Below, piece after piece: positions 1 to 64,000 of a stretch of DNA of 64,000 nt. The stretch lies in contig SMSO01000004.1 of NCBI GenBank assembly GCA_004764695.1, positions 806,001 through 870,000 of the forward strand, written 5' to 3'. The notes under the pieces are model-generated. The model had not been told where the DNA came from, ran no database searches, and worked only from the letters and a program-made list of their open reading frames with translations. Numbering within the stretch: the stretch's first letter is position 1; each line of letters starts with the position of its first letter. The position numbers and the translations under genes were made by a program. Source of the DNA: Schizochytrium sp. TIO01. Taxonomy: Eukaryota > Protista > Bigyra: Labyrinthulomycetes.

Positions 1-737
1 CCGGCGTTGCTAGTATCCAAGATATTCTGTAGACACCTCGACCCCTTGCGCTTGCTTTGGAAAGATGTAGTGCCGAAAGCAAAAGCAGACCGAAGGCAAA
101 GAAAGCTGTTGAGGCTCCAACAGGCGACGAAAAAGTGGAGTACGGGACGCGTTCGAATCTCAGCCGAGCTGGTTTTTGCAGGCTTGTCCACGGGTCGATC
201 TGCGGCGGCCTATCTATCCCCAACTCCCTCCCTGCGTTTCGCGTCGTGTCACTCGTCGGGCTCCAGTCTTCAGCTTTCCAGGTTTGCTGCAAGACGGACT
301 TCGACCAAGAACTGCCTTCGATGAAGGAATTTGTATTCTGCTAATTCTTATGCGATTATCCACCACATACAAGTCCAATATGAATCCCCTGTGTTCTCTT
401 ACGGGACCCCGGGGCATGCTGTACAAAATCAGGGCGGCCAGTACAAAAAAAAAACACATCATGTGGAGAGAGAGCGCGAGATATATATACCAACGGCCCA
501 CTCAAGCGAGCGCGCGGCAGGACCTAAGGGCCCTCGAGGCAGGCCAGGGCGTCTAAATGGTCTTAATCCCGGCCGCAGGGGCCCTCAACCGCGCCCTCAA
601 GCGGCCGGGCAGGAGTGGACTGCGACCTGAGCTCTGCTGCTTTTGTTTCTCTTTGGCCTTTTTTGTTCCTTCCTCTTTCCACTTCTCTGAGGATTTCTTT
701 CTTTTCCTCTCTTTCTGTTTGTTTGTTTGATAAACAT

Positions 738-918
738 TAGTTCATTCATTCATTAGTTCACTCATTCATTAGTTCATTCACTCATTCATTCACTCATTCA
801 TTCACTCATTCATTCACTCATTCATTCACTCATTCATTCACTCATTCATTCACTCATTCATTCACTCATTCATTCACTCATTCATTCACTCATTCATTCA
901 CTCATTAGTTCATTCATT
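738..918. repeat. (CATT/CACT)n compound tetranucleotide microsatellite
   Basis: Direct read: the unit ttcattcattcactca-like repeats over about 180 nt. Confidence 0.95.
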
Positions 919-999
919 TATAAAGCCATAGAAACAAACTGTTCTGTATTCGTCACTTTTTTACACTAAGTTGATGACGACAGAACAGAAATGATGATA

Positions 1000-1065
1000 T
1001 GAAATGATGTGAAATGATGTGAATTGATATGAATTGATATGAATTGATATGAATTGATATGAATT
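1000..1065. repeat. 10-bp tandem repeat (GAATTGATAT / GAAATGATGT)
   Basis: gaaatgatgt x2 followed by gaattgatat x4. Confidence 0.9.
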
Positions 1066-1169
1066 GGTGTTATCACGATACGGATACGATCATGCGATTT
1101 AAAAAAACAAAAACAAAATAACAGAAACAAAAACAAAAACAGTGTTCTTTCTTTCTTTACTTTCTTTCT

Positions 1170-1171
<2 letters not shown>

Positions 1172-1212
<41 letters not shown>
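1172..1212. repeat. (CAAT)n microsatellite
   Basis: About 10 consecutive caat units. Confidence 0.95.
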
Positions 1213-1372
1213 TACTTTTGTGTTGCGCTAAGTGCGCTAGGAGTCTCCCTAATGCCTGGCCCCTTTGGAAGTTGCTGGAAATGATTAAACCATCATTTTT
1301 GTTCTATCTCTCCTTTCTTTGTTACCCCCCTTCTACCCCGCGGCACTACCATTAACACTACGAGCGCCTCTC

Positions 1373-1420
1373 TTTCGTTCTTTCGTTCTTTCGTTCTTTC
1401 GTTCTTTCGTTCTTTCGTTC
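1373..1420. repeat. (TTTCGTTC)n 8-bp tandem repeat
   Basis: About 6 copies of tttcgttc. Confidence 0.9.
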
Positions 1421-1633
1421 TTCTCGCAGGCAGTAAGTACAGTAGAGCCTGCTTAGCTACCTACCCCTGGATCTGTTCCTTTTCTCTTGCTTTGTTTGTT
1501 TTTGTTTCAACTCAAATTGAAACCAAACCACAAGCGCCATGGAAACCATAGAAAGCATGGTACACAGGAAACCAAACAATGAAACAAAACCCTTCGCAGT
1601 GAAAGAAGCAAAAGAGAAACGAACACCCTTCAG

Positions 1634-1635
1634 AT

Positions 1636-1680
<45 letters not shown>

Positions 1681-1779
1681 AACAGCAATAGCAACAATAA
1701 CAACAATAACAATAACAACAATAACAATAACAATAACAATGATAACAATAACAATGATAACAATGATAATAACAATAAC
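1634..1779. repeat. (AAC/AAT)n trinucleotide microsatellite
   Basis: An aac run grades into aat/aac/gat. This tract explains the spurious poly-Leu ORF 1512..1946. Confidence 0.95.
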
Positions 1780-1974
1780 TGAATGGAAAGTTTGGGACCT
1801 CGAAGAGGCATGCGGCAGTACAAATTTGTCTCCGCGACGTTCATGCGTGGCACCCTCGCAGGCGCCGGCTCGGGCGCGCGGGGGTGGCTCGGCTGGGCCT
1901 CCCTGGCCTTCGGCTGCCTCCCCGAGCCCTCCGCGCTGCTTCCCACGCCCTCGCTGCAGCTTCGAGCGCCATCA

Positions 1975-2020
1975 TCACATCACTTCACATCACATCACAT
2001 CACATCACATCACATCACAT
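1975..2020. repeat. (CACAT)n pentanucleotide microsatellite
   Basis: About 8 copies of cacat. Confidence 0.9.
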
Positions 2021-2173
2021 CGATCGATTGAGCACATTTCCTCGCCGCCTAAGGACTCCTAAGGTTTAGCCTAAGAGGCACCGCCGCAATCTTTGGAGCA
2101 GAAACTGTCGATGGCGGGCGATGGGCAAGGAATCCCAAGCGCTCCGCCGCCGTGGAAGGGCAGAAGCTGGCGC

Positions 2174-2240
2174 CAGACAGGCAGACAGGCAGAGAGGCAG
2201 AGAGGCAGACAGACAGAGAGGCAGACAGACAGAGAGGCAG
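2174..2240. repeat. (CAGA/GGCAGA)n compound microsatellite
   Basis: cagacaggcagacaggcagagaggcagagaggcagacagacagag... Confidence 0.85.
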
Positions 2241-2423
2241 CCTTCTCCAACGCAACGCGGCGCTGTGATCGATCGCGCCTTCTTCACAAAAAGTCATGCA
2301 CTCGAGTCCTCCAACAGGCTAAGGGTTACATGGGATAAACCTTAGCAATGGGCGCCAGGGAGGCGCCAGGCGGCAGTAGGACTCACTAGGTGATGGATAG
2401 GACTGGTATATAGGCGTTATGCG

Positions 2424-2425
2424 CT

Positions 2426-2468
<43 letters not shown>

Positions 2469-2580
2469 CTCTTTCTCTATTTTTCTTTACTTTGATTCTT
2501 TCTTTACTTTGTTTCTTTTTACTCTCTCTCTCTCTTTCTCTCTTTTTGTTCCACTTTGTTTCTTTCTCTCTTTCTTTCTC
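2424..2580. repeat. (TTTC)n and CT-rich polypyrimidine tract
   Basis: About 10 tttc units followed by degenerate T/C-rich sequence. Confidence 0.9.
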
Positions 2581-2923
2581 GTTGGCGCATTCTGTGTTCA
2601 TGTCTGCGGAGAGAGCATCACAGAAAGGAGGAGAGACAGACGGACCACCTTGAGCGAAGGCGAAGAACGGCGTTGCCTTTGCCCTCTTCGCCCTCCCTCC
2701 TCTCGCTTGCTCCGCGCGGCGCTGCGCCCACGGAGCCTCAGGGCGCTGTTCACGTGAGTGAAGGCAACGAAGAAGCGGGAAAGCAGCAGAAGTGGTCCGT
2801 ACGTACATGAGAGGGCAACAAAAACAGACAGGCGCCGCTGCACTACACCGTGTCTGGTATGTGGCCCAATTGTGAGAAGGGCGACAAAAACGAGGATCAC
2901 AAAGCATTGAGGAAGAGCAGAAA

Positions 2924-2985
2924 GCAATGCAATGCAAAGCAATGCAATGCAATGCAAAGCAATGCAATGCAAAGCAATGCAAAAG
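2924..2985. repeat. (GCAAT/GCAAA)n pentanucleotide microsatellite
   Basis: gcaatgcaatgcaaagcaatgcaatgcaatgcaaag... Confidence 0.9.
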
Positions 2986-4225
2986 GGAAGGGAAATAAAG
3001 CAAAGCGAAGCAAAGGAAGACGAAGCGAGGAAGGAGCAGCGCAGAGACGTGGATGTATATATATGCTGGAGATGAAGGTGCTGACGACGCCAGCGGGCAC
3101 CTGATGGCCTAATCAGGTCGCGATCACATCCTTCCCGAGAACTGTGGGCCCTAACTGCTCTGTACCCATCGTCGATGATCGATGCGCGATCAGTCTGGGA
3201 AAAGGAATGAATGAATGATTGATTGATTGATAGGTTGATTAGTTAATTTGTCAACTAGTAAATTGGTCAATTAGTAAATTAGTCAATTGGTATATTTGAT
3301 TGATTGATTGACTGCCTGAAGGTATATTGGGTCTTTTGTGAGCAACTTGAAAACTCGAGTTGATGCCTATGTGAATGAATAAGATAGTTGTTTTTATGGT
3401 TTAATTCTAATTTATGGGTCATGTATGCTTCCCAGATTATATCATATATCATATTGCGAGGAAGGAACAGAAACGGAAATAGAAATCATGACTCGGATAG
3501 GCTGAGAGACATATCCGAAAAACGATGAATGACATTCGGAATGAACGATTTAATAGACAGAAAGTCATCATAATGAAGAAATTAGGCACGAATGACGAAC
3601 TCCCTCCGTGCGCCGTGACGAACATGCGAAAATCACGATTGGTTTCGTAACGATTCGCTGACGGGTAGAGAAACGCTTGTGAATAAAGAGGGCTAACCGC
3701 TTTATAGGCCTTATAAAGGTCCAAAGAGGGAAATAAGGGGGTGGGGGGATAATAGTCAATTAGGCAAATTTATAAGTGTATTTATTCAAGTGTAATAAAA
3801 TACGGTGTATTTTAATTGGGCTCCTCCTGCTACGGTATCGTACGTTCTGAGGAATCAATCAACGGCATCGACGCCAGTCCCAGATTGTGAAGCAAGGCGC
3901 AGGCGGCGCGACGGAGAGGAGGTGCGGAGACAAGGGCCCCGCTCGGGGATCTAGAGGTACCCCGAAATAACTGTCATAAAGAGAGGAGCGAGCTGGCGGT
4001 GTCTGGCACGCGATATCTGGGCCTTGAAATCGCCAGGGTTTCTTTCTTTCATTCTTTACGCTTCTTCTGCTGTTGAGTTACTATCAAAAATATCTTGGAG
4101 ACTGCCTCTCCAAGACTTCTTCTCCAAGGATCTGCAAGGTTAATCGTGAGTGTGTTTGGATATCTACTCGCTATAACTGCTAGCTTTGAGAAAACGTCAA
4201 CGAGGCAGAAATATTACTTGAGAGG

Positions 4226-6220
4226 ATGCCGTCATTGAGCATGTGGTTGCGTGGAGAAATATTTGATCATGGACTTCTCCATGTGGCATTTCTAGAGAGG
4301 GAACCAGAACCGTCAAATGCTTCTGTGGGACGTGCATTCGATAGAATCGGACGCTGTCTTATTGCGTTGCGTACACGAGGCCTTGGGTCGATGCTAGTGA
4401 AGGGAGATTTTGAAGCCTGTGCTAATATGCTGCGAGCCGTGTGGAATGAAGCTGCGGAACCTGGTGACCGAAGCATTACAGAAGACGAATGCTCAAGCTT
4501 GCTGCAGATTTTCTCCATCTTAAAGTCCCCGAAATGGATCTCAGACCGCCAGGCAGAAGCGGAATTTGTACTTTTCCTCGTCGTACAATTCTTTTTCCAG
4601 TCACATACGCATCTCCAACGCAATGATCAAGTATGCTGGCCTTCGGACGTTCCGGAACACATGAGCGAAGCGTCACCCATTCAAAGCTTCTATTCATACT
4701 CCCCGTCATCATCCGTAATGGAAGAAGATACCGTGATGAGCTCTGGCCACACACCTGTCACAGCGGCATCTCCTCGAGCGGCATCTCCTCGGTCGTTAGC
4801 TGTTCGGGCTGTATCCCAAGAAAGTGAACAGCGGCTGGAGTTCCTTCGGTCTCATCTTAGAGACATCTTTTGGCTTTTGAGTTTGTGCGACGCTCTCAGT
4901 GCGAGGAGTTCATTTCTCGAACGATGGAATTTGCAGGAAATCAGTGCACATGTGGTATTTGCATTACGTTTCCTCATTACTGATCAAGATAACCTTCAGC
5001 AAGTGTCACCAGGGCAGGACACTAAGACATCTTGCTTGGAGCTCGAATTACAACTGGGAAGATCACTTACGCTAAATAACGATGCAAACCCGCGCCCATC
5101 TCAGTTGCTTGACCCAGATGTTGAAATGGATGAGGAAATGATTGACGCCGTTGATATTGCAAGCCCTGCTCCAGATAGCCGTGAAAATAAAACAAGTGAT
5201 GAACAAGAGCTTGCTGTGTCTGGACGCAAACGTGCTCCCTCCCTGACAGTATCCACCATGACTCCTGCAAATAACGTAATTCTGGCCAATATCAGGCGTC
5301 GAACAGTTGTAGAGCCTGATCCAACCCATCAATCAAACGAACTCAGTGCAAGGGAGGGAGAAGGTATCTTGCCGGTAAATAAGCTGGCTATTTTTGCTTG
5401 TAGAAGCTCCTATATATACGCGCTTATGCCCAGTAAGCATGTTCGTATCGTCGGCTGTACAAACTCGATTATTGTACTTGGACCCTGTGCAGAGATTGTT
5501 ACAATCGAACACTGTAGCAATCTGGAGGTTATGGGAATTACCCAATATCTGACAGTGGGAAATTCGTATGATTGTAAAATTAATGTCCATACCCTGAAGG
5601 CGAGGCCGATTCTTTTTGGAGACTGTCGTAGCCTTGAGCTTGGACCGTTTAACACTTTTTATCCAAGGCTGAACCAGCACCTTGTTAGCGTTGGGATTGA
5701 CCCGAAAAAGAGCTTCCCTTCCTTGAGCTTCCTGTGCCTTCAGCCTGTTGATATTACTGTGCAAACTGGTAGTGGCTCATCTGCATGGACTCTTTTACCT
5801 CCTTCTGATTTTACTCCCTTTGTCGTACCGTTACAAGAGCCCAGTTTTGGCGACGCATGCAGAGATAACCCCGTAGGTCTTCCTCCCTTGTACGCTCAAG
5901 CTCTCTTTCAAAAGGTCGACCGGGTCGAGTCTCTTTTGCGGAGACTTGCACTCGCGTACACATCGGACAATCAATATGATGACACTGAGGAGGAATCGCC
6001 AAAAGACGACTGCGACACGCCAACGGGTGAATCAAAGATGGAGCAGCCAGCAACAGATGGCTCCTCAAAGGAGTCCACAATCCCAAGAAGGCAACAACTC
6101 GAACGTCTCTTTCAAGAATATTTCCGAGATTGGCTTATATCCACGGGAAACGTCCGTCAAGTCCTTGACTTGGTCAAGTTGAACGCGTCTTCGTCGGCGA
6201 GCTCTTCATTTTCTAACTAA
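4226..6220 (+). CDS. TBCCD1: TBCC domain-containing protein 1-like (centriole/flagellar basal apparatus)
   Basis: 664-aa ORF. C-terminal TBCC beta-helix (IFACRSSYIYALMP..VRIVGCTNSIIVLGP..TIEHCSNLEV..RPILFGDCRSLELGPFNTFYP) followed by the TBCCD1-type tail (FTPFVVP, NPVGLPPLYAQAL, FRDWLISTGNVRQVLDL). Confidence 0.85.
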   Translation: MPSLSMWLRGEIFDHGLLHVAFLEREPEPSNASVGRAFDRIGRCLIALRTRGLGSMLVKGDFEACANMLRAVWNEAAEPGDRSITEDECSSLLQIFSILKSPKWISDRQAEAEFVLFLVVQFFFQSHTHLQRNDQVCWPSDVPEHMSEASPIQSFYSYSPSSSVMEEDTVMSSGHTPVTAASPRAASPRSLAVRAVSQESEQRLEFLRSHLRDIFWLLSLCDALSARSSFLERWNLQEISAHVVFALRFLITDQDNLQQVSPGQDTKTSCLELELQLGRSLTLNNDANPRPSQLLDPDVEMDEEMIDAVDIASPAPDSRENKTSDEQELAVSGRKRAPSLTVSTMTPANNVILANIRRRTVVEPDPTHQSNELSAREGEGILPVNKLAIFACRSSYIYALMPSKHVRIVGCTNSIIVLGPCAEIVTIEHCSNLEVMGITQYLTVGNSYDCKINVHTLKARPILFGDCRSLELGPFNTFYPRLNQHLVSVGIDPKKSFPSLSFLCLQPVDITVQTGSGSSAWTLLPPSDFTPFVVPLQEPSFGDACRDNPVGLPPLYAQALFQKVDRVESLLRRLALAYTSDNQYDDTEEESPKDDCDTPTGESKMEQPATDGSSKESTIPRRQQLERLFQEYFRDWLISTGNVRQVLDLVKLNASSSASSSFSN

Positions 6221-6258
6221 AACGCAACATTCACAACAAATACACAACCTTCATCGAA

Positions 6259-9200
6259 TTAAAGTAACTTAGAAGCTATTCCCCTGGGCAAGGGACCGTA
6301 TTCAGTTTCCCACTTGTTAAATCGATTTAACTTCTCCTTTTGTATGTCTTGAATAGTGTCACTCCGCCGATTAATAGTCATCAGGGCATCGCGTTCGGTC
6401 GCTTCATCTAGGTCCGTCTTCTCCAGTTGCATAGCGCATGCTTCAACTTCAGCCTGCAGCTTTGCGATCTCGGTCTCCGCCAAAAGCATTGGAATTAAGC
6501 CTTGGCATTTGGCAATCTCCCGGCGGTACTTGCTTAATAGATCTGGCGTTGCATGTGCAGAAAGTTCCAATTTTTGCAGAAGCACAAGACGATGTTTTGC
6601 TTGCTCCTCATCGAGCCCAATAGCACGCATCTTTGCCCAGCCACCCTCAAGGTCGCGTTTGATTACTGAAATTTTGCGTTCCTGGTCTGCACCGCAATCG
6701 GTGCGCATTTTCTGAATGTATTGGTTTGCGGCTTCTATAGAAGAAACTGAAGGAAGACCATGCTGCTGCATCTCTCGAGCAAGAATTGCCCCCTCCCTTT
6801 CAGCGGCTATTCTCTGTTTCTTCAAGTCTTCCAAGGTAGCTGCGAGCTGAGGCTTATTTTGTCGAAGTGAATTCAACTGTCCGGATATAGCCTGTCGAAA
6901 CTGTGAAGTGGTCTTACGCTGCACGGTGGCAAGTACTTCTTTTGACTTTTCTTGAATCCCAGATACCTGTTTTGCATAGTTTTCATTAGCTTTGGTTTGA
7001 GCGAGGCGGAGTTTCCTTCGAATGTCTCCAATAGCTTCATTTGTACGTGCTTCAGCTGTTTGGACTACACGTCGTTGTTCAGCATCTTCAAGACCTTGAA
7101 TTTGCTCAAGTAGATCCTTCCGACGCTTGTGATGACCTCGAAACTCTGCATCTTGTAAAGTGCGTTGCAAGCTGTTAACGGCTTCAAGCTCTCTCAGCTT
7201 GTCTTGAACTTGGTTTTCAGGAAAAGCAGATTTTGCCAAGAGATCCTTGCACTCCAATATTTTTAACTTGAGTGCCTCAATATCATTTACTGTCTTGGCT
7301 GATTTTCGCAAAGTCTCGTCCACCTCGGTCTGCTTTTCTTCAATTTTTTGTGCAACTATTGTAATTTTGTCAAGAAGGTCTGTCGGATTGTGATCATGTG
7401 CTGAGGATCTCCTTCGTCGTGTAAACCCAATAGAGAGGGATCGAGGTTTCTCACCAGAATCTTTCTCAAGTACTCGGCTCACTGGAGCATTATTCTTCAT
7501 TTGATTCAAACATGCCAGAGCCACAACATGTCGCTTTTCAGCAAAGTTAGACAAAATTTGCAATTCGAGTTCCTCTCGATCATCATCAAAGATCTTGCGA
7601 AGTTCTTGCGACTGAGCTTTTATCATTTGGCTTAGTTGATCTTGCTCCCTGTTTCTACGAGAGATCAAGGCTGATCGGAATTCCTGCTCTCGGGCGCGAC
7701 GTGCAGCAAGTCTCTTTTCCTCTTCTTCTCTCTCCTTCGCAGCTCGAAGACGTTCTTCCTCTTCTTCTCTCTCCTTCGCAGCTCGAAGACGTTCTTCCTC
7801 TTCTTCTCTCTCCTTTGCAGCTCGAAGACGTTCTTCCTCTTCTTCTCTCTCCTTCGCAGCTCGAAGACGTTCTTCCTCTTCTTCTCTCTCCTTCGCAGCT
7901 TGAAGACGTTCTTCCTCTTCTTCTTTCTCCTTCGCTGCTTGAAGACGTTCTTTCTCTTCTTCTTTCTCCTTTGCAGCTCGAAGACGTTCTTCATCATTCT
8001 CTTTTCGTATTGCATTCTCTTTTGATTTTCTTGCTAGGTCTTCTTGTTCGATTTCTTGTGCAAGCCGCTCTCTTTCGGACTCCAGCTCCGCAAGACGCTG
8101 GCTTTCAAACAAATCTTCGTTTTGCTCAATCTTCAAACTATGATCCTTTCCTTCTTCTTGGGTTTTGGACACTTCGCTGTCTCGATTTTGTTGCAGAAGC
8201 TCTTTCTGCTCAAATTCTCTCCTTGTGCCAACAGTAGTTGCCTCCTTAGCAGTACTTGCTGTCTCCTCTTTCTCCTCTTCTTCTTCTTCTTCTTGATGTT
8301 TCTTCAGAAGCGAGAGTCTTTCTTCTTGTTGCTTTCTCAGCCGTTCCTGACGTAGCTTATCTACGAGCAATTCACGAGTTGGTTTCGAGCCCTGTGAGGA
8401 GCTAGAAGACTTGCGCTCGAGGTTTTTGGTTTGTACAATTTTCGACTCGTCAGGCCTGTCCAAATTTTTACCTTCTTTGCCTTGTGTTGCCTTCAGAAGT
8501 TCAGTCGCCAAAGCATTGTCAAGCGTGGGTCTATCCCAGCGTACCCCTTCACGATTTTTGTTGTCGCCCGTTCTGCTGTCCTCCAAATCGTTGTTATCAT
8601 TGTTCAACTCATTTGAAGTTAGTGCAATGTTGTTTGGTTGATATGCTTTAGAACTACCTGCATTACCTTTCAGATGCTCTGATCCTTCAGTGGGCAACGA
8701 ATGTGCTGAAGATGAGGACGTGTTTGCAGCTTCTGCTACAATACCTAGGCTTCTTGAACTTCTCCTTTGCTGGCTAAGCTTACGGAGAGATGCCAGACGT
8801 CGGATTGTACGAGATTCTATTGAGGCCGAAGATGCTTGGGAGCCAGCATCAGAAATAATCGATTGCTCATCCTCACCACGGGTAGTTAAGCTCGTCTGCT
8901 TGGATGAGTTAGACCTTTTTCCCATACCTACTATATCTCGATCTATTTCGAGCGCCTTCAAAACTGAATTTGCATTGATACTTTCTTCCAGATTGTCAGA
9001 GGTAACCACTTCATCCTCTCCTGGGCAGGTAGATACCGAAGAAACCTTGGCTAAATCTTGACCTTTACTTAATTTCCTAGACGAGCGCAAAGACTGCTGA
9101 GCTCTCGCCACAGGAAGAGTTGAAATTTCGGATGATGAAGCCAAAGCTTCCTTTCGTGTGACATCTTCTGGCAGCTGATCTACTTTGCTAGATTCCTTGG

Positions 9201-10404
9201 GGGCTTTCCTAGAGATCTCGATATCGTTAAATGGAAAATCGTCTGGAATTTGCGCTCCATCCCGGGTCATGGCATGGCGAATAGCGGCATCTGGAAGGCC
9301 AGCTTTCAGCATGCGTTTATACTTGTCCAAAGGTCCAGATTGTGATGCAACAATGGGGGCTTGTTCAACAACTACTGGTTTGCTGGGCAGAGAAACCACA
9401 GGTGCTTCAGGTATTGGTTGCTGTTGTGCCGTTGAAGGCAGCATCATTTGTTGTGTTTCTGGAGATGAACTAGGACAGTTTTCTGTCCAGAAGTCCTCTG
9501 GTGCATCAACACCATCTCGTGCCATAGCATGACGCACGGCACCTTCGGGGAGACCTGCATTTTTCATCCTACGGTATTTCTCAAGGCTCGGTTTAAGTAT
9601 TGGTAGGGACCTTTCAGTTAATATCTGCGTATTTTTCTCTTCGTCTCTGCTGCTTTGAGCTGGGGCTGTAGGGGGTAGAAGTCTAGGTGGGCGAGGCTTG
9701 AGTTTACTTAAATCTGCTGCAGGTTCATCTGCGTTGGTATTTGTAGAGTTTTGCTCCTGTGCAAAGAGATCTATTGGTGCTGGTGGCGGAGGCGGAATAA
9801 AGCTAATATCAACTGTTTCTGCAGGCAGGGCTGGCGGTGACGGCAGGAGTGGAAGTCCCGAGGGCGGCGACAAAGGCGGCACAGGCGCCATTGAAGGTGG
9901 CTCTGATAGATTAAAATGGTGTGGTGCTATTGGCCTTTGAAGACCACGTGGGGTTGGAGGCAAAGGCGGAGGTAGCTCTTCATTGGACCACCTTTGCCCT
10001 CGTGGGCTTGGAACCTGAGCAGCAGATTGATCATCTTCATCCTTGCATTCATAGTCAAAGCTCTCCGCCTTGTCTCGCGTCAATTGTGACCTCGAGCTAA
10101 GGTCCTCCTCTGTTTCTTCACTAAGCGCCGTGAGAGTTTGACGCACCACGCTTTTGCTGACCTTCTTGGTCAAAGGTTTAGATCTCTTCGGAGTTCCTGA
10201 TGCTGAGCTCTTTGTGGCGATTGACTTCTTCAATTGATGTTCGCTTGGCGAATTCTTTGGGCTGTGAGACTTTGCTTCTTTCATTGCATGGTATTCATGA
10301 GACCCTCTTGATCTTCGTTTGGCGAATTGTTCGAGCTCTGCGAGGTCAGCGTCTGAAGGTGGAGGTGGTAGTGGAGGTGGCACCCGAGGAGGTTTTGAGG
10401 CCAT
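6259..10404 (-). CDS. Pro-rich/coiled-coil protein with two CCDC53(WASH)-like helical motifs and an E/R/K-rich repeat helix
   Basis: Long ORF; the first ATG (MASKPPRVPPP) is at 10404. Poly-Pro tracts, two copies of KY.RM..AGLP..A.RHAM.RDG, a 13-aa E/R/K repeat and a long C-terminal coiled coil. Confidence 0.8.
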   Translation of the reverse strand: MASKPPRVPPPLPPPPSDADLAELEQFAKRRSRGSHEYHAMKEAKSHSPKNSPSEHQLKKSIATKSSASGTPKRSKPLTKKVSKSVVRQTLTALSEETEEDLSSRSQLTRDKAESFDYECKDEDDQSAAQVPSPRGQRWSNEELPPPLPPTPRGLQRPIAPHHFNLSEPPSMAPVPPLSPPSGLPLLPSPPALPAETVDISFIPPPPPAPIDLFAQEQNSTNTNADEPAADLSKLKPRPPRLLPPTAPAQSSRDEEKNTQILTERSLPILKPSLEKYRRMKNAGLPEGAVRHAMARDGVDAPEDFWTENCPSSSPETQQMMLPSTAQQQPIPEAPVVSLPSKPVVVEQAPIVASQSGPLDKYKRMLKAGLPDAAIRHAMTRDGAQIPDDFPFNDIEISRKAPKESSKVDQLPEDVTRKEALASSSEISTLPVARAQQSLRSSRKLSKGQDLAKVSSVSTCPGEDEVVTSDNLEESINANSVLKALEIDRDIVGMGKRSNSSKQTSLTTRGEDEQSIISDAGSQASSASIESRTIRRLASLRKLSQQRRSSRSLGIVAEAANTSSSSAHSLPTEGSEHLKGNAGSSKAYQPNNIALTSNELNNDNNDLEDSRTGDNKNREGVRWDRPTLDNALATELLKATQGKEGKNLDRPDESKIVQTKNLERKSSSSSQGSKPTRELLVDKLRQERLRKQQEERLSLLKKHQEEEEEEEKEETASTAKEATTVGTRREFEQKELLQQNRDSEVSKTQEEGKDHSLKIEQNEDLFESQRLAELESERERLAQEIEQEDLARKSKENAIRKENDEERLRAAKEKEEEKERLQAAKEKEEEEERLQAAKEREEEEERLRAAKEREEEEERLRAAKEREEEEERLRAAKEREEEEERLRAAKEREEEEKRLAARRAREQEFRSALISRRNREQDQLSQMIKAQSQELRKIFDDDREELELQILSNFAEKRHVVALACLNQMKNNAPVSRVLEKDSGEKPRSLSIGFTRRRRSSAHDHNPTDLLDKITIVAQKIEEKQTEVDETLRKSAKTVNDIEALKLKILECKDLLAKSAFPENQVQDKLRELEAVNSLQRTLQDAEFRGHHKRRKDLLEQIQGLEDAEQRRVVQTAEARTNEAIGDIRRKLRLAQTKANENYAKQVSGIQEKSKEVLATVQRKTTSQFRQAISGQLNSLRQNKPQLAATLEDLKKQRIAAEREGAILAREMQQHGLPSVSSIEAANQYIQKMRTDCGADQERKISVIKRDLEGGWAKMRAIGLDEEQAKHRLVLLQKLELSAHATPDLLSKYRREIAKCQGLIPMLLAETEIAKLQAEVEACAMQLEKTDLDEATERDALMTINRRSDTIQDIQKEKLNRFNKWETEYGPLPRGIASKLL
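7715..7992 (-). repeat. 39-bp coding tandem repeat (RLRAAKEREEEEE, about 7 copies)
   Basis: cttcgcagctcgaagacgttcttcctcttcttctctctc repeated with few substitutions. Confidence 0.9.
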
Positions 10405-11217
10405 CGTCCCGCGACAGTTGCAGGCCCAAATCACGCAAAGACTGTTTCCACTTTGTAGCGACCTTGGCCAGTCTGCCAAGTTGTTGCTTTTGGTCGCGGT
10501 ACTTTGGCTTCTGCTCCTATTGAAATATGTTCTTCTTCTTCTCAGTTAGGCTGCTAGGAACTTCTACCCTAGCGAACCGAGCATAGCCGAGATGGAAACC
10601 AGCGATGCTGCCTGCAGTCTCCCTGCGTCCCGGGTCAAATTTTGTGAACGTTAGTGCAGGGCAATCCACCAAAGCCCGTGGTCCTTGCAAAATCACCTCA
10701 GGACCCAGCAAAACATCCGTTTGTGCTCTCTGGTGTCAGTACTACTAGGAAACTCAGCATGCCACTTCTTTTGTAGTACAGCTCCAAATAGGTGATGGTA
10801 ATATCCGCACCACCCAGGTGAGTGACTCAACGGACATATGCCTACGAATGGTAAAGAAGACAGCGTGCGGAAGTTCTCAACTTGAGACAGCTTGCTAGCA
10901 AAGGTGCCCTTTGTTGCGTGCGCTTAAGACTGCGCTCATTTACAAAAGAACAGAAAGGAGCTGGAGATAATAATAGTATTGTTAGCACTGACAAATTAGT
11001 AGAGAGTACAATAAAGGCCATTGCTGGCATATAAGAGCGACGAAGAATAGATTCTCAGTACGGGACATGACAGCTGCGTGTTGAGAGTTCTGTCAGCAGA
11101 TTGGTTGAATAGGACGCTTCTTGAGCTTTGAAACCTGGACGTAGTGAAGAGGATAGGTGGCTTTGAGGTAGTGAAATTCTTGAAAGATTTAGCAGACAAA
11201 GAACGGGTTAAACCGTC

Positions 11218-14200
11218 ATGGGTAAGGCAGCTAAGCCGGTTAGCAAAGGTGGCGCTCCTGCTGCTGGTGCAGTATTTCAAACAGGATTACCGGATGTTGA
11301 ACCATGGCCACATGTTGAGAACTATCAGAAGGACGAGTCCGAGAATACAGACTCTACCGTAGAGGTCAAACTTAATGGAACCAATGATGACACCTTCCAG
11401 CACGACTCGAATAAGGGATCAACTTCTCTTCGTGAGTGGGGCAAGCCTACTGAAGATGAGGAAATGCCTTTAGTAGTGAGTAAAATTAAAGGCTACGATA
11501 GTAAAACCTGCAAGTGGGTTTCCCTTTCAGAGTATTGTACAGAATCGGTCTTAGGAAATGTGGGTGATGACGGTCAATCTACAGATAAATGGGATATCCG
11601 GCGTATGAAAGCCGGGAGCCTTGAATTTCGCTCAAGTCTTCAGATTTTATCCTCTGGAACTATAGATTTTAGTCAAAGATTTCCATGGCTCCGGGTTGAA
11701 GAACGTGAACCTCGGACTGTCCAAGGTACGGACAAGTCTGAAGGCGCCACTCTCGAAAAGAAGCAACGAATCTTTGCAGTTCAAGTGTACTTTGATGGAA
11801 GACTCCGAGAAATCTTAGTAGATGATCTAGTCCCAATGGATGGAGACAAAATTCTCTTGGCTCATGAGATTGTAGAAGTTCCTGCGGACGATGAAGTAGA
11901 GGAGGTAAATGAAAAGAATAAGCAGGAGAACGTTAAAGCAGAAACTTCAAAAGGAGGAAAAGGCAAGCCCAAGCAGAATGAGAAAGAAGAAAAGCAAGAT
12001 AAGGAAGCTGAGGAGGAAAAACCAGTCAAGAAAGAGCCTAGAGCACCCAGGTTTAAGACAATTATGTGGTGCACCCTATTAGAAAAGGCAATAGTTTGGG
12101 CCCAGAATGAATTTGGCGGTAAAGCTGGCAAAACTCACCCTTTAGTTCTGTTGGGGCCATGTGTTTCTCTCGAAGGGGAGATGACTAATCTTGACCTGGG
12201 CAAGTTCTCTCCAAAAGAATCGGACTGGGCCCACCTGCGCGTACCCCAAGAGTCTGACTTTGTTTTTCCATCGTGGGACGAGTGGATGCGAGCAAAGGCA
12301 GAAGCAAAGAATAGTCATGATGAAGATGCGCTTGCAATTCTAGAAGGTGCCGGGGAAGCAGCCAAGGAAAAGAAGAAGCTTCACCTTGCTGCTAAATATG
12401 CTGCAGCGGATGCCCCTCAAGTGGAAGGAACTACAGAAGAACAACAACATCAAGCAAAAGAAAAGGAAAAGAAGAAGAGGGAAAAGGAAAAGAAGTCAAA
12501 ACGTAAGAAGAAAGGAAAGAAATCTCGCGATTCTGAAGATGAGTTTCTACCTCTCAATATAGCTGCCTTTGAAACAGCAGTAACTCAACATAAAACAGCT
12601 CTCGCTGAAGCAATCAGAAACCATAGGCCCCTTTGCAAGAATTTTGAACTTCTAAGAGCTTCGGGTAAAGCTCGTGCACGGATTTGCTTAAGTCGAGGAA
12701 AGGTACCTCTTCTTCCGGAGGATGCTGAGCCACTGGATCCAGAAGATCAAAACTTAAGGCAAAAAATTCTCTCTTTAGCAATGGGGAAATGGGAAGAGGT
12801 CGAAGTTGAGTTCAGGCCAAACTTTCTTTATTATATCGCGGAGGTTGGGGATCAGCGTGTTCGTCTTGTTGGTGAGCCAAAGATTGTTTCCAAAGGCACA
12901 TTGGAAACGTTTCCTTCACGAACTCAGCAAACCTTTTGGATTCAAAGAAAGGATTTGTTAGCAATTCAAGCACAAATCGATGTATGGCAATGTTTTAACC
13001 CTGAGCAAGATGCCTGCAGAATTTTATACGATTGCAACCAACCTTCTGAAGATGATTATCCAAAAGATTGTGGATATGCGCTTATACTGCCTCCGACGGG
13101 TGTAAATCAAAGTCTCGAGAACCTTCCACATGAAGCTAGCTTTACCCTTGTTTTGTCCAGAAGCGGGCCCTTGAAGAACGCGCATGCAAAGCTGCAGATT
13201 GCGACATTCATGAGTGGTTTTGTGGCTATTGAGCAGGACATTATGAGGTGTTTTGAAAACATTGGGTCTAAAACAACAGGGCAATGCCCCGAAGGAGTGG
13301 ACGTGAAAACCTATCATATCAACTTGGCAGCAGGAATTACATGCTACCGCATAAATCTCTCTTTGAACGCAATCCACGCGTATGCTCTTGATGCGTCTCA
13401 TGATTTGAACATTCATTTAGTTGGCATTGATCCCCTCGAAAACATGGTTCCAAGGTCATTACCAGTTCTGGATGCTTGGAAAGTAATCCGAGATCACGTA
13501 GGGGGTAGTGGCGACTCTGCTGAAAGGTTCTTGAAAAATGAGATCATTGACCTACCACGTGTGAAGCCCAAGGATTGGCAGTGTATCGCTCGGTATAGAG
13601 TGATGATGAATAAGGGAGAAGAAAGTGAAGAGTCATCAGAAGACACTGTCTCTCTCACAAAGCCCTGCTGTGCTACCGTAGAATTCCAGAACCCTGCTCA
13701 TAGGGAATTTTTGCAGATATGGGAAATCAACAATGAAACTGGCACACATTATCGCAGAGACTCATGTGGCATGTGGATGGCTCCAGTGTACAAACAAAAT
13801 AGAGTTGTTGACTTGATGTTTGTGTTAGTAAACTCCAGGGATGAGGGAATTATCCCTCCTGTCACATGCAAATTGAGCCTTGCATCACTTTCTGGATTCG
13901 AAAAGCTTGAGCGCTTATCTACATCCACAAGTGAACTTTTCGAGGGCGAATATATTGGTAACAACAAACGTTTGATGTTTCGGGAGTACTTTGAGGTCAT
14001 TCCCGAAGTTCTTAGCCTTCGTGTTGACATGAAAAACGACCAAGTACCATTTAAGGTGCAACTAATTTCGCAAGATGTTGAAGCCCAACTTGCAACGTGC
14101 AAGCTAGGTACTGATGCCGACGAGCTCATCGCAGAATACTCTTCAGAAAACCTTGCTTGTGGCTCTCTACCAGGCGTAGTTGAACTACATACTATCCCTT

Positions 14201-14568
14201 CTCAAGTAAGAGAGCAAGTTCGAGCTTCGCCTACTCGACGTTTGGTCATACAGGGTATAATCATGGACGAGAGTTTCTTCAGTCGTCCACCCTATTGGGC
14301 AACAAAACAGTTTCCCCAAAACTATGAAAACGAACAATGTAACCAGAACCAGAACCCCAAATCTGTCTTGTTTCAAATTAGAGCGATTGCAAGCGAACCA
14401 TTAATTCTGAAGAGAGAGACAACATGGGAGACCGCACTTCTCCGAATTCAGGCAGACTGGGAAGCCGAGCATCCTGGTCGAGCTGAAAAGGGAAGAGTTT
14501 TGCGAGAAGGATTCCGCACCGGATTTTTCGATGCGCTTCCCAGCAATCTTAATGGAGGAGAGCAATAA
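11218..14568 (+). CDS. Androglobin-like protein (degenerate calpain-like N-domain; globin domain not seen); 3' end probably continues in 14531..14869
   Basis: Calpain-family motifs VYFDGRLREILVDDLVP and MWCTLLEKA; ADGB-type C-terminal motifs (YIGNNKRLMFRE, WEAEHPGRAEKG). No calpain catalytic QxxxGDCW motif. Confidence 0.7.
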   Translation: MGKAAKPVSKGGAPAAGAVFQTGLPDVEPWPHVENYQKDESENTDSTVEVKLNGTNDDTFQHDSNKGSTSLREWGKPTEDEEMPLVVSKIKGYDSKTCKWVSLSEYCTESVLGNVGDDGQSTDKWDIRRMKAGSLEFRSSLQILSSGTIDFSQRFPWLRVEEREPRTVQGTDKSEGATLEKKQRIFAVQVYFDGRLREILVDDLVPMDGDKILLAHEIVEVPADDEVEEVNEKNKQENVKAETSKGGKGKPKQNEKEEKQDKEAEEEKPVKKEPRAPRFKTIMWCTLLEKAIVWAQNEFGGKAGKTHPLVLLGPCVSLEGEMTNLDLGKFSPKESDWAHLRVPQESDFVFPSWDEWMRAKAEAKNSHDEDALAILEGAGEAAKEKKKLHLAAKYAAADAPQVEGTTEEQQHQAKEKEKKKREKEKKSKRKKKGKKSRDSEDEFLPLNIAAFETAVTQHKTALAEAIRNHRPLCKNFELLRASGKARARICLSRGKVPLLPEDAEPLDPEDQNLRQKILSLAMGKWEEVEVEFRPNFLYYIAEVGDQRVRLVGEPKIVSKGTLETFPSRTQQTFWIQRKDLLAIQAQIDVWQCFNPEQDACRILYDCNQPSEDDYPKDCGYALILPPTGVNQSLENLPHEASFTLVLSRSGPLKNAHAKLQIATFMSGFVAIEQDIMRCFENIGSKTTGQCPEGVDVKTYHINLAAGITCYRINLSLNAIHAYALDASHDLNIHLVGIDPLENMVPRSLPVLDAWKVIRDHVGGSGDSAERFLKNEIIDLPRVKPKDWQCIARYRVMMNKGEESEESSEDTVSLTKPCCATVEFQNPAHREFLQIWEINNETGTHYRRDSCGMWMAPVYKQNRVVDLMFVLVNSRDEGIIPPVTCKLSLASLSGFEKLERLSTSTSELFEGEYIGNNKRLMFREYFEVIPEVLSLRVDMKNDQVPFKVQLISQDVEAQLATCKLGTDADELIAEYSSENLACGSLPGVVELHTIPSQVREQVRASPTRRLVIQGIIMDESFFSRPPYWATKQFPQNYENEQCNQNQNPKSVLFQIRAIASEPLILKRETTWETALLRIQADWEAEHPGRAEKGRVLREGFRTGFFDALPSNLNGGEQ

Positions 14569-14869
14569 GCCACCGGAGAAGGGAAGCAAACAGCACCCGC
14601 CTGAGGTTGATAAGCTTGCTGGAGCTCAGGAAGCACGCCTTGCAGCTCGGAAGCGTCTTTCGACAAAAATGGATAAAAATGGCAATGTGTTTTGGCGACG
14701 ATGCCCCGTACCAGCAAATGATGAAGATGAATTTATTCTGGATGAATACCAGAACCGTCAAGAGAGTATTATATTTGATGAGGAATATCTTCAGAAGCGG
14801 CGTAGTCAGCGTGCTGAATGGTATCAACAATATTCTACCCGTACAGAAAGTAAATCCGAGATTTCTTAA
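14531..14869 (+). CDS. Probable frameshifted C-terminal continuation of the androglobin-like gene
   Basis: Overlaps the end of 11218..14568 in another frame and has charged, helical coding-like composition. No obvious GT-AG intron bridges the two frames. Confidence 0.45.
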   Translation: MRFPAILMEESNKPPEKGSKQHPPEVDKLAGAQEARLAARKRLSTKMDKNGNVFWRRCPVPANDEDEFILDEYQNRQESIIFDEEYLQKRRSQRAEWYQQYSTRTESKSEIS

Positions 14870-14923
14870 GAAATTTTTAATATTCAAAACTAGAGCTCCA
14901 AATTATCCTGAAATAATTCAATT

Positions 14924-17900
14924 CTACCTGCAGAACTGGGATCGAGAACTTTCATCAGCCCATGTCTTCCTATAAATCCCAAGTTGCAGTTGATATTTAA
15001 AGATGTCGTCCGTCGTTCGCTGAATACGCTCTCCGCATGGTAATACAAGCGATTCTTCATGAATAGGGGAGTCAATTGTACTCCACTGAACTTCGATCCA
15101 AACCTCTTTGGCTTTCACTTTAACAATGCGTCCTGCAATTGTCCTCCAACAAGGAATATTTTGCTTCTCCGAAAAAATTACAAGATCACCAAGTGTGAGC
15201 TCATTGCGTGTACATGGGAGTTGAAAGTCATTTTTCGCTGTTGATGGTTTTGGTATGCGAACTCGAGCTTCTTCGGCTGAAAGTGTTGAGGCAATTAAAA
15301 TGGAGCTGGGAACAGATTTTCGTTCTCCTGATGAATTTGTAGCAAACACTTGAACTTCAACTAGGGTGTCTGGCTTGAGGCCAGAGACACGAGTCATACA
15401 ACTTTTTCCTTGATAGCCAGTTTCCCACGGTGTTACGCTAGATTGCACAGCTATCTTATCATACTTTTTGCTTATCGTTCCTTTTTGTTCCTTGTTGCTT
15501 GATTTTGGCTTCTTTGAAGCTTTCTGACTTGTTCTCAGCATTCTGTATTCAACACTATATTGAGCACACCCACTACTTGGAGGACCCCAGCGCACCAAAA
15601 AGCTGTCGGCGAAGGCTTCTACAAGTACAGGTTTTGTAGGTTGATCAGGTGCAGTTTCAAAATTTGCACGAGGAGACCACGGACTCTCAAAGGTCTTTCC
15701 CTCAAACGAAACGCACTTTGCAAGGATGCGAACAGTGTATTTGGTGTTTGGGCTTAGATCCGGAATTGCCCATGATGTGCCAGTTGTTTCATGTACTTTA
15801 CTATACTCAGCGGACTTGATTTCGATTTTGTAAACATGGTTCATTTGACCGCCCCCATGCGTCGACGTATTTGCCCATAGTTGAAATGTTTCCTGTGAAT
15901 AAGCAACTGCATTATATAATGAATTTGTTGCTTCATTTGGAACCTCGTAGACTTTCCATTTCAGCGTCGCACTTTGGCCTAGTATACGAACACGTGGAAC
16001 ACTAGGTGGAGCCAGAGGTAGTACAGTACATGGGTTGGAGAAGTTACCCATGTTGCCGTGAGGATTACTTTCACGGACCATGAATTTATACGAAACTCCT
16101 GTTTGCAGACCCACTACTTGACAACACGTCTGTTTCCCGCGATAAACAATCAATCCAGTTTGGTCCCTTGTTAACCCGTCAATACTGAGATCATACGCCA
16201 AGACTTCGTAGTATGAACCGGCCATGGTTGTTGAAAGAGCTGAAACCTTCTGGTCAACACTTCTTGGAGAACCTTGAGAAGACCAAGTCTTTGTTAAATT
16301 AGATGAAATTGTAGCAACAGGCACGTTCTGTGATGAGTTGGAACGTCTGGCATCACGGGAAGAAGCCTTGGAGGACGTTTTAGAGTTATTCCAAGTTAAA
16401 ATGCAATGCGCTACCTGGCCTTCATACTTGCAGCGTAACGCTTGGAAATGGGCAGGGGCATTCGGGGTTGTATAAAACGTTTTACGCTTAGGCGGGGACG
16501 CACCAAATGAATTGAATGCAGTGACTCGAAAGGTGTAGCTATGATTTGGCTCAAGCCCAGATACGACGTAACGGCCCTCAGGAGGCGATGGCGGGTTCGT
16601 ACGAGTAGGAGGGTCTTTCCAAAGAGTTTCGAATTTCCCATTTTCTACTCGCTCAATGCAGAAGAAACTTACTTGATTGTTCTGTCCTTGTTGAATTGAA
16701 TAAGCGAGAGTAAGAGATGTTGTATCTGAGAGATGGTCAACACGGGATACACTCACATTACCGGGAGGTTTGGAGGCCTCTTTCAGGGACGCGAATTGAT
16801 ATTTATTGATCTTTTTCTGCCGTGCCAGTGCTGACAAGAAGATTAGCCCGCGTTGTAGTTGCGCTCTTTGTTCCCGCCAATTCATGGCAATCTCAGACGG
16901 CGCTCCAGCAATCACAAGTGCTTGCTGAACCTTTTCTTCCAAAGACAGCTCGTACATGTGGTTTTGGGATGTATAATTAGTGCCTGTTCTTGAATAAGGA
17001 TTGAACGGTGCTTTTGCTTGTAAAAATTGACGCGCTGTTATCTGGAGAATCACATCCATATTTACGGTGCCTGAAAGAAGGTCCCCTTCAACTCCGCACC
17101 CTGGAAATGCATGAACTAGCCGCTTTTCTTCGTGAAGTCTCAACTGAATACCTGCCTTTGTGAGCATTGTGCGAAATAAATCAACCGGAAGCTCCCGCAG
17201 CATCTTTTTATAATACGATTGTAGTTTTGTATCGTCTCCGAAACCAGAGTAAGCCTTTGAAATTACGGTTTGAAATACAGCTGCAAGGTTTATGTCGGAG
17301 TTGGAGTTGGAGATCACTTTCACAAGTACGCTCCGCAAGTGAACCCAGTTCCAATCTTTAGAGCTTGAAAACGCGAAAGATCTTGGGGGAAGTTGATTCC
17401 AGGTGGATGTACACTCTGCTCGAGTTGCATATCCCTCGGACCATTGCGTGAATGTTGCTAAGAGTCCTTTAGCATCAATAGCTTTGAGTGCACGGCCAAC
17501 ATCTCGCCAAAGTTCAGCACGATCAGATGCCGCAAAGCCTTGCGTGAAGGCAGGAGAATCAATCAAGCGCACCAAGCTCTCTGCTTGCGCTCTTGCATTT
17601 TTTTGCTCCAACCAAAGAGTAAATTGGTGATCAGCTCCCTGCTGATAATCAGATGACTTGTCACGCCGCCCGTTCCAGAGTTTTTCTATGGTGTTTGTTT
17701 TGAGGTCAGCCTCTTCAACGAGGTTCTGAGAAAAGAGATGATCTGCCCGCAGCACTTTGCTCCGGCATTTCTCTAGGTCAGAAAGACTAATTGCATTGAT
17801 GTAATTCTCGTAGGATAATTTGAGAAGGGCCTGAAGAAGGGGGTCCACTGCGTCGAGAGGTTGGTTTAATTTGTCCTTAGCTTTGCAATCGGTCGGAAAA

Positions 17901-20900
17901 TCTTTCTTACGATCTTGATAGTAATCAGACTTATACGGGTTGCTTTCTTTCCTTTTCTTGGCTATCTCTTGTTCTTCTTTGCGCTTCTCTGCTTCCTTTT
18001 TATTTTCAAGTTCACGAATCCAGCTTTGAAATTCATCGGGACCGTATTTTTTGAAGAAGGCCTTCACCGGGAATTTCTCGCTGCCAGTTGGGGGTTTCTC
18101 CCTATCATCTAGTTTGTCAAGCGATCCTTTGTATGCGTCAACGTACTCTATGCGTGCAGCAACAAGAGCACCGCGTAGCTGTCGCTCACATGTAAGCCAA
18201 ACTTCCTTACACAGTCGTACAAACTCTTTATTAGAAGAGTCACCAGCTTTTGCATCCAGATTATAGCCCAGTTGATTTCCTTCAACGTTAAACTCATGAC
18301 TTTTTTTGGACCACGTAATGAATATTTTTTCCAGAGCACCGCTATGTAGACCTCCACAGTAAATTCGTACAAGGTGATCGGTAGAAACAAGAGCTCGGCA
18401 AGCGCGAAGCCACTCTTTGTTGTTTCTCGCAACGTCTTCAGAAAGTAATTTAAGTGCACTTTCTGTGTCTTGGATTAAGTCTTTTTGTATTTTCCACTGC
18501 TTGAAGGACAACGGTCGCTTTTCGAGGCTCTGGTTAATTTCATCGGGAGTGTTACCATCCCCAGCACCCTTTGGTTTTTTGCTCTCTGAAGAGCTGTGGT
18601 TCCAGAGGTATCTCCAGACCGAGTCAGACATTTGAGACAGGCGAATGAGCTCTTGTAGAGGTAGTCCCTTTTCATTGTTCATTGACCCTTGGTTCTGGGC
18701 ACCATCCGTAGTGAAAAAGCGTATCATTTCTCGGTAGTCAACACTTCGAGATTCCCCAAGTTCGTGATCTAATGCTTCGAAACGTTCGCAAATTCGCTTC
18801 ACCTCTGCGCTTGACAGTCGTGCGTCTTCAATAAGTTGCTGTAAACAAGTTTGAAAAGCCCTCCATGTAACACTTCCTAAATATTCCGTATCAACTGCTT
18901 CGAAAGCTGCCAGTGTATCGCGAATGCTTTCCGCGTCCGCGTTGATAAGCTGTCGAAGTTTCTCAACTTTAAAAGGTGAAAGTTCGAGCCTCAAAAATCG
19001 TAGCAGATTCTTCACATCCACACTTTCAAGCGGGTTGAACTGGCTGAATCTGCGAACTATTCGCATTATTGAGACACGGTGATGCCGCTGCCATTCTACA
19101 TGATCGTCTTCTTGTTGATTAAAATTCAGCGACCTGAAGGATTCCGATTCTTGCATTTTTGAAAGTACATGATGAAGAGCCTGGCAGACCATATTTCGCT
19201 CCTTAACATCGTTCTGCAAGAAGCCAGCAAGGGTTTTATAGAGTCCGCATGTATCATCTATGACTGCCTCTCGAAGCAAGCTAATAATGGCTTTATCTTC
19301 GGAGTTTAACGGAGCTATGAACTCATTTGGACAAATCAAATGAGTAAACGAACGGTAATAAGCAAAATTATCAGTATCTGAGGACTTTGTACTCTCGATA
19401 ACATTCCGGTTTGTTGAATCTGTTGCAGTACAGTGAACCATTGCTTGCCCTTGCATGTCTTCTTTCCTAGTAGGTTGTTGTTCCTGTGCTTGCACAAGTT
19501 TGAGACGTCGTACAATTCGACGGACCTCCGGAAGAGTGAGGTCCATCTGTAATGACAAGTTGAGAGCTTGATGAAAATCGTCGACCTCAATTGTGCCTGA
19601 AAAATCCTTCTCATATCTCTCAAAGCTTTCTAAAAGACTAGCAGTTGTATTCTTCAGCTTGACATTGTTTTTGGTTGTGGTAAGGTGCGCCTTAAAAGCC
19701 TCGATAATCTCCTCTCTAGTATAATGGGTCTCCTCTTTCTCATGAAAGAGTTGTTGCCAGGTCCGCGAACATTTTGCTGCTTTTTTAGAAATTGTTTTTC
19801 CTACCAAGCTAGGACTGATAAGCATACAAAACGCCTCAAAGGTCATTTCCTGAATTCGAGGGTGTTTTTGCATTTCCTTTGCAATCTCTTGAGGTGACCG
19901 TGGCTTTGTCGCCTTAAGCCACCCGCCAGATTTTCTCTCTGGTTCGTAGAAGAGAAATGGAAAGTTGAAGACTCGGGCCACCTCATTGATAGAAATTGAA
20001 TACTCAAGCAGCTTTGAAGCGTGTAACATATCTTGAACTTGAATAGTCCCGTCTTCAGCCACGTCCAAATCATCAAAGCATTTTCTTATCGCTTGCAGAA
20101 GTTCGTTAGTTGAGGACTGCTCACCAGCAGAGTCGGCAACAAACTGTCGAAGAAGTTTGATGAATTCGAATCGATCTTGAAGGTGAGAGGATGCATGCCT
20201 GGTGATAAGAACGTCGGGTAAAATATGTTCCCCGCGTAGATTCCCCTGCTTGCATTCTGTACTTGTTCTTCCAGTGGTCGCGCTACCTGAAGGTTTCGTT
20301 TCCATAGTAGAAAAGTTTTCGAACGGCTCATCATCCCAAAATGGACCTCCAAGAGTGACTTGATCTTCTTTAAGAGCAGATTCGACTGCTTTCGCAAAAG
20401 CAGTGTAATCGATCTCAATTTCAGCCATGTCCCCATATTTTGATCGCACTTCAAAGGCAACCAGCGCACGAGAAAGAGAGACGAGTGCAATATCAACACC
20501 AAGTTGGGCGATTGCACCATGAAAGCTGCGATGAGACAAGCTTCCTTTTTTGTCTGTATCAAAGGCTTGGAAAATGTCCACCAGACTAACATTACTTAAG
20601 TGAAGGGTTCGTGCTTTGTCTTTAAATGCCAGAAGAAGCTTTTGAAGGTCTCGTAGCCGCGGATCCGCTCGAATGCGTAATTCTTTTCTTATAGGCGAGT
20701 GACGGTAGTCTTCCAGAAGTACAAATAATAGCCGATAGTCAACATCATCTTCGCTCATGCCTTGCAGATGATTCGCGAGGCGTCGTGAGAAATTGCGTTC
20801 TTGAGCACTAGGTTGATCTGGAGTAATAAGGTTTGTCCATTTCAGACATTGTACAAAGTTACTAAACGAAATTCTTCCTGAGAGATGAATATCAAACTTG

Positions 20901-20923
20901 CTCAAACACGTCTCGTAAATCAA
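14924..20923 (-). CDS. Giant multi-EF-hand / fibronectin type III protein (C-terminal part)
   Basis: 1999-aa ORF with a TTG start, so probably not an independent gene. EF-hand loops (FDTDKKGSLS, LDVAEDGTIQ, YEKDFSGTIE, VDTEYLGSVT) and about 4 FN3 repeats (GLEPNHSYTFRVTAFN, GLQTGVSYKFMV, DLSPNTKYTVRI, GLKPDTLVEVQV). Confidence 0.85.
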   Translation of the reverse strand: MIYETCLSKFDIHLSGRISFSNFVQCLKWTNLITPDQPSAQERNFSRRLANHLQGMSEDDVDYRLLFVLLEDYRHSPIRKELRIRADPRLRDLQKLLLAFKDKARTLHLSNVSLVDIFQAFDTDKKGSLSHRSFHGAIAQLGVDIALVSLSRALVAFEVRSKYGDMAEIEIDYTAFAKAVESALKEDQVTLGGPFWDDEPFENFSTMETKPSGSATTGRTSTECKQGNLRGEHILPDVLITRHASSHLQDRFEFIKLLRQFVADSAGEQSSTNELLQAIRKCFDDLDVAEDGTIQVQDMLHASKLLEYSISINEVARVFNFPFLFYEPERKSGGWLKATKPRSPQEIAKEMQKHPRIQEMTFEAFCMLISPSLVGKTISKKAAKCSRTWQQLFHEKEETHYTREEIIEAFKAHLTTTKNNVKLKNTTASLLESFERYEKDFSGTIEVDDFHQALNLSLQMDLTLPEVRRIVRRLKLVQAQEQQPTRKEDMQGQAMVHCTATDSTNRNVIESTKSSDTDNFAYYRSFTHLICPNEFIAPLNSEDKAIISLLREAVIDDTCGLYKTLAGFLQNDVKERNMVCQALHHVLSKMQESESFRSLNFNQQEDDHVEWQRHHRVSIMRIVRRFSQFNPLESVDVKNLLRFLRLELSPFKVEKLRQLINADAESIRDTLAAFEAVDTEYLGSVTWRAFQTCLQQLIEDARLSSAEVKRICERFEALDHELGESRSVDYREMIRFFTTDGAQNQGSMNNEKGLPLQELIRLSQMSDSVWRYLWNHSSSESKKPKGAGDGNTPDEINQSLEKRPLSFKQWKIQKDLIQDTESALKLLSEDVARNNKEWLRACRALVSTDHLVRIYCGGLHSGALEKIFITWSKKSHEFNVEGNQLGYNLDAKAGDSSNKEFVRLCKEVWLTCERQLRGALVAARIEYVDAYKGSLDKLDDREKPPTGSEKFPVKAFFKKYGPDEFQSWIRELENKKEAEKRKEEQEIAKKRKESNPYKSDYYQDRKKDFPTDCKAKDKLNQPLDAVDPLLQALLKLSYENYINAISLSDLEKCRSKVLRADHLFSQNLVEEADLKTNTIEKLWNGRRDKSSDYQQGADHQFTLWLEQKNARAQAESLVRLIDSPAFTQGFAASDRAELWRDVGRALKAIDAKGLLATFTQWSEGYATRAECTSTWNQLPPRSFAFSSSKDWNWVHLRSVLVKVISNSNSDINLAAVFQTVISKAYSGFGDDTKLQSYYKKMLRELPVDLFRTMLTKAGIQLRLHEEKRLVHAFPGCGVEGDLLSGTVNMDVILQITARQFLQAKAPFNPYSRTGTNYTSQNHMYELSLEEKVQQALVIAGAPSEIAMNWREQRAQLQRGLIFLSALARQKKINKYQFASLKEASKPPGNVSVSRVDHLSDTTSLTLAYSIQQGQNNQVSFFCIERVENGKFETLWKDPPTRTNPPSPPEGRYVVSGLEPNHSYTFRVTAFNSFGASPPKRKTFYTTPNAPAHFQALRCKYEGQVAHCILTWNNSKTSSKASSRDARRSNSSQNVPVATISSNLTKTWSSQGSPRSVDQKVSALSTTMAGSYYEVLAYDLSIDGLTRDQTGLIVYRGKQTCCQVVGLQTGVSYKFMVRESNPHGNMGNFSNPCTVLPLAPPSVPRVRILGQSATLKWKVYEVPNEATNSLYNAVAYSQETFQLWANTSTHGGGQMNHVYKIEIKSAEYSKVHETTGTSWAIPDLSPNTKYTVRILAKCVSFEGKTFESPWSPRANFETAPDQPTKPVLVEAFADSFLVRWGPPSSGCAQYSVEYRMLRTSQKASKKPKSSNKEQKGTISKKYDKIAVQSSVTPWETGYQGKSCMTRVSGLKPDTLVEVQVFATNSSGERKSVPSSILIASTLSAEEARVRIPKPSTAKNDFQLPCTRNELTLGDLVIFSEKQNIPCWRTIAGRIVKVKAKEVWIEVQWSTIDSPIHEESLVLPCGERIQRTTDDIFKYQLQLGIYRKTWADESSRSQFCR

Positions 20924-22146
20924 TATCCAGTTGCGTCTGGCAAGCCATTGACTGCAATATCATCCATTTTTTTGAGAAATCTTTGCATTTCAGCGCATGT
21001 CAAAAACTCGAGTGCTCGAAAGTCAGTCACTGTACTGCGAGCTGATATTATCCTACTTGAATCGATGTGCTGATGTGTTTGATCTGCGAAATGATTTTCC
21101 TGTAATCCTTGAATATTTGTGTCTGCATGTTTGCGAGGGTTGGTTTCTGTTATTGCTGTCAGCTGAGCAGGTGCCAAGATTGAAATCAAAATATCTCGAT
21201 AGCGCAAACAATCCTCCATACCCTGGTATGAAAAACGAGCTTGCAAGCGACGCAAGTCAATTTTTGCGATGTCGTAACCCACACTATGGAATGCTTGGAC
21301 CAAGCTCTCTGGAGAAATCCAACCTTGTAAACGAACGTCCCGTGACTCCATCTGAAACCACAGTTCGCGGTATCCTTCTGGGTTGCGTGCTATGTATTCA
21401 TTCGCAAATTCCCGGAGACGGGTAACAATGTCCACCGTAGTCGAGGAATAGTTTTTTATTTGTGCACCACTTTTCACTGCCTGTTTCTGATTCTCAGGGC
21501 TTTTCATCATATCATCAAGGAAAACTTTGTATGAGACACTCCCAGAACCAGGTTCATCTGCATAGAAATTAGCTAATATTGAAATCTCGTCAGGGCGAGC
21601 ATTTAGACCGAGGCCTTGCAAAGCTAAAGTGAAATCCTTCATAGAAATTCGCCCATTTTGGGAAGAATCAAATTTACTGAAGTGGAGACGAATATCAACC
21701 TGTTGCTTCGACGCCAGTTTTATAAGTGTGCGAATTTGCGCAGTGTACTTTTCTACCGCTTGAGAGTTGAAAAACTCCTTAAGACCATGTGCGAAGTCTT
21801 CATGGCGCATGTATCCATGCCCAGCACCAAAGAGTTCCTCCAAAGAATTGCTCTCTTGATCAGAAAGTTTGAATTTTTCTCCGCAAATCGATTTTAATCT
21901 TGTGAAGAAATCCTGTGTTGTAATTGCTTTGTTTTCAGAGGAACTCTCTGAGCCATGAATGTCTGTTTGTTCTTTTTGGCCAGCTAGATGCAGCTCAGAG
22001 TGTGGCTGCTGAGAATTGCTTGAGGGTGATGCATAGGCAGAGTTTAAAAGTAGTTTCTCAAACTCTTCAAGAGCCTTCACTTGGTTGCCGAAACCTAGCG
22101 CAATAGCTGCATGCTTGAGAATCCGTTCAAAGACCCCGCCAAGCAT
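20920..22146 (-). CDS. EF-hand protein; N-terminal part of the same EF-hand/FN3 gene
   Basis: 408-aa ORF with an EF-hand (FDSSQNGRISMKDF). Its stop codon overlaps the start of the downstream ORF by 4 nt. Confidence 0.75.
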   Translation of the reverse strand: MLGGVFERILKHAAIALGFGNQVKALEEFEKLLLNSAYASPSSNSQQPHSELHLAGQKEQTDIHGSESSSENKAITTQDFFTRLKSICGEKFKLSDQESNSLEELFGAGHGYMRHEDFAHGLKEFFNSQAVEKYTAQIRTLIKLASKQQVDIRLHFSKFDSSQNGRISMKDFTLALQGLGLNARPDEISILANFYADEPGSGSVSYKVFLDDMMKSPENQKQAVKSGAQIKNYSSTTVDIVTRLREFANEYIARNPEGYRELWFQMESRDVRLQGWISPESLVQAFHSVGYDIAKIDLRRLQARFSYQGMEDCLRYRDILISILAPAQLTAITETNPRKHADTNIQGLQENHFADQTHQHIDSSRIISARSTVTDFRALEFLTCAEMQRFLKKMDDIAVNGLPDATGY

Positions 22147-22717
22147 CGCGCCTTGTACGTGAAGGACCTAGCTTAACTTCACTGCACAAATAAAAGTCTG
22201 AAGTGCATTCAGAAGACCCCAATTCGTTGACCTTTTCCCGAAAGTAGATGCTGGGTCCTGTGTTCTAAAGCCAATGCTTGCTAATATAATTTCAACTCAA
22301 TTGCCCTGCGTGTTTCTACAGCAGCAAGGCAGCTCCGGATACGCCCAGAAAAGAAAATCTAAGAGAATTTTGATGTCAATCCCCAACACTATTTTTGCCA
22401 AAGGTTACAAGGAGGGCAATGTGCATGCATCATATCAACTTTGGCATTTCCGAGGTCTCCCAAAACGAACCGTTGAGACAATTCGGAATTCCGCATTTAC
22501 GACATGCCAGTACCGGAATTCCGGTAAATAAATCGATAGATAGACACTGTGGAGACAAATGAGCTCGATCAAAGTCGTGTCTCATTGCTGTCTGGAGAAG
22601 CTTCTTGTGGGTGGCACATGTTGCAGCACGCACATTAAGTGCGTAGGGGCGAAAGTGAAGCATAAGATCCTGGGATCCCTTTTTTTTCTTTCTTTGGGGT
22701 ACTAGCTTGAGGTCGCC

Positions 22718-24163
22718 ATGGAGGCTATCTTTTTCGCCAAGTTTGATGATATTGTTGGACCAAAGATTGTCTGCGAGGTATCTTGCGCCAATCGCAAGGT
22801 TGTGCCCGACGGAAATGGTGCCAGAGTGTACGAGGTGGACACTGATGCGGATTGCGAGACACCATTTCTTTGCGAGACGCCGTTCTTTGATCGCGTGAAG
22901 GACTTCATTATTGCGAAAAAGGAGCTCTGTGGTTCCATCCTTACGGTCTCGGATGATTTGACGCAGTGCAAAGTGATGAGCTATCCTTCATTTGTTGAGA
23001 ACGAAAAAGTTTACACTCGGAATGCTTTATTCTTTGCTTTTGGTTTCATCTTCAAGGAGGAAATGCAAACAGGTGCGTACGAGGCAGTTCTGAAGAAACT
23101 GTCTCACGTCATGAAATCTGTGGAGAAGGAGTCTCAATTCCTCTCCAGGCCCAGCAATGAACCTCGCATCAAAGAGGTCCTTAGTCAGGTTATAAGCGAA
23201 CTTTCTTATTATGGTGAAAGTATCGTGGCAGTAGACGAACACAATGTTCTTGCACTAAAAATCACTCCCCGCCTCGTCGATCCTACAGATGTGCTGGACC
23301 ACCAGGTACCAGTGCAGAATCGACCATTGTCGGAGTTCGTGTCCAAGGAGTGGGATTTGACTATTCAGCAAGTTATTCAATATATGGATGGAGAACGTCA
23401 TGTCAAGTTGATTGCTGAGGAAAGCGGTGTGGCTGTTGCTTTGGTGCGGCGCTGCATTCGCCAATTGTTATATTTCCGATGCGTTCGACTTGTAGATATT
23501 TTCCAATACTCCAATCGCTACACATGCACTCCTCGACTTGTTGAGCTAGCAGAAGACCCTTACTTGCAACGCGACTGCCTTCGATTCGTATGGACAAGAG
23601 AAGGTGAATGTCCCAGTTTTCCATTTGTCTTTAAGTTGTATGCTGGACTTCAGCCATGTGTCTCTTTAGCGGACTTTTGTCAATTTAACTCCTTGGAAGA
23701 AGCAAATGTGAACCCGCGTCGCCTGATTACTTTTGGAGTCCTTAACAGTTTCATTCGTCGTGTGCATACAATCCCGGTCATTGCCCCTGCTATACCTAAA
23801 TCAGTTCTTGTTGGTATGGATTCGCAAACCATATACCAGCATATGGTCCAGGAACAATCGCACAACGTTATGAGAGGTATTGCAAGAACGCATGATGTTA
23901 TCGGAGATGAAGATGAACTGAGGTATGAGCAATCTAGATATGATGAAATTAGGGGTATGATGCAAGAAGAAGATCAGCAAGCTGTGGTCAATGTTTTCCG
24001 TGATCTCGGTGAAAATAGTGACCTCGAAAATATCCCACTGGAGTATTTGGTGGACGGTCAGCACAATATGGACTCTATATGCACTAAGCTGTGGTGCTCA
24101 GCAAAACAGCTTGAACAGACATTGCAATTAGATCCTGATATTGTTTTTATCAACCCGAACTAA
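22718..24163 (+). CDS. NPRL2: GATOR1 complex subunit NPRL2/NPR2
   Basis: MEAIFFAKFDDIVGPKIVCE, IIAKKELCG, YTRNALFFAFGFIF, EKESQFLS, WDLTIQQVIQYMDG, DIFQYSNRY, RRLITFGVLNSFIRRVH are NPR2-family motifs. Confidence 0.95.
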   Translation: MEAIFFAKFDDIVGPKIVCEVSCANRKVVPDGNGARVYEVDTDADCETPFLCETPFFDRVKDFIIAKKELCGSILTVSDDLTQCKVMSYPSFVENEKVYTRNALFFAFGFIFKEEMQTGAYEAVLKKLSHVMKSVEKESQFLSRPSNEPRIKEVLSQVISELSYYGESIVAVDEHNVLALKITPRLVDPTDVLDHQVPVQNRPLSEFVSKEWDLTIQQVIQYMDGERHVKLIAEESGVAVALVRRCIRQLLYFRCVRLVDIFQYSNRYTCTPRLVELAEDPYLQRDCLRFVWTREGECPSFPFVFKLYAGLQPCVSLADFCQFNSLEEANVNPRRLITFGVLNSFIRRVHTIPVIAPAIPKSVLVGMDSQTIYQHMVQEQSHNVMRGIARTHDVIGDEDELRYEQSRYDEIRGMMQEEDQQAVVNVFRDLGENSDLENIPLEYLVDGQHNMDSICTKLWCSAKQLEQTLQLDPDIVFINPN

Positions 24164-24640
24164 ACCCTGAGCTTTATAATGTTTTATTTCATCAATACAT
24201 GTAATTTTTCAGTTTATAATTATTATGGGATTCGCTATTTCGATTCTTTAAACTTTGACGGTTTTAATCTTGGGTGTTTCAAATTTTGACAAGTTTATGG
24301 GAAGATCACGCGGAGGTATTCATGTATTACTTAATTAAAATTATTAAATAACACCTGTAACTCAAAGCTTTGAGCCTTCTGATCTGACCCTTGGTGCTAC
24401 TTTTTTTCTAGTCGCCATTGCTAGCTTTTTATGGGCTTTACAAGAAAGGGGGTGGTAAAGATTAATAATGACACAAGTACAAATGACTGACGATAATTTC
24501 ACTTTAGGGGGCGTTATGATTTGGTTTTATGAAGAGAAAATACAAACTAACAGGTGGTTTAGTGTGGAAGATAAGCGAAGGTGTATCTTGGGAGATTTAT
24601 CTACTTGGCTCTGATGAAGAGAACATGAACGATTGCAAGG

Positions 24641-26539
24641 TTAGTTTTCCTTGTTACGAGGCCAGCGTTTTCTAGAGTCCTCATAATGATCTTCTTCATC
24701 ATCGTCAAAATCATCACGGCGACGCTGAGACCTTTGGTTTTTAGCTGTCTTGACACTGCTACTACGGTCATCATCTTCTTCGTCTTCTTCGACGTCGTCG
24801 TCATCCTTTTCATTGGCCTCAGCTGCAAGTTCCTCAGAGCGCATTGGGGGATTCACATCCATCCAAACACCTCCCCAGGAAGCCTTCCGGGCGCTGCGGT
24901 ACACACGATCGCGCACCTTTGATTTTGTCAATGTTAAACGGTTAATGTTGCCATCAGCTTGGCAAAGATCCAATGTCACATGGCCTTTGCGAACCAAGGG
25001 GTGGCGAATGATACGCGACGCCATGGCATCGTCAAGCTCTAGAGAGTTCTTCTTGTTCTCTTCAACCTCATACATACTGCTTTCATCATGCTCTGCGTCT
25101 TCAGGCTTGGCTGGCTTGATGGCCTTGTCTTTAGAGTACTCACTGAGGTTTGCAGAACGGGCCTGTTCCTTTGGGGCATCAGAAGCCTCTGAGTTTTCGA
25201 GAGATTCAATATCATTTCGTGCAGATGGGTTGTCAGCAGGATCTGCTTCACCATCCACGAGAGGAATCTTCTGTGCTGCAAAATATGAATAAGCAAAGGT
25301 AGAAGTCTTGCGGCCCTGGCCCTGGCCACGATTACCGCGAGTTGTCACGGTACGTCCAATGCTTTGCACAAACTGGCATCCCCGGTCATAGCGGCCTTCC
25401 GGCAAGTCATCGCGAAGAAGAGGGCAAGAGTTGCTGTGCAGGCACGGGGCAACAATGCGTACCTTTGAGCCACGGAACGGGTTCATAGAAAGCACACGAG
25501 TGAGGCCGCGAGCAAGCGAAGTCTGCTCAACAAGGAGTTCACGAGCATCCATGACCATCATGCGCGAGGCGCTATCACCACGCTCGGCAACAATTAACAC
25601 ACCTCCAGGCTTGACAAGTTTCCACAGCATGCCCAGTGCAACAGCACGAGCTGGAGAGGACTGGAGTTCTGAAAGGGAGAACATGGCAGTAACAATATCA
25701 TACTGTGGGTAATCTTCCGCGTTGAGGCCTTGCACGAGCTCAGGCAAACTAGGGGACCATAACAGAGACATGTTCTGACGAGAATTTCTGGTCCGTGCGT
25801 CAGCTCTCAAGTCAGCAAGAATATCCTGCACGGGGCGGCGCAAGTCTGCCGGAGGCTCAATTAGGCTCTGTGCAATTTCCCACATAGATCTTGAAGGGTC
25901 GACCAAAGTGGCTTCATCGAGAGTCTTGCGTAGAGTATCATTATCCTGGGCTGCAAGAACCGCGGATCCGACTCCGGAACCAAAGTCAAGCATGGTACGC
26001 ATGCCATCATCTTCATCCACAAGGGTCCAGTCTACTCTGGTCATGACATCGTCAATGATCCGTTTAGAAAGACCATATGAAGGTGCCAGATCAAATGACA
26101 AAAAGGCCAAACTTTCTTTCCACGAGTATAGGATTGGCTTCGGCGTTTCACCCTCCTTGACAAGCCGCAAGCGATCCATACGTCTCGCGTGGAGTTTTTC
26201 ATAATATGACGACAACTGCGGCAGTTTACGACCCTTGAGGACCTTTACCATTTCTTCAGTCACACGCTTTGGCAAGATATTAGGGTTCTTAATGCGCACC
26301 TTTGAGCGCTTTTCAAGACGCTTAAGCTCCGTGCGATCAAGGTTGTCTCCATAAAGGTTCGTCGCCTCTTTCTCAGCCCAATAATCAATGCCCAATACCT
26401 TCTTCGTAGAATCTCGAATTGCTTTCATGGCATCTCCAAAAATTCCTGCTCGAGATCCACCAGCCGTAGACCATGGTGAGCTACGCGATACCTTCGTTCG
26501 CAAAGTAGAGCTCGCTCGAACGGTCTCGCGTCCGAGCAT
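24641..26539 (-). CDS. METTL17: Mitochondrial small ribosomal subunit assembly methyltransferase-like protein Rsm22/METTL17
   Basis: Arg/Ser-rich presequence, SAM motif LDFGSGVGS, FSLSEL, KPGGVLIVAERG, Cys motif APCLHSNSCPL...CQF...LDLC, and YRSARKASWG. Confidence 0.9.
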   Translation of the reverse strand: MLGRETVRASSTLRTKVSRSSPWSTAGGSRAGIFGDAMKAIRDSTKKVLGIDYWAEKEATNLYGDNLDRTELKRLEKRSKVRIKNPNILPKRVTEEMVKVLKGRKLPQLSSYYEKLHARRMDRLRLVKEGETPKPILYSWKESLAFLSFDLAPSYGLSKRIIDDVMTRVDWTLVDEDDGMRTMLDFGSGVGSAVLAAQDNDTLRKTLDEATLVDPSRSMWEIAQSLIEPPADLRRPVQDILADLRADARTRNSRQNMSLLWSPSLPELVQGLNAEDYPQYDIVTAMFSLSELQSSPARAVALGMLWKLVKPGGVLIVAERGDSASRMMVMDARELLVEQTSLARGLTRVLSMNPFRGSKVRIVAPCLHSNSCPLLRDDLPEGRYDRGCQFVQSIGRTVTTRGNRGQGQGRKTSTFAYSYFAAQKIPLVDGEADPADNPSARNDIESLENSEASDAPKEQARSANLSEYSKDKAIKPAKPEDAEHDESSMYEVEENKKNSLELDDAMASRIIRHPLVRKGHVTLDLCQADGNINRLTLTKSKVRDRVYRSARKASWGGVWMDVNPPMRSEELAAEANEKDDDDVEEDEEDDDRSSSVKTAKNQRSQRRRDDFDDDEEDHYEDSRKRWPRNKEN

Positions 26540-27797
26540 CTTTAATATGCTTCAATATGCCTCAAGCTTCGATTTGCTGTTGTAGTCTGCGTCAATGACC
26601 AGCAACGAAACTCCCAACAATATGACGGGAGCCGCCAGATGTTCTATAACAGTGGCAAAGACCACCTAACAGGTTATTCACGCGAAGCTGTTTGCCACAA
26701 GTCTCTGCGACGGAGTCGCGCGACTTGAGCTTTGCAGGGACCGAGTCTGAGAATGCCTTACTGAGTGGTGGTCGCCGCGCCTTCACTAATCATCTACTAC
26801 TATTGAGAAAGTATAACTGTGAGTATTATTATGCTTTTATTTTATTTTATTCTGAAAATTCTTTTCGCTTTTTTACACTTCACAAAAATAATTGAACTAA
26901 TATGAAAGTATAATAATATGAATAGACATTTCAATTATGGGGTTTGAGCTGTAAATAAGATTTGATATCACCAGAGCACTGCAAGCAGTTTCCTCAGAGC
27001 ATCTTTACCAGTATCATTTAACCCGGCGTGAATGACATGGTTTGCTTTACATTCTTAGGGAGAAAATAGGTTTCTTTTAAGAATTGGAAGAGAAAAAGAA
27101 GCAAAATTATAATTGGCAAATGTTCTCTTTTTTCTATGGAAACATTGGTAAAACTCCCACTAGATGAGGATGATGAGGATAGACGAGCAGTGCTTTTGCG
27201 TTGGAGACCGCAAACCTGAATCGCGGACACCTCCGCTCCTTGGATCCTTCGCGACCTTCGCGGAAGAACCATTGGACCCTTGGGATTCGAACAGGGACCC
27301 TTTCTTTTCACGTGGGCGGGCCCACGTGGTGCTGTCCAGATCCTGGCGGTTGTTTGTGGCCTGCCGACTCCATTCTTTACTGGTCTCAGTATCTAACCCA
27401 AGTTGATACTCTACTCTTCTCGGATCACCAAGAACCCATAGCTTAGGCGTTCCTGAATAGGTTCTCATAACTACCTGTGAAGAGTTCTTCTTCTTCTTCT
27501 CCAAGAAAAGCTTCATATAGACTCAGGTTTCAGTCTTCTTATATCCAAGAGTCGCTGATTTTTGACATCTCTTAGTTATAGCTTTCTTTCTGTTTGAATT
27601 TATACGGTGTGTTTGCCTTCGTAGGATTGCTAAGAAGATTTTATTCCGTGCTTAAATCTCGCATCAGAACGAGCGAGTTTGCATTGCAAGATCAACTTCT
27701 GAGTCTAGTTTTGACTAATCAGATTATCATCGGTTGGACAAACTTGGCCTTGCTGCCAAAACTAAAACTATATTGAGGCTGCCTCCTCATCAACGAG

Positions 27798-29489
27798 GTG
27801 GCAGGCGTATTGGGAGGAAAAATTAAGACTAACTCAGGCCGCCGCAGACGCACGTCGTCTCGGGGAGACCTTCGTGCCTTAGATCCTGAGAACCCTGGAA
27901 ACAGCCCTTTTGAGGACGAGGAGATGCCGAATGAGAATTCCTCAAGCTCTAGGCGGGCCCATCGCCCGCCCCGCCGCGTCAACCACCGTGGCGTGATTAT
28001 TCTTGCAACGCTCACAGTTATGCTCATTGTTCTCTTGCAGTTTATTGAGGAAGGTTCAATGCAAAGCGGCAGCAGCAACCAATCACCATCTGCCACTGGT
28101 CGCGTGTACAAGTTCTTGCAAGATGCTAAAAAAGCAGCAGCTGCTGCTGGAGTAGGTCAACGATCAGAGCGCCCGCTTCTTGAGAGAGCAGAGGAGGCTA
28201 AGAACATCAGTGCTTTTGTCAAGGTGATCTCAGAAGGCGAGCCTGTTGCTGTCCTTACTTATGTATCGTATTCGTACAAGTCTACGCTGTTAAATTGGCT
28301 TGTTGCCATGGAGCGTGCCAAGGTACGCGGAGTGGGTGTAGTCTGCCTTGATGAGGACTTGCGCAATTACTTACGTCAACGTGGTATTCCCTGCTACGTC
28401 CCAGCACAAGCTCCGTCAAGTTCTGGAGATAAGAAACGTGGCGGACAACTCAATCTAAAAGCCATCAACAAGCTCTGGATCATGCGTCTCGTTCATTTAC
28501 TTGAGGTTCTTCGATCTGGTGTAAGTGTGATCTTATCTGATGGCGACGCCATTTGGGTTGATAATGCTATCACCTCAGGTCTCTTGCATGAGCGCACAGG
28601 TGATATTGTTGCCTCCCGCGGAAAGTATCCGTGGGACATTGCAGAAGCTTGGGGTGCCACCCTGTGCATGGGCGTGGTTTACTTTCGCTCTATTGGCCCA
28701 GTCATCACTATGTTGGAGCATGCACTAGAAGAAGCTGTGCAGGCCAACGATGACCAAGTGGGCCTTAACAATGCACTCTTCAATTCGTTTGGACATGATC
28801 CAGTGCGAGTCTTCGGCCGGCGCCTGGATGTATTTGAGCGGGAGATTGCTGTTGCTCCAGCCTCTGCTACCTTGCCTCGTCTTGTCATTCTTCCGAACCA
28901 GGTCGTCCCGCGGTTCTGTAATCATCTCAACGACAAGGATTGGAGCGACTCAGTATCTATTGCTCACTGCCACGCGCTAGAGGGGCAGAAGGCAAAAACT
29001 TTTAAAAACTGGGGCAACGCGAAAAACCGGCACAACATCATGTCAAAATACCAACTTTGGTGTGACGCTGTGGAGGAAAGCACATTGAGTGACAGCTCAG
29101 GTTCCTCTGGGAATAAGCGTTCTGGCAATACGGGCGCAGACGTCGACGGTCTACCAAGTACACCAGCTGCCTTTCAGACCTGGTTGGAAAACACAGCTCA
29201 AACATGCGAATTTATGCAATTTCGTCAAAAACATGTTAACGTCAATATGAAGGACGGAGCTAGCGGAAACCTCCGCGCGTCCCCGTCGTCATCAGAGTCG
29301 TCATCGCCATCATCCTCTTCAGGGGAAGACGGGGCCACGAACAGTCAGCCTAGTCTAGATGAGTACGAGGGACGTCAACAGGAACGTGAGGAGCGCCAGT
29401 CTGAAAAAGAGCTCGCCCAAGCTAGTGAGTCTGAAGAGGGCAGAGATTCCGAGCACTTTAGGAAGATGGAGTCGCAGGACGAACCATGA
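27798..29489 (+). CDS. Nucleotide-diphospho-sugar transferase (GT77-like), type II membrane protein; first ATG at 27924
   Basis: One N-terminal TM helix (VIILATLTVMLIVLL), LLNWL, VVCLD, DxD motif SDGDAIW, CMGVVYFRS, DDQVGLN. Confidence 0.8.
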   Translation: MAGVLGGKIKTNSGRRRRTSSRGDLRALDPENPGNSPFEDEEMPNENSSSSRRAHRPPRRVNHRGVIILATLTVMLIVLLQFIEEGSMQSGSSNQSPSATGRVYKFLQDAKKAAAAAGVGQRSERPLLERAEEAKNISAFVKVISEGEPVAVLTYVSYSYKSTLLNWLVAMERAKVRGVGVVCLDEDLRNYLRQRGIPCYVPAQAPSSSGDKKRGGQLNLKAINKLWIMRLVHLLEVLRSGVSVILSDGDAIWVDNAITSGLLHERTGDIVASRGKYPWDIAEAWGATLCMGVVYFRSIGPVITMLEHALEEAVQANDDQVGLNNALFNSFGHDPVRVFGRRLDVFEREIAVAPASATLPRLVILPNQVVPRFCNHLNDKDWSDSVSIAHCHALEGQKAKTFKNWGNAKNRHNIMSKYQLWCDAVEESTLSDSSGSSGNKRSGNTGADVDGLPSTPAAFQTWLENTAQTCEFMQFRQKHVNVNMKDGASGNLRASPSSSESSSPSSSSGEDGATNSQPSLDEYEGRQQEREERQSEKELAQASESEEGRDSEHFRKMESQDEP

Positions 29490-32400
29490 AGCACCAAATT
29501 GTAGGATTGTATCAGTGCAATCACCAGATATCTAAATGACTTTTATATGCAATCAGTGCTCTGAGCTTTGTCTTAGATTGTGCGCCAGAAAGATGCTAGT
29601 AGTAGTGAATCCAGTATACACAAATTCTACTAAAAGTGCCCAGAGTATGTGCGTTATCATTCCTTCAGTAGTCTTCTCATGCTAAACATGATTCCGCTTG
29701 CAACAATTAATATTAATATCAGCAAGCGGGAGGTAGACCAGGCTAAAACGCTTCGAGGGACAAGCATGCATCAGCAACTAAAAAGAAAGCAGGACGAAGT
29801 TCTTGTGTTGCACGATAGCCATAAGTCATTAGTGGCCTCGCAAATAATGCAGATCTTACCTGTCGATATTAGAGCTCTAGCCCACAGGTTTTAGCAGAGT
29901 CAAAGTTGGCGATCGATTTCTTTTTCTATTTCTTAAAAAAAAAAAAAAAAGATTTTGAGAAAAATGAAAAGAGAAAAGAAAAGAAAAAGGAGGGGGTTCC
30001 ATCTTGGACGCGGCGCGCCATGACTCTAATTTCATTTATAATCATGTTTCAAGAACACTAGGTACTAGTAAGGCGCTTACAATCTAGCAAAAACCAAATC
30101 TGATGATGTCTAAGTAGAAAAAACGAAGAAAGCGAAATAACAAATAATTTGATAATAAATAGAGAAACTTAAAAGAAAATAGAGTTGCAGAGTTGCTTGA
30201 AAGCTTGGAAAAGATAAAAACAAACATTCTCCTTTACTTTTTTATTTAAAAATAAAATAAAACTTGAATTTAAAAAGAAAAAGAAGAGGTGAGCCAGATT
30301 TGGAGAAGCAACGTCAGTGATGAACCTGAAGGCGACCATCGTAGACAGTCCGGTCTCCGTACGCATACAGGTTGCGGTGCTGTGCACCTGGGGCGAAAAG
30401 CCCGATTTTAACACTCCGTCGTTATCAGGGCGTTTACCAGATCGCTCTTGCGTGCTGAGCAAATTGGCTTCTTAGCCTCTCCTGCAAGATTTTGGTTGGC
30501 CTACGGGGTCTGTAGCATACGTGCCTTGTCACAAGTAGCACACTCCACCCTGTGCTTTATTAGTGCGAAAAATAGAAAAAAAAAATGCGCTAAGAAAACA
30601 TGACGCATATTGTAATTTCAGGTGAAGTGGCTGGCGATGATGAGCCACCGGCTCCCCAATTACGCGCCTGACGCTCGCCTGCATTGCGCACATCTATTGT
30701 AATATCGCATGGTACATGACTGGATTGATGATGATACTACTCGCCATCCCTGAAAATGACCACGCACGATTCTACTCTCAATACCAGAGCTACGTGCACC
30801 ACTCGCATACGCCCGAAGCAAGGTTCAGGCTACAATTCATTGGAGGTGCTATTCCCAACGCTCACTTTATCCACTTAGTCGTTCGATTGGGCAACATAGA
30901 AGGGAGTACTCAGGTGCTTCGAGTTCTGCGGGATTGTTTTTCTTTCTTGTAAGCATGCGTAGATTATTTACCCGTCATGAAGTAGACACTCTGGCCACAA
31001 GTGAGAATACTTTTAGCCCCATTACTAAAACTGGCCATTCCAACACTGAGCAAAGATCGGCGACTCGCTTCGCCAACACCTTCAATATCTTGCCTTGACA
31101 GACAAGTTTTTATTAATCGTACGCATTCTCCGGCCTACACTTAATAGATCATGCTACTTGAAGAGTATGCATCACCGCGGGGACGATTATTAAAGCTATG
31201 GTGGTGCCTAGGTACCTACTATATCACGTCCTCTGGCTGATAAGCTGCTGATGGCGACGACGATAATGATGATGATGCGGCGGCGCCGTTTCAATCTTCG
31301 CCCGCCACTTGTCCCATATCCGAAAGAAAGAACTTTGAGAACTTTGAGAACCTTGAAGTAGGCGGCCTTCTTCCTCATACACCTACAATAACACTTAGGT
31401 ACTTTCTAGTTAAGAGTGTACTGCATAGGTACTAATTATTAATTGTGAAAATGATGTTTCTTCTTCCATGGTAGGGTACGTAGTTGTATAACATCATTGT
31501 GAGGTTCAAAAAGTTGAATGACAGCGCTGTCTTTCTTGATTTTTGTTTTCTTGCGATTCGCTCTACGGTGACTTGCTCAGGAGAAACGTCCTTTGGAGAT
31601 TCGGGAAGACGTAGGACCACCAGAAAGGCCGGGCTTTGGAGATCTTGAGAGCCATTCATCAAGCTTGAGTCAGGACTTCCCTCATTTACCTGGAGCTGTA
31701 TGTAATCTTGAACGCAACGAATGATGCTACGAGTGCTCGAGCAACATTCTGCGCGTCAACCGATGAGGTGAATGTGATCGCAGCGAGCGTGGAGACTACC
31801 CCTCCGTCGTAGCACCAACCACGGGACTGGTCGGGCTCAAGCTCAAGCAAGCTCTGGTTCAAGATCGCCGCCGCGTGCTACGGATTATAGAGCTACAAAT
31901 CCGAGCGTCGATGCTCCATATCCAGGATTCAAAATTGGCCAAATCTTCAAGTCCAACTTTGCTGCAATCGAACGCGATGCGCCTCAAATGAGCCCGAGCT
32001 CCTGCCTCGCCTTCAATTCAACACCACGCCATGATTCATTCCAATCGCCGAATAGCCACGGGCGGCGGCTCGTTGCTCGTGGCCAGGGCGGGCGGCTCTC
32101 CAGTTTGGGTGCTGGGGAGATCTCATCGACGTCGATCCCTCTTCCCGCAATCCCCCGCGGGTTTTTGCCGCTGGCACCGGTAAGAACTTCCGTCTCTGCC
32201 TGCTCCGCCTGCTCGTTCTCTCTTCGACACGAAGCGAGATCTATCCAGCCTGGTCCCAGGTTCAACCAAGTTCTGCGACCTCGCGCAAGTATGCTTTCTG
32301 GGCAGCCATCACCATCATTGGTGATTCGATCGTTTCTGCTCTTTCCAACAACTTCGAAGTTTCAAATTCAGTTTTTCCCCTTTAAGGAAAAAGAAAAAGG

Positions 32401-34859
32401 TTCTGTATTGGTAGCTGAGGTTAGTTCGAGCGTAGTTTGAAAAGGCGATGGAACATGAAAATGGAAAACCCTTCGAATTCTGCAAAGAAATCGACGACGG
32501 CCATCGACAGCTCCAGGCCAAGCTTGGAGCGTATATCGTGCTTCCTCGAACCATTTTTTTCAATCTGGCACTGGTATGATCGCGAGAAAAATGCCTCCTA
32601 TTGCGATGGGGCGGGTTTCAGGGTGCCCGTCGTTTGGTGAGTCGAGAGTGGTTTTGGTTGGTTTCTTGAATTATGGACCGAGCAATGGAAAATAATCATC
32701 AAATGTTGAAAATACTAAATATAGGCCCAGGTTCACATATAAATATGTATATATCCATATCATCGTAAAAAAAAAATATGTGTTTTGTTTTGTTCGTTGG
32801 GGCGGCCACTAAAACAGGCCACTTTGGGTGGGCCATGGGCCACGACCGTGGGCCACGACAAACGGGACGCGACCAGTGGTGCAGAAGTTGCTTTGAGGTA
32901 ATATGAAAAGAGAAGAGAAGTCCAGGGACGACACATCCTGACTTAGAAGATAGGTTTCGCACCGTTTCCGCCAGCTTCTTCAAGAGGCAGCTCAACTTGG
33001 AAAAATGCCAAATAAACTTCTCCTTCCGCAACTTTTCAAAGTTAGTTTTTAGAGAGAATGCTCCGTGAAAACTTATCAGAAAAAAAAAGAAAAAAAAGAA
33101 AAAAAGAAAAAGATTGCTCACATTTTAGAGCCTCTATAAAACATACTTTCTTTTTAATTTAAATATATATAAATATATATATAATATAATATGAAAATAA
33201 AAAGAAGTCCTAGTTATGCGAGAGAAAGCTAATATTGTTTTAAAATTAACATTACCTTTTAAGATGCTCTGACTCCGGGTCCGTTTTTTATTTAAAATAA
33301 AGTGAAGAACTTGCCGTGGCAAATCCATCGTTAAGAGAATTAACATTTGAGATAAATTCGTGCATGCGAGGCAACCTTGATCCTCAGCATTGGTTGTATG
33401 TGAAGGTGCCGCAATTTTTTTGGGATCAAAATACGATCAGCTTGTACAATCTTTACGGCAATCCTTATGAATATTTGCGTTTTGAACTCGCCTGCGGAAC
33501 TTGGCACGTTCCCCAAATCCATGCCATTCAAACTGCGCCTCGACGGTTGATTTTCGCTTAAGGTTTGACAGCAAGTTGCCCAATCTATTCGGACCATCCA
33601 GGCTTTGCAATATCTTGGGACCTTTGCTTTTTCAAATCAACATAAGTAAAAATCAACATATCAATATCACATTTATCAAGGTTGTTCGCAACAAAATGCC
33701 CCGGCAAACTTCTTCGAAAGACAAAAATATGATCGGTGAATCCAAAGATTTAGTTCATAAGAATATTAGGAGTCGTCGCTCAAAGGAGTTGCTGCACTCA
33801 ATAAAACCAATGCAATGATCTTGATCTTTGAACACAGCTGTGAGCATCCATAAATTACATCCATACCTTAGGGGTCTTCTTGCCTTTTAACGCCATAGGC
33901 AAATTTAAGCATTCTTAAGGCGTATGGTATACACTGAAAGAGACAATCTTGGAGGAGGTGTTACTTCCTATCTGCCGTCATCAATTCCAACTTTAGCAAG
34001 ACTTTGGAGTTCTTTTATCACTTTGCTAGAAATCCGGGAGTAGCGTTGTGCACCCAAAAGTTAACAATAATTTATACACCGCAAGTAGGTTTTAGTACAA
34101 CTCTTAGGGCGCTCCCCGAATGGAGCCTCGTCATCACCGCATGGCGAGCCTCCTCATGTCCGCTGAGCCCGCGAGATCTCAGTTCCATGCACCTGGCCAA
34201 TTGGCGGATTCTCAGAAGGCCCAAAGTACTGGCACGAACCTCTTTCGCTATAATCAGGGCAAGCGAGCGGGCGGGCGTCTCCGCGAGGTGATAGAAGATG
34301 AAGAGAGATGACATTCATTCACCAAGCGCCGCTAAAAGGTGATTCGCTAGAATTGCGGGGAGTAGATCTAGCCGAGTTTAAAGAACGGAAGCCTGTATCT
34401 ATTGTGCATGGGGATCGACTGGAGCACCTTTTCGAAAGCTGCCCTGAGCGTGTAGTTTATTCAATTGATCATCGTAATTCATCACTCGAGAATTCGCAGT
34501 GTGTCTTTGTCTTCCACCACAGATGGTCCTACCGTGACATAACAGATTTCTACTGCTACGCGCATTACCAGTCTGATAGACGCGCCTAGTACCACGCGGG
34601 TCAATCTCTCGACGAACTTCGATGAAAGCAAAATCGTTCGAATCAAAGAATCGAAAAACCTCTGCTCTGCGCACCGCGTCGTAATGTGAATTGCCCAAGC
34701 GGTCGATGCAATTTGAAGAAAGCTCGCCCCGAATGCGGCTTGGCTTGGCCCTCGACTCGCAGGCCCGAGTGCACAAATGGACACGGATCGTGACTTTGAT
34801 CACAGTCTCCATTGCCTTCAACCGCGAGCGCGTGAGAGAACGACGGTGGAACGGCGAGG

Positions 34860-34910
34860 GACTGACTGACTGACTGACTGATAACTGACTGACTGATGAC
34901 TGACTGACTA
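34860..34910. repeat. (GACT)n microsatellite
   Basis: gactgactgactgact... with interruptions. Confidence 0.85.
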
Positions 34911-36640
34911 TGATGATGGTGATGCCGCCGAGGTCAGCGATGTCTCGCAACCCCAACCTCCCAAACTGAGCAGGCCGACTGTCTGAATGACTGACTGCCA
35001 GCTACTGAGGGGAGGGCGCCATGGCTGGAAAGGCACCTTTGGGCGGCATTACGATGAGGTCCGCCATCCAAGAATTATTCAATCGCCGCCGGAAGCTTTT
35101 TCCTATCTTACGAAAGCATGGCATGACATACATCGATACATACACAGAGAGACACATATGAAGGTACATCGCACTACATTTGGACAGAGAGACATCATCG
35201 GTAACTACCTCCAGAGACACACAGATTCCATCAAAAACGTTGCGCAGGCTCTGCTATTGCCTGCCTGCCTTTTACAAGTGCTGCCTGCTGGCGCCTGGAG
35301 CTGCAGGCACTGCGCTCGCTGGAGGCGGTGGCTGGAGGCTTGACAGACATCATATGCGTATGCACGTCTCAAGCGAGTCGCCTGTGCCGTTGTACCTTGT
35401 GGTTGTGCACGAGACACCGCCGCGGCGTACGTGGCGATAATGCCTTCTTCTTCTTGCCATTGTTGCCTTGGACTGGATGCGCGAATCACTGGTCCTGGGC
35501 CAAAGTAGCACATCTGCGTCCTGCGCCAGCCAGCCGGCAGCTTGCTTCTCGAGACAGCGAAAGCCGCGGTCGCGCAGGAACTGGCAGCGGTCTGCTTGGA
35601 TGCGCGAGCTGCGCGGCCTCGTCGTGGTCGTCGTGGTCGTCGTCGTGGTCGTTTCCAGGAATCCATCCGCTCCCATCTCAACGCATCAATCGCAGCTCCT
35701 TCATGCTCCTCCTTCTCCTATTCGTCGCACCTGTACGTCCAAAACGAGCCTCGCATGACCACTGCGAGCATGCATGCATGCATGCGTGCGTGTGTGCGCT
35801 TCTGCCCTCGCTCAGGAAGGAGCGGACGGCGGTCTGCCTCTAGGCTGTTTGTTTCATCGCGGCGCGGAGCCATGACAGCGAGCTCGACCTCATGACATTG
35901 AAGCCCTCCTCATGTCGCGAACTGATGAATTCCTCTGCGCATCTGAGAACCAAGAACCAAGAACTGAGAACCGACTCGCGGTGCTTCCCATTGTCGCCTG
36001 AGGCGATTCCGTCAGCCACGATGGTGGAGGCTCTTATCGCGAGCCGAGGACAACGACGACGAGGAGGCGTTTCCGCGGGTGCTCCAGGCCACGGCTTGGC
36101 ATTCGCTCGCTCGGTCGCCCGCTCTGACCGGCGAGGCGAACGAAACCAGGTCTGGTCTGCAGCGTCGGCGAGGATCTCCAAGTCCAGAATGGGGCACCTC
36201 AGTCAGCCGCAGCGAGAAGCTGACGTCAGACTGGCCGGTAGCTAGCCTCTCGAGCGAGCTCGTGTACTCTTACGAGGCAGTCGAGAGAACTACAGCACTT
36301 CTCCACCTTCTTCGGGTTCAACTTCCGTGCGATCTTGAAGTCTTGCGATCCTGAATCAACTCCTGCAACCTTGAATTCTTGCCTTGCGCGTCTTGATTTT
36401 TTCTGTGGAATTCTAGCGATTGAGAATTCCAGAGACCACAGAACCCAGCGAGATCAGCTCGTCTGGCGATTCAGGGGTGGCGTTTCCATGCGAGCAAAGC
36501 TCGTTCCTCGCTGATGGCCGGCGTCTGCGAGCTCTGGCAGATGAAGAAGGCCTTGTTCGCTCACGTTGCTGTGCTCGCTCGCTCTCGGTAGGAGATCCAC
36601 GCGAGGGTCAGCGACTCCTGCGACGCTCAGCCTGCCTGCA

Positions 36641-36685
36641 ATGAATGAATGAATGAATAAATGAATGAATGAATAAATAAATAAT
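36641..36685. repeat. (GAAT/AAAT)n microsatellite
   Basis: atgaatgaatgaatgaataaatgaatgaatgaataaataaataa. Confidence 0.85.
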
Positions 36686-37884
36686 TTAATGAATGATAGG
36701 AGAAACTAACAAACTACGCTCGCTGCGGAAGCGCTCAACCCCAAAGTTTCCATGGTTTCCAATCTCACGCACGACCTTCTTCAGGGAGTTGAGCTCGAGC
36801 TTGAGACGAAGACCGTGAATGGAGAGGGGTGGCCTGCCTATATGTCGAGCGAGTGGATTTGAAGCGATTGAATTCATTCCGAAGGCAGAGCTCGTTGATC
36901 TATCTGCGTCTAGAGCTGCGATTTTATTTCATGGTAGGTTGATTGATCATCGATGATGTTCACACATCTTCCTCCTTCCACTGGCGAAAGAAGAAGAAGA
37001 AGAAGAAGAAATGAATTGTTCTTCCTTGCGGTGCTGGTGTTCAGTTTGTTAGATGGGTATTTTTTCCCCCCATGTTTTTTCATTTCAAATCCATCACTTT
37101 AAAAATAAATATTCTATCTGATACCATACCTCTTGTTAAAGTAGGTAGAATTCCTATTTTTCTTTTTACCTTTATTTTATATCTAACATTTAAAATTAGA
37201 AAACAAATCCTATCTATAACTTGAGAAGTGAGCCCTTTCTATTTAAATACTCTGGGAGGCTTACTTAGTCCTTACCTGGTGCCTCCTTACTGCCATGCAG
37301 TGTGCTTCTTCTAACTCTCGACGATCTTCGAGTTCGCTCGAGGAAACTCGAAGAAAAACACCATGTTTTACTGTCTTTCTTCGAGGATTGAGGTATGCCA
37401 ATTTTGCTCCACACCGTGTCCCTTATTTAAAGTTTTGAACTACCAATAGTATAATACAATTAGTAGGTATGAGTTGAAAGAATATCATTTATAAAGACAA
37501 GAGGAGGGTTATTTTATCCAATTATGTATACGAATAATACTTCATAAATAAAAAAACATTCGTTTAAATTTATTTATTCTCAATGCTGATTGCTGATTGA
37601 CATAAATGGCGGATTATAATACATCGACATTATGGAAGCAAGGGAAATAGAGGCAGAAAGCCAGGATGATCATAGGTAGAAGATGAAGACCATAGCTCGA
37701 AGAAGTTTGTTCTTCGTACTTTGATTACCTAGAGTTTTGGGTTTGTGCTGATGTTTTAATTTTTAATTTTTAATTTTTTTTAATAAATGTTTTTACATTT
37801 AACTTTTGTTTAAATGAATAAACAAATGTGTTGCTGCTTCCTACTAGCGCCTCTGTTGAATTGTTCATCAGCAGCGACATTTCA

Positions 37885-37945
37885 TTGACGATGATGTTGA
37901 TTGCGATGGTGATGATGATGGTGATGATGATGATGATAATAAGTA
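37885..37945. repeat. (GAT)n degenerate trinucleotide repeat
   Basis: gatggtgatgatgatggtgatgatgatgatgataataa. Confidence 0.75.
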
Positions 37946-38398
37946 TAATGATACTGTTAATAGTAAGTAGTATTGTGATGAAATGATGATGAGAGACTCA
38001 CCAACACTTTTTGGAGCAAAGTGCCAGGAACAACATCATCAATGCCTTAGCTCCTCTCAGTCTCTCAAAGTCTCACTCACTTACTCACTCGCTCACCGAT
38101 ATGTATGTCGAGGTATTCTCCCTTGGTTCAGAATCGAAGTTTTCATGTGTTTCGGAAGACATTTTTAGTAGCACAGTGCGGGCTGAGATTAGGTGGTAGT
38201 AGTGTTACTTAAGAGCTTGATAGGTCTCATGTATTAGATAGAAATGGAGGCGTCAGATCTTTGCAAACTCAAATCGATTCTTGCTACAGCAAAACCTTAA
38301 CGTTTAAGAGGCCAAGTCCTTGGCACCAAGCTTTGGCAAAGTGCTCTCAGCAGTGAAACCCATTAATCACAGGCAGCAATAGCCAAGAGTCCGTCACG

Positions 38399-39931
38399 AT
38401 GTCGCTCATGCAGAGGATGACTCTAGCTAGCGATGCCAAGAACTGGGCGCAGAAGAGCTTCGGAGCTGTGAGACAGTTCTTTGGCAGCGAAAGCAGCCTT
38501 CAGAGCCTGCCGCCCCAGAGGCGTTGGATGAGTGATCTTGTTCAGGACTCCAAGTACAGGAAACCTGTGCGTCTGATTAGCTCCAGATCCCTCAAGAATG
38601 TCAAGCCGCGTATTCTCGTCATTGGTAGTGGCTGGGGTGGCTACTCGTTTCTGTCCTACATTGACAGGAAAAAGTACGATGTTCAAGTCATTAGTCCCTC
38701 AAACCACTTTCTCTTTACGCCACTCCTTCCCAGCTCCGTGGTCGGAACCCTTGAGTTCCGCGCCATTCAAGAGCCTGTTCGTACTGTGCGTAACCTCGGC
38801 GCCTATTACCAAGCCAAGGCCACCTCGGTGGACTTTGAGCGCCGTTTTGTTGAGTGCAAGGGTCTCTTCTCTGGCGACGACTTTCGCGTTGAATATGACT
38901 TTCTCGTCCTTGCCTGTGGAGCTAAGACCAACACTTTCAAGACTCCTGGTATCGCTGAGCGCGAGGGCAAGGAGGTCTTCTTCCTCAAGCACCTGTACCA
39001 CGCCCGCCAGATTCGCAACCGCATTCTCGAATGTTTTGAACGAGCTGGTTTGCATCTCACGGACGATGCCGAGCGTAACCGCCTTTTGACCTTCGTTGTT
39101 GTTGGCGGAGGCCCCACCTCGTGCGAACTTGTTGGCGAGCTTCGTGACTTCATCACCAACGATGTTGCCAAATGGTACCCTGACCTTATGCCGTACATCT
39201 CCATCCACCTCATCGAAGCTCAAAGTCGCCTCCTTGGCTCCTTTGACCCGTCTGTCTCCAAGCTCGTCGAGAGCCGCTTCCGCAACCGCAACATCAATAT
39301 CCACCTTGGTGCAGCCGTAACTAGCTTCGACCATGAAACAAACATCACCACTCTCTCTGACGGAACCACCATTCCCACTGGTGTACTCGTCTGGAGTGGC
39401 GGTCTTGAGCAGACCAAGTTCGTACAGGAGGGCCTTGAAGGTATTAGCAAGGGTCCCGGTAAGCGTATTATTATTGATGACCACCTTCGTGTTCCGGATC
39501 CGGAGAACAAGTTTGACAATCGTCTTTTTGCTTTTGGAGACTGTGCCGTTAACAAGGAGGTCCCTCTCGCCCCTCTGGCTCAAGTCGCTGCCCAGCAAGC
39601 CAAGTACCTCGCCAAAGCTTTCAACTCTGCTCCTGCTGGCGTCGGAATTACCGAGTCTCCTGACAAGGTATTCAAGCCCAATTCTGACCCGTTCGCCTTC
39701 TTCTCCCTTGGTAGCATGTTGACTTTTGGTACATTCCAAGGTGCCGTTGATTTTACTCAGGTCGGCAAGAAGAACCAGCCTTCCAACCTCGGAATTCTTA
39801 CGGGTGTGCTCTCCTGGGCTATGTGGCGTTCCGCATACCTGCTTCGCCAGAACTCCTGGACCAACCGTATCCTGATTCCTATGTACTGGTTCAAGTCTTT
39901 TGTCCTTGGCCGCGACATTTCTCGTTTCTAA
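38399..39931 (+). CDS. Type II (alternative, rotenone-insensitive) mitochondrial NADH:quinone oxidoreductase
   Basis: GSGWGG FAD motif, NHFLFTPLLPS, VVGGGPT second dinucleotide fold ending in LIEA (acidic residue, NADH-type), FAFGDCA, AQVAAQQ, WRSAYL, GRDISRF. N-terminal presequence; no EF-hand insertion. Confidence 0.95.
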   Translation: MSLMQRMTLASDAKNWAQKSFGAVRQFFGSESSLQSLPPQRRWMSDLVQDSKYRKPVRLISSRSLKNVKPRILVIGSGWGGYSFLSYIDRKKYDVQVISPSNHFLFTPLLPSSVVGTLEFRAIQEPVRTVRNLGAYYQAKATSVDFERRFVECKGLFSGDDFRVEYDFLVLACGAKTNTFKTPGIAEREGKEVFFLKHLYHARQIRNRILECFERAGLHLTDDAERNRLLTFVVVGGGPTSCELVGELRDFITNDVAKWYPDLMPYISIHLIEAQSRLLGSFDPSVSKLVESRFRNRNINIHLGAAVTSFDHETNITTLSDGTTIPTGVLVWSGGLEQTKFVQEGLEGISKGPGKRIIIDDHLRVPDPENKFDNRLFAFGDCAVNKEVPLAPLAQVAAQQAKYLAKAFNSAPAGVGITESPDKVFKPNSDPFAFFSLGSMLTFGTFQGAVDFTQVGKKNQPSNLGILTGVLSWAMWRSAYLLRQNSWTNRILIPMYWFKSFVLGRDISRF

Positions 39932-41763
39932 TCACTTTTGGACTTTCCCACAGCAACACATCGCAAGAATAAGCACACCGCCACTACTTCCTCTCGTGCT
40001 TCATCGGCACATTGTTAAGATTATCAGCGCTGCAATTCGTACTGGACAAGGCTTTAATCCTACTATGTATCATGGAAACTGAGGTCTTTCAAGTGCTGTT
40101 ATATTACGCATTGCGAGCTGTGGTCCTTCCGAAGGCATTGTTAATATCGAGAGCGAGGGAGACCTCTGTCGTGACGTGCACCAGAAGCAAGACGTGACCT
40201 GCACTCTTTTAGAATTGTTCGGAAATGCTTGCAGTCCAGACCCGACGTACCATTGAACCTTGAATATCGCCCGATCTCCTCTGCTTTAACACCAAATTTT
40301 AACGAACTCACGGCATACACAAAACATCCAAACAAACATTGCCTGACATTTCATACTCAAATGTAGATCTGCGCTAGACAAGAATGACTTCTCTAGCACA
40401 CTGATTTTTTTACTACTACGTCTATTTCTACTACCCTAGTAATCTCAATTCATGCACAAAATTTTCGTCTGTCATACTTCATCTGTTTAATTGTCTACTA
40501 AAGTGCTAAGGTGGTACCTAGGTTTATTTTGACATGCTGACGTCCAAGAAGGCTCTGAAGGTCTTCAATGACCTCCACATTTTTCCGAGCGCATTGAAGC
40601 GCGACGACATTTATAATTTAGATCTTAAATTTCTTATTTCATTTCATTTGGAAATTTTAAGAAACAAAGCAAACCCTCCATCCTTATCTATTTGGCATTC
40701 ATTTTCTCCATGTAGACAATGATGCCTCACATCAAATTCACTACGCATCTGTCTGGAAGGGTAGAACATGCAAGACAGCATCTCTCCATACTTTCGCTTT
40801 ACATCTGCAGAATACTGAGTCATGAAACTCACAACTCACAAAGAGATCTCCTGGATAGGTTTTTGTCTATTGCATTGGTCACCCAGTAGCTCGTTTTCCT
40901 CACTCTCTCAAATCTAGGACGCGGCCTAAACGAAGATATATTTTTAAGTACTACGTTCAGAAACCTCAGCAGAGATTCCTAGACCTTGATTGATCTGCTT
41001 TTTCTTGGCCCTCATACAAGCATGTCTGCATGTCCAGCTTGCGATCTCCTCGCACAACCATTTCTTCTTTAGCCTAAAGGCATTCTGTGTTTCAACCTTC
41101 ACGGATTCGTGCTCTGATAGATCATTTACAAATTGCCCTCCTTCGTGGCACACAAATCGAAAAATCGAATTCACATAGTCAAGGCTTCGTTTAGATCCTC
41201 CTACCCTTTACACTAACCCTGCACTAGCACCGTGCTTCGGACAAAATTAACCCTAAGAGACGGAGGAAAGGAAGGTATTGAGAAAAGAGGAGTTAGAGAT
41301 GGCTAGGAGACCCTATGTACTTATAGCACTTCCTAAGTTATTTCGAATAAATTTTAGTAATGAATTAAAAAGCCTTCTCCCTCTTTTCTGTAAGAGCCAA
41401 AAAGCTCTTTCTTTTCTGATAGAGCAGCAAAGCTTAAACGAGGTAGGCGTCCGCGTGCTGGCGGAGCACGAGGCGGAGCACGAGCCACTGCGAGGAAAGG
41501 CCGACTGTCTGTCTTGCCTGACGCGAGGGTAAGAACCCACCGGCAAGGGAGGAGGAACAGATCGACGCGGGCTTCATCGATTCCGTTTCCGTCTTCGAAG
41601 CGCTTTTTCGTGAGGCTGATCCTTGTTCATCATCGTCTCATCGTCTATTCTACAAAATTCAAGTATTGAGGAGAGAATTGTCAACAGGATACACGCAGTG
41701 TAGGGTCTCTGGGGCTGAGGAAGTGGGATAGGCAAGCGGTTCGAGCATTTTTGTCTGGTAAAA

Positions 41764-43686
41764 ATGGTGCGGCTGGTGCTTGTCTTGCTGGCTGTGGCAG
41801 CTCTTGGGGTAAGGGACATTGCCGCCGAGGGTGAGACAAAGGCCTACTGGGATGTCCCTGAAGTAGACCTTGCGGCAATTATCGAAGGTCGTGAGTCAGC
41901 GATTCCAGATATACGCCGTGCACTCGCTAAAGACGGTATTCTAGCCATCACAAATATTCCCGCAGTGACAAAGCTCCGAAAAGAGACCTTTCATGCTGCT
42001 GCTGAGTGTTTACCAGAACTTTCTGATGCTCCTCGAGCAGAGTTTGCTGACGGGGTACGCCGTGTCAGTGTGGGTGCTCGTACAGTATATCATGCGCTGC
42101 AGGATTGGCAGGATGAGAGCCTCCAGCAGTCTAGCAACCCAGCTTGCAAATCTTTCCGTAACCTTAGCCAGAAGCTCCGCCGTGCTGTTTTGTCTACTCA
42201 GCAGCTTTTCGTCTCGCGTCTAGACAAGATCTGCGACCTCGATACCGATGCGTCTGCTCCATTAATTTCTTTGCAGAACTCTCTAGAAAATGGAACTGAG
42301 GCTGCACAGCTCTCAAACCTGCAAAGTGTTGTTGATAACGGTAGCCAGCTTGAACATGTCCACATTTATCAGGGTGCTTCAAAATCCGTCGACTCAGATG
42401 ACTCCTCTTTGGACCTCCATCTGGATGCAGGTCTTTTCATTATGTTCATCCCTGCCTTGCATACTGAAGCTGGAAGCACCCCTCGTGAAACAGATTTCAC
42501 ACTGGAGCTAGCGAATGGTGAGCACGTAACACCCGTTTTCCCTGATGATGGTAATGCTATCGTGATCATGATTGGGGCCGCGTTTGAGCGCCTTCTCAAC
42601 CCGCGTGCGCGCATCCCGTTGCGTGCCGCGCCTCACGAACTTCGAGTCTCTCAAAATGCTACTCGGGTTTGGTACGGCAAAATGTTTCTTCCTTCAGAAG
42701 ATGCACACTATACCGCAGAGAACCAAAGCTTTAAGCAAATCCATGCAGCCCAAGTGGAGGCCTTTCGTAGCGAACTGGCATCCTCGCCTGCATATGTGAA
42801 AGCTACGACTGCCTCAATGGGTTGTACTGATGTTTTCGCCATGGTAACTGAACAATCTAAGCAGTGTGGCAAAAACGAGCTGTTTTGCTGGATGAAATGC
42901 ATGCAAAAGCCTGCCAAGCAATGCTCCAAAAACGAGGCAATGGTATGCGCCAAACCGAACGGAAACCCATGGGAACCGAAGACCCACTGCACTGACTGCC
43001 TTCCCCGTTGTGTTGCACAAGCACCGGAAGTCGTGGGCAATGACTTTTGCAATGGTTATGGCACTGTTATGTACATGGAACGTTTGGTTGGCTGGGCTGA
43101 CCCAGATGAAGCTTGTCTCGTTCTCTTTTTTGATGCACTGAAGTTGGATACGCGCACCAAATATGTATCAGCGCTTGTCGCCGTATTCTTCTTTGGTGTA
43201 TTGACCGACTACTTAAGCAGTCTCCGCCGCAAGCTCGAAACGCATGCGCGTGAACAAAAGGGGAAGAAGACACGATTTATGATCATCCGGGGGCTCATGC
43301 ATTTTGTACAACTTTCTTTTGCTTATATTGCCATGCTTTTCGCAATGACATATTCTATTCTAATCATGGTATCAATTGTCGCTGGGTTGGCTACGGGACA
43401 TGTTTTGTTTAACATGAAACACCATGTCAGTGAACATGTTGAACCCTGCTGTGCAATTACATGTGACGATTCAGCATCTTCTACCTCGTATGACGATACT
43501 TTCGAAGACTGTATGTATTCCTCGACGAATGAAGAGCCACTGTTATCCCATACCCAGCACTCGTCCCCAGCTGCTGGTGGAAGCTATGATGCTACCTTGC
43601 CTTCTAGAGAGCTGTCTGTGCCGGTCCAGCAACCCCAGGCGCAACCTGAGCACCACTGTTGCGGAAATAGTCCTCACAATATATAA
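41764..43686 (+). CDS. Signal peptide + 2OG-Fe(II) oxygenase-like domain + Cys-rich region + Ctr copper transporter
   Basis: Signal peptide MVRLVLVLLAVAALG; oxygenase-like motifs HLD..H..R (LHLDAG, APHEL, TRVWY); Cys cluster; three TM helices with Ctr motifs MxxxM (MLFAM) and GxxxG (GLATG). Confidence 0.75.
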   Translation: MVRLVLVLLAVAALGVRDIAAEGETKAYWDVPEVDLAAIIEGRESAIPDIRRALAKDGILAITNIPAVTKLRKETFHAAAECLPELSDAPRAEFADGVRRVSVGARTVYHALQDWQDESLQQSSNPACKSFRNLSQKLRRAVLSTQQLFVSRLDKICDLDTDASAPLISLQNSLENGTEAAQLSNLQSVVDNGSQLEHVHIYQGASKSVDSDDSSLDLHLDAGLFIMFIPALHTEAGSTPRETDFTLELANGEHVTPVFPDDGNAIVIMIGAAFERLLNPRARIPLRAAPHELRVSQNATRVWYGKMFLPSEDAHYTAENQSFKQIHAAQVEAFRSELASSPAYVKATTASMGCTDVFAMVTEQSKQCGKNELFCWMKCMQKPAKQCSKNEAMVCAKPNGNPWEPKTHCTDCLPRCVAQAPEVVGNDFCNGYGTVMYMERLVGWADPDEACLVLFFDALKLDTRTKYVSALVAVFFFGVLTDYLSSLRRKLETHAREQKGKKTRFMIIRGLMHFVQLSFAYIAMLFAMTYSILIMVSIVAGLATGHVLFNMKHHVSEHVEPCCAITCDDSASSTSYDDTFEDCMYSSTNEEPLLSHTQHSSPAAGGSYDATLPSRELSVPVQQPQAQPEHHCCGNSPHNI

Positions 43687-43944
43687 AGGAGAGCACCGGA
43701 GTAGCTCTCTCTTCTAATAACATCTTGCTCACTTGCTCGAGTATTTTAGCCGGCCGCTGCCCGTCATGCAGATGAGCTCTCCACTCTACATTTCCACTTG
43801 AAGCCATGCACTTCAACTGTCCTGGTACTTTAAAAAAGGTACCAGCTAACTCACCACGCGCACTTTCCTTCTACATTTTCCCTAATTTTAATCAAATTAT
43901 TTCTGGAACGTAATCTTTTACAACACCTTTTCGCAAGAGAAAAA

Positions 43945-44886
43945 TTATGTGCTTTTACTTGAACGTGGGAGCCCAGCAGATCCACCACCACCGCCAAACT
44001 GTTCATACGCTTTGACAAGTTTGTGGTACTCAAGACCACGGTGCAAGAGGTCAGCACCACCACCCATGGCCTCAGTTGTAATGCGCATGCTCGAAGCTGG
44101 AAGCCTCTGTGCAGCTGTCCTTCGCATCTCTTCCAAAGAAAGCATGTCAGTCTGGACCTCAGCAAGTGGTGCAGACTGTGTTTGATGATGATGTGAAAGA
44201 GCTGGGTTTCCGTCTAAGAACGATGCATGGTGTGGGCTGCCACCACTAGAAGCTGAAGCAGCAGGAGTACCATGATGCATTCTAGCGTACGCCATACCTC
44301 CACTTGCAACTGATCCTTGAGCACTTTCCTGGAGCCGTTTGCGAAGAGCAGAGGAGCCAGGGTGGCTTGTTGCTGTAATTTGTGGCTCACTTGGAGCACC
44401 GTTGCGGCTGAGCGCCTCATTCATCACGGCCTCTGTAAGTCATAACGTAGAATACCATCCCAAGGAACATATACGCAAAGAATAACGTGGAGAAAAAATG
44501 TTAGTACATCAAGAATGGCATATAGAACACATGCTTGAGCAAGCATGGGCAGTTATGTGCTTATTCCAGTATCCTTGCTGACTCTTGACCGATATTGATC
44601 AAAACTTACGTTGTACTGAGTGAACAGGGTTCAGGCTTGCAGATCGAATTTCGTTTTGCAGCTCCATAAGGCTCTGAAAACCATCACGAAGCTCAGGGCG
44701 AAGAGATGAAAAGTTTTCAGATTGCAATGCTTCGATTGCGCGTGACCTGTAGCTATTCACGCGCACCACAGATCGGCCCAGCACTTTGCCTAAAGACCTC
44801 GCGCCAGCCACCATCTCATTGCGACCCAGCATGAAGTACATCGTCGCGCCGATCATAACCATCTGGCTCAAAGAAAGGTCAAACAT
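43945..44886 (-). CDS. Mitochondrial TatB-like protein, 2 exons (44886..44610 and 44432..43945)
   Basis: N-terminus MFDLSLSQMVMIGATMYFMLG-RNEMVAGARSLGKVLGR fits a TatA/B TM helix plus amphipathic helix. GTAAGT donor at 44609 and TTACAG acceptor at 44433 join the two ORFs in frame. The C-terminal GGADLL motif resembles plant mtTatB. Confidence 0.7.
44433..44609 (-). other. Spliceosomal GT-AG intron (177 nt)
   Basis: Minus strand reads CAAC|GTAAGT...ACTTACAG|AGGCC; the phase-1 junction restores the frame (CAG GCC GTG). Confidence 0.8.
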
Positions 44887-45873
44887 TCTAGATCTACAAA
44901 GCGAGTAAGATCTAGCCACCAAAGAGCCCTGGCTCAAGCGTACTCGTATTCTTTGCGCCGCCGCAGTAGAATAATGCCATGCAAAATGCAAAACTATTTA
45001 CCGCGATCCCTTTTCCCTGAAAATCACTCATTTGTTTATTTATGCTCAGGCTCATCACAACATTTTTATTATTATACTTAGAATGGTACCTAGTACCTAT
45101 TCTAAAATATTCCTTTCAACTTTCTTTGTTTGTTTGTTTGTTGTTTGTTTTATAGCTGGTAGGTAGATACGTAGTAGTAGCCTGAGGTATGTTACTATTT
45201 CTTTTAATAATATTCCTATAGGTTATTATCCTGATCAATAGTAATATGTTCTGTATAGAAGAATGAAATGCATAAGAACTATTGTCTATTGTTTGTTACA
45301 TATACAGTAATAACAAGTAAGCAAGTATTTATGATCACGCATCATATCCTAAAACACAAGCAGGATGGACCTCGTTCTTGCATGCGTTTTGCGTTTCTAC
45401 GTTTCTAAGTATTTGCATTTTCGCTGCGTATTCTCTTCTATTTTTCTAACGCTATAGCACGTGTGGTGCCTCGCATAGTGGCTTTAAGGTTTCACGATGA
45501 TTGCCCACCCACGATGGCTAAACCGCTGCCTCAATCCACGTCTACTACCACTCCAGCACTCAGGCGCGCCGCCGCGGCATTACAAATAGAGTATTCGCAA
45601 GACAGTTATAGGATATGCAAGTGGGCTATCCAATGCAACAAGTGGGTTAAAGAAGGGTACAGGGCAGTATCTCTGGTGTATAGGGGTAAGCTAAGATACG
45701 CAAGAGTGCTTCGAGCGCAGTATCAAAGCAGGATTACAAAGCTTGCACATCTGCGAGAACTCGCAACAGACATCGACGCAGAAGTGCTTAGAGCCTGTTG
45801 CAAGGAGCATTGCTTGTGAGCCTAGCTGCGATAGACAGAGGACGCGTTGGTGTAGGTGAGGTCTGCAGTGACG

Positions 45874-47820
45874 ATGGCGGCTTCCTCGGGTAAGCAAGTG
45901 TGGGAATGGTTGCTCAAGCTCCCCGGCAAACTTGTTGAAGCAAATGTGCTTGAAATAGACCTGGAGCTGAGTGGCCTTTTGGAGCGCGTGAAAATCACGA
46001 ATGAATTCGTTGACAATGTGTTGTTTCCGGCAATTGAGCTAGTCCGGGCTGAGCTACGCGAGACGGAGCTTTCGGGGGAGCGCAAGATTGTGGCCATCGT
46101 TGGTCCCCCGGGAGTAGGCAAGACTTCGCTGACAAACTTATTGACATTATACTTTCAGGAGCATGGTGAGGGCCAGCGTGATGGTGAACAGCGGGTTGCA
46201 TCATTAAGTATGGATGCGTACCATCTTCCAAATCTTGTACTCGAGGCGAGGGGCCTGCGAAGCCAAAAAGGTCAAGCAGCAACCATGGATGGTGAGTCAT
46301 TGCGTCAGGATATTGATCGGTTGAGAATCAGCCCACGCATCAACGTCTCGCTACCAGTATATGACCGGTCTAAGCATGAACCCGTGGCGGATGCTCTGAG
46401 GATTCATAAGTCAATTGACGTGGTCCTCATCGAAGGCATTCACCTAATACGCTCTGAGGAACCGTGGCAGTCTCTATCATTTGATGCGTGGATCTTCCTT
46501 TCCGCTGACGAGCAGCAACAAATTTGCCGCGAACGAGTCATTGCTCGGAAGGTTGGCAACAAAGTTCCAGAGAATGAAGCAGAGCAGCATTATGAGCGAG
46601 TTGACGCAGAAAACTTTAGACGTTTCGTTTCCGATGCTCGCAAGGCACTCTCTCTTGTAGACCGTCCGCGTCGTATCTTGAATATTTTTCTTTCCATGCA
46701 TGGACCACCCATCACCATGTGGCATGGCAAGCTTGTGCAGAATTTTTGTGGCGATGACGCCTTTTTGAAGCTACCGAGCAATGCTGATGCCGAATCATCG
46801 ACAACGGCTGGAGCATCCCAAATACCCAAGCTAGTGATTTTGGGTCCGAACCCTGCTTTGCAAAAGACGATGGTCTTCACAGATGGACTTCATATTGATG
46901 AAGTTAACCGAGCTTCACAACTAGAAAAGTCTGTGGGTGGCAAAGGCCAGCAAGCAGCCCGTGCTGCAACAAATTTTAATGCTCTTCACTCTCAGCCTGT
47001 TACCCGAGTTGAACTTGTGCATTTTCTTGGCGGTGCTAACGGCCTAGTAGTAGAGACAATGCTGCAAGACAAGGGTGTTCCCATGCGCACAGTCCATGTT
47101 AGCGCCGAGACACGTACATGCCTCACGATGGTTGATAAGCGCAAGAATCAAGCAACCGAGGTTATCGAACCCTCGGGAGAAATTTCGCCTGAAGAGTACT
47201 TTCAACTCATTGACACCGTGCAAGAGATTTCCAAAGATGCTGCAGCTATTGCAATTTGTGGAACTTCACCACCTGGTGCTGCAACTATCTATGAGGATAT
47301 TGTTAACTCTGCCACGGCTCCTGTTTTTCTTGATGCCTATAAAGGCGTAGAGACTGCTTTGCACAAAGTATCTCTCCTTAAAATTAATGCAACGGAGTTG
47401 CGTAGCCTTGCTAAGGAATGCAATAAGACGGTTGATACTCACTGCCTTTTTGCGTGCGCAAAGACACTTTTTGCTCACTATCAAGGCTTGCAATCGATGT
47501 GCGTTACAGATGGTCCTTTCATAGCCAACGCATTCTCTCGTAATAAACCGGACAGCTACACGGAATTTACGATTCCGTCGCTAAACAAGGATGAATTGGT
47601 GAATCCTATTGGTGCAGGTGACACAGTTCTTGCTGTGACCGCAAGTTCACTTGTTCATGGCTATGACATGATCCAGAGCTTTGCCCGTGGATTAGCAGCT
47701 GGCTCAGCTAGTTGCATGGAGCTTGGAGGTGCTGACTTTGCCGAGCGCAGTCTCCGTATGCTTCTTCCCCGCGTCGCGTATGCGGAGGTTTCTCTTGCGA
47801 CGCGTCCATACGAATTTTAA
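45874..47820 (+). CDS. Fusion of a P-loop kinase (YggC/FrcK/uridine-kinase-like) and a PfkB/ribokinase-family sugar-phosphate kinase
   Basis: N-domain GPPGVGKT, MDAYH, PVYDRS, IEG; C-domain NPALQKT, GGKGQQAAR, ETRTC, KINATEL, NPIGAGD. ATG at 45874. Confidence 0.85.
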   Translation: MAASSGKQVWEWLLKLPGKLVEANVLEIDLELSGLLERVKITNEFVDNVLFPAIELVRAELRETELSGERKIVAIVGPPGVGKTSLTNLLTLYFQEHGEGQRDGEQRVASLSMDAYHLPNLVLEARGLRSQKGQAATMDGESLRQDIDRLRISPRINVSLPVYDRSKHEPVADALRIHKSIDVVLIEGIHLIRSEEPWQSLSFDAWIFLSADEQQQICRERVIARKVGNKVPENEAEQHYERVDAENFRRFVSDARKALSLVDRPRRILNIFLSMHGPPITMWHGKLVQNFCGDDAFLKLPSNADAESSTTAGASQIPKLVILGPNPALQKTMVFTDGLHIDEVNRASQLEKSVGGKGQQAARAATNFNALHSQPVTRVELVHFLGGANGLVVETMLQDKGVPMRTVHVSAETRTCLTMVDKRKNQATEVIEPSGEISPEEYFQLIDTVQEISKDAAAIAICGTSPPGAATIYEDIVNSATAPVFLDAYKGVETALHKVSLLKINATELRSLAKECNKTVDTHCLFACAKTLFAHYQGLQSMCVTDGPFIANAFSRNKPDSYTEFTIPSLNKDELVNPIGAGDTVLAVTASSLVHGYDMIQSFARGLAAGSASCMELGGADFAERSLRMLLPRVAYAEVSLATRPYEF

Positions 47821-48093
47821 TTAGCGACAAGATAGAATAACCAATTTTGATCCAGGTCTGTTGGGACGATCTATTCATGCTCAAGTTCTGACAAGGAATG
47901 CTTGAAGAAGGAAGTTAAGACCAATCACATGTATTTGCAGGTCTTGACAAGGCTATTCTTATTCGAGCGACCACCTTAAGATGAGATCAATGCGTGCATG
48001 CGCGCATTATGATCTGTTGTCTTCCCAACATATACGATTATTTAGGCAGCAACTTTCGCCACAGTCAATCAAGAACTAACTAACAAACTAAGT

Positions 48094-48363
48094 TTAACTT
48101 TGATTTTGGTTTGTTAAAAATCTAACGAAGGATCCTTCACAAAGGATAGATACCGTCTCAAACTCTGCATCATCCCTTGCAATCATTTTGTCACTTGCAC
48201 CAACCTCGGCTATGCCAAAGTCAATTACCCACACCGCCGCTTCTTTGTCGTTTCTTACGGCTTGCCGTACTGATAAGGCAAAACCTTGTGCTTTGAACGA
48301 CACGGTGGTGGTATACAAGGTAGCTGAACGCTCTAGAGCAGGATTTTGTTCTGAAATCACCAA
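48094..48363 (-). pseudogene. Possible degenerate protein-kinase fragment
   Basis: Short ORF containing AVWVIDFGIAE (kinase subdomain VII-like) without an upstream HxD motif. Confidence 0.3.
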
Positions 48364-49736
48364 GAGTCAAACATGTAATTTATAAAACCATCTTCATTTG
48401 AATTCTTGGTAGTTTGGCCTCTAAATTTCTGGCTAATTTGCTCATTTACTCGAATATGTGATGGTTTAATGCAGCTATCATGCTCTATCTAAATTCCCTT
48501 CACAGAACTGGGAGTCTGTTATTATACCACCTCACACATGAAATAATAACACTTTTCAAATTGTGGTTTTTTCAAACTTTGCGAGTGATATCCAATCAAC
48601 AAACCTACTATACATGTAGGCCTTCGAACTTTCCTGGCTAATTAATTAATTATTATCATGAATTAATGTTATGTAGTTATTACAAAACGATTCAATGTGA
48701 GTCATATAATTCCTCTAACTGATGGTCCTCGAGTCAGCATGACATATCAAACCCTCTGTAACTTGGTATTACTTCTCTTTTGTCTTTTCTTTTCGGGCTC
48801 CTAATTTAGTTACTGCATATGTGCTCGAAGCAAGCTATTATTCCTATCTAACAGCTTTTTGCTCGTTTCAACTCGCACATCGAACATTTGTATGCTAATT
48901 AGAAGTAAGCAAAATCTGCGTTAGCTGTAGGATAGTGGCCGAGTCTGTTAAGGGTTTCCATTACCGACAACATCAAAATCGTGCATGACGCAAGACACAC
49001 CAACCCCATGACACCAAGCAATCTCATTGGTCAGGACGAACATCCATTTAGGGTGTGTACCCTCTCTCTCATATTCTTCATCAAATTGCTCTCTTTTTTT
49101 TATTTTTCTTCCTAATATTTCCCTTGCCAGATCTTTTTCAGTTACGCCTGACCATCATATTCTGACCTTTGATGGGATCCTGTTTGTTGATGCGAGTGAT
49201 GGGGTACGAAGATGGGTTCCTCTGATTCATTGAGCTATATAACCGAATTGTAGGTCTAGTAGTCTATATGTGCTTGCACTTTTAACCGGAATTGTTAGTA
49301 CTTTTAAGAGAATAAAAACAAAAGATGGGGCCAGGGAGTCATTTGCCGACAGAGGACGCAAAAAATTGAGTTGAGATTTTTGCTGTGAGTCAAGTACCGA
49401 TGACACCATCACTCCGAAGGTTCAGATGGTGTCGCAATCCGCAATTATACCAGTGGACTATTTTCTCAAGGGCCTTGGCCATTTTGCATCGCATGAAAGC
49501 AAAGCGGAATTGCCCGAGCCTTCTTTATAGCAGAGGCTTCGCCTGTACTTGACGTATTGACCTTTTTTATTTCAAACTAGGTTATACAATAGCATCGTTC
49601 TGCTTCGTTTTGTCGTTCTGCTTCGTTTTGTTCTCTTTAGCGTCACCAAAATCTGCGTCTAGAATTATTCGAAGTACAATCCTGTTTTGATAGTAAGGAG
49701 TAAGCCCGAAATTCTTCGAAGGTGAAAAGTATCGAA

Positions 49737-50450
49737 ATGATGAGTTTTTCAATCCGTCATGCCACTGATGAAGATCTTCCTGCGCTGCAACATCTGCAGC
49801 AGTTTACGAATCCGAGCTTTCAAGTCTCTGATGGAGAGCTCTTGCACCGAGTTAAGCTGAGTCATGAAGCAGGGGGTGCCCTTGTACTACTCGTTCCCCG
49901 CGCAGAGCTCGATGACAGCTCTGAAAAGGAACATAAAAGCAGAAGCAGTAGTCTCGAAGGGGAAGAGATTCAGACAGCTCAGGTAGACGATGACAGTAGT
50001 ATAGAATCTACTATTAGTGCAGGAGGTTCGTCTGAATTTCGCATAGCTGGCGTTCTGTATTATGTTCGACGGCCCGATAGGGACTGCGAAATACTTAGAT
50101 ATGATCAAGTTTTTGACCAGTCGAATCCTCTCGCTGATACCATTTATTGGATCCATTTGGTCATTGACCCGCAAAGCCGTTCGTTGCTTGACCAATTTCA
50201 CAAAGCAGCATGCAGATACTGCTTTGAAGAGCTTTGTGCCGATCGAATTTGTGCGCTTACGCATTGCAGTGATCCTGTTGAGGGACAAATCACCTCTCTC
50301 GAAACTTTAAAGGAATATATTTCTTCAATGACTCGAACTGATCGGAATCTTTTTCTTCATACTAGCCATGGAGCAAAGTACACGAAGCTGATTCCAGGAT
50401 ACAACCCTCGAGATAGCCGCAATGCTGGATATGCGGTATGCATGGAATAT
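49737..50450 (+). other. PKS loading domain: CurA-type GNAT-like decarboxylase
   Basis: IRHATDEDLPAL, IAGVLY, ICALTHC, DRNLFLHTSHGA, LIPGYNPRDSRNAGYAVCMEY. Confidence 0.85.
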
Positions 50451-53400
50451 CTCCGCGAGCCTGTGCAGCAGCCAGTGCGTCAGGTACGAACCACTACTGA
50501 GAAACTCTCAGCCCAACAACTTCATGATCTTGTTTGTACAGCACTTGGACGCTCAGAAAACACCAACCTCGATGAAAATCAGCCATGGTTTGACCTTGGG
50601 TTTGATTCTGTCTCTCTCATGGACTTGCATGGAATGATTGAAGCCAACGTTGGACAATCGATGGATGTTTCGTTTTTATTCGCAACCAATACGCTATCAA
50701 AACTCATTCAGGAGCTTGCTGTTGACGAGAAGCTTGTTCAAGACTATGCATCCGAAGTCTCGGAAAAGACGGAGGCATCAGCCCCTACGTCTGATCTTGG
50801 AGTCCTTGGGATTGGCCTTCGTTTCCCCAATGTCGATGATTCCGCGTCCGATTTAGAATCCCTGGAAGCGTTCTCGCATGCTCTTTACAATGATGACTGC
50901 AAACCTGATTCGTATCGACGATTAGTTCAACGTGAAAGATTTAGTCTTGAACTCTTTTCTCGAGGGGTTACGCTGGAGCAAGCTCGGTGCATCCCACTTT
51001 CTCAGCGTGTTGCCCTCGAGGTTTCAATGTCAGCAATTGCGGATGGGCCACCTGGCCTGCTTGATTCGATTAATCGCTGTGTGGGCGTTTTTGTAGGGGC
51101 ATGGGACGGAGGGTGCAGTCAACACCCTAGCGCTGCCTGTTTGCGAGCTTCATCGGCTCACTCCGCTGCCGCATTCTCAAATTCAATTCTTGCAAATCGA
51201 GTTTCGTATTATCTTGATTTGACCGGTCCAAGTGTAGTAGTTGACACAGCTTGCTCAAGCTCTCTTGTAGCTTTGGATTATGCAATGAAGTCAATTGAAG
51301 CAGGCGAGTGTAAGGCTGCCCTAGTTCTGGGTGTAAATATCATTGATGACGAACGCACAGTACTATTACGACAGGGTGGCTTTCTTTCATCTACAGATGC
51401 GTGTCATGCTTTTGATGACCGCGCGGATGGTTATGCAAGGAGTGAAGGTGCAGGGGCTCTGCTAATTGCCCCAATGCAGCTCTCAGAAATTACCACGAGC
51501 TTCACCCGAGCTAAGATTTGTTCTGTGGCTGTTAACCAAGATGGAAAAACCGCTAACTTGCATGCACCTAATCCAAACGCCCAGTCTAATTTGATTCGCA
51601 AAGCATGCGCAAAGGCAGCAATAGACCCTATGTGCGTAGCCTTTGTCCAGACGCATGGCACTGGAACCCGCCTGGGGGATCCTATTGAAGCCGCTGGCCT
51701 ATACTCTGCATTAACTGCAGCCTCTCAACGCTCGAGGCCACTTTATCTGGCGTCAATCAAATCGCAATTTGGGCACCTCGAAGGAGCTGCAGGTATGATT
51801 GGTCTCATTTCAACAATTGTTTCGTTGCAAACACAAGAATTACATCCGAATCGGCGTCTCTGTCAACGCAACCCCGCCATTCGATTTAACGAATACCAAA
51901 TGGAACCGGTACCTCAAGAAAGCCCAGTTGATCTCACACCCTTCACGAGAGAGGGTGGAAAATTGATTGCTGGTGTGTCCTCTTTTGGTTTTGGCGGTAC
52001 AAACGCGCATGCACTCCTTCAAGCATTTGGTTCACGAATTTCTCAAAAGAGTATCTGTTCTCGCAAGCTTATTAATTGGAATGAAGACGCTCGAGTTATC
52101 CCTTTCTCGCCGGCACTCGAGGAGCCCTTAGATCAGTTTTATTCTGACAAGATTATGTTGAAGCTAGAAGATCACAAAGTAGGTACCTTGAAGCTTATCC
52201 CGGGATCATTTTGGGTTTCTCTGCTCTCTCAGCAATATCCAGGCTGTTATATTGAGCAGCTGGAGTTTCTAGCAGCAACTACTCTCCCTGTACCGTCAAA
52301 TTGGAGTTTAACATTGAGACAAGCTACTCACAAAGCTTACCTTGTTGACATGACAGGCAAAAACCTTTGTGCAGCAACGTTTGCACCAATGCGTTCAAGA
52401 CCAGAAGAAACTAAGTCCCTCAAAGAAGCAAGAGAGCAGTGTGCTGAGCCGATAGATCTTCGATCATTTTATGCAGAACTAGGAAATCAATACGGCCCAC
52501 ACTTCCAAGCTATGCGGGATGCTTGGAAAGATTCGAATGGAACAATTGTTCTCGCTCGTCTTGAGGTAAATGTCAATGAAGTGGAAAATAATCATGGAGC
52601 ACGTTGCCTCAGTCAAGCTGTAATTATCGATGCTGCAGCTCATGCTTGCTTCTTAACGCTAAATAAAGGCCAAGGAGAAGTCGCATCCTTACCTCACTAT
52701 GCAAAAGGATTTGGTTCGTTTTGGTGCAGCGCAGACTGGATTGAGAGGGACCTAGCATCAATTTCCTGGTGGTGCTTGGTGACGAAGAGCAAAAGCTCAC
52801 TCCAATTCGACTGGAAACTTTTTTCAACAGACGGCCAAATCGTCATGGATGCTTGTGATTTCACAATGGCATGCTCTCGTAATACTCGGTCACAGCCTCA
52901 GAGTGAACTAACCTTTGAAGGTGTAACTTGTGCAAATATAGTGTGGGAACGTTTATCAGAGAATCAATTAGGCGCACTACGCAAAGTGCCTGCGGACAAT
53001 GTCATCGATACGCCAACATGCGAAAAACTTCACGACTGCATTGTTGGAATATTGAAGCAGGATGAGAGGCCCCCACGCATTTGCATCAGGATCAATGAGC
53101 CTGGACAGGAAGGTTATGCTCGCTCATTAAGACTTGAAATGCCAGATTGGCAAATTCATACTTGGTGTGGTCCTCGCAGTCAAGACGTACAAATCCTAGA
53201 AAGTGAACACGAACTTTTGTGCACCGAAGACGGCCACATAGCTGTACGTCGTCTCAGGAGAATAAAGAATTCATTGAATTCTGAAGAAGCACAATTGCTT
53301 GTGGCCGTGAAAAAGAACGCCACGTATATTATTACGGGTGGAGCTGGGGCACTTGGAAGAAAATTTGCGGCAGAACTAATTAAAAGGGGTGCTGGAAAAG

Positions 53401-56400
53401 TTTTATTGCTAGGGCGCGCATCAACTTTCTCCGCGTCAAAGTCCGAACTTACAGAAAAGATCGAATACCAGCAATGTGATATTACTGATAGAAACGCTCT
53501 GAAGAAGATTGTCAAACCTGTGACGAACAATCTTGCCGGTGCTTTCCATTGCGCTGGAGTGCTGCGAGACGCAACTATTCCCAACCTTGAAGACTTTGAT
53601 GAAGTCTTTGCTGGCAAAGTAAGCGGAGCAGAATGTCTAATCCAGGTTTTCCATGAACTCCATGTGGAACTCGACTTTCTTATTTTGTGCTCTTCAGTGA
53701 CTGCATGCTTCGGAAGTGCAGGTCAAGCAAATTATGCCGCTGCAAATTCTGTACTTGATGCCCTGGCGGAGCAAAATGCTTTTAGGAACACTACTAGTAT
53801 TCAATGGGGCCCATGGCAGGGAGGAAGCAGTATGGCCGCCGCTTCCTTGGCGCGCTGGCAGCGACTTGGACTTAACCCAATGGATCCAAAAATGGCATGC
53901 AATAGTCTGTTTTCCTTACGAAAAAATTGTGGACCTGTTATATGTATCACTCACCTTGACCATACTGCTCCTGGGGCGCAATCAAGCTGGGCCAAAAGTC
54001 CACTTGCTTGTGATCTTGTTACGGAATCAAAAAATCTCAGCCAGGTCAACTGTAGCACCGACATTAATTTCAATGGATCGTTCTCTCAGCAAATTGTAAA
54101 AACTGTTGCCTCATCATTCTTGAACACTGAGAACTTAGTACTAGAGACACCATGGAGAGAAGCTGGTTTAGATTCACTTGCAATGGTTGAGTTTAAGAAT
54201 ATGCTCCGAACCGCTATCCCAGATCACATTCCTATGCGTGATACCGTACTCTTTGACTATCCAACGCCTCAAGCTCTTATCGAATATCTTTCAGAGTTTG
54301 ACGAAGCTAGAAATCCACACACAGAGAGTTCTGGAAAGCAAACTACCATAGAGCCGAACTTTGATCAATTAGGTTCAACAACTCTCGAAGTCACGGGTGC
54401 TGCGTGTCGCTTACCTGGCGGAGTAGATTCCCCCGAGTCATTCTGGAGATTACTAGAAGCAGGTACCGACACAATGACTGACATACCCATAGGGCGGTTT
54501 GATTGGGAAAGCAGCGCAGACCGTATTTATGCACGAAAGGCGGCATTCGTTGATCATGTAGAGCGCTTTGATTACTCACGATTTAATATCACTGAAGTTG
54601 AGGCTTCCAACATGGACCCACAACAACGATTAGTTCTTCAGGTTGCAGCTGACGCGATTGAACAGGCTGATCTTCAACCTAATACCCGTGTTGGTGTATT
54701 TGTGGGTGTTATGACGAATGACTGGGCACGAATGATGGATCCAGCAACACCGACTGCATATTCTGCAGCAGGACAGATTCCATGCATCCTCGCAAATCGT
54801 GTATCTTACATACTTGGTTTGCAAGGACCATCGATGGCGATCGATACTGCTTGTAGCTCGGGACTAGTCGCTCTTGACACTGCGGCAGCATCGATTCAAA
54901 GAGGCGACTGCAATGCAGCTTTGGTGATAGGTGTAAATCTAATTCTTGATCAGGGTGTTCATAGTGAAGAATGCGCTGCGCGTATGCTATCTACAGTTGG
55001 TCGATGTGCAACATTCTCTGAGGATGCTGATGGCTACGCTCGCGGAGAAGGCTGCGTGGCCTTGGTGTTGGAGCCAGGAAGCGCATTGAGCAGCAATCGA
55101 AAATCATGGGGAACAATTCTAGGCACTGCTGTAAACCAAGATGGTCGCAGCGCAAATCTTACATCTCCAAATGGTCGTGCTCAAGTAGATGTAATTCGCC
55201 GCGCCCAAGCGCGTGCAAAGGTCAGTCCAAGTGATATTTCATACCTAGAAACCCATGGAACTGGCACCCCTTTGGGTGATCCAATAGAAGTCGGAGCGAT
55301 TGTTGATGCTTTCAAAGGGCATAGTCACAAGCTTTGTCTTGGTGCTTTAAAGACACTGATCGGTCATGGCGAGGCTGTGGCAGGCCTGTCAGGCGTTTTA
55401 AAAGCATTGCTTTGTTTGAACCATCGCCGTGTCCCATCAGATTTACACCACCATAAAACGAATCCCAAAATACTTGATATTATAACACCATGGATTCATT
55501 TTCCTCAACATGAGCCCTTTCCTTTACCAGAGGAGCCTATCGCTGGTGTATCAGCATTTGGATTCGGAGGAACAAATGCTCATGTTATCGTTAAAGCGTC
55601 TTTGGCACCGTCTCCGCTAGACTTTCAAAGTGGGTTGTTGTATAACAACACAATATCACGCTGTCCACGTCTTCAGTGGACAAGGGATGAACTGGTGTAT
55701 TCTGTCGGTTGGGTTACATTGCCGAATGAACAAACCAAGAACTGGGCAAGCCAAAGTAACTCATTTCATATTAAGAGTTATCATGAACTGCAAGAGGTTA
55801 TCTCAACATTTTCTGAAAACGAAACTGTTGAGCTTAACCTTCTGACAACTAGCGCTTCTGTTGCAGCACTTATTCGTTGTCTTCGTCTGAGCAGGCCAAG
55901 ATGGAGCGTAAAGCTTGTTTATATTTCGGCTCCAGAGAGTAAGAATCACGATTTGGATTTACAAAACATGCAGGTTGACTCAAGCGCTCTTGAACAAAAG
56001 ATTGATCAAGATGGAATGATTAAGGTACCACGTTTGCACAAACAGCCAGGATTCCTTCCGTATAGCCTGCGTTTGGAACGTTGTGGTCCTATTCTCCTCA
56101 GTGGTGCATCGGGGGGGCTCGGCACAGCCATTCTGGAAAGTTTACTTAGTGCAGGTGCCACTAAGATCTATGCTATATCTCGTCAAGGAAAGCCCAGTAC
56201 AGAAAAACTACAGCCACTACTTGCAGTAGCGTTATTGTCAGGCGTTCTTGAGTACTTACAATGCGATGTTAGTGTGGAAATAGATGTGAAACAACTTGCT
56301 GAGAAGCTGAACTTTGAAAACATCACAACAGTTCTACATGCAGCCGGAATATTGAATGAGAAATCAATTGATCAGCTGGACGATGAAGTACTAAGTACTC

Positions 56401-59400
56401 ACATGAATGTCAAAGTACTTGGCACTCAGAATCTTCTTAGGTACTTTCCGAAGGCTTCCTTTATGGGCTTTTCCTCAACTTCTAGTATATTTGGTATGAA
56501 AGATGCACCAGCATATGCTATGTGTAACGCAGCCATGGAGTTTGAAGTTGACAAGGCTCGGAATCAAGGCCGGCATGCAGTAGCAATTCTGTGGGACCTT
56601 TGGAAAGAAACAGGTATGGCTAGTGACCGTGCTATGGGAAGCGAGCACCGAGGTCTTAGTACACGACGCGGTTGTCAAATCTTGCTTGGTATTTTGCAAA
56701 TTTGGCACGAGCAAGACTCGCATATGCTTGTAATTCTTGCGGCGAACCTCCAGCGCTTACGTAAAACAATTAGCGAACCTGCTCTTCTAGACGATTTAAC
56801 AACAGCTGAGTATGTATCGACCTCACAGTCTGCAAATGTGACACACTTTAAAGCAGCATCAAGCTTACAGCTCACTCTTGCTGACCAAACTTTGGAAACT
56901 TGGCCAAGTTTGATTGAAGAATGGATTTTGAAAAAGTCCAAGCAGCTGCAAGCAAGCCATACTAGTGAAATTGATTCTCTGACTCCTTGGCAGCAAGCGG
57001 GATTTGATTCCCTATCCATGACTGAATTCACTGCTTCTCTAAATACATCGCTTGGGCTGAAAGGCACCATGGACGAACTTTCTGACACGGTTATGTTTGA
57101 TCATCCCAATCCAAACGATCTTGCCAAATACATTGCAGAATTGTACAAGACTACAGCAGCTGCTGCAAGCACACGCACTACTGAACCCCCCATGCGAGAC
57201 ACCAGAACTAAAGGATCAGCAGAGGCAGAGGCAGAGGCTGCTATTGTCAGCATCGCTCTTCGTTTTCCTGGTAGTCGGGAAAATTCAACTCCAGCTGGTT
57301 TTTGGGATTTCTTATGCAGTGGGAAAGATGCTATTGTAAATATCCCGCGAGCGAGAATTCCTGATCTAGCAACGGCACCAGGAGAGAATCTTCATCAAGT
57401 CTATGTTCGCAAGGGTGCTTTTCTACACCCAGATCTTTTCCATGCAGATATTAGCAAGAGTGGGTTGTCGCTCTCAGATGCCGAGTGTGAGATCATTGAT
57501 CCACATCAGCGCCTGTCACTACAGGTTGCAGCTGAAGCACTTGCTTCGGCTGAAAAAACTGGAGCCGATATGACCTGCGTAGGCGTCTTTGTTGGAGCAC
57601 AAAATACGGAGTATATCCTGTCACAGGCTCATAAAGTGAGCACTTATACTGCTACAGGTACAGCGCTCTCCATCATTGCAAACCGCATTTCGTTTGTCTT
57701 TAATCTTACAGGGCCCTCTATGACTGTTGATACTGCCTGCTCGTCATCACTCGTAGCACTGGACGCAGCTTTGAAAGCCCTACATGCAGGAGATTGTACA
57801 AGTGCCTTAGTTCTTGCAGTTGACTTAATGCTCTCACCTCATAGGTTTGAAACAACATGTGCAGCCCAAATGCTTTCTCCCCAAGGTCGCTGTGCAACAT
57901 TCTCTGATCAAGCGGATGGCTACGCCCGCGGTGAAGGCTGTGCAGCCCTAGTAATAACGCTTGATTCAACTTGCAATCTTCCTGCATGGGGGGTTGTTCG
58001 CGGAATTGCCTTAAATCAGGATGGTCGAAGTGCAAACCTCACTTCGCCACGGGGTCCGGCACAAGTTGCCTGTATTGAGCGTGCACTTCAAAGAGCAAGC
58101 CTTAATAGTATTGAAGAAGTGTCCTTTATTGAAGCACATGGTACAGGAACAAAACTTGGCGACCCCCAAGAGATGGAGGCTTTATCAGCAGTCTTTAAAA
58201 CTCGTACGAAACCTTTGCCTGTTGGTGCTGTGAAATCCTCCATTGGTCACCTCGAGGCTGCTGCTGGCCTAGCAGGTATCATCAAATCGCTCTTGTGTCT
58301 CAAAAATGGATCCGTGCCGGCGAATTTACATTGCAATAACCTTAATCCAAGACTTTTGCGGATTCAAGGTCGTTGCCCTCTTGTATTTCCTAAATGCAGT
58401 GTAGAGCTTAATGCAAAGGCAGAAGGCCGTTTGGCCGGAGTATCTTCGTTTGGTTTCGGAGGCACAAATGGCCATGTGGTGCTTTCAGGTGTCTCAGAGG
58501 AACGCTCCTCCCGCGCGGAGATGTGTTTTGTGTCTAAACTTCTTCCTGCTAAAGTGTTCAAGCTCCAGCAACAATTAACAGGGTCTTCGTCGCATGCTTC
58601 GCAACAACGGTGGAAGTTCAAGATGCTCTCGGAGATGACAAACCTGATTCGCAATCATCGTGTGGGCGATCTTTCTGTACTTCCAGCAACTTCTTACATG
58701 GAAATAGTCCAGCCACTTTTTGAGGGGAAAGCTTTGTCGTTCTCAAATCTTGATTTGCGAAGCATGTACTTTATTCCAGACAATGAAGAGGAATTAGAGT
58801 TTGATGTTACTTATGACCTTTCCAGTGAAATTGTGTCAATCATTTCCTCGAGAGATCATTGTCTACGAGCTCAAATGAACGTCAAAACAAACCAGTCTTT
58901 GGTTTCAAGAAGAGTTGATTTACCTGTGATCCAGCAACGGTGTACCATTGAGCTGCCAGGTGGGGATGACCTTTATCAAGGAGTTGGTAATCAGTATGCT
59001 GGTCCTTTTCGTAGCCTCAAGTTTGCATGGGCGAACCAAGATGGCAGTGAGCTGTTAGGCAAGCTTTCAGTTGATCAAAACGTTGCCCTTGACGTTCTTT
59101 CTTCAGCCTGGCTAGATGCAGCTAGCCATGTTGCATTAGCTGCACTTCAACCTAGTGAGAGAAAACAGCCAGTATACGCTGCAAAAGTTATTGGATATGA
59201 GCTAGCAGATGTTCAAACCAAGCAAAACGCTGCCAAAGATTCCTTTCTCTGGACTTACATCAAACAGGTCTCTCTAAATACCTTTGACATGCAAATTTTT
59301 CGTAAAACAGGTGAGGTATTGGCTGAGGTTCATAACTTTAGCTTTGGGTTTTTCTCACGAGGAGCATCTCTGAATTCCGGGATGGCAAATGAGCAAAACT

Positions 59401-62400
59401 TGTTGTGGAAAGATAACTGGGAGAGTATACTTACCACGAGTAATAGCTCGGATTTCGTCTCAAATGAGAAGATGGAAATTCTGGATGTGAATACGACTCC
59501 GAAACTTCTCACCCAGCTGACCCATATACTAAGCCAACATTCTGCTGCTTCCTTGTTGATTCCGATTCGAGACCCTGGGCAGCGGGGATTGGTTGCCTGT
59601 GTCCGCCGAGAATACCCGCATGCCACACTTTCCACTATTGGCGGTGAACAAATTGATTTGCCAACTCTTCAGAATATCTTGCTCATCGCACAGGGTCTTC
59701 CAGGAAATGTTGATCTACGGTTGAAAAGTGAAGACCGGGACTCGAGCAACCCGAATTTAGAAATATTGCGAGGGCTCGAGCCAATAATTACTTGCGCTGA
59801 TGAACTCCCCCTTGTGCAAATCATCAAAGGTGCCACCTACATTATTACTGGTGGTGCTGGGGCACTTGGACAACATTTTGGCTCATATATTGCTGCATAT
59901 GGTGGTATTGTTATCCTTCTTGGGCGAACTAAACCTGAACACGAAATCCCGGAAGGTTGTACATTTTTAAGTTGTGATATAACTTGCAATGATGCAGTGA
60001 AGGAGGTCGTTCGCCGCTGTAAAGATTTAAGAGGCATTATTCATTGTGCTGGACTCCTCAAAGACGCTACTCTTCAAACTGCCAGCGTAGCAGACTTTGA
60101 CATAATCTCTGCACCCAAGATCTTCGGAATTAAAACCCTTTTGCAACAAGCAGATTGCAAGTCCTTGGATTTTTGTGTGCTTTTCTCCTCGATAGCGGCA
60201 TCGGTTGGATCTGCCGGGCAAAGCATTTATGGGTCAGTAAATGCAGAGCTTGACATGCTCGCACATGAACTTCATTGTAGCGGAATGAATGTTGTAAGCA
60301 TTCGATGGGGCCCCTGGGCGGGTGCTGGAATGGCATCTTCTCTAACAGAGAAGTGGAGACGTATGCAGCTAGTCCCTTTGAAACCAGAGGATGCAGTGCG
60401 AGAACTCTTTAATATTCCTCGAGGGATGCCTGTGGTAACTATTTGTGGATTCATTCAAGAGAACAAAGAAATAAAACTTGAGAAGCAAGCGAGAGAATCA
60501 ATAGATTACCAATCACCCCGTACGAAGGAAGAACTAATTAACTTGGTTTTGAACATCGCGCAAGAAGTAAGCCCTGACCATTCTTCATTCGAACTGGATG
60601 ACTCCTGGAGAGAAGCTGGGCTAGATAGTCTTGCTATGGTTGAATTTCGAAACGTTCTTCAGAGTCGTTTAGGTGGCTCCTCTATTATTGAAATTGAAGA
60701 CACAATACTCTTTGACTACCCAAATGCATCGTTGCTTGTTGAGTGGTTGACAGAGAAACTCCCAGTTCAAATCCAGGGTGAAACTACAGGCGCTGCATCT
60801 CCTCAACAAAACGATGACGATTCTCATATTCAATCGTGGCTTGTTACAGGGGCTGCATGTCGCCTTCCAGCTGGCGTAGACTCTCTTGAGAAATACTGGC
60901 AGCTTTTGTGCTCTGGAGAACATGCCATGCAAAAAATTCCCAAGTCGAGATTTGATATTGAGGCTGCCTTCGATGCAGATCCATCAACACCATTTAAATC
61001 CTATGTTGACCAAGCAGCTCTCGTTGACGACATATACTCATTCGATAATAGTAAGTTTGGAATCTCCGATCAAGAAGCCATTCGCATGGACCCTCAGCAA
61101 AGACTTGCCGTGGAGTGTGCATATGAAGCAATGGTTAGCGCTGGCCTTGCCGAAGAACCCACGAAAGCCGGTACAAAACTTTCTTTGCGAAACATTAAAA
61201 TGTCGGAAGTTGGAGTCTATGTTGGAATGATGACGAATGACTGGGCTAAAATGAATCACGGTGCCCCTTCACCATTTACAGCCACAGGACACTCGCCCGC
61301 AATTGCAGCAAATAGGATTTCTTATCTTCTAGGGCTGACTGGCCCAAGTATGACGGTTGACACCGCCTGCAGCTCTTCAATTGTTGCACTTGACGCTGCT
61401 TGCCGGGCCTTAAGCAGTGGTGATTGTGACGCTGCAATTGTAATTGGGGTCAATCTCATTCTGACGTCAGATCTTTTCATAGAAGAATGCGCTGCACGAA
61501 TGCTTTCTCCCCGTGGTTTCTGCTCAACATTTTCAGCTGAAGCTGATGGATATGCCCGGGGTGAAGGGTGTGTTGCTTTAGTGTTACAGCGAAAAAAACA
61601 CAATCATGTAGAGGACTCCCAAAGAGTATTAGGAGAAATCTTAGGTGTTGCTGTGAACCAAGATGGTCGCAGTGCAAACATTACATCCCCAAATGGGCGT
61701 GCACAGGAAGAGGTTATTCGTATGGCACTGAAGCGAGCCCATGCTACGCCACAACAAATTGCGTATGTTGAAACACATGGTACTGGAACCGCGCTAGGAG
61801 ATCCACTTGAAATTAGCGCCCTAGCAAGAGTATTTGCTGACCGCGAAACTCCTCTGATCATAGGTGCTGCAAAGGCATCTATTGGACATACTGAAGGGGC
61901 ATCTGGTTTGGCTGGACTTCTCAAAGCACTCCTTTGTGTGTATTTTAAAGAAGTGCCTGGCCTGGCAAGTTTAGCGAAAAAGACCGATCTTAGTCCTAAA
62001 GTGCGCAACGCTGCTCTGGAACACATGGTGTTTCCTGTTCGTGGAAATTTGCAAAGCCTCCCCAGCAATTCTCTTGTAGGACTTTCAAGCTTTGGCTTCG
62101 GAGGAACAAACACGCACACAATTCTGAGAGCTTCTTCAGGTAAAGCTAAGTTTGATTTGTCTCTAGCATCTAGGTCAATCGTATGGACACGAAAAACATT
62201 TTTACCTCGTGTTACGAGTGTCAAGTCCCATGGTGGGTGTAACAAAGTGCAGGAAACGTCTACGCGAGTCGAGAACCAACTTAATCCCTCGAATCAGAAA
62301 GACGTTCCACAAAGGCATGCCCTCCTATCAGCGGGTTCGCTACCGGAAAATGAATGTCCAACCATGTTTGGGGTTAAATCAAAGCTCCCAACATACGCAC

Positions 62401-64000
62401 TTTTGGATCTTTTAATTTGGTGTCAACATGACACTCATAAAAACACAAGTGGCTACTTGACTTGGGCCTCACTAAAGCTCCAATCTAGTACAGTAAAGCC
62501 CTCACATAAGGTCAAGGTTGGCATGTCAAAGATTACAAGTGGAAGCACCATATTATGTGAGTTTGAAAATGTAACACAATTGCAGCAGTCTCTGTTTGAT
62601 GATGGGACGCTTCCAATTATCGTTTCGCAGAATTTTAATTGGGTATCAAGATCACCTGCATGGCTGAAACATTGTCTGGCTCAAGTAGGATGGCGTAAAC
62701 CAGACTGGCTTGTTACCGATGTGAAGTCTTCTCTAGACGAAAGAATGCTGCGGCTAACATTTTCAAAGCCACTTCCTCGGCCGAGCGGGTACTTCTGGGT
62801 TCCCGAGCTACTGGGCGAATGCGTTATGGCACTTGGATTAGTTCAGGCCAGGAGGCACGAGGTAGACAGTCAATCTAGAGTTGATGTCCCTCCATCGCTG
62901 AGTTTTGTAGAAACAATGGTTTGCTCACTTTCCAATATATTATTCCACGTGCAAGATTCTTCATTCGTTGGGCCGCTGGAGTGCACCATTGAAGCAACTC
63001 GTGGCCTTCTTCACATTACTAGCTGTGAAACTGGTCACGTACTTTTTTATCTTAAGGGTGCTCGCTGCGAGTTTGGAAAGGAAATTGGAGAAACAACCTC
63101 CTACGTCCGGCGTTGGATTCCCCATGTGAGGCCATCATTTCCCCGACAGATCACTGGCGATAGCAGATTCACCATGAACGATGTCAAGAAGTATGTACAT
63201 CCTCGGGAGGTGAAAGACAGGGTGGGAGATGAGGCGCTAGAGGTTTACTGCGCACATTATATTAGGCGCGCCCTTTCAATGCTGCCAGCAGGATTTATAC
63301 CCGCCGAACCGCATCTCCAGTTCTTATTAAATAGATGGAAAGATCAATATTCCAATGCTCAAAGTTTTGAGAGTTTGAAAGATATTGAACCCACAGGGGT
63401 GGAATACGAATTTGCTCAGAATTGTGTAGAAGCTCTACCTGAAATCATGCAAGGAAGGCGACCCGCTTTGGATGTCTTATTTTCTAAGCCGGATCTTACA
63501 ACGCGACTGTATAGTGAGTCAACTCCTTCCCTCACCTGCAACAACGCAATTGCACAAGCTGTAAAGGGCATTGCTCAGTCAAAGTATTCATCTGAGGGCG
63601 ATTCAAAGGTTCTCCGCATCCTTGAGTTGGGCGCAGGAACAGGAGGCACAACTATGCATTTGGTCAAATTTTTGAAGTTGCATCAAACGGAATACTTCTT
63701 CACAGATATTTCAGATTACTTCTTACGGCAAGCAGAAGAAACATTCTCAGCATACTCAGACATGATGCGATACACGCTCTTGAATGTCGAAAATTCCCTT
63801 CATGAACAAGGATTTGCAATGCACCAATTTGATGTGATTATTGCATCCAACATCATCCATGCAACACAAGAGCTTCATGTAACTCTTGGTCATATTGCTG
63901 ACCTTTTAGTTCCTGGAGGTTGCTTTCTATTAAATGAAGCCACAATATCAACCGCGTTTCTAGATGCCACGTTTGCGCTCACAAGTGGATGGTGGCGATT
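49737..64000 (+). CDS. Giant modular type I polyketide synthase, AT-less (trans-AT type), 3' truncated by the window: GNAT-ACP-KS-DH-KR-ACP-KS-KR-ACP-KS-DH-KR-ACP-KS-pseudoDH-cMT...
   Basis: Manual translation from ATG 49737 (in-frame TAA upstream at 49701) finds no stop to the window end (>4750 aa). Four KS with DTACSS/HGTGT/GH, four ACP with GxDS, three KR, two intact DH and one C-methyltransferase; no AT domain. Confidence 0.97.
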   Translation, partial: MMSFSIRHATDEDLPALQHLQQFTNPSFQVSDGELLHRVKLSHEAGGALVLLVPRAELDDSSEKEHKSRSSSLEGEEIQTAQVDDDSSIESTISAGGSSEFRIAGVLYYVRRPDRDCEILRYDQVFDQSNPLADTIYWIHLVIDPQSRSLLDQFHKAACRYCFEELCADRICALTHCSDPVEGQITSLETLKEYISSMTRTDRNLFLHTSHGAKYTKLIPGYNPRDSRNAGYAVCMEYLREPVQQPVRQVRTTTEKLSAQQLHDLVCTALGRSENTNLDENQPWFDLGFDSVSLMDLHGMIEANVGQSMDVSFLFATNTLSKLIQELAVDEKLVQDYASEVSEKTEASAPTSDLGVLGIGLRFPNVDDSASDLESLEAFSHALYNDDCKPDSYRRLVQRERFSLELFSRGVTLEQARCIPLSQRVALEVSMSAIADGPPGLLDSINRCVGVFVGAWDGGCSQHPSAACLRASSAHSAAAFSNSILANRVSYYLDLTGPSVVVDTACSSSLVALDYAMKSIEAGECKAALVLGVNIIDDERTVLLRQGGFLSSTDACHAFDDRADGYARSEGAGALLIAPMQLSEITTSFTRAKICSVAVNQDGKTANLHAPNPNAQSNLIRKACAKAAIDPMCVAFVQTHGTGTRLGDPIEAAGLYSALTAASQRSRPLYLASIKSQFGHLEGAAGMIGLISTIVSLQTQELHPNRRLCQRNPAIRFNEYQMEPVPQESPVDLTPFTREGGKLIAGVSSFGFGGTNAHALLQAFGSRISQKSICSRKLINWNEDARVIPFSPALEEPLDQFYSDKIMLKLEDHKVGTLKLIPGSFWVSLLSQQYPGCYIEQLEFLAATTLPVPSNWSLTLRQATHKAYLVDMTGKNLCAATFAPMRSRPEETKSLKEAREQCAEPIDLRSFYAELGNQYGPHFQAMRDAWKDSNGTIVLARLEVNVNEVENNHGARCLSQAVIIDAAAHACFLTLNKGQGEVASLPHYAKGFGSFWCSADWIERDLASISWWCLVTKSKSSLQFDWKLFSTDGQIVMDACDFTMACSRNTRSQPQSELTFEGVTCANIVWERLSENQLGALRKVPADNVIDTPTCEKLHDCIVGILKQDERPPRICIRINEPGQEGYARSLRLEMPDWQIHTWCGPRSQDVQILESEHELLCTEDGHIAVRRLRRIKNSLNSEEAQLLVAVKKNATYIITGGAGALGRKFAAELIKRGAGKVLLLGRASTFSASKSELTEKIEYQQCDITDRNALKKIVKPVTNNLAGAFHCAGVLRDATIPNLEDFDEVFAGKVSGAECLIQVFHELHVELDFLILCSSVTACFGSAGQANYAAANSVLDALAEQNAFRNTTSIQWGPWQGGSSMAAASLARWQRLGLNPMDPKMACNSLFSLRKNCGPVICITHLDHTAPGAQSSWAKSPLACDLVTESKNLSQVNCSTDINFNGSFSQQIVKTVASSFLNTENLVLETPWREAGLDSLAMVEFKNMLRTAIPDHIPMRDTVLFDYPTPQALIEYLSEFDEARNPHTESSGKQTTIEPNFDQLGSTTLEVTGAACRLPGGVDSPESFWRLLEAGTDTMTDIPIGRFDWESSADRIYARKAAFVDHVERFDYSRFNITEVEASNMDPQQRLVLQVAADAIEQADLQPNTRVGVFVGVMTNDWARMMDPATPTAYSAAGQIPCILANRVSYILGLQGPSMAIDTACSSGLVALDTAAASIQRGDCNAALVIGVNLILDQGVHSEECAARMLSTVGRCATFSEDADGYARGEGCVALVLEPGSALSSNRKSWGTILGTAVNQDGRSANLTSPNGRAQVDVIRRAQARAKVSPSDISYLETHGTGTPLGDPIEVGAIVDAFKGHSHKLCLGALKTLIGHGEAVAGLSGVLKALLCLNHRRVPSDLHHHKTNPKILDIITPWIHFPQHEPFPLPEEPIAGVSAFGFGGTNAHVIVKASLAPSPLDFQSGLLYNNTISRCPRLQWTRDELVYSVGWVTLPNEQTKNWASQSNSFHIKSYHELQEVISTFSENETVELNLLTTSASVAALIRCLRLSRPRWSVKLVYISAPESKNHDLDLQNMQVDSSALEQKIDQDGMIKVPRLHKQPGFLPYSLRLERCGPILLSGASGGLGTAILESLLSAGATKIYAISRQGKPSTEKLQPLLAVALLSGVLEYLQCDVSVEIDVKQLAEKLNFENITTVLHAAGILNEKSIDQLDDEVLSTHMNVKVLGTQNLLRYFPKASFMGFSSTSSIFGMKDAPAYAMCNAAMEFEVDKARNQGRHAVAILWDLWKETGMASDRAMGSEHRGLSTRRGCQILLGILQIWHEQDSHMLVILAANLQRLRKTISEPALLDDLTTAEYVSTSQSANVTHFKAASSLQLTLADQTLETWPSLIEEWILKKSKQLQASHTSEIDSLTPWQQAGFDSLSMTEFTASLNTSLGLKGTMDELSDTVMFDHPNPNDLAKYIAELYKTTAAAASTRTTEPPMRDTRTKGSAEAEAEAAIVSIALRFPGSRENSTPAGFWDFLCSGKDAIVNIPRARIPDLATAPGENLHQVYVRKGAFLHPDLFHADISKSGLSLSDAECEIIDPHQRLSLQVAAEALASAEKTGADMTCVGVFVGAQNTEYILSQAHKVSTYTATGTALSIIANRISFVFNLTGPSMTVDTACSSSLVALDAALKALHAGDCTSALVLAVDLMLSPHRFETTCAAQMLSPQGRCATFSDQADGYARGEGCAALVITLDSTCNLPAWGVVRGIALNQDGRSANLTSPRGPAQVACIERALQRASLNSIEEVSFIEAHGTGTKLGDPQEMEALSAVFKTRTKPLPVGAVKSSIGHLEAAAGLAGIIKSLLCLKNGSVPANLHCNNLNPRLLRIQGRCPLVFPKCSVELNAKAEGRLAGVSSFGFGGTNGHVVLSGVSEERSSRAEMCFVSKLLPAKVFKLQQQLTGSSSHASQQRWKFKMLSEMTNLIRNHRVGDLSVLPATSYMEIVQPLFEGKALSFSNLDLRSMYFIPDNEEELEFDVTYDLSSEIVSIISSRDHCLRAQMNVKTNQSLVSRRVDLPVIQQRCTIELPGGDDLYQGVGNQYAGPFRSLKFAWANQDGSELLGKLSVDQNVALDVLSSAWLDAASHVALAALQPSERKQPVYAAKVIGYELADVQTKQNAAKDSFLWTYIKQVSLNTFDMQIFRKTGEVLAEVHNFSFGFFSRGASLNSGMANEQNLLWKDNWESILTTSNSSDFVSNEKMEILDVNTTPKLLTQLTHILSQHSAASLLIPIRDPGQRGLVACVRREYPHATLSTIGGEQIDLPTLQNILLIAQGLPGNVDLRLKSEDRDSSNPNLEILRGLEPIITCADELPLVQIIKGATYIITGGAGALGQHFGSYIAAYGGIVILLGRTKPEHEIPEGCTFLSCDITCNDAVKEVVRRCKDLRGIIHCAGLLKDATLQTASVADFDIISAPKIFGIKTLLQQADCKSLDFCVLFSSIAASVGSAGQSIYGSVNAELDMLAHELHCSGMNVVSIRWGPWAGAGMASSLTEKWRRMQLVPLKPEDAVRELFNIPRGMPVVTICGFIQENKEIKLEKQARESIDYQSPRTKEELINLVLNIAQEVSPDHSSFELDDSWREAGLDSLAMVEFRNVLQSRLGGSSIIEIEDTILFDYPNASLLVEWLTEKLPVQIQGETTGAASPQQNDDDSHIQSWLVTGAACRLPAGVDSLEKYWQLLCSGEHAMQKIPKSRFDIEAAFDADPSTPFKSYVDQAALVDDIYSFDNSKFGISDQEAIRMDPQQRLAVECAYEAMVSAGLAEEPTKAGTKLSLRNIKMSEVGVYVGMMTNDWAKMNHGAPSPFTATGHSPAIAANRISYLLGLTGPSMTVDTACSSSIVALDAACRALSSGDCDAAIVIGVNLILTSDLFIEECAARMLSPRGFCSTFSAEADGYARGEGCVALVLQRKKHNHVEDSQRVLGEILGVAVNQDGRSANITSPNGRAQEEVIRMALKRAHATPQQIAYVETHGTGTALGDPLEISALARVFADRETPLIIGAAKASIGHTEGASGLAGLLKALLCVYFKEVPGLASLAKKTDLSPKVRNAALEHMVFPVRGNLQSLPSNSLVGLSSFGFGGTNTHTILRASSGKAKFDLSLASRSIVWTRKTFLPRVTSVKSHGGCNKVQETSTRVENQLNPSNQKDVPQRHALLSAGSLPENECPTMFGVKSKLPTYALLDLLIWCQHDTHKNTSGYLTWASLKLQSSTVKPSHKVKVGMSKITSGSTILCEFENVTQLQQSLFDDGTLPIIVSQNFNWVSRSPAWLKHCLAQVGWRKPDWLVTDVKSSLDERMLRLTFSKPLPRPSGYFWVPELLGECVMALGLVQARRHEVDSQSRVDVPPSLSFVETMVCSLSNILFHVQDSSFVGPLECTIEATRGLLHITSCETGHVLFYLKGARCEFGKEIGETTSYVRRWIPHVRPSFPRQITGDSRFTMNDVKKYVHPREVKDRVGDEALEVYCAHYIRRALSMLPAGFIPAEPHLQFLLNRWKDQYSNAQSFESLKDIEPTGVEYEFAQNCVEALPEIMQGRRPALDVLFSKPDLTTRLYSESTPSLTCNNAIAQAVKGIAQSKYSSEGDSKVLRILELGAGTGGTTMHLVKFLKLHQTEYFFTDISDYFLRQAEETFSAYSDMMRYTLLNVENSLHEQGFAMHQFDVIIASNIIHATQELHVTLGHIADLLVPGGCFLLNEATISTAFLDATFALTSGWWR
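50510..50720 (+). other. PKS loading ACP
   Basis: PWFDLGFDSVS; Ser codon at 50607. Confidence 0.85.
50790..54300 (+). other. PKS module 1: KS-DH-KR(B-type)-ACP
   Basis: KS DTACSSS (Cys 51252), THGTGT, FGHLE; DH DHKVGTLKLIP (His 52173), IDAAAH; KR TGGAGALG, HCAGVLRD, QANYAAAN; ACP GLDSL (Ser 54174). Confidence 0.9.
54380..57150 (+). other. PKS module 2: KS-KR(non-B-type)-ACP
   Basis: KS DTACSSG (Cys 54852), HGTGT, IGHGE; KR SGASGGLG, HAAGILNE, AYAMCN; ACP GFDSL (Ser 57009). Confidence 0.9.
57235..60760 (+). other. PKS module 3: KS-DH-KR(B-type)-ACP
   Basis: KS DTACSSS (Cys 57738), HGTGT, IGHLE; DH NHRVGDLSVLP (His 58656), LDAASH; KR TGGAGALG, HCAGLLKD, QSIYGSVN; ACP GLDSL (Ser 60627). Confidence 0.9.
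60835..64000 (+). other. PKS module 4 (partial): KS-pseudoDH-C-methyltransferase
   Basis: KS DTACSSS (Cys 61368), HGTGT, IGHTE; DH-sized region lacking the catalytic His/Asp; cMT ILELGAGTGGTT, FFTDIS, FDVIIASNIIHAT, LVPGG, GWW. Confidence 0.88.

What the first reader, a model, noticed from the sequence alone, without database searches (positions are those of the whole stretch)
49737..64000. Hidden giant trans-AT-type modular PKS assembly line in a protist genome
Seen: one intron-free, stop-free frame of more than 14.2 kb that the ORF track misses. It has a loading module and at least four elongation modules, each KS with an intact Cys-His-His triad, and no acyltransferase between KS and the next domain. 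Established: AT-less multimodular PKSs are typical of bacteria and some algae (for example haptophyte PKZILLA-type enzymes). Thraustochytrid PUFA synthases (tandem ACPs, KS-CLF, FabA-like DH) and FAS have different layouts. Inference: this is a non-iterative assembly line for an uncharacterised methyl-branched, unsaturated/hydroxylated polyketide in a heterotrophic stramenopile, and it needs a free-standing malonyl-AT and a PPTase encoded elsewhere.
Basis: partly seen in the sequence, partly recalled or inferred. Interest (0 to 1): 0.92.

Follow-up and report, generated by a model that had tools for sequence, protein, structure and literature searches.

The report
AT-less four-module polyketide synthase gene

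Summary
A stop-free frame runs from 49704 past the window end to a stop at 66657-66659. From the ATG at 49737 it encodes 5,640 aa: GNAT-like loader-ACP, KS-DH-KR-ACP, KS-KR-ACP, KS-DH-KR-ACP, then KS-X-cMT-KR-ACP-TE. All four KS have Cys-His-His. No AT is detectable by Pfam or by a purpose-built AT HMM.

The host is a thraustochytrid and the gene sits among ordinary eukaryotic genes with matching codon usage. Contigs of runs that look like RNA cover it.

- It is not hidden. A 5,639-aa protein differing at 13 residues is in public collections, and Song et al. 2018 list an orthologue (Mn4_04057) with the same domain string, 'without AT'.
- It is not PKZILLA-sized.
- A clade of 26 sampled bacterial AT-less (presumed trans-AT) KSs excludes its KSs. 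The best tree puts KS2-4 among cis-AT-type KSs, but an AU test does not resolve the deep placement.
- Three discrete FabD-like AT genes and two free-standing PPTase candidates lie elsewhere, unlinked.

Other first-reader notes of this scan cover parts of the same gene.

Not described in the papers found: a conserved terminal module with an unassigned ~300-aa region, His for the catalytic Tyr in KR4, a Cys-nucleophile TEII-like TE, and a ~1-kb uATG-rich leader. Verdict: new member of a known kind, moderate interest.

The parts
48713..49736 (+). Probable 5' leader of the PKS transcript: about 1.0 kb, unspliced, 15 upstream ATGs, no ORF longer than 60 aa
   Evidence: Contigs of runs X1 and X7 start at 48713 and 48723; X7 carries adaptor letters before its first base. 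Both leave the intergenic stretch 47908-48712 uncovered, apart from a 35-nt piece in X1, whereas DNA run X16 crosses it.
49737..50486 (+). GNAT-like loading domain (aa 1-250), a CurA-type malonyl decarboxylase fold
   Evidence: There is no Pfam hit. phmmer against PDB gives CurA GNAT 2ree E 3.8e-7, 7uci 1.1e-5 and GphF 6mfc 5.7e-3. The equivalents of CurA T355 (ALTHCS) and H389 (FLHTS) are conserved in 4 relatives; R404 is Asn in all 4.
50514..50711 (+). Loading ACP (aa 260-325), Ser in GFDSV
   Evidence: PF00550 E 3e-11; motif.
50736..52046 (+). KS1 (aa 334-770), C506/H640/H680; divergent N-terminal half
   Evidence: PF00109/PF02801; motifs. It forms a long-branch clade with its positional orthologues.
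52134..53006 (+). DH1 (aa 800-1090), His in HKVGTLKLIP, Asp in DAAAH
   Evidence: PF14765 E 3e-15; motifs.
53034..53936 (+). KR1 (aa 1100-1400), Tyr present, LRD motif (B-type-like)
   Evidence: PF08659 E 4.5e-43; alignment.
54096..54290 (+). ACP1
   Evidence: PF00550; GLDSL.
54369..55601 (+). KS2 (aa 1545-1955), C1706/H1840/H1877
55614..56726 (+). KR2 (structural plus catalytic halves), Tyr present, no LDD Asp
   Evidence: PF08659 E 1e-30.
56964..57134 (+). ACP2
   Evidence: PF00550; GFDSL.
57219..58511 (+). KS3 (aa 2495-2925), C2668/H2801/H2838
58584..59456 (+). DH3 (aa 2950-3240), His in HRVGDLSVLP, YAGPF, DAASH
   Evidence: The Pfam hit is weak (PF21089, E 3e-4). All three DH motifs are readable, and it is 35-39% identical to the DHs of relatives.
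59514..60416 (+). KR3, Tyr present, LKD motif
   Evidence: PF08659 E 8e-35.
60546..60749 (+). ACP3
   Evidence: PF00550.
60822..62156 (+). KS4 (aa 3696-4140), C3878/H4014/H4051
   Evidence: PF00109 E 1.5e-73.
62157..63071 (+). X4: unassigned region of about 300 aa between KS4 and the methyltransferase. It occupies the place where a DH would sit, and a His and a Glu are conserved in 4 orthologues.
   Evidence: No Pfam hit at E 0.1. The family DH HMM and hhalign are negative. The best Atlas hit scores 0.81, which is uninformative. The AlphaFold model has pLDDT below 50 here.
63072..64000 (+). C-methyltransferase (aa 4446-4850), SAM motif LELGAGTGG. It continues to 64286, beyond the window. Then follow KR4 (64314-65336), ACP4 (65532-65708), TE (65844-66656) and the stop codon (66657-66659), all in window numbering extended into L002.
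   Evidence: PF08242 E 1e-17. KR E 1e-47, PP-binding and Thioesterase E 9e-18 on L002. The AlphaFold model of the MT part has pLDDT 70-88.

Best explanation
This is a complete, functional nuclear gene of a thraustochytrid for a single-polypeptide, AT-less modular type I PKS (5,640 aa).

Inferred mechanism:
- Loading: the N-terminal CurA-like GNAT domain decarboxylates a malonyl unit to give an acetyl starter on the loading ACP.
- Extension: four KS modules each add one malonyl unit. Because no module has an AT, some acyltransferase must deliver that unit to the ACPs in trans. The candidates are the three unlinked FabD-like proteins or the MAT domains of FAS or PUFA synthase.
- Processing: module 1 (DH-KR) and module 3 (DH-KR) leave double bonds. 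Module 2 (KR) leaves a hydroxyl. Module 4 C-methylates the alpha carbon. Its KR has His in place of the catalytic Tyr, so the state of the last beta carbon is uncertain.
- Release: a C-terminal TEII-like thioesterase with a Cys nucleophile releases the chain.

By colinearity the product would be a small C10 chain with one methyl branch, of the 7-hydroxy-2-methyl-3-oxo(or hydroxy)-deca-4,8-dienoate type. The AT-less layout most likely arose by loss of cis-ATs in a eukaryotic lineage, not by descent from the sampled bacterial AT-less clade.

Shown: the ORF, the domains, the catalytic residues, the absence of AT, the genomic setting, the orthologues and the contig evidence for transcription. Inferred: starter, extender, colinearity, product, and who loads the ACPs.
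For: ORF and domains. No AT.

GNAT.

TE: it is TEII-like (RedJ 3qmw, E 3e-16) with GSCLG aligned to GHSMG, and the Cys is conserved in 5 of 5 relatives.

Eukaryotic setting:
- The window lies on a 2.32-Mb contig of a 64-Mb genome.
- The neighbours are a protein kinase, Lon, NPR2, Rsm22, Ctr and NDH2.
- Codon-usage correlation with neighbouring genes is 0.855, inside their own range of 0.76-0.87.
- The Lon protease is 82% identical to that of Hondaea.

Single copy, and the only multi-KS gene in the genome.

Selection and conservation:
- 10 synonymous against 5 non-synonymous strain differences.
- The public sequence differs at 13 of 5,639 residues.
- Collinear relatives: P0002 (5,416 aa, 42% identity) and P0003 (5,019 aa, 40%) match domain for domain, and KS1-KS4 pair as positional orthologues.

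Transcription:
- Contigs of X1 and X7 stop at the upstream gene's end, skip the intergenic region and restart at 48713 and 48723.
- In X7 the PKS contig has depth 125, against 6-11 for the neighbouring gene. DNA run X16 is flat at 22.
- 15 runs guessed to be RNA hold 77-91% of the words of 54001-64000.
- The orthologue is at FPKM 3.5 in PMC6050695.

Trans-acting candidates: FabD-like ORFs on C32 (429 aa, fabD 205 bits), C35 (318 aa) and C34 (split in two frames). PPTase hits on C30 and C31.

Phylogeny: the sampled bacterial AT-less clade (SH-aLRT 100) excludes all family KSs. KS2-4 nest with cis-AT-type KSs and the KS of a stramenopile alga. The PDB ranking of KS4 is CurL 299 bits > MAS 282 > DEBS 261 > single-KS trans-AT chains 232-256.
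Against: - No product, enzyme activity or knock-out exists.
- The runs are only guessed to be RNA, and contigs cannot give strand or expression level. The published expression of the orthologue is low.
- A 1-kb leader with 15 uATGs suggests poor translation.
- KR4 lacks the catalytic Tyr and X4 has no recognisable fold, so the last module may not work as drawn.
- The GNAT lacks the Arg equivalent to CurA R404.
- The trans-acting AT is not identified and none is linked. The C35 AT lies beside another PKS-like gene and may serve that gene instead.
- The AU test does not reject a sister relation of KS2-4 to the bacterial AT-less clade (p 0.343), so 'derived from cis-AT ancestors' is the best tree, not a proven history.
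- The comparison set was drawn from hits to this protein. It lacks curated haptophyte, chlorophyte and dinoflagellate KSs, and the 'trans-AT' label rests on AT-lessness, some ECH domains and some source names.
- Colinearity is not guaranteed in AT-less or eukaryotic PKSs.
Confidence: 0.78

Rival explanations
1. It is a bacterial trans-AT PKS proper: a recent horizontal acquisition from, or assembly contamination by, a bacterium. It would work like bacillaene- or pederin-type systems, with a dedicated trans-AT.
For: The architecture is AT-less, and the loader is a GNAT of a kind known from bacterial PKSs such as CurA and GphF. The strongest PDB score is to 7zma, which I recall as a Brevibacillus trans-AT bimodule; that score sums two KSs. 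The AU test does not exclude a sister position to the bacterial AT-less clade.
Against: - The gene is embedded in a 2.3-Mb eukaryotic contig among housekeeping genes.
- Its codon usage cannot be told apart from that of its neighbours.
- 21 runs from 10 studies hold it.
- The best bacterial KSs are only 35-47% identical, against 52-65% for the positional orthologues of the eukaryote-associated relatives.
- The sampled bacterial AT-less clade excludes it.
- No AT gene lies on contig C3.
- No HMGS/ECH beta-branching parts are present, and the post-KS Pfam families PF22336 and PF22621 seen in nearly all bacterial hits are absent.
Confidence: 0.05
2. The enzyme is real but not colinear. Modules iterate, stall or are skipped, or it primes or feeds lipid metabolism. 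The product would then not be the small C10-C11 chain predicted.
For: The terminal module is aberrant: X4 is unassigned and KR4 has Tyr replaced by His. The TE belongs to the TEII/FAS-TE family, not to classical PKS TEs. From my own knowledge, AT-less PKSs often break colinearity rules. The same genome runs large lipid synthases.
Against: Each of the four KSs has its own conserved positional orthologue, and the domain order is kept over roughly 60% sequence divergence, as expected if every module has a distinct task. KR1 and KR3, the ones paired with DHs, carry the B-type Asp, and KR2 does not. That fits a programmed, module-specific outcome.
Confidence: 0.14
3. It is a silent or decaying relic with no present function.
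For: The orthologue is at low FPKM. The leader is long and rich in uATGs. KR4 lacks the catalytic Tyr.
Against: A 16.9-kb frame without a single stop is not expected by chance; the next longest stop-free stretch in the window is 2,011 codons. All KS, ACP, DH, MT and TE catalytic residues are intact. Synonymous differences exceed non-synonymous ones, 10 to 5. The odd residues (KR4 His, TE Cys, GNAT Asn) are conserved across orthologues, not scattered. Contig evidence points to transcription.
Confidence: 0.03

Closest known systems
Mn4_04057 of thraustochytrid strain Mn4 (Song et al. 2018, BMC Genomics, PMC6050695, Table 4)
   Same: The published domain string is identical: PP-KS-DH-KR-PP:KS-KR-PP-KS-DH-KR-PP:KS-MT-KR-PP-TE. 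The paper describes it as lacking an AT, gives an expression value, and the organism is of the same group.
   Different: The paper gives only a table row. The GNAT loader, the Cys TE, the KR4 His, the X4 region, the phylogeny and the product are not described.
AT-less multimodular type I PKSs of microalgae (Shelest et al. 2015, PMC4661987; PKZILLAs of Prymnesium parvum, bioRxiv 10.1101/2024.01.29.577497)
   Same: These are eukaryotic nuclear genes encoding many KS modules on one polypeptide, with ATs displaced in trans and products mostly unknown.
   Different: This gene has only four modules (617 kDa) and no introns, and sits in a non-photosynthetic thraustochytrid. It has a GNAT loader and a terminal Cys TE. 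Its KS relation to the algal clades was not tested here, because the only alga-labelled KS in the tree was Chrysoparadoxa P0157; P0003 carries a dinoflagellate label of uncertain origin.
Bacterial trans-AT PKSs (solved KSs of PksJ and PksL; 7zma, which I recall as a Brevibacillus bimodule)
   Same: The modules lack AT, and reductive and methyltransferase domains are embedded.
   Different: The sampled bacterial AT-less clade excludes these KSs. There is no clustered AT, no beta-branching cassette, and only very short post-KS linkers.
CurA / GphF GNAT-type loading modules (PDB 2ree, 6mfc)
   Same: The GNAT-ACP order at the N-terminus is the same, and the catalytic Thr and His equivalents are conserved.
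   Different: No adaptor or MT domain lies upstream. CurA R404 is Asn here. The window protein carries an insert of about 45 aa, acidic and Ser-rich. Sequence similarity is low (E 4e-7) and no Pfam GNAT hit is found.
Thraustochytrid PUFA synthase and type I FAS
   Same: They are made by the same organism and are multidomain KS/KR/DH/ACP megasynthases.
   Different: Those enzymes carry integrated ATs and a KS-CLF pair, and lie at other loci (C4, C13, C35). This gene has single ACPs per module, a cMT, a GNAT and a TE.

Membership tests
Modular (assembly-line) type I PKS | Several KS...ACP modules in series on one polypeptide, each with catalytic KS Cys-His-His and an ACP Ser | tested here: met
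   There are 4 KS with intact triads and 5 ACPs with DS[LV] Ser, in module order.
AT-less ('trans-AT' architecture) PKS | No acyltransferase domain inside the modules | tested here: met
   No PF00698 hit at E up to 0.1. The custom AT HMM is negative here and positive in 162 comparison proteins. The linkers are too short to hold an AT.
Bacterial trans-AT PKS family (phylogenetic sense) | KS domains fall inside the trans-AT KS clade | tested here: not met
   A clade of 26 sampled bacterial AT-less KSs, taken as trans-AT, has SH-aLRT 100 and excludes all family KSs. KS2-4 sit among cis-AT-type KSs in the ML tree. A sister relation is not rejected (AU p 0.343). No curated reference set was available.
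Bacterial trans-AT PKS family (phylogenetic sense) | A discrete AT encoded with the PKS genes | tested here: not met
   None of the 7 AT matches in the genome lies on contig C3. The ORFs I scanned with Pfam on both sides of the gene are housekeeping genes; one 393-aa ORF gave no hit.
Protist AT-less multimodular PKS (Shelest et al. 2015 sense) | A nuclear eukaryotic gene that is multimodular, with ATs absent from the modules and free-standing ATs elsewhere in the genome | tested here: met
   Searches show the eukaryotic setting. Searches show three discrete FabD-like genes.
Protist AT-less multimodular PKS (Shelest et al. 2015 sense) | KSs group with the algal or protist KS clades | not tested
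   No haptophyte, chlorophyte or confirmed dinoflagellate reference KSs could be brought in. The only alga-labelled KS nearby is P0157 of Chrysoparadoxa.
GNAT-initiated loading module (CurA type) | A GNAT-fold decarboxylase with catalytic Thr and His, followed by an ACP | tested here: met
   phmmer hits CurA, 7uci and GphF. Thr and His are conserved in 4 relatives and the ACP follows directly. The fold itself is not confirmed: the AlphaFold model has pLDDT 39.
GNAT-initiated loading module (CurA type) | An Arg equivalent to CurA R404 | tested here: not met
   It is Asn in the window protein and in 3 relatives (GYNPRD and similar).
Thraustochytrid PUFA synthase | Tandem ACP repeats, a KS-CLF pair, FabA-like DH and integrated MAT | tested here: not met
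   None of these is present in this protein. KS-KS and KS-AT genes of that kind lie on C4 and C35.
Ser-hydrolase type thioesterase (PF00975) | A GxSxG nucleophile Ser | tested here: not met
   GSCLG has Cys at the position aligned to the Ser of RedJ's GHSMG. The Cys is conserved in 5 of 5 relatives. 41 of the 147 best TE relatives also have Cys.

The most novel reading that the evidence does not exclude
This is a narrow, conserved PKS family: only about five clusters among 1.84 billion representative proteins. It is found in thraustochytrid-like genomes, in unnamed JGI/ENA contigs and in one record labelled as a dinoflagellate. Its terminal module uses non-canonical chemistry: an unrecognised ~300-aa domain, a KR with His for the catalytic Tyr, and a Cys thioesterase. 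It would make a still unknown small methyl-branched polyketide with a conserved ecological or signalling role. Because the gene is intron-free and only four modules long, it could be a workable eukaryotic model for asking how AT-less assembly lines of protists receive their extender units.
Probability: 0.3. Interest if true: 0.6.

Novelty: new member of a known kind. Interest (0 to 1): 0.4.

Why it matters
AT-less modular PKSs of protists make some of the most complex marine toxins, yet almost none has been tied to a product, and how their ACPs get loaded is unknown. The known examples sit in hard-to-handle algae and are enormous. This gene is small (four modules), intron-free, single-copy and apparently expressed. 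From my own knowledge, thraustochytrids can be grown and transformed. A knock-out with metabolite comparison, and ACP-loading assays with the three discrete FabD-like proteins, are therefore practical.

For the scan itself the result is sobering. The gene is real, but it was already annotated and tabulated, and the 'trans-AT' label describes the layout, not the ancestry.

Tried and rejected
- AlphaFold of the GNAT region from a single sequence gave pLDDT 38.7, which is unusable, so no fold search was run.
- AlphaFold of X4 plus MT with a 4-row alignment modelled only the MT part (pLDDT 70-88). X4 stayed below 50.
- X4 against a family DH HMM and by hhalign gave no similarity. The ESM Atlas gave a best score of 0.81, which is uninformative.
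- Metagenome scans for relatives, once with the TE protein and once with the CFAYAGGHP codon pattern, returned only the known P0004 contig and two unrelated bacterial contigs.
The genomic context and taxon of the relatives, including the Durusdinium record, could therefore not be checked.
- NCBIfam gave nothing useful for the GNAT or the TE.
- The AU test of KS2-4 held together with the bacterial AT-less clade was inconclusive (p 0.343).
- Contamination or recent HGT was considered and rejected on genomic context and codon usage.
- PUFA synthase or FAS identity was rejected on architecture.
- Literature searches for a characterised thraustochytrid modular PKS found only the 2018 table.
Full report
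**1. Observation**

A six-frame scan shows one stop-free stretch of 4,765 codons at 49704-63998 on the + strand. The next longest in the window has 2,011 codons. The ORF list misses it only because ORFs that run off the source are not listed. The window is G000:C3:806001-870000 in a 64.07-Mb, 37-contig genome.

After fetching the next 39 kb, the frame closes at 66657-66659 in extended window numbering. From the first ATG at 49737 the product is 5,640 aa and 617 kDa. GC content is like that of the surroundings.

**2. Anatomy**

Pfam was run on the whole protein, on ten overlapping 700-aa pieces and on the C-terminal remainder. Positions are aa from 49737.

| Segment | Domains (aa) |
|---|---|
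| Loading | N-terminal 250 aa without Pfam hit; ACP 260-325 |
| Module 1 | KS1 334-770; DH 800-1090; KR about 1100-1400; ACP 1454-1518 |
| Module 2 | KS2 1545-1955; KR 1960-2330; ACP 2410-2466 |
| Module 3 | KS3 2495-2925; DH 2950-3240; KR 3260-3560; ACP 3604-3671 |
| Module 4 | KS4 3696-4140; unassigned X4 4141-4445; C-methyltransferase 4446-4850; KR 4860-5200; ACP 5266-5324; thioesterase 5370-5640 |

- All four KSs have the Cys-His-His triad.
- The five ACPs have the DS[LV] serine.
- DH1 and DH3 have His...Pro, YGP-like and DxxxH motifs.
- No Acyl_transf_1 hit appears at any threshold used.
- An AT HMM built here from 60 PKS AT domains finds ATs in 162 comparison proteins. It finds none in this protein or its four closest relatives.
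- The KS-to-next-domain spacers are far too short for an AT.

The assembly line has a loader, exactly four elongation modules and a terminating TE.

**3. Loader**

The N-terminal 268 aa hit the CurA GNAT loading domain (2ree, E 3.8e-7), 7uci/7ucl (1.1e-5) and the GphF GNAT (6mfc, 5.7e-3). I counted positions along the printed alignment.

- CurA T355 and H389 align with the Thr of ALTHCS and the His of FLHTS.
- Both are kept in four relatives.
- CurA R404 is Asn in all four.

The fold could not be confirmed, because the single-sequence AlphaFold model had pLDDT 39.

**4. Terminal module**

- The TE is most like free-standing type II thioesterases and FAS-type TEs: RedJ 3qmw at 3e-16, then RifR, YbtT and others.
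- Its nucleophile is Cys. GSCLG aligns to GHSMG, and the Cys is conserved in 5 of 5 relatives (agrees with note s1-834207).
- Among the 147 best representatives, 41 also carry Cys. Those I looked up by name are large PKSs from uncultured bacteria. The Cys type is therefore a wider sub-family.
- KR4 has an intact NADPH motif, Lys, Ser and Asn, but His in place of the catalytic Tyr (GQSNHAAAN). The same holds in P0002, P0003 and P0007. KR1-3 have Tyr.
- X4 gave nothing with Pfam, a family DH HMM, hhalign, the ESM Atlas or AlphaFold. A His and a Glu are conserved in the four orthologues.

**5. Setting and host**

- The flanking ORFs I scanned encode a PfkB-type kinase, a Ctr copper transporter, NDH2, NPR2, Rsm22, a Ser/Thr protein kinase and a Lon protease.
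- The Lon protease is 82% identical to that of the thraustochytrid Hondaea fermentalgiana and about 49% to oomycete proteins.
- Codon usage of the PKS correlates with the neighbouring genes (r 0.855) as well as they correlate with one another (0.76-0.87).
- The genome has only this one multi-KS modular gene. Its other KS and AT matches belong to FAS-like (C13), PUFA-synthase-like (C4) and other loci.

Contamination and recent transfer are therefore unlikely.

**6. Trans-acting partners**

- Three discrete FabD-like ORFs exist: C32 (429 aa, fabD model 205 bits), C35 (318 aa) and C34 (split over two frames).
- None is on contig C3.
- The C35 one lies beside another PKS-like gene, already noted by the scan as s1-824451.
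- PPTase matches lie on C30, on C31 and inside the FAS-like ORF on C13.

Which protein loads the ACPs remains unknown.

**7. Expression**

Twenty-one runs from ten studies hold the 10-kb stretch 54001-64000. Fifteen of them are only guessed to be RNA. Four runs were laid on 46000-51999.

- DNA run X16 crosses the stretch in one contig at flat depth 22.
- X1 and X7 cover the upstream gene, stop by about 47907, and leave the intergenic region empty apart from one 35-nt piece in X1.
- They restart at 48713 (X1) and 48723 (X7, preceded by adaptor letters).
- In X7 the PKS contig has depth 125 against 6-11 for the neighbouring gene.
- No joints were seen.

This is what transcript assemblies look like. 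It indicates an unspliced mRNA with a leader of about 1.0 kb holding 15 uATGs and no sizeable ORF. The tool warns that contigs cannot give strand or level, so I treat transcription as probable, not proven.

Strain differences in the first 2.3 kb of coding sequence are 10 synonymous to 5 non-synonymous.

**8. Relatives**

- A 5,639-aa protein differing at 13 residues is already in the public collections.
- P0002 (JGI, 5,416 aa, 42% identity) is collinear domain for domain.
- P0003 (NCBI CAK9072556.1, labelled Durusdinium trenchii, 5,019 aa, 40%) is also collinear, with gaps in KS2 and KS3.
- P0004, P0007 and P0187 are partial or variant relatives. None has an AT.
- Each KS pairs with its positional orthologue at 52-65% identity, against at most 47% to any bacterial KS.
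- A TE search over 1.84 billion representatives finds only five family clusters before identity drops to 33%.
- Two metagenome scans added nothing.
Whether the dinoflagellate record is genuine or a thraustochytrid contaminant stays open.

**9. Phylogeny**

KS domains were cut from 257 proteins and labelled by whether an AT follows.

- FastTree on 208 KSs puts all 16 family KSs in one clade (support 99). That clade sits inside a cis-AT-dominated group and away from a block of 65 bacterial AT-less KSs.
- IQ-TREE (LG+C20 by PMSF) on 77 KSs recovers the bacterial AT-less clade (26 rows, SH-aLRT 100) without any family KS.
- It places KS2-4 (99) with a Chrysoparadoxa cis-AT KS, an Amycolatopsis KS and a myxalamid-type KS, inside the cis-AT group. 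KS1 is a long, unresolved branch.
- KS4 also scores higher against CurL, MAS and DEBS than against solved single-KS trans-AT chains.
- However, an AU test does not reject holding KS2-4 together with the bacterial AT-less clade (ΔlnL 11.35, p 0.343).

The safe statement is that the family is not nested in the sampled bacterial AT-less clade, and that its deeper origin is unresolved. The sample was biased towards hits of this protein and lacked curated algal KSs. I take the bacterial AT-less clade to be trans-AT because some members carry ECH domains or PksL/PksN source names.

**10. Literature**

- Song et al. 2018 (PMC6050695) list, for thraustochytrid Mn4, gene Mn4_04057 as 'PKS-like' with the string PP-KS-DH-KR-PP:KS-KR-PP-KS-DH-KR-PP:KS-MT-KR-PP-TE. 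It has FPKM 3.52, is described as lacking an AT, and is accompanied by ten 'trans-AT' genes.
- Shelest et al. 2015 (PMC4661987) established AT-less multimodular PKSs with ATs displaced in trans as common in microalgae.
- Kohli et al. 2016 (PMC5029157) recorded type I PKS KS transcripts in labyrinthulids and thraustochytrids.
- The PKZILLA preprint and a 2026 paper on a fungal modular PKS show that the field is active.
- No paper characterising this thraustochytrid enzyme was found.

**11. Mechanism (inference)**

- Starter: an acetyl unit from GNAT-catalysed decarboxylation.
- Extension: four malonyl units supplied in trans.
- Module 1 leaves an enoyl, module 2 a hydroxyl and module 3 an enoyl.
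- Module 4 adds an alpha-methyl, and the beta-carbon state is uncertain because of KR4 and X4.
- Release is by the Cys TE.

The expected skeleton is a C10 chain with one methyl branch, of the 7-hydroxy-2-methyl-3-oxo/hydroxy-deca-4,8-dienoate type. KR1 and KR3 carry the Asp of the B-type motif and are the ones paired with DHs; KR2 lacks it. By the published KR-motif rules, which I cite from my own knowledge, this is internally consistent.

**12. Verdict**

This is a new member of a known kind, and its orthologue was already tabulated. The conserved odd terminal module, the GNAT loader, the narrow distribution and the practical size of the gene give it moderate interest (0.4).

Noticed in passing
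window 48713-49736: The PKS transcript seems to start about 1.0 kb upstream of the ATG. The leader is unspliced, has 41% GC, holds 15 upstream ATGs and has no ORF over 60 aa, which suggests translational control.
   Followed up: partly
window 49517: A 10-bp deletion polymorphism in the leader appears in runs X3 and X7 but not in X1 or X16. These strains also differ at about 1% of leader positions.
   Followed up: no
L002:1314-2336 (window numbering 64314-65336): KR4 has His in place of the catalytic Tyr (GQSNHAAAN), with the NADPH motif, Lys, Ser and Asn intact. This is conserved in four orthologues, while KR1-3 have Tyr.
   Followed up: yes
L002:2844-3656 (window numbering 65844-66656): The terminal thioesterase is TEII/FAS-TE-like with a Cys nucleophile (GSCLG), conserved in 5 of 5 relatives. 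41 of the 147 nearest TE representatives share the Cys; those looked up by name are large PKSs of uncultured bacteria.
   Followed up: yes
window 62157-63071: The region of about 300 aa between KS4 and the methyltransferase matches no family, profile or confident fold. A His and a Glu are conserved in four orthologues, so it may be a very divergent or degenerate DH.
   Followed up: yes
window 49905-50036: An acidic, Ser-rich insert of about 45 aa lies inside the GNAT-like domain and is absent from the three relatives.
   Followed up: no
P0003 (NCBI CAK9072556.1, labelled Durusdinium trenchii): A protein filed under a dinoflagellate is collinear domain for domain with this thraustochytrid PKS (40% identity). 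Its gene model has gaps in KS2 and KS3. It is either a true dinoflagellate orthologue or a thraustochytrid contaminant in that assembly.
   Followed up: partly
G000:C35:2592223-2600548 (L010, L011, L018): A 1,947-aa ORF with AT and KS matches lies next to a convergent 318-aa FabD/MdcH-like AT. It is a second, different PKS-like locus with its own discrete AT, also noted by the scan as s1-824451.
   Followed up: partly
G000:C34:349704-350578 (L019:1986-3196): A FabD-like gene is split over two overlapping reading frames (231 and 195 aa). This could be a short intron, a frameshift or an assembly error, and it may be the mitochondrial malonyl transferase.
   Followed up: no
window 45856-47817: The upstream gene fuses a P-loop, uridine-kinase-like N-terminal part to a PfkB carbohydrate kinase domain.
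   Followed up: no
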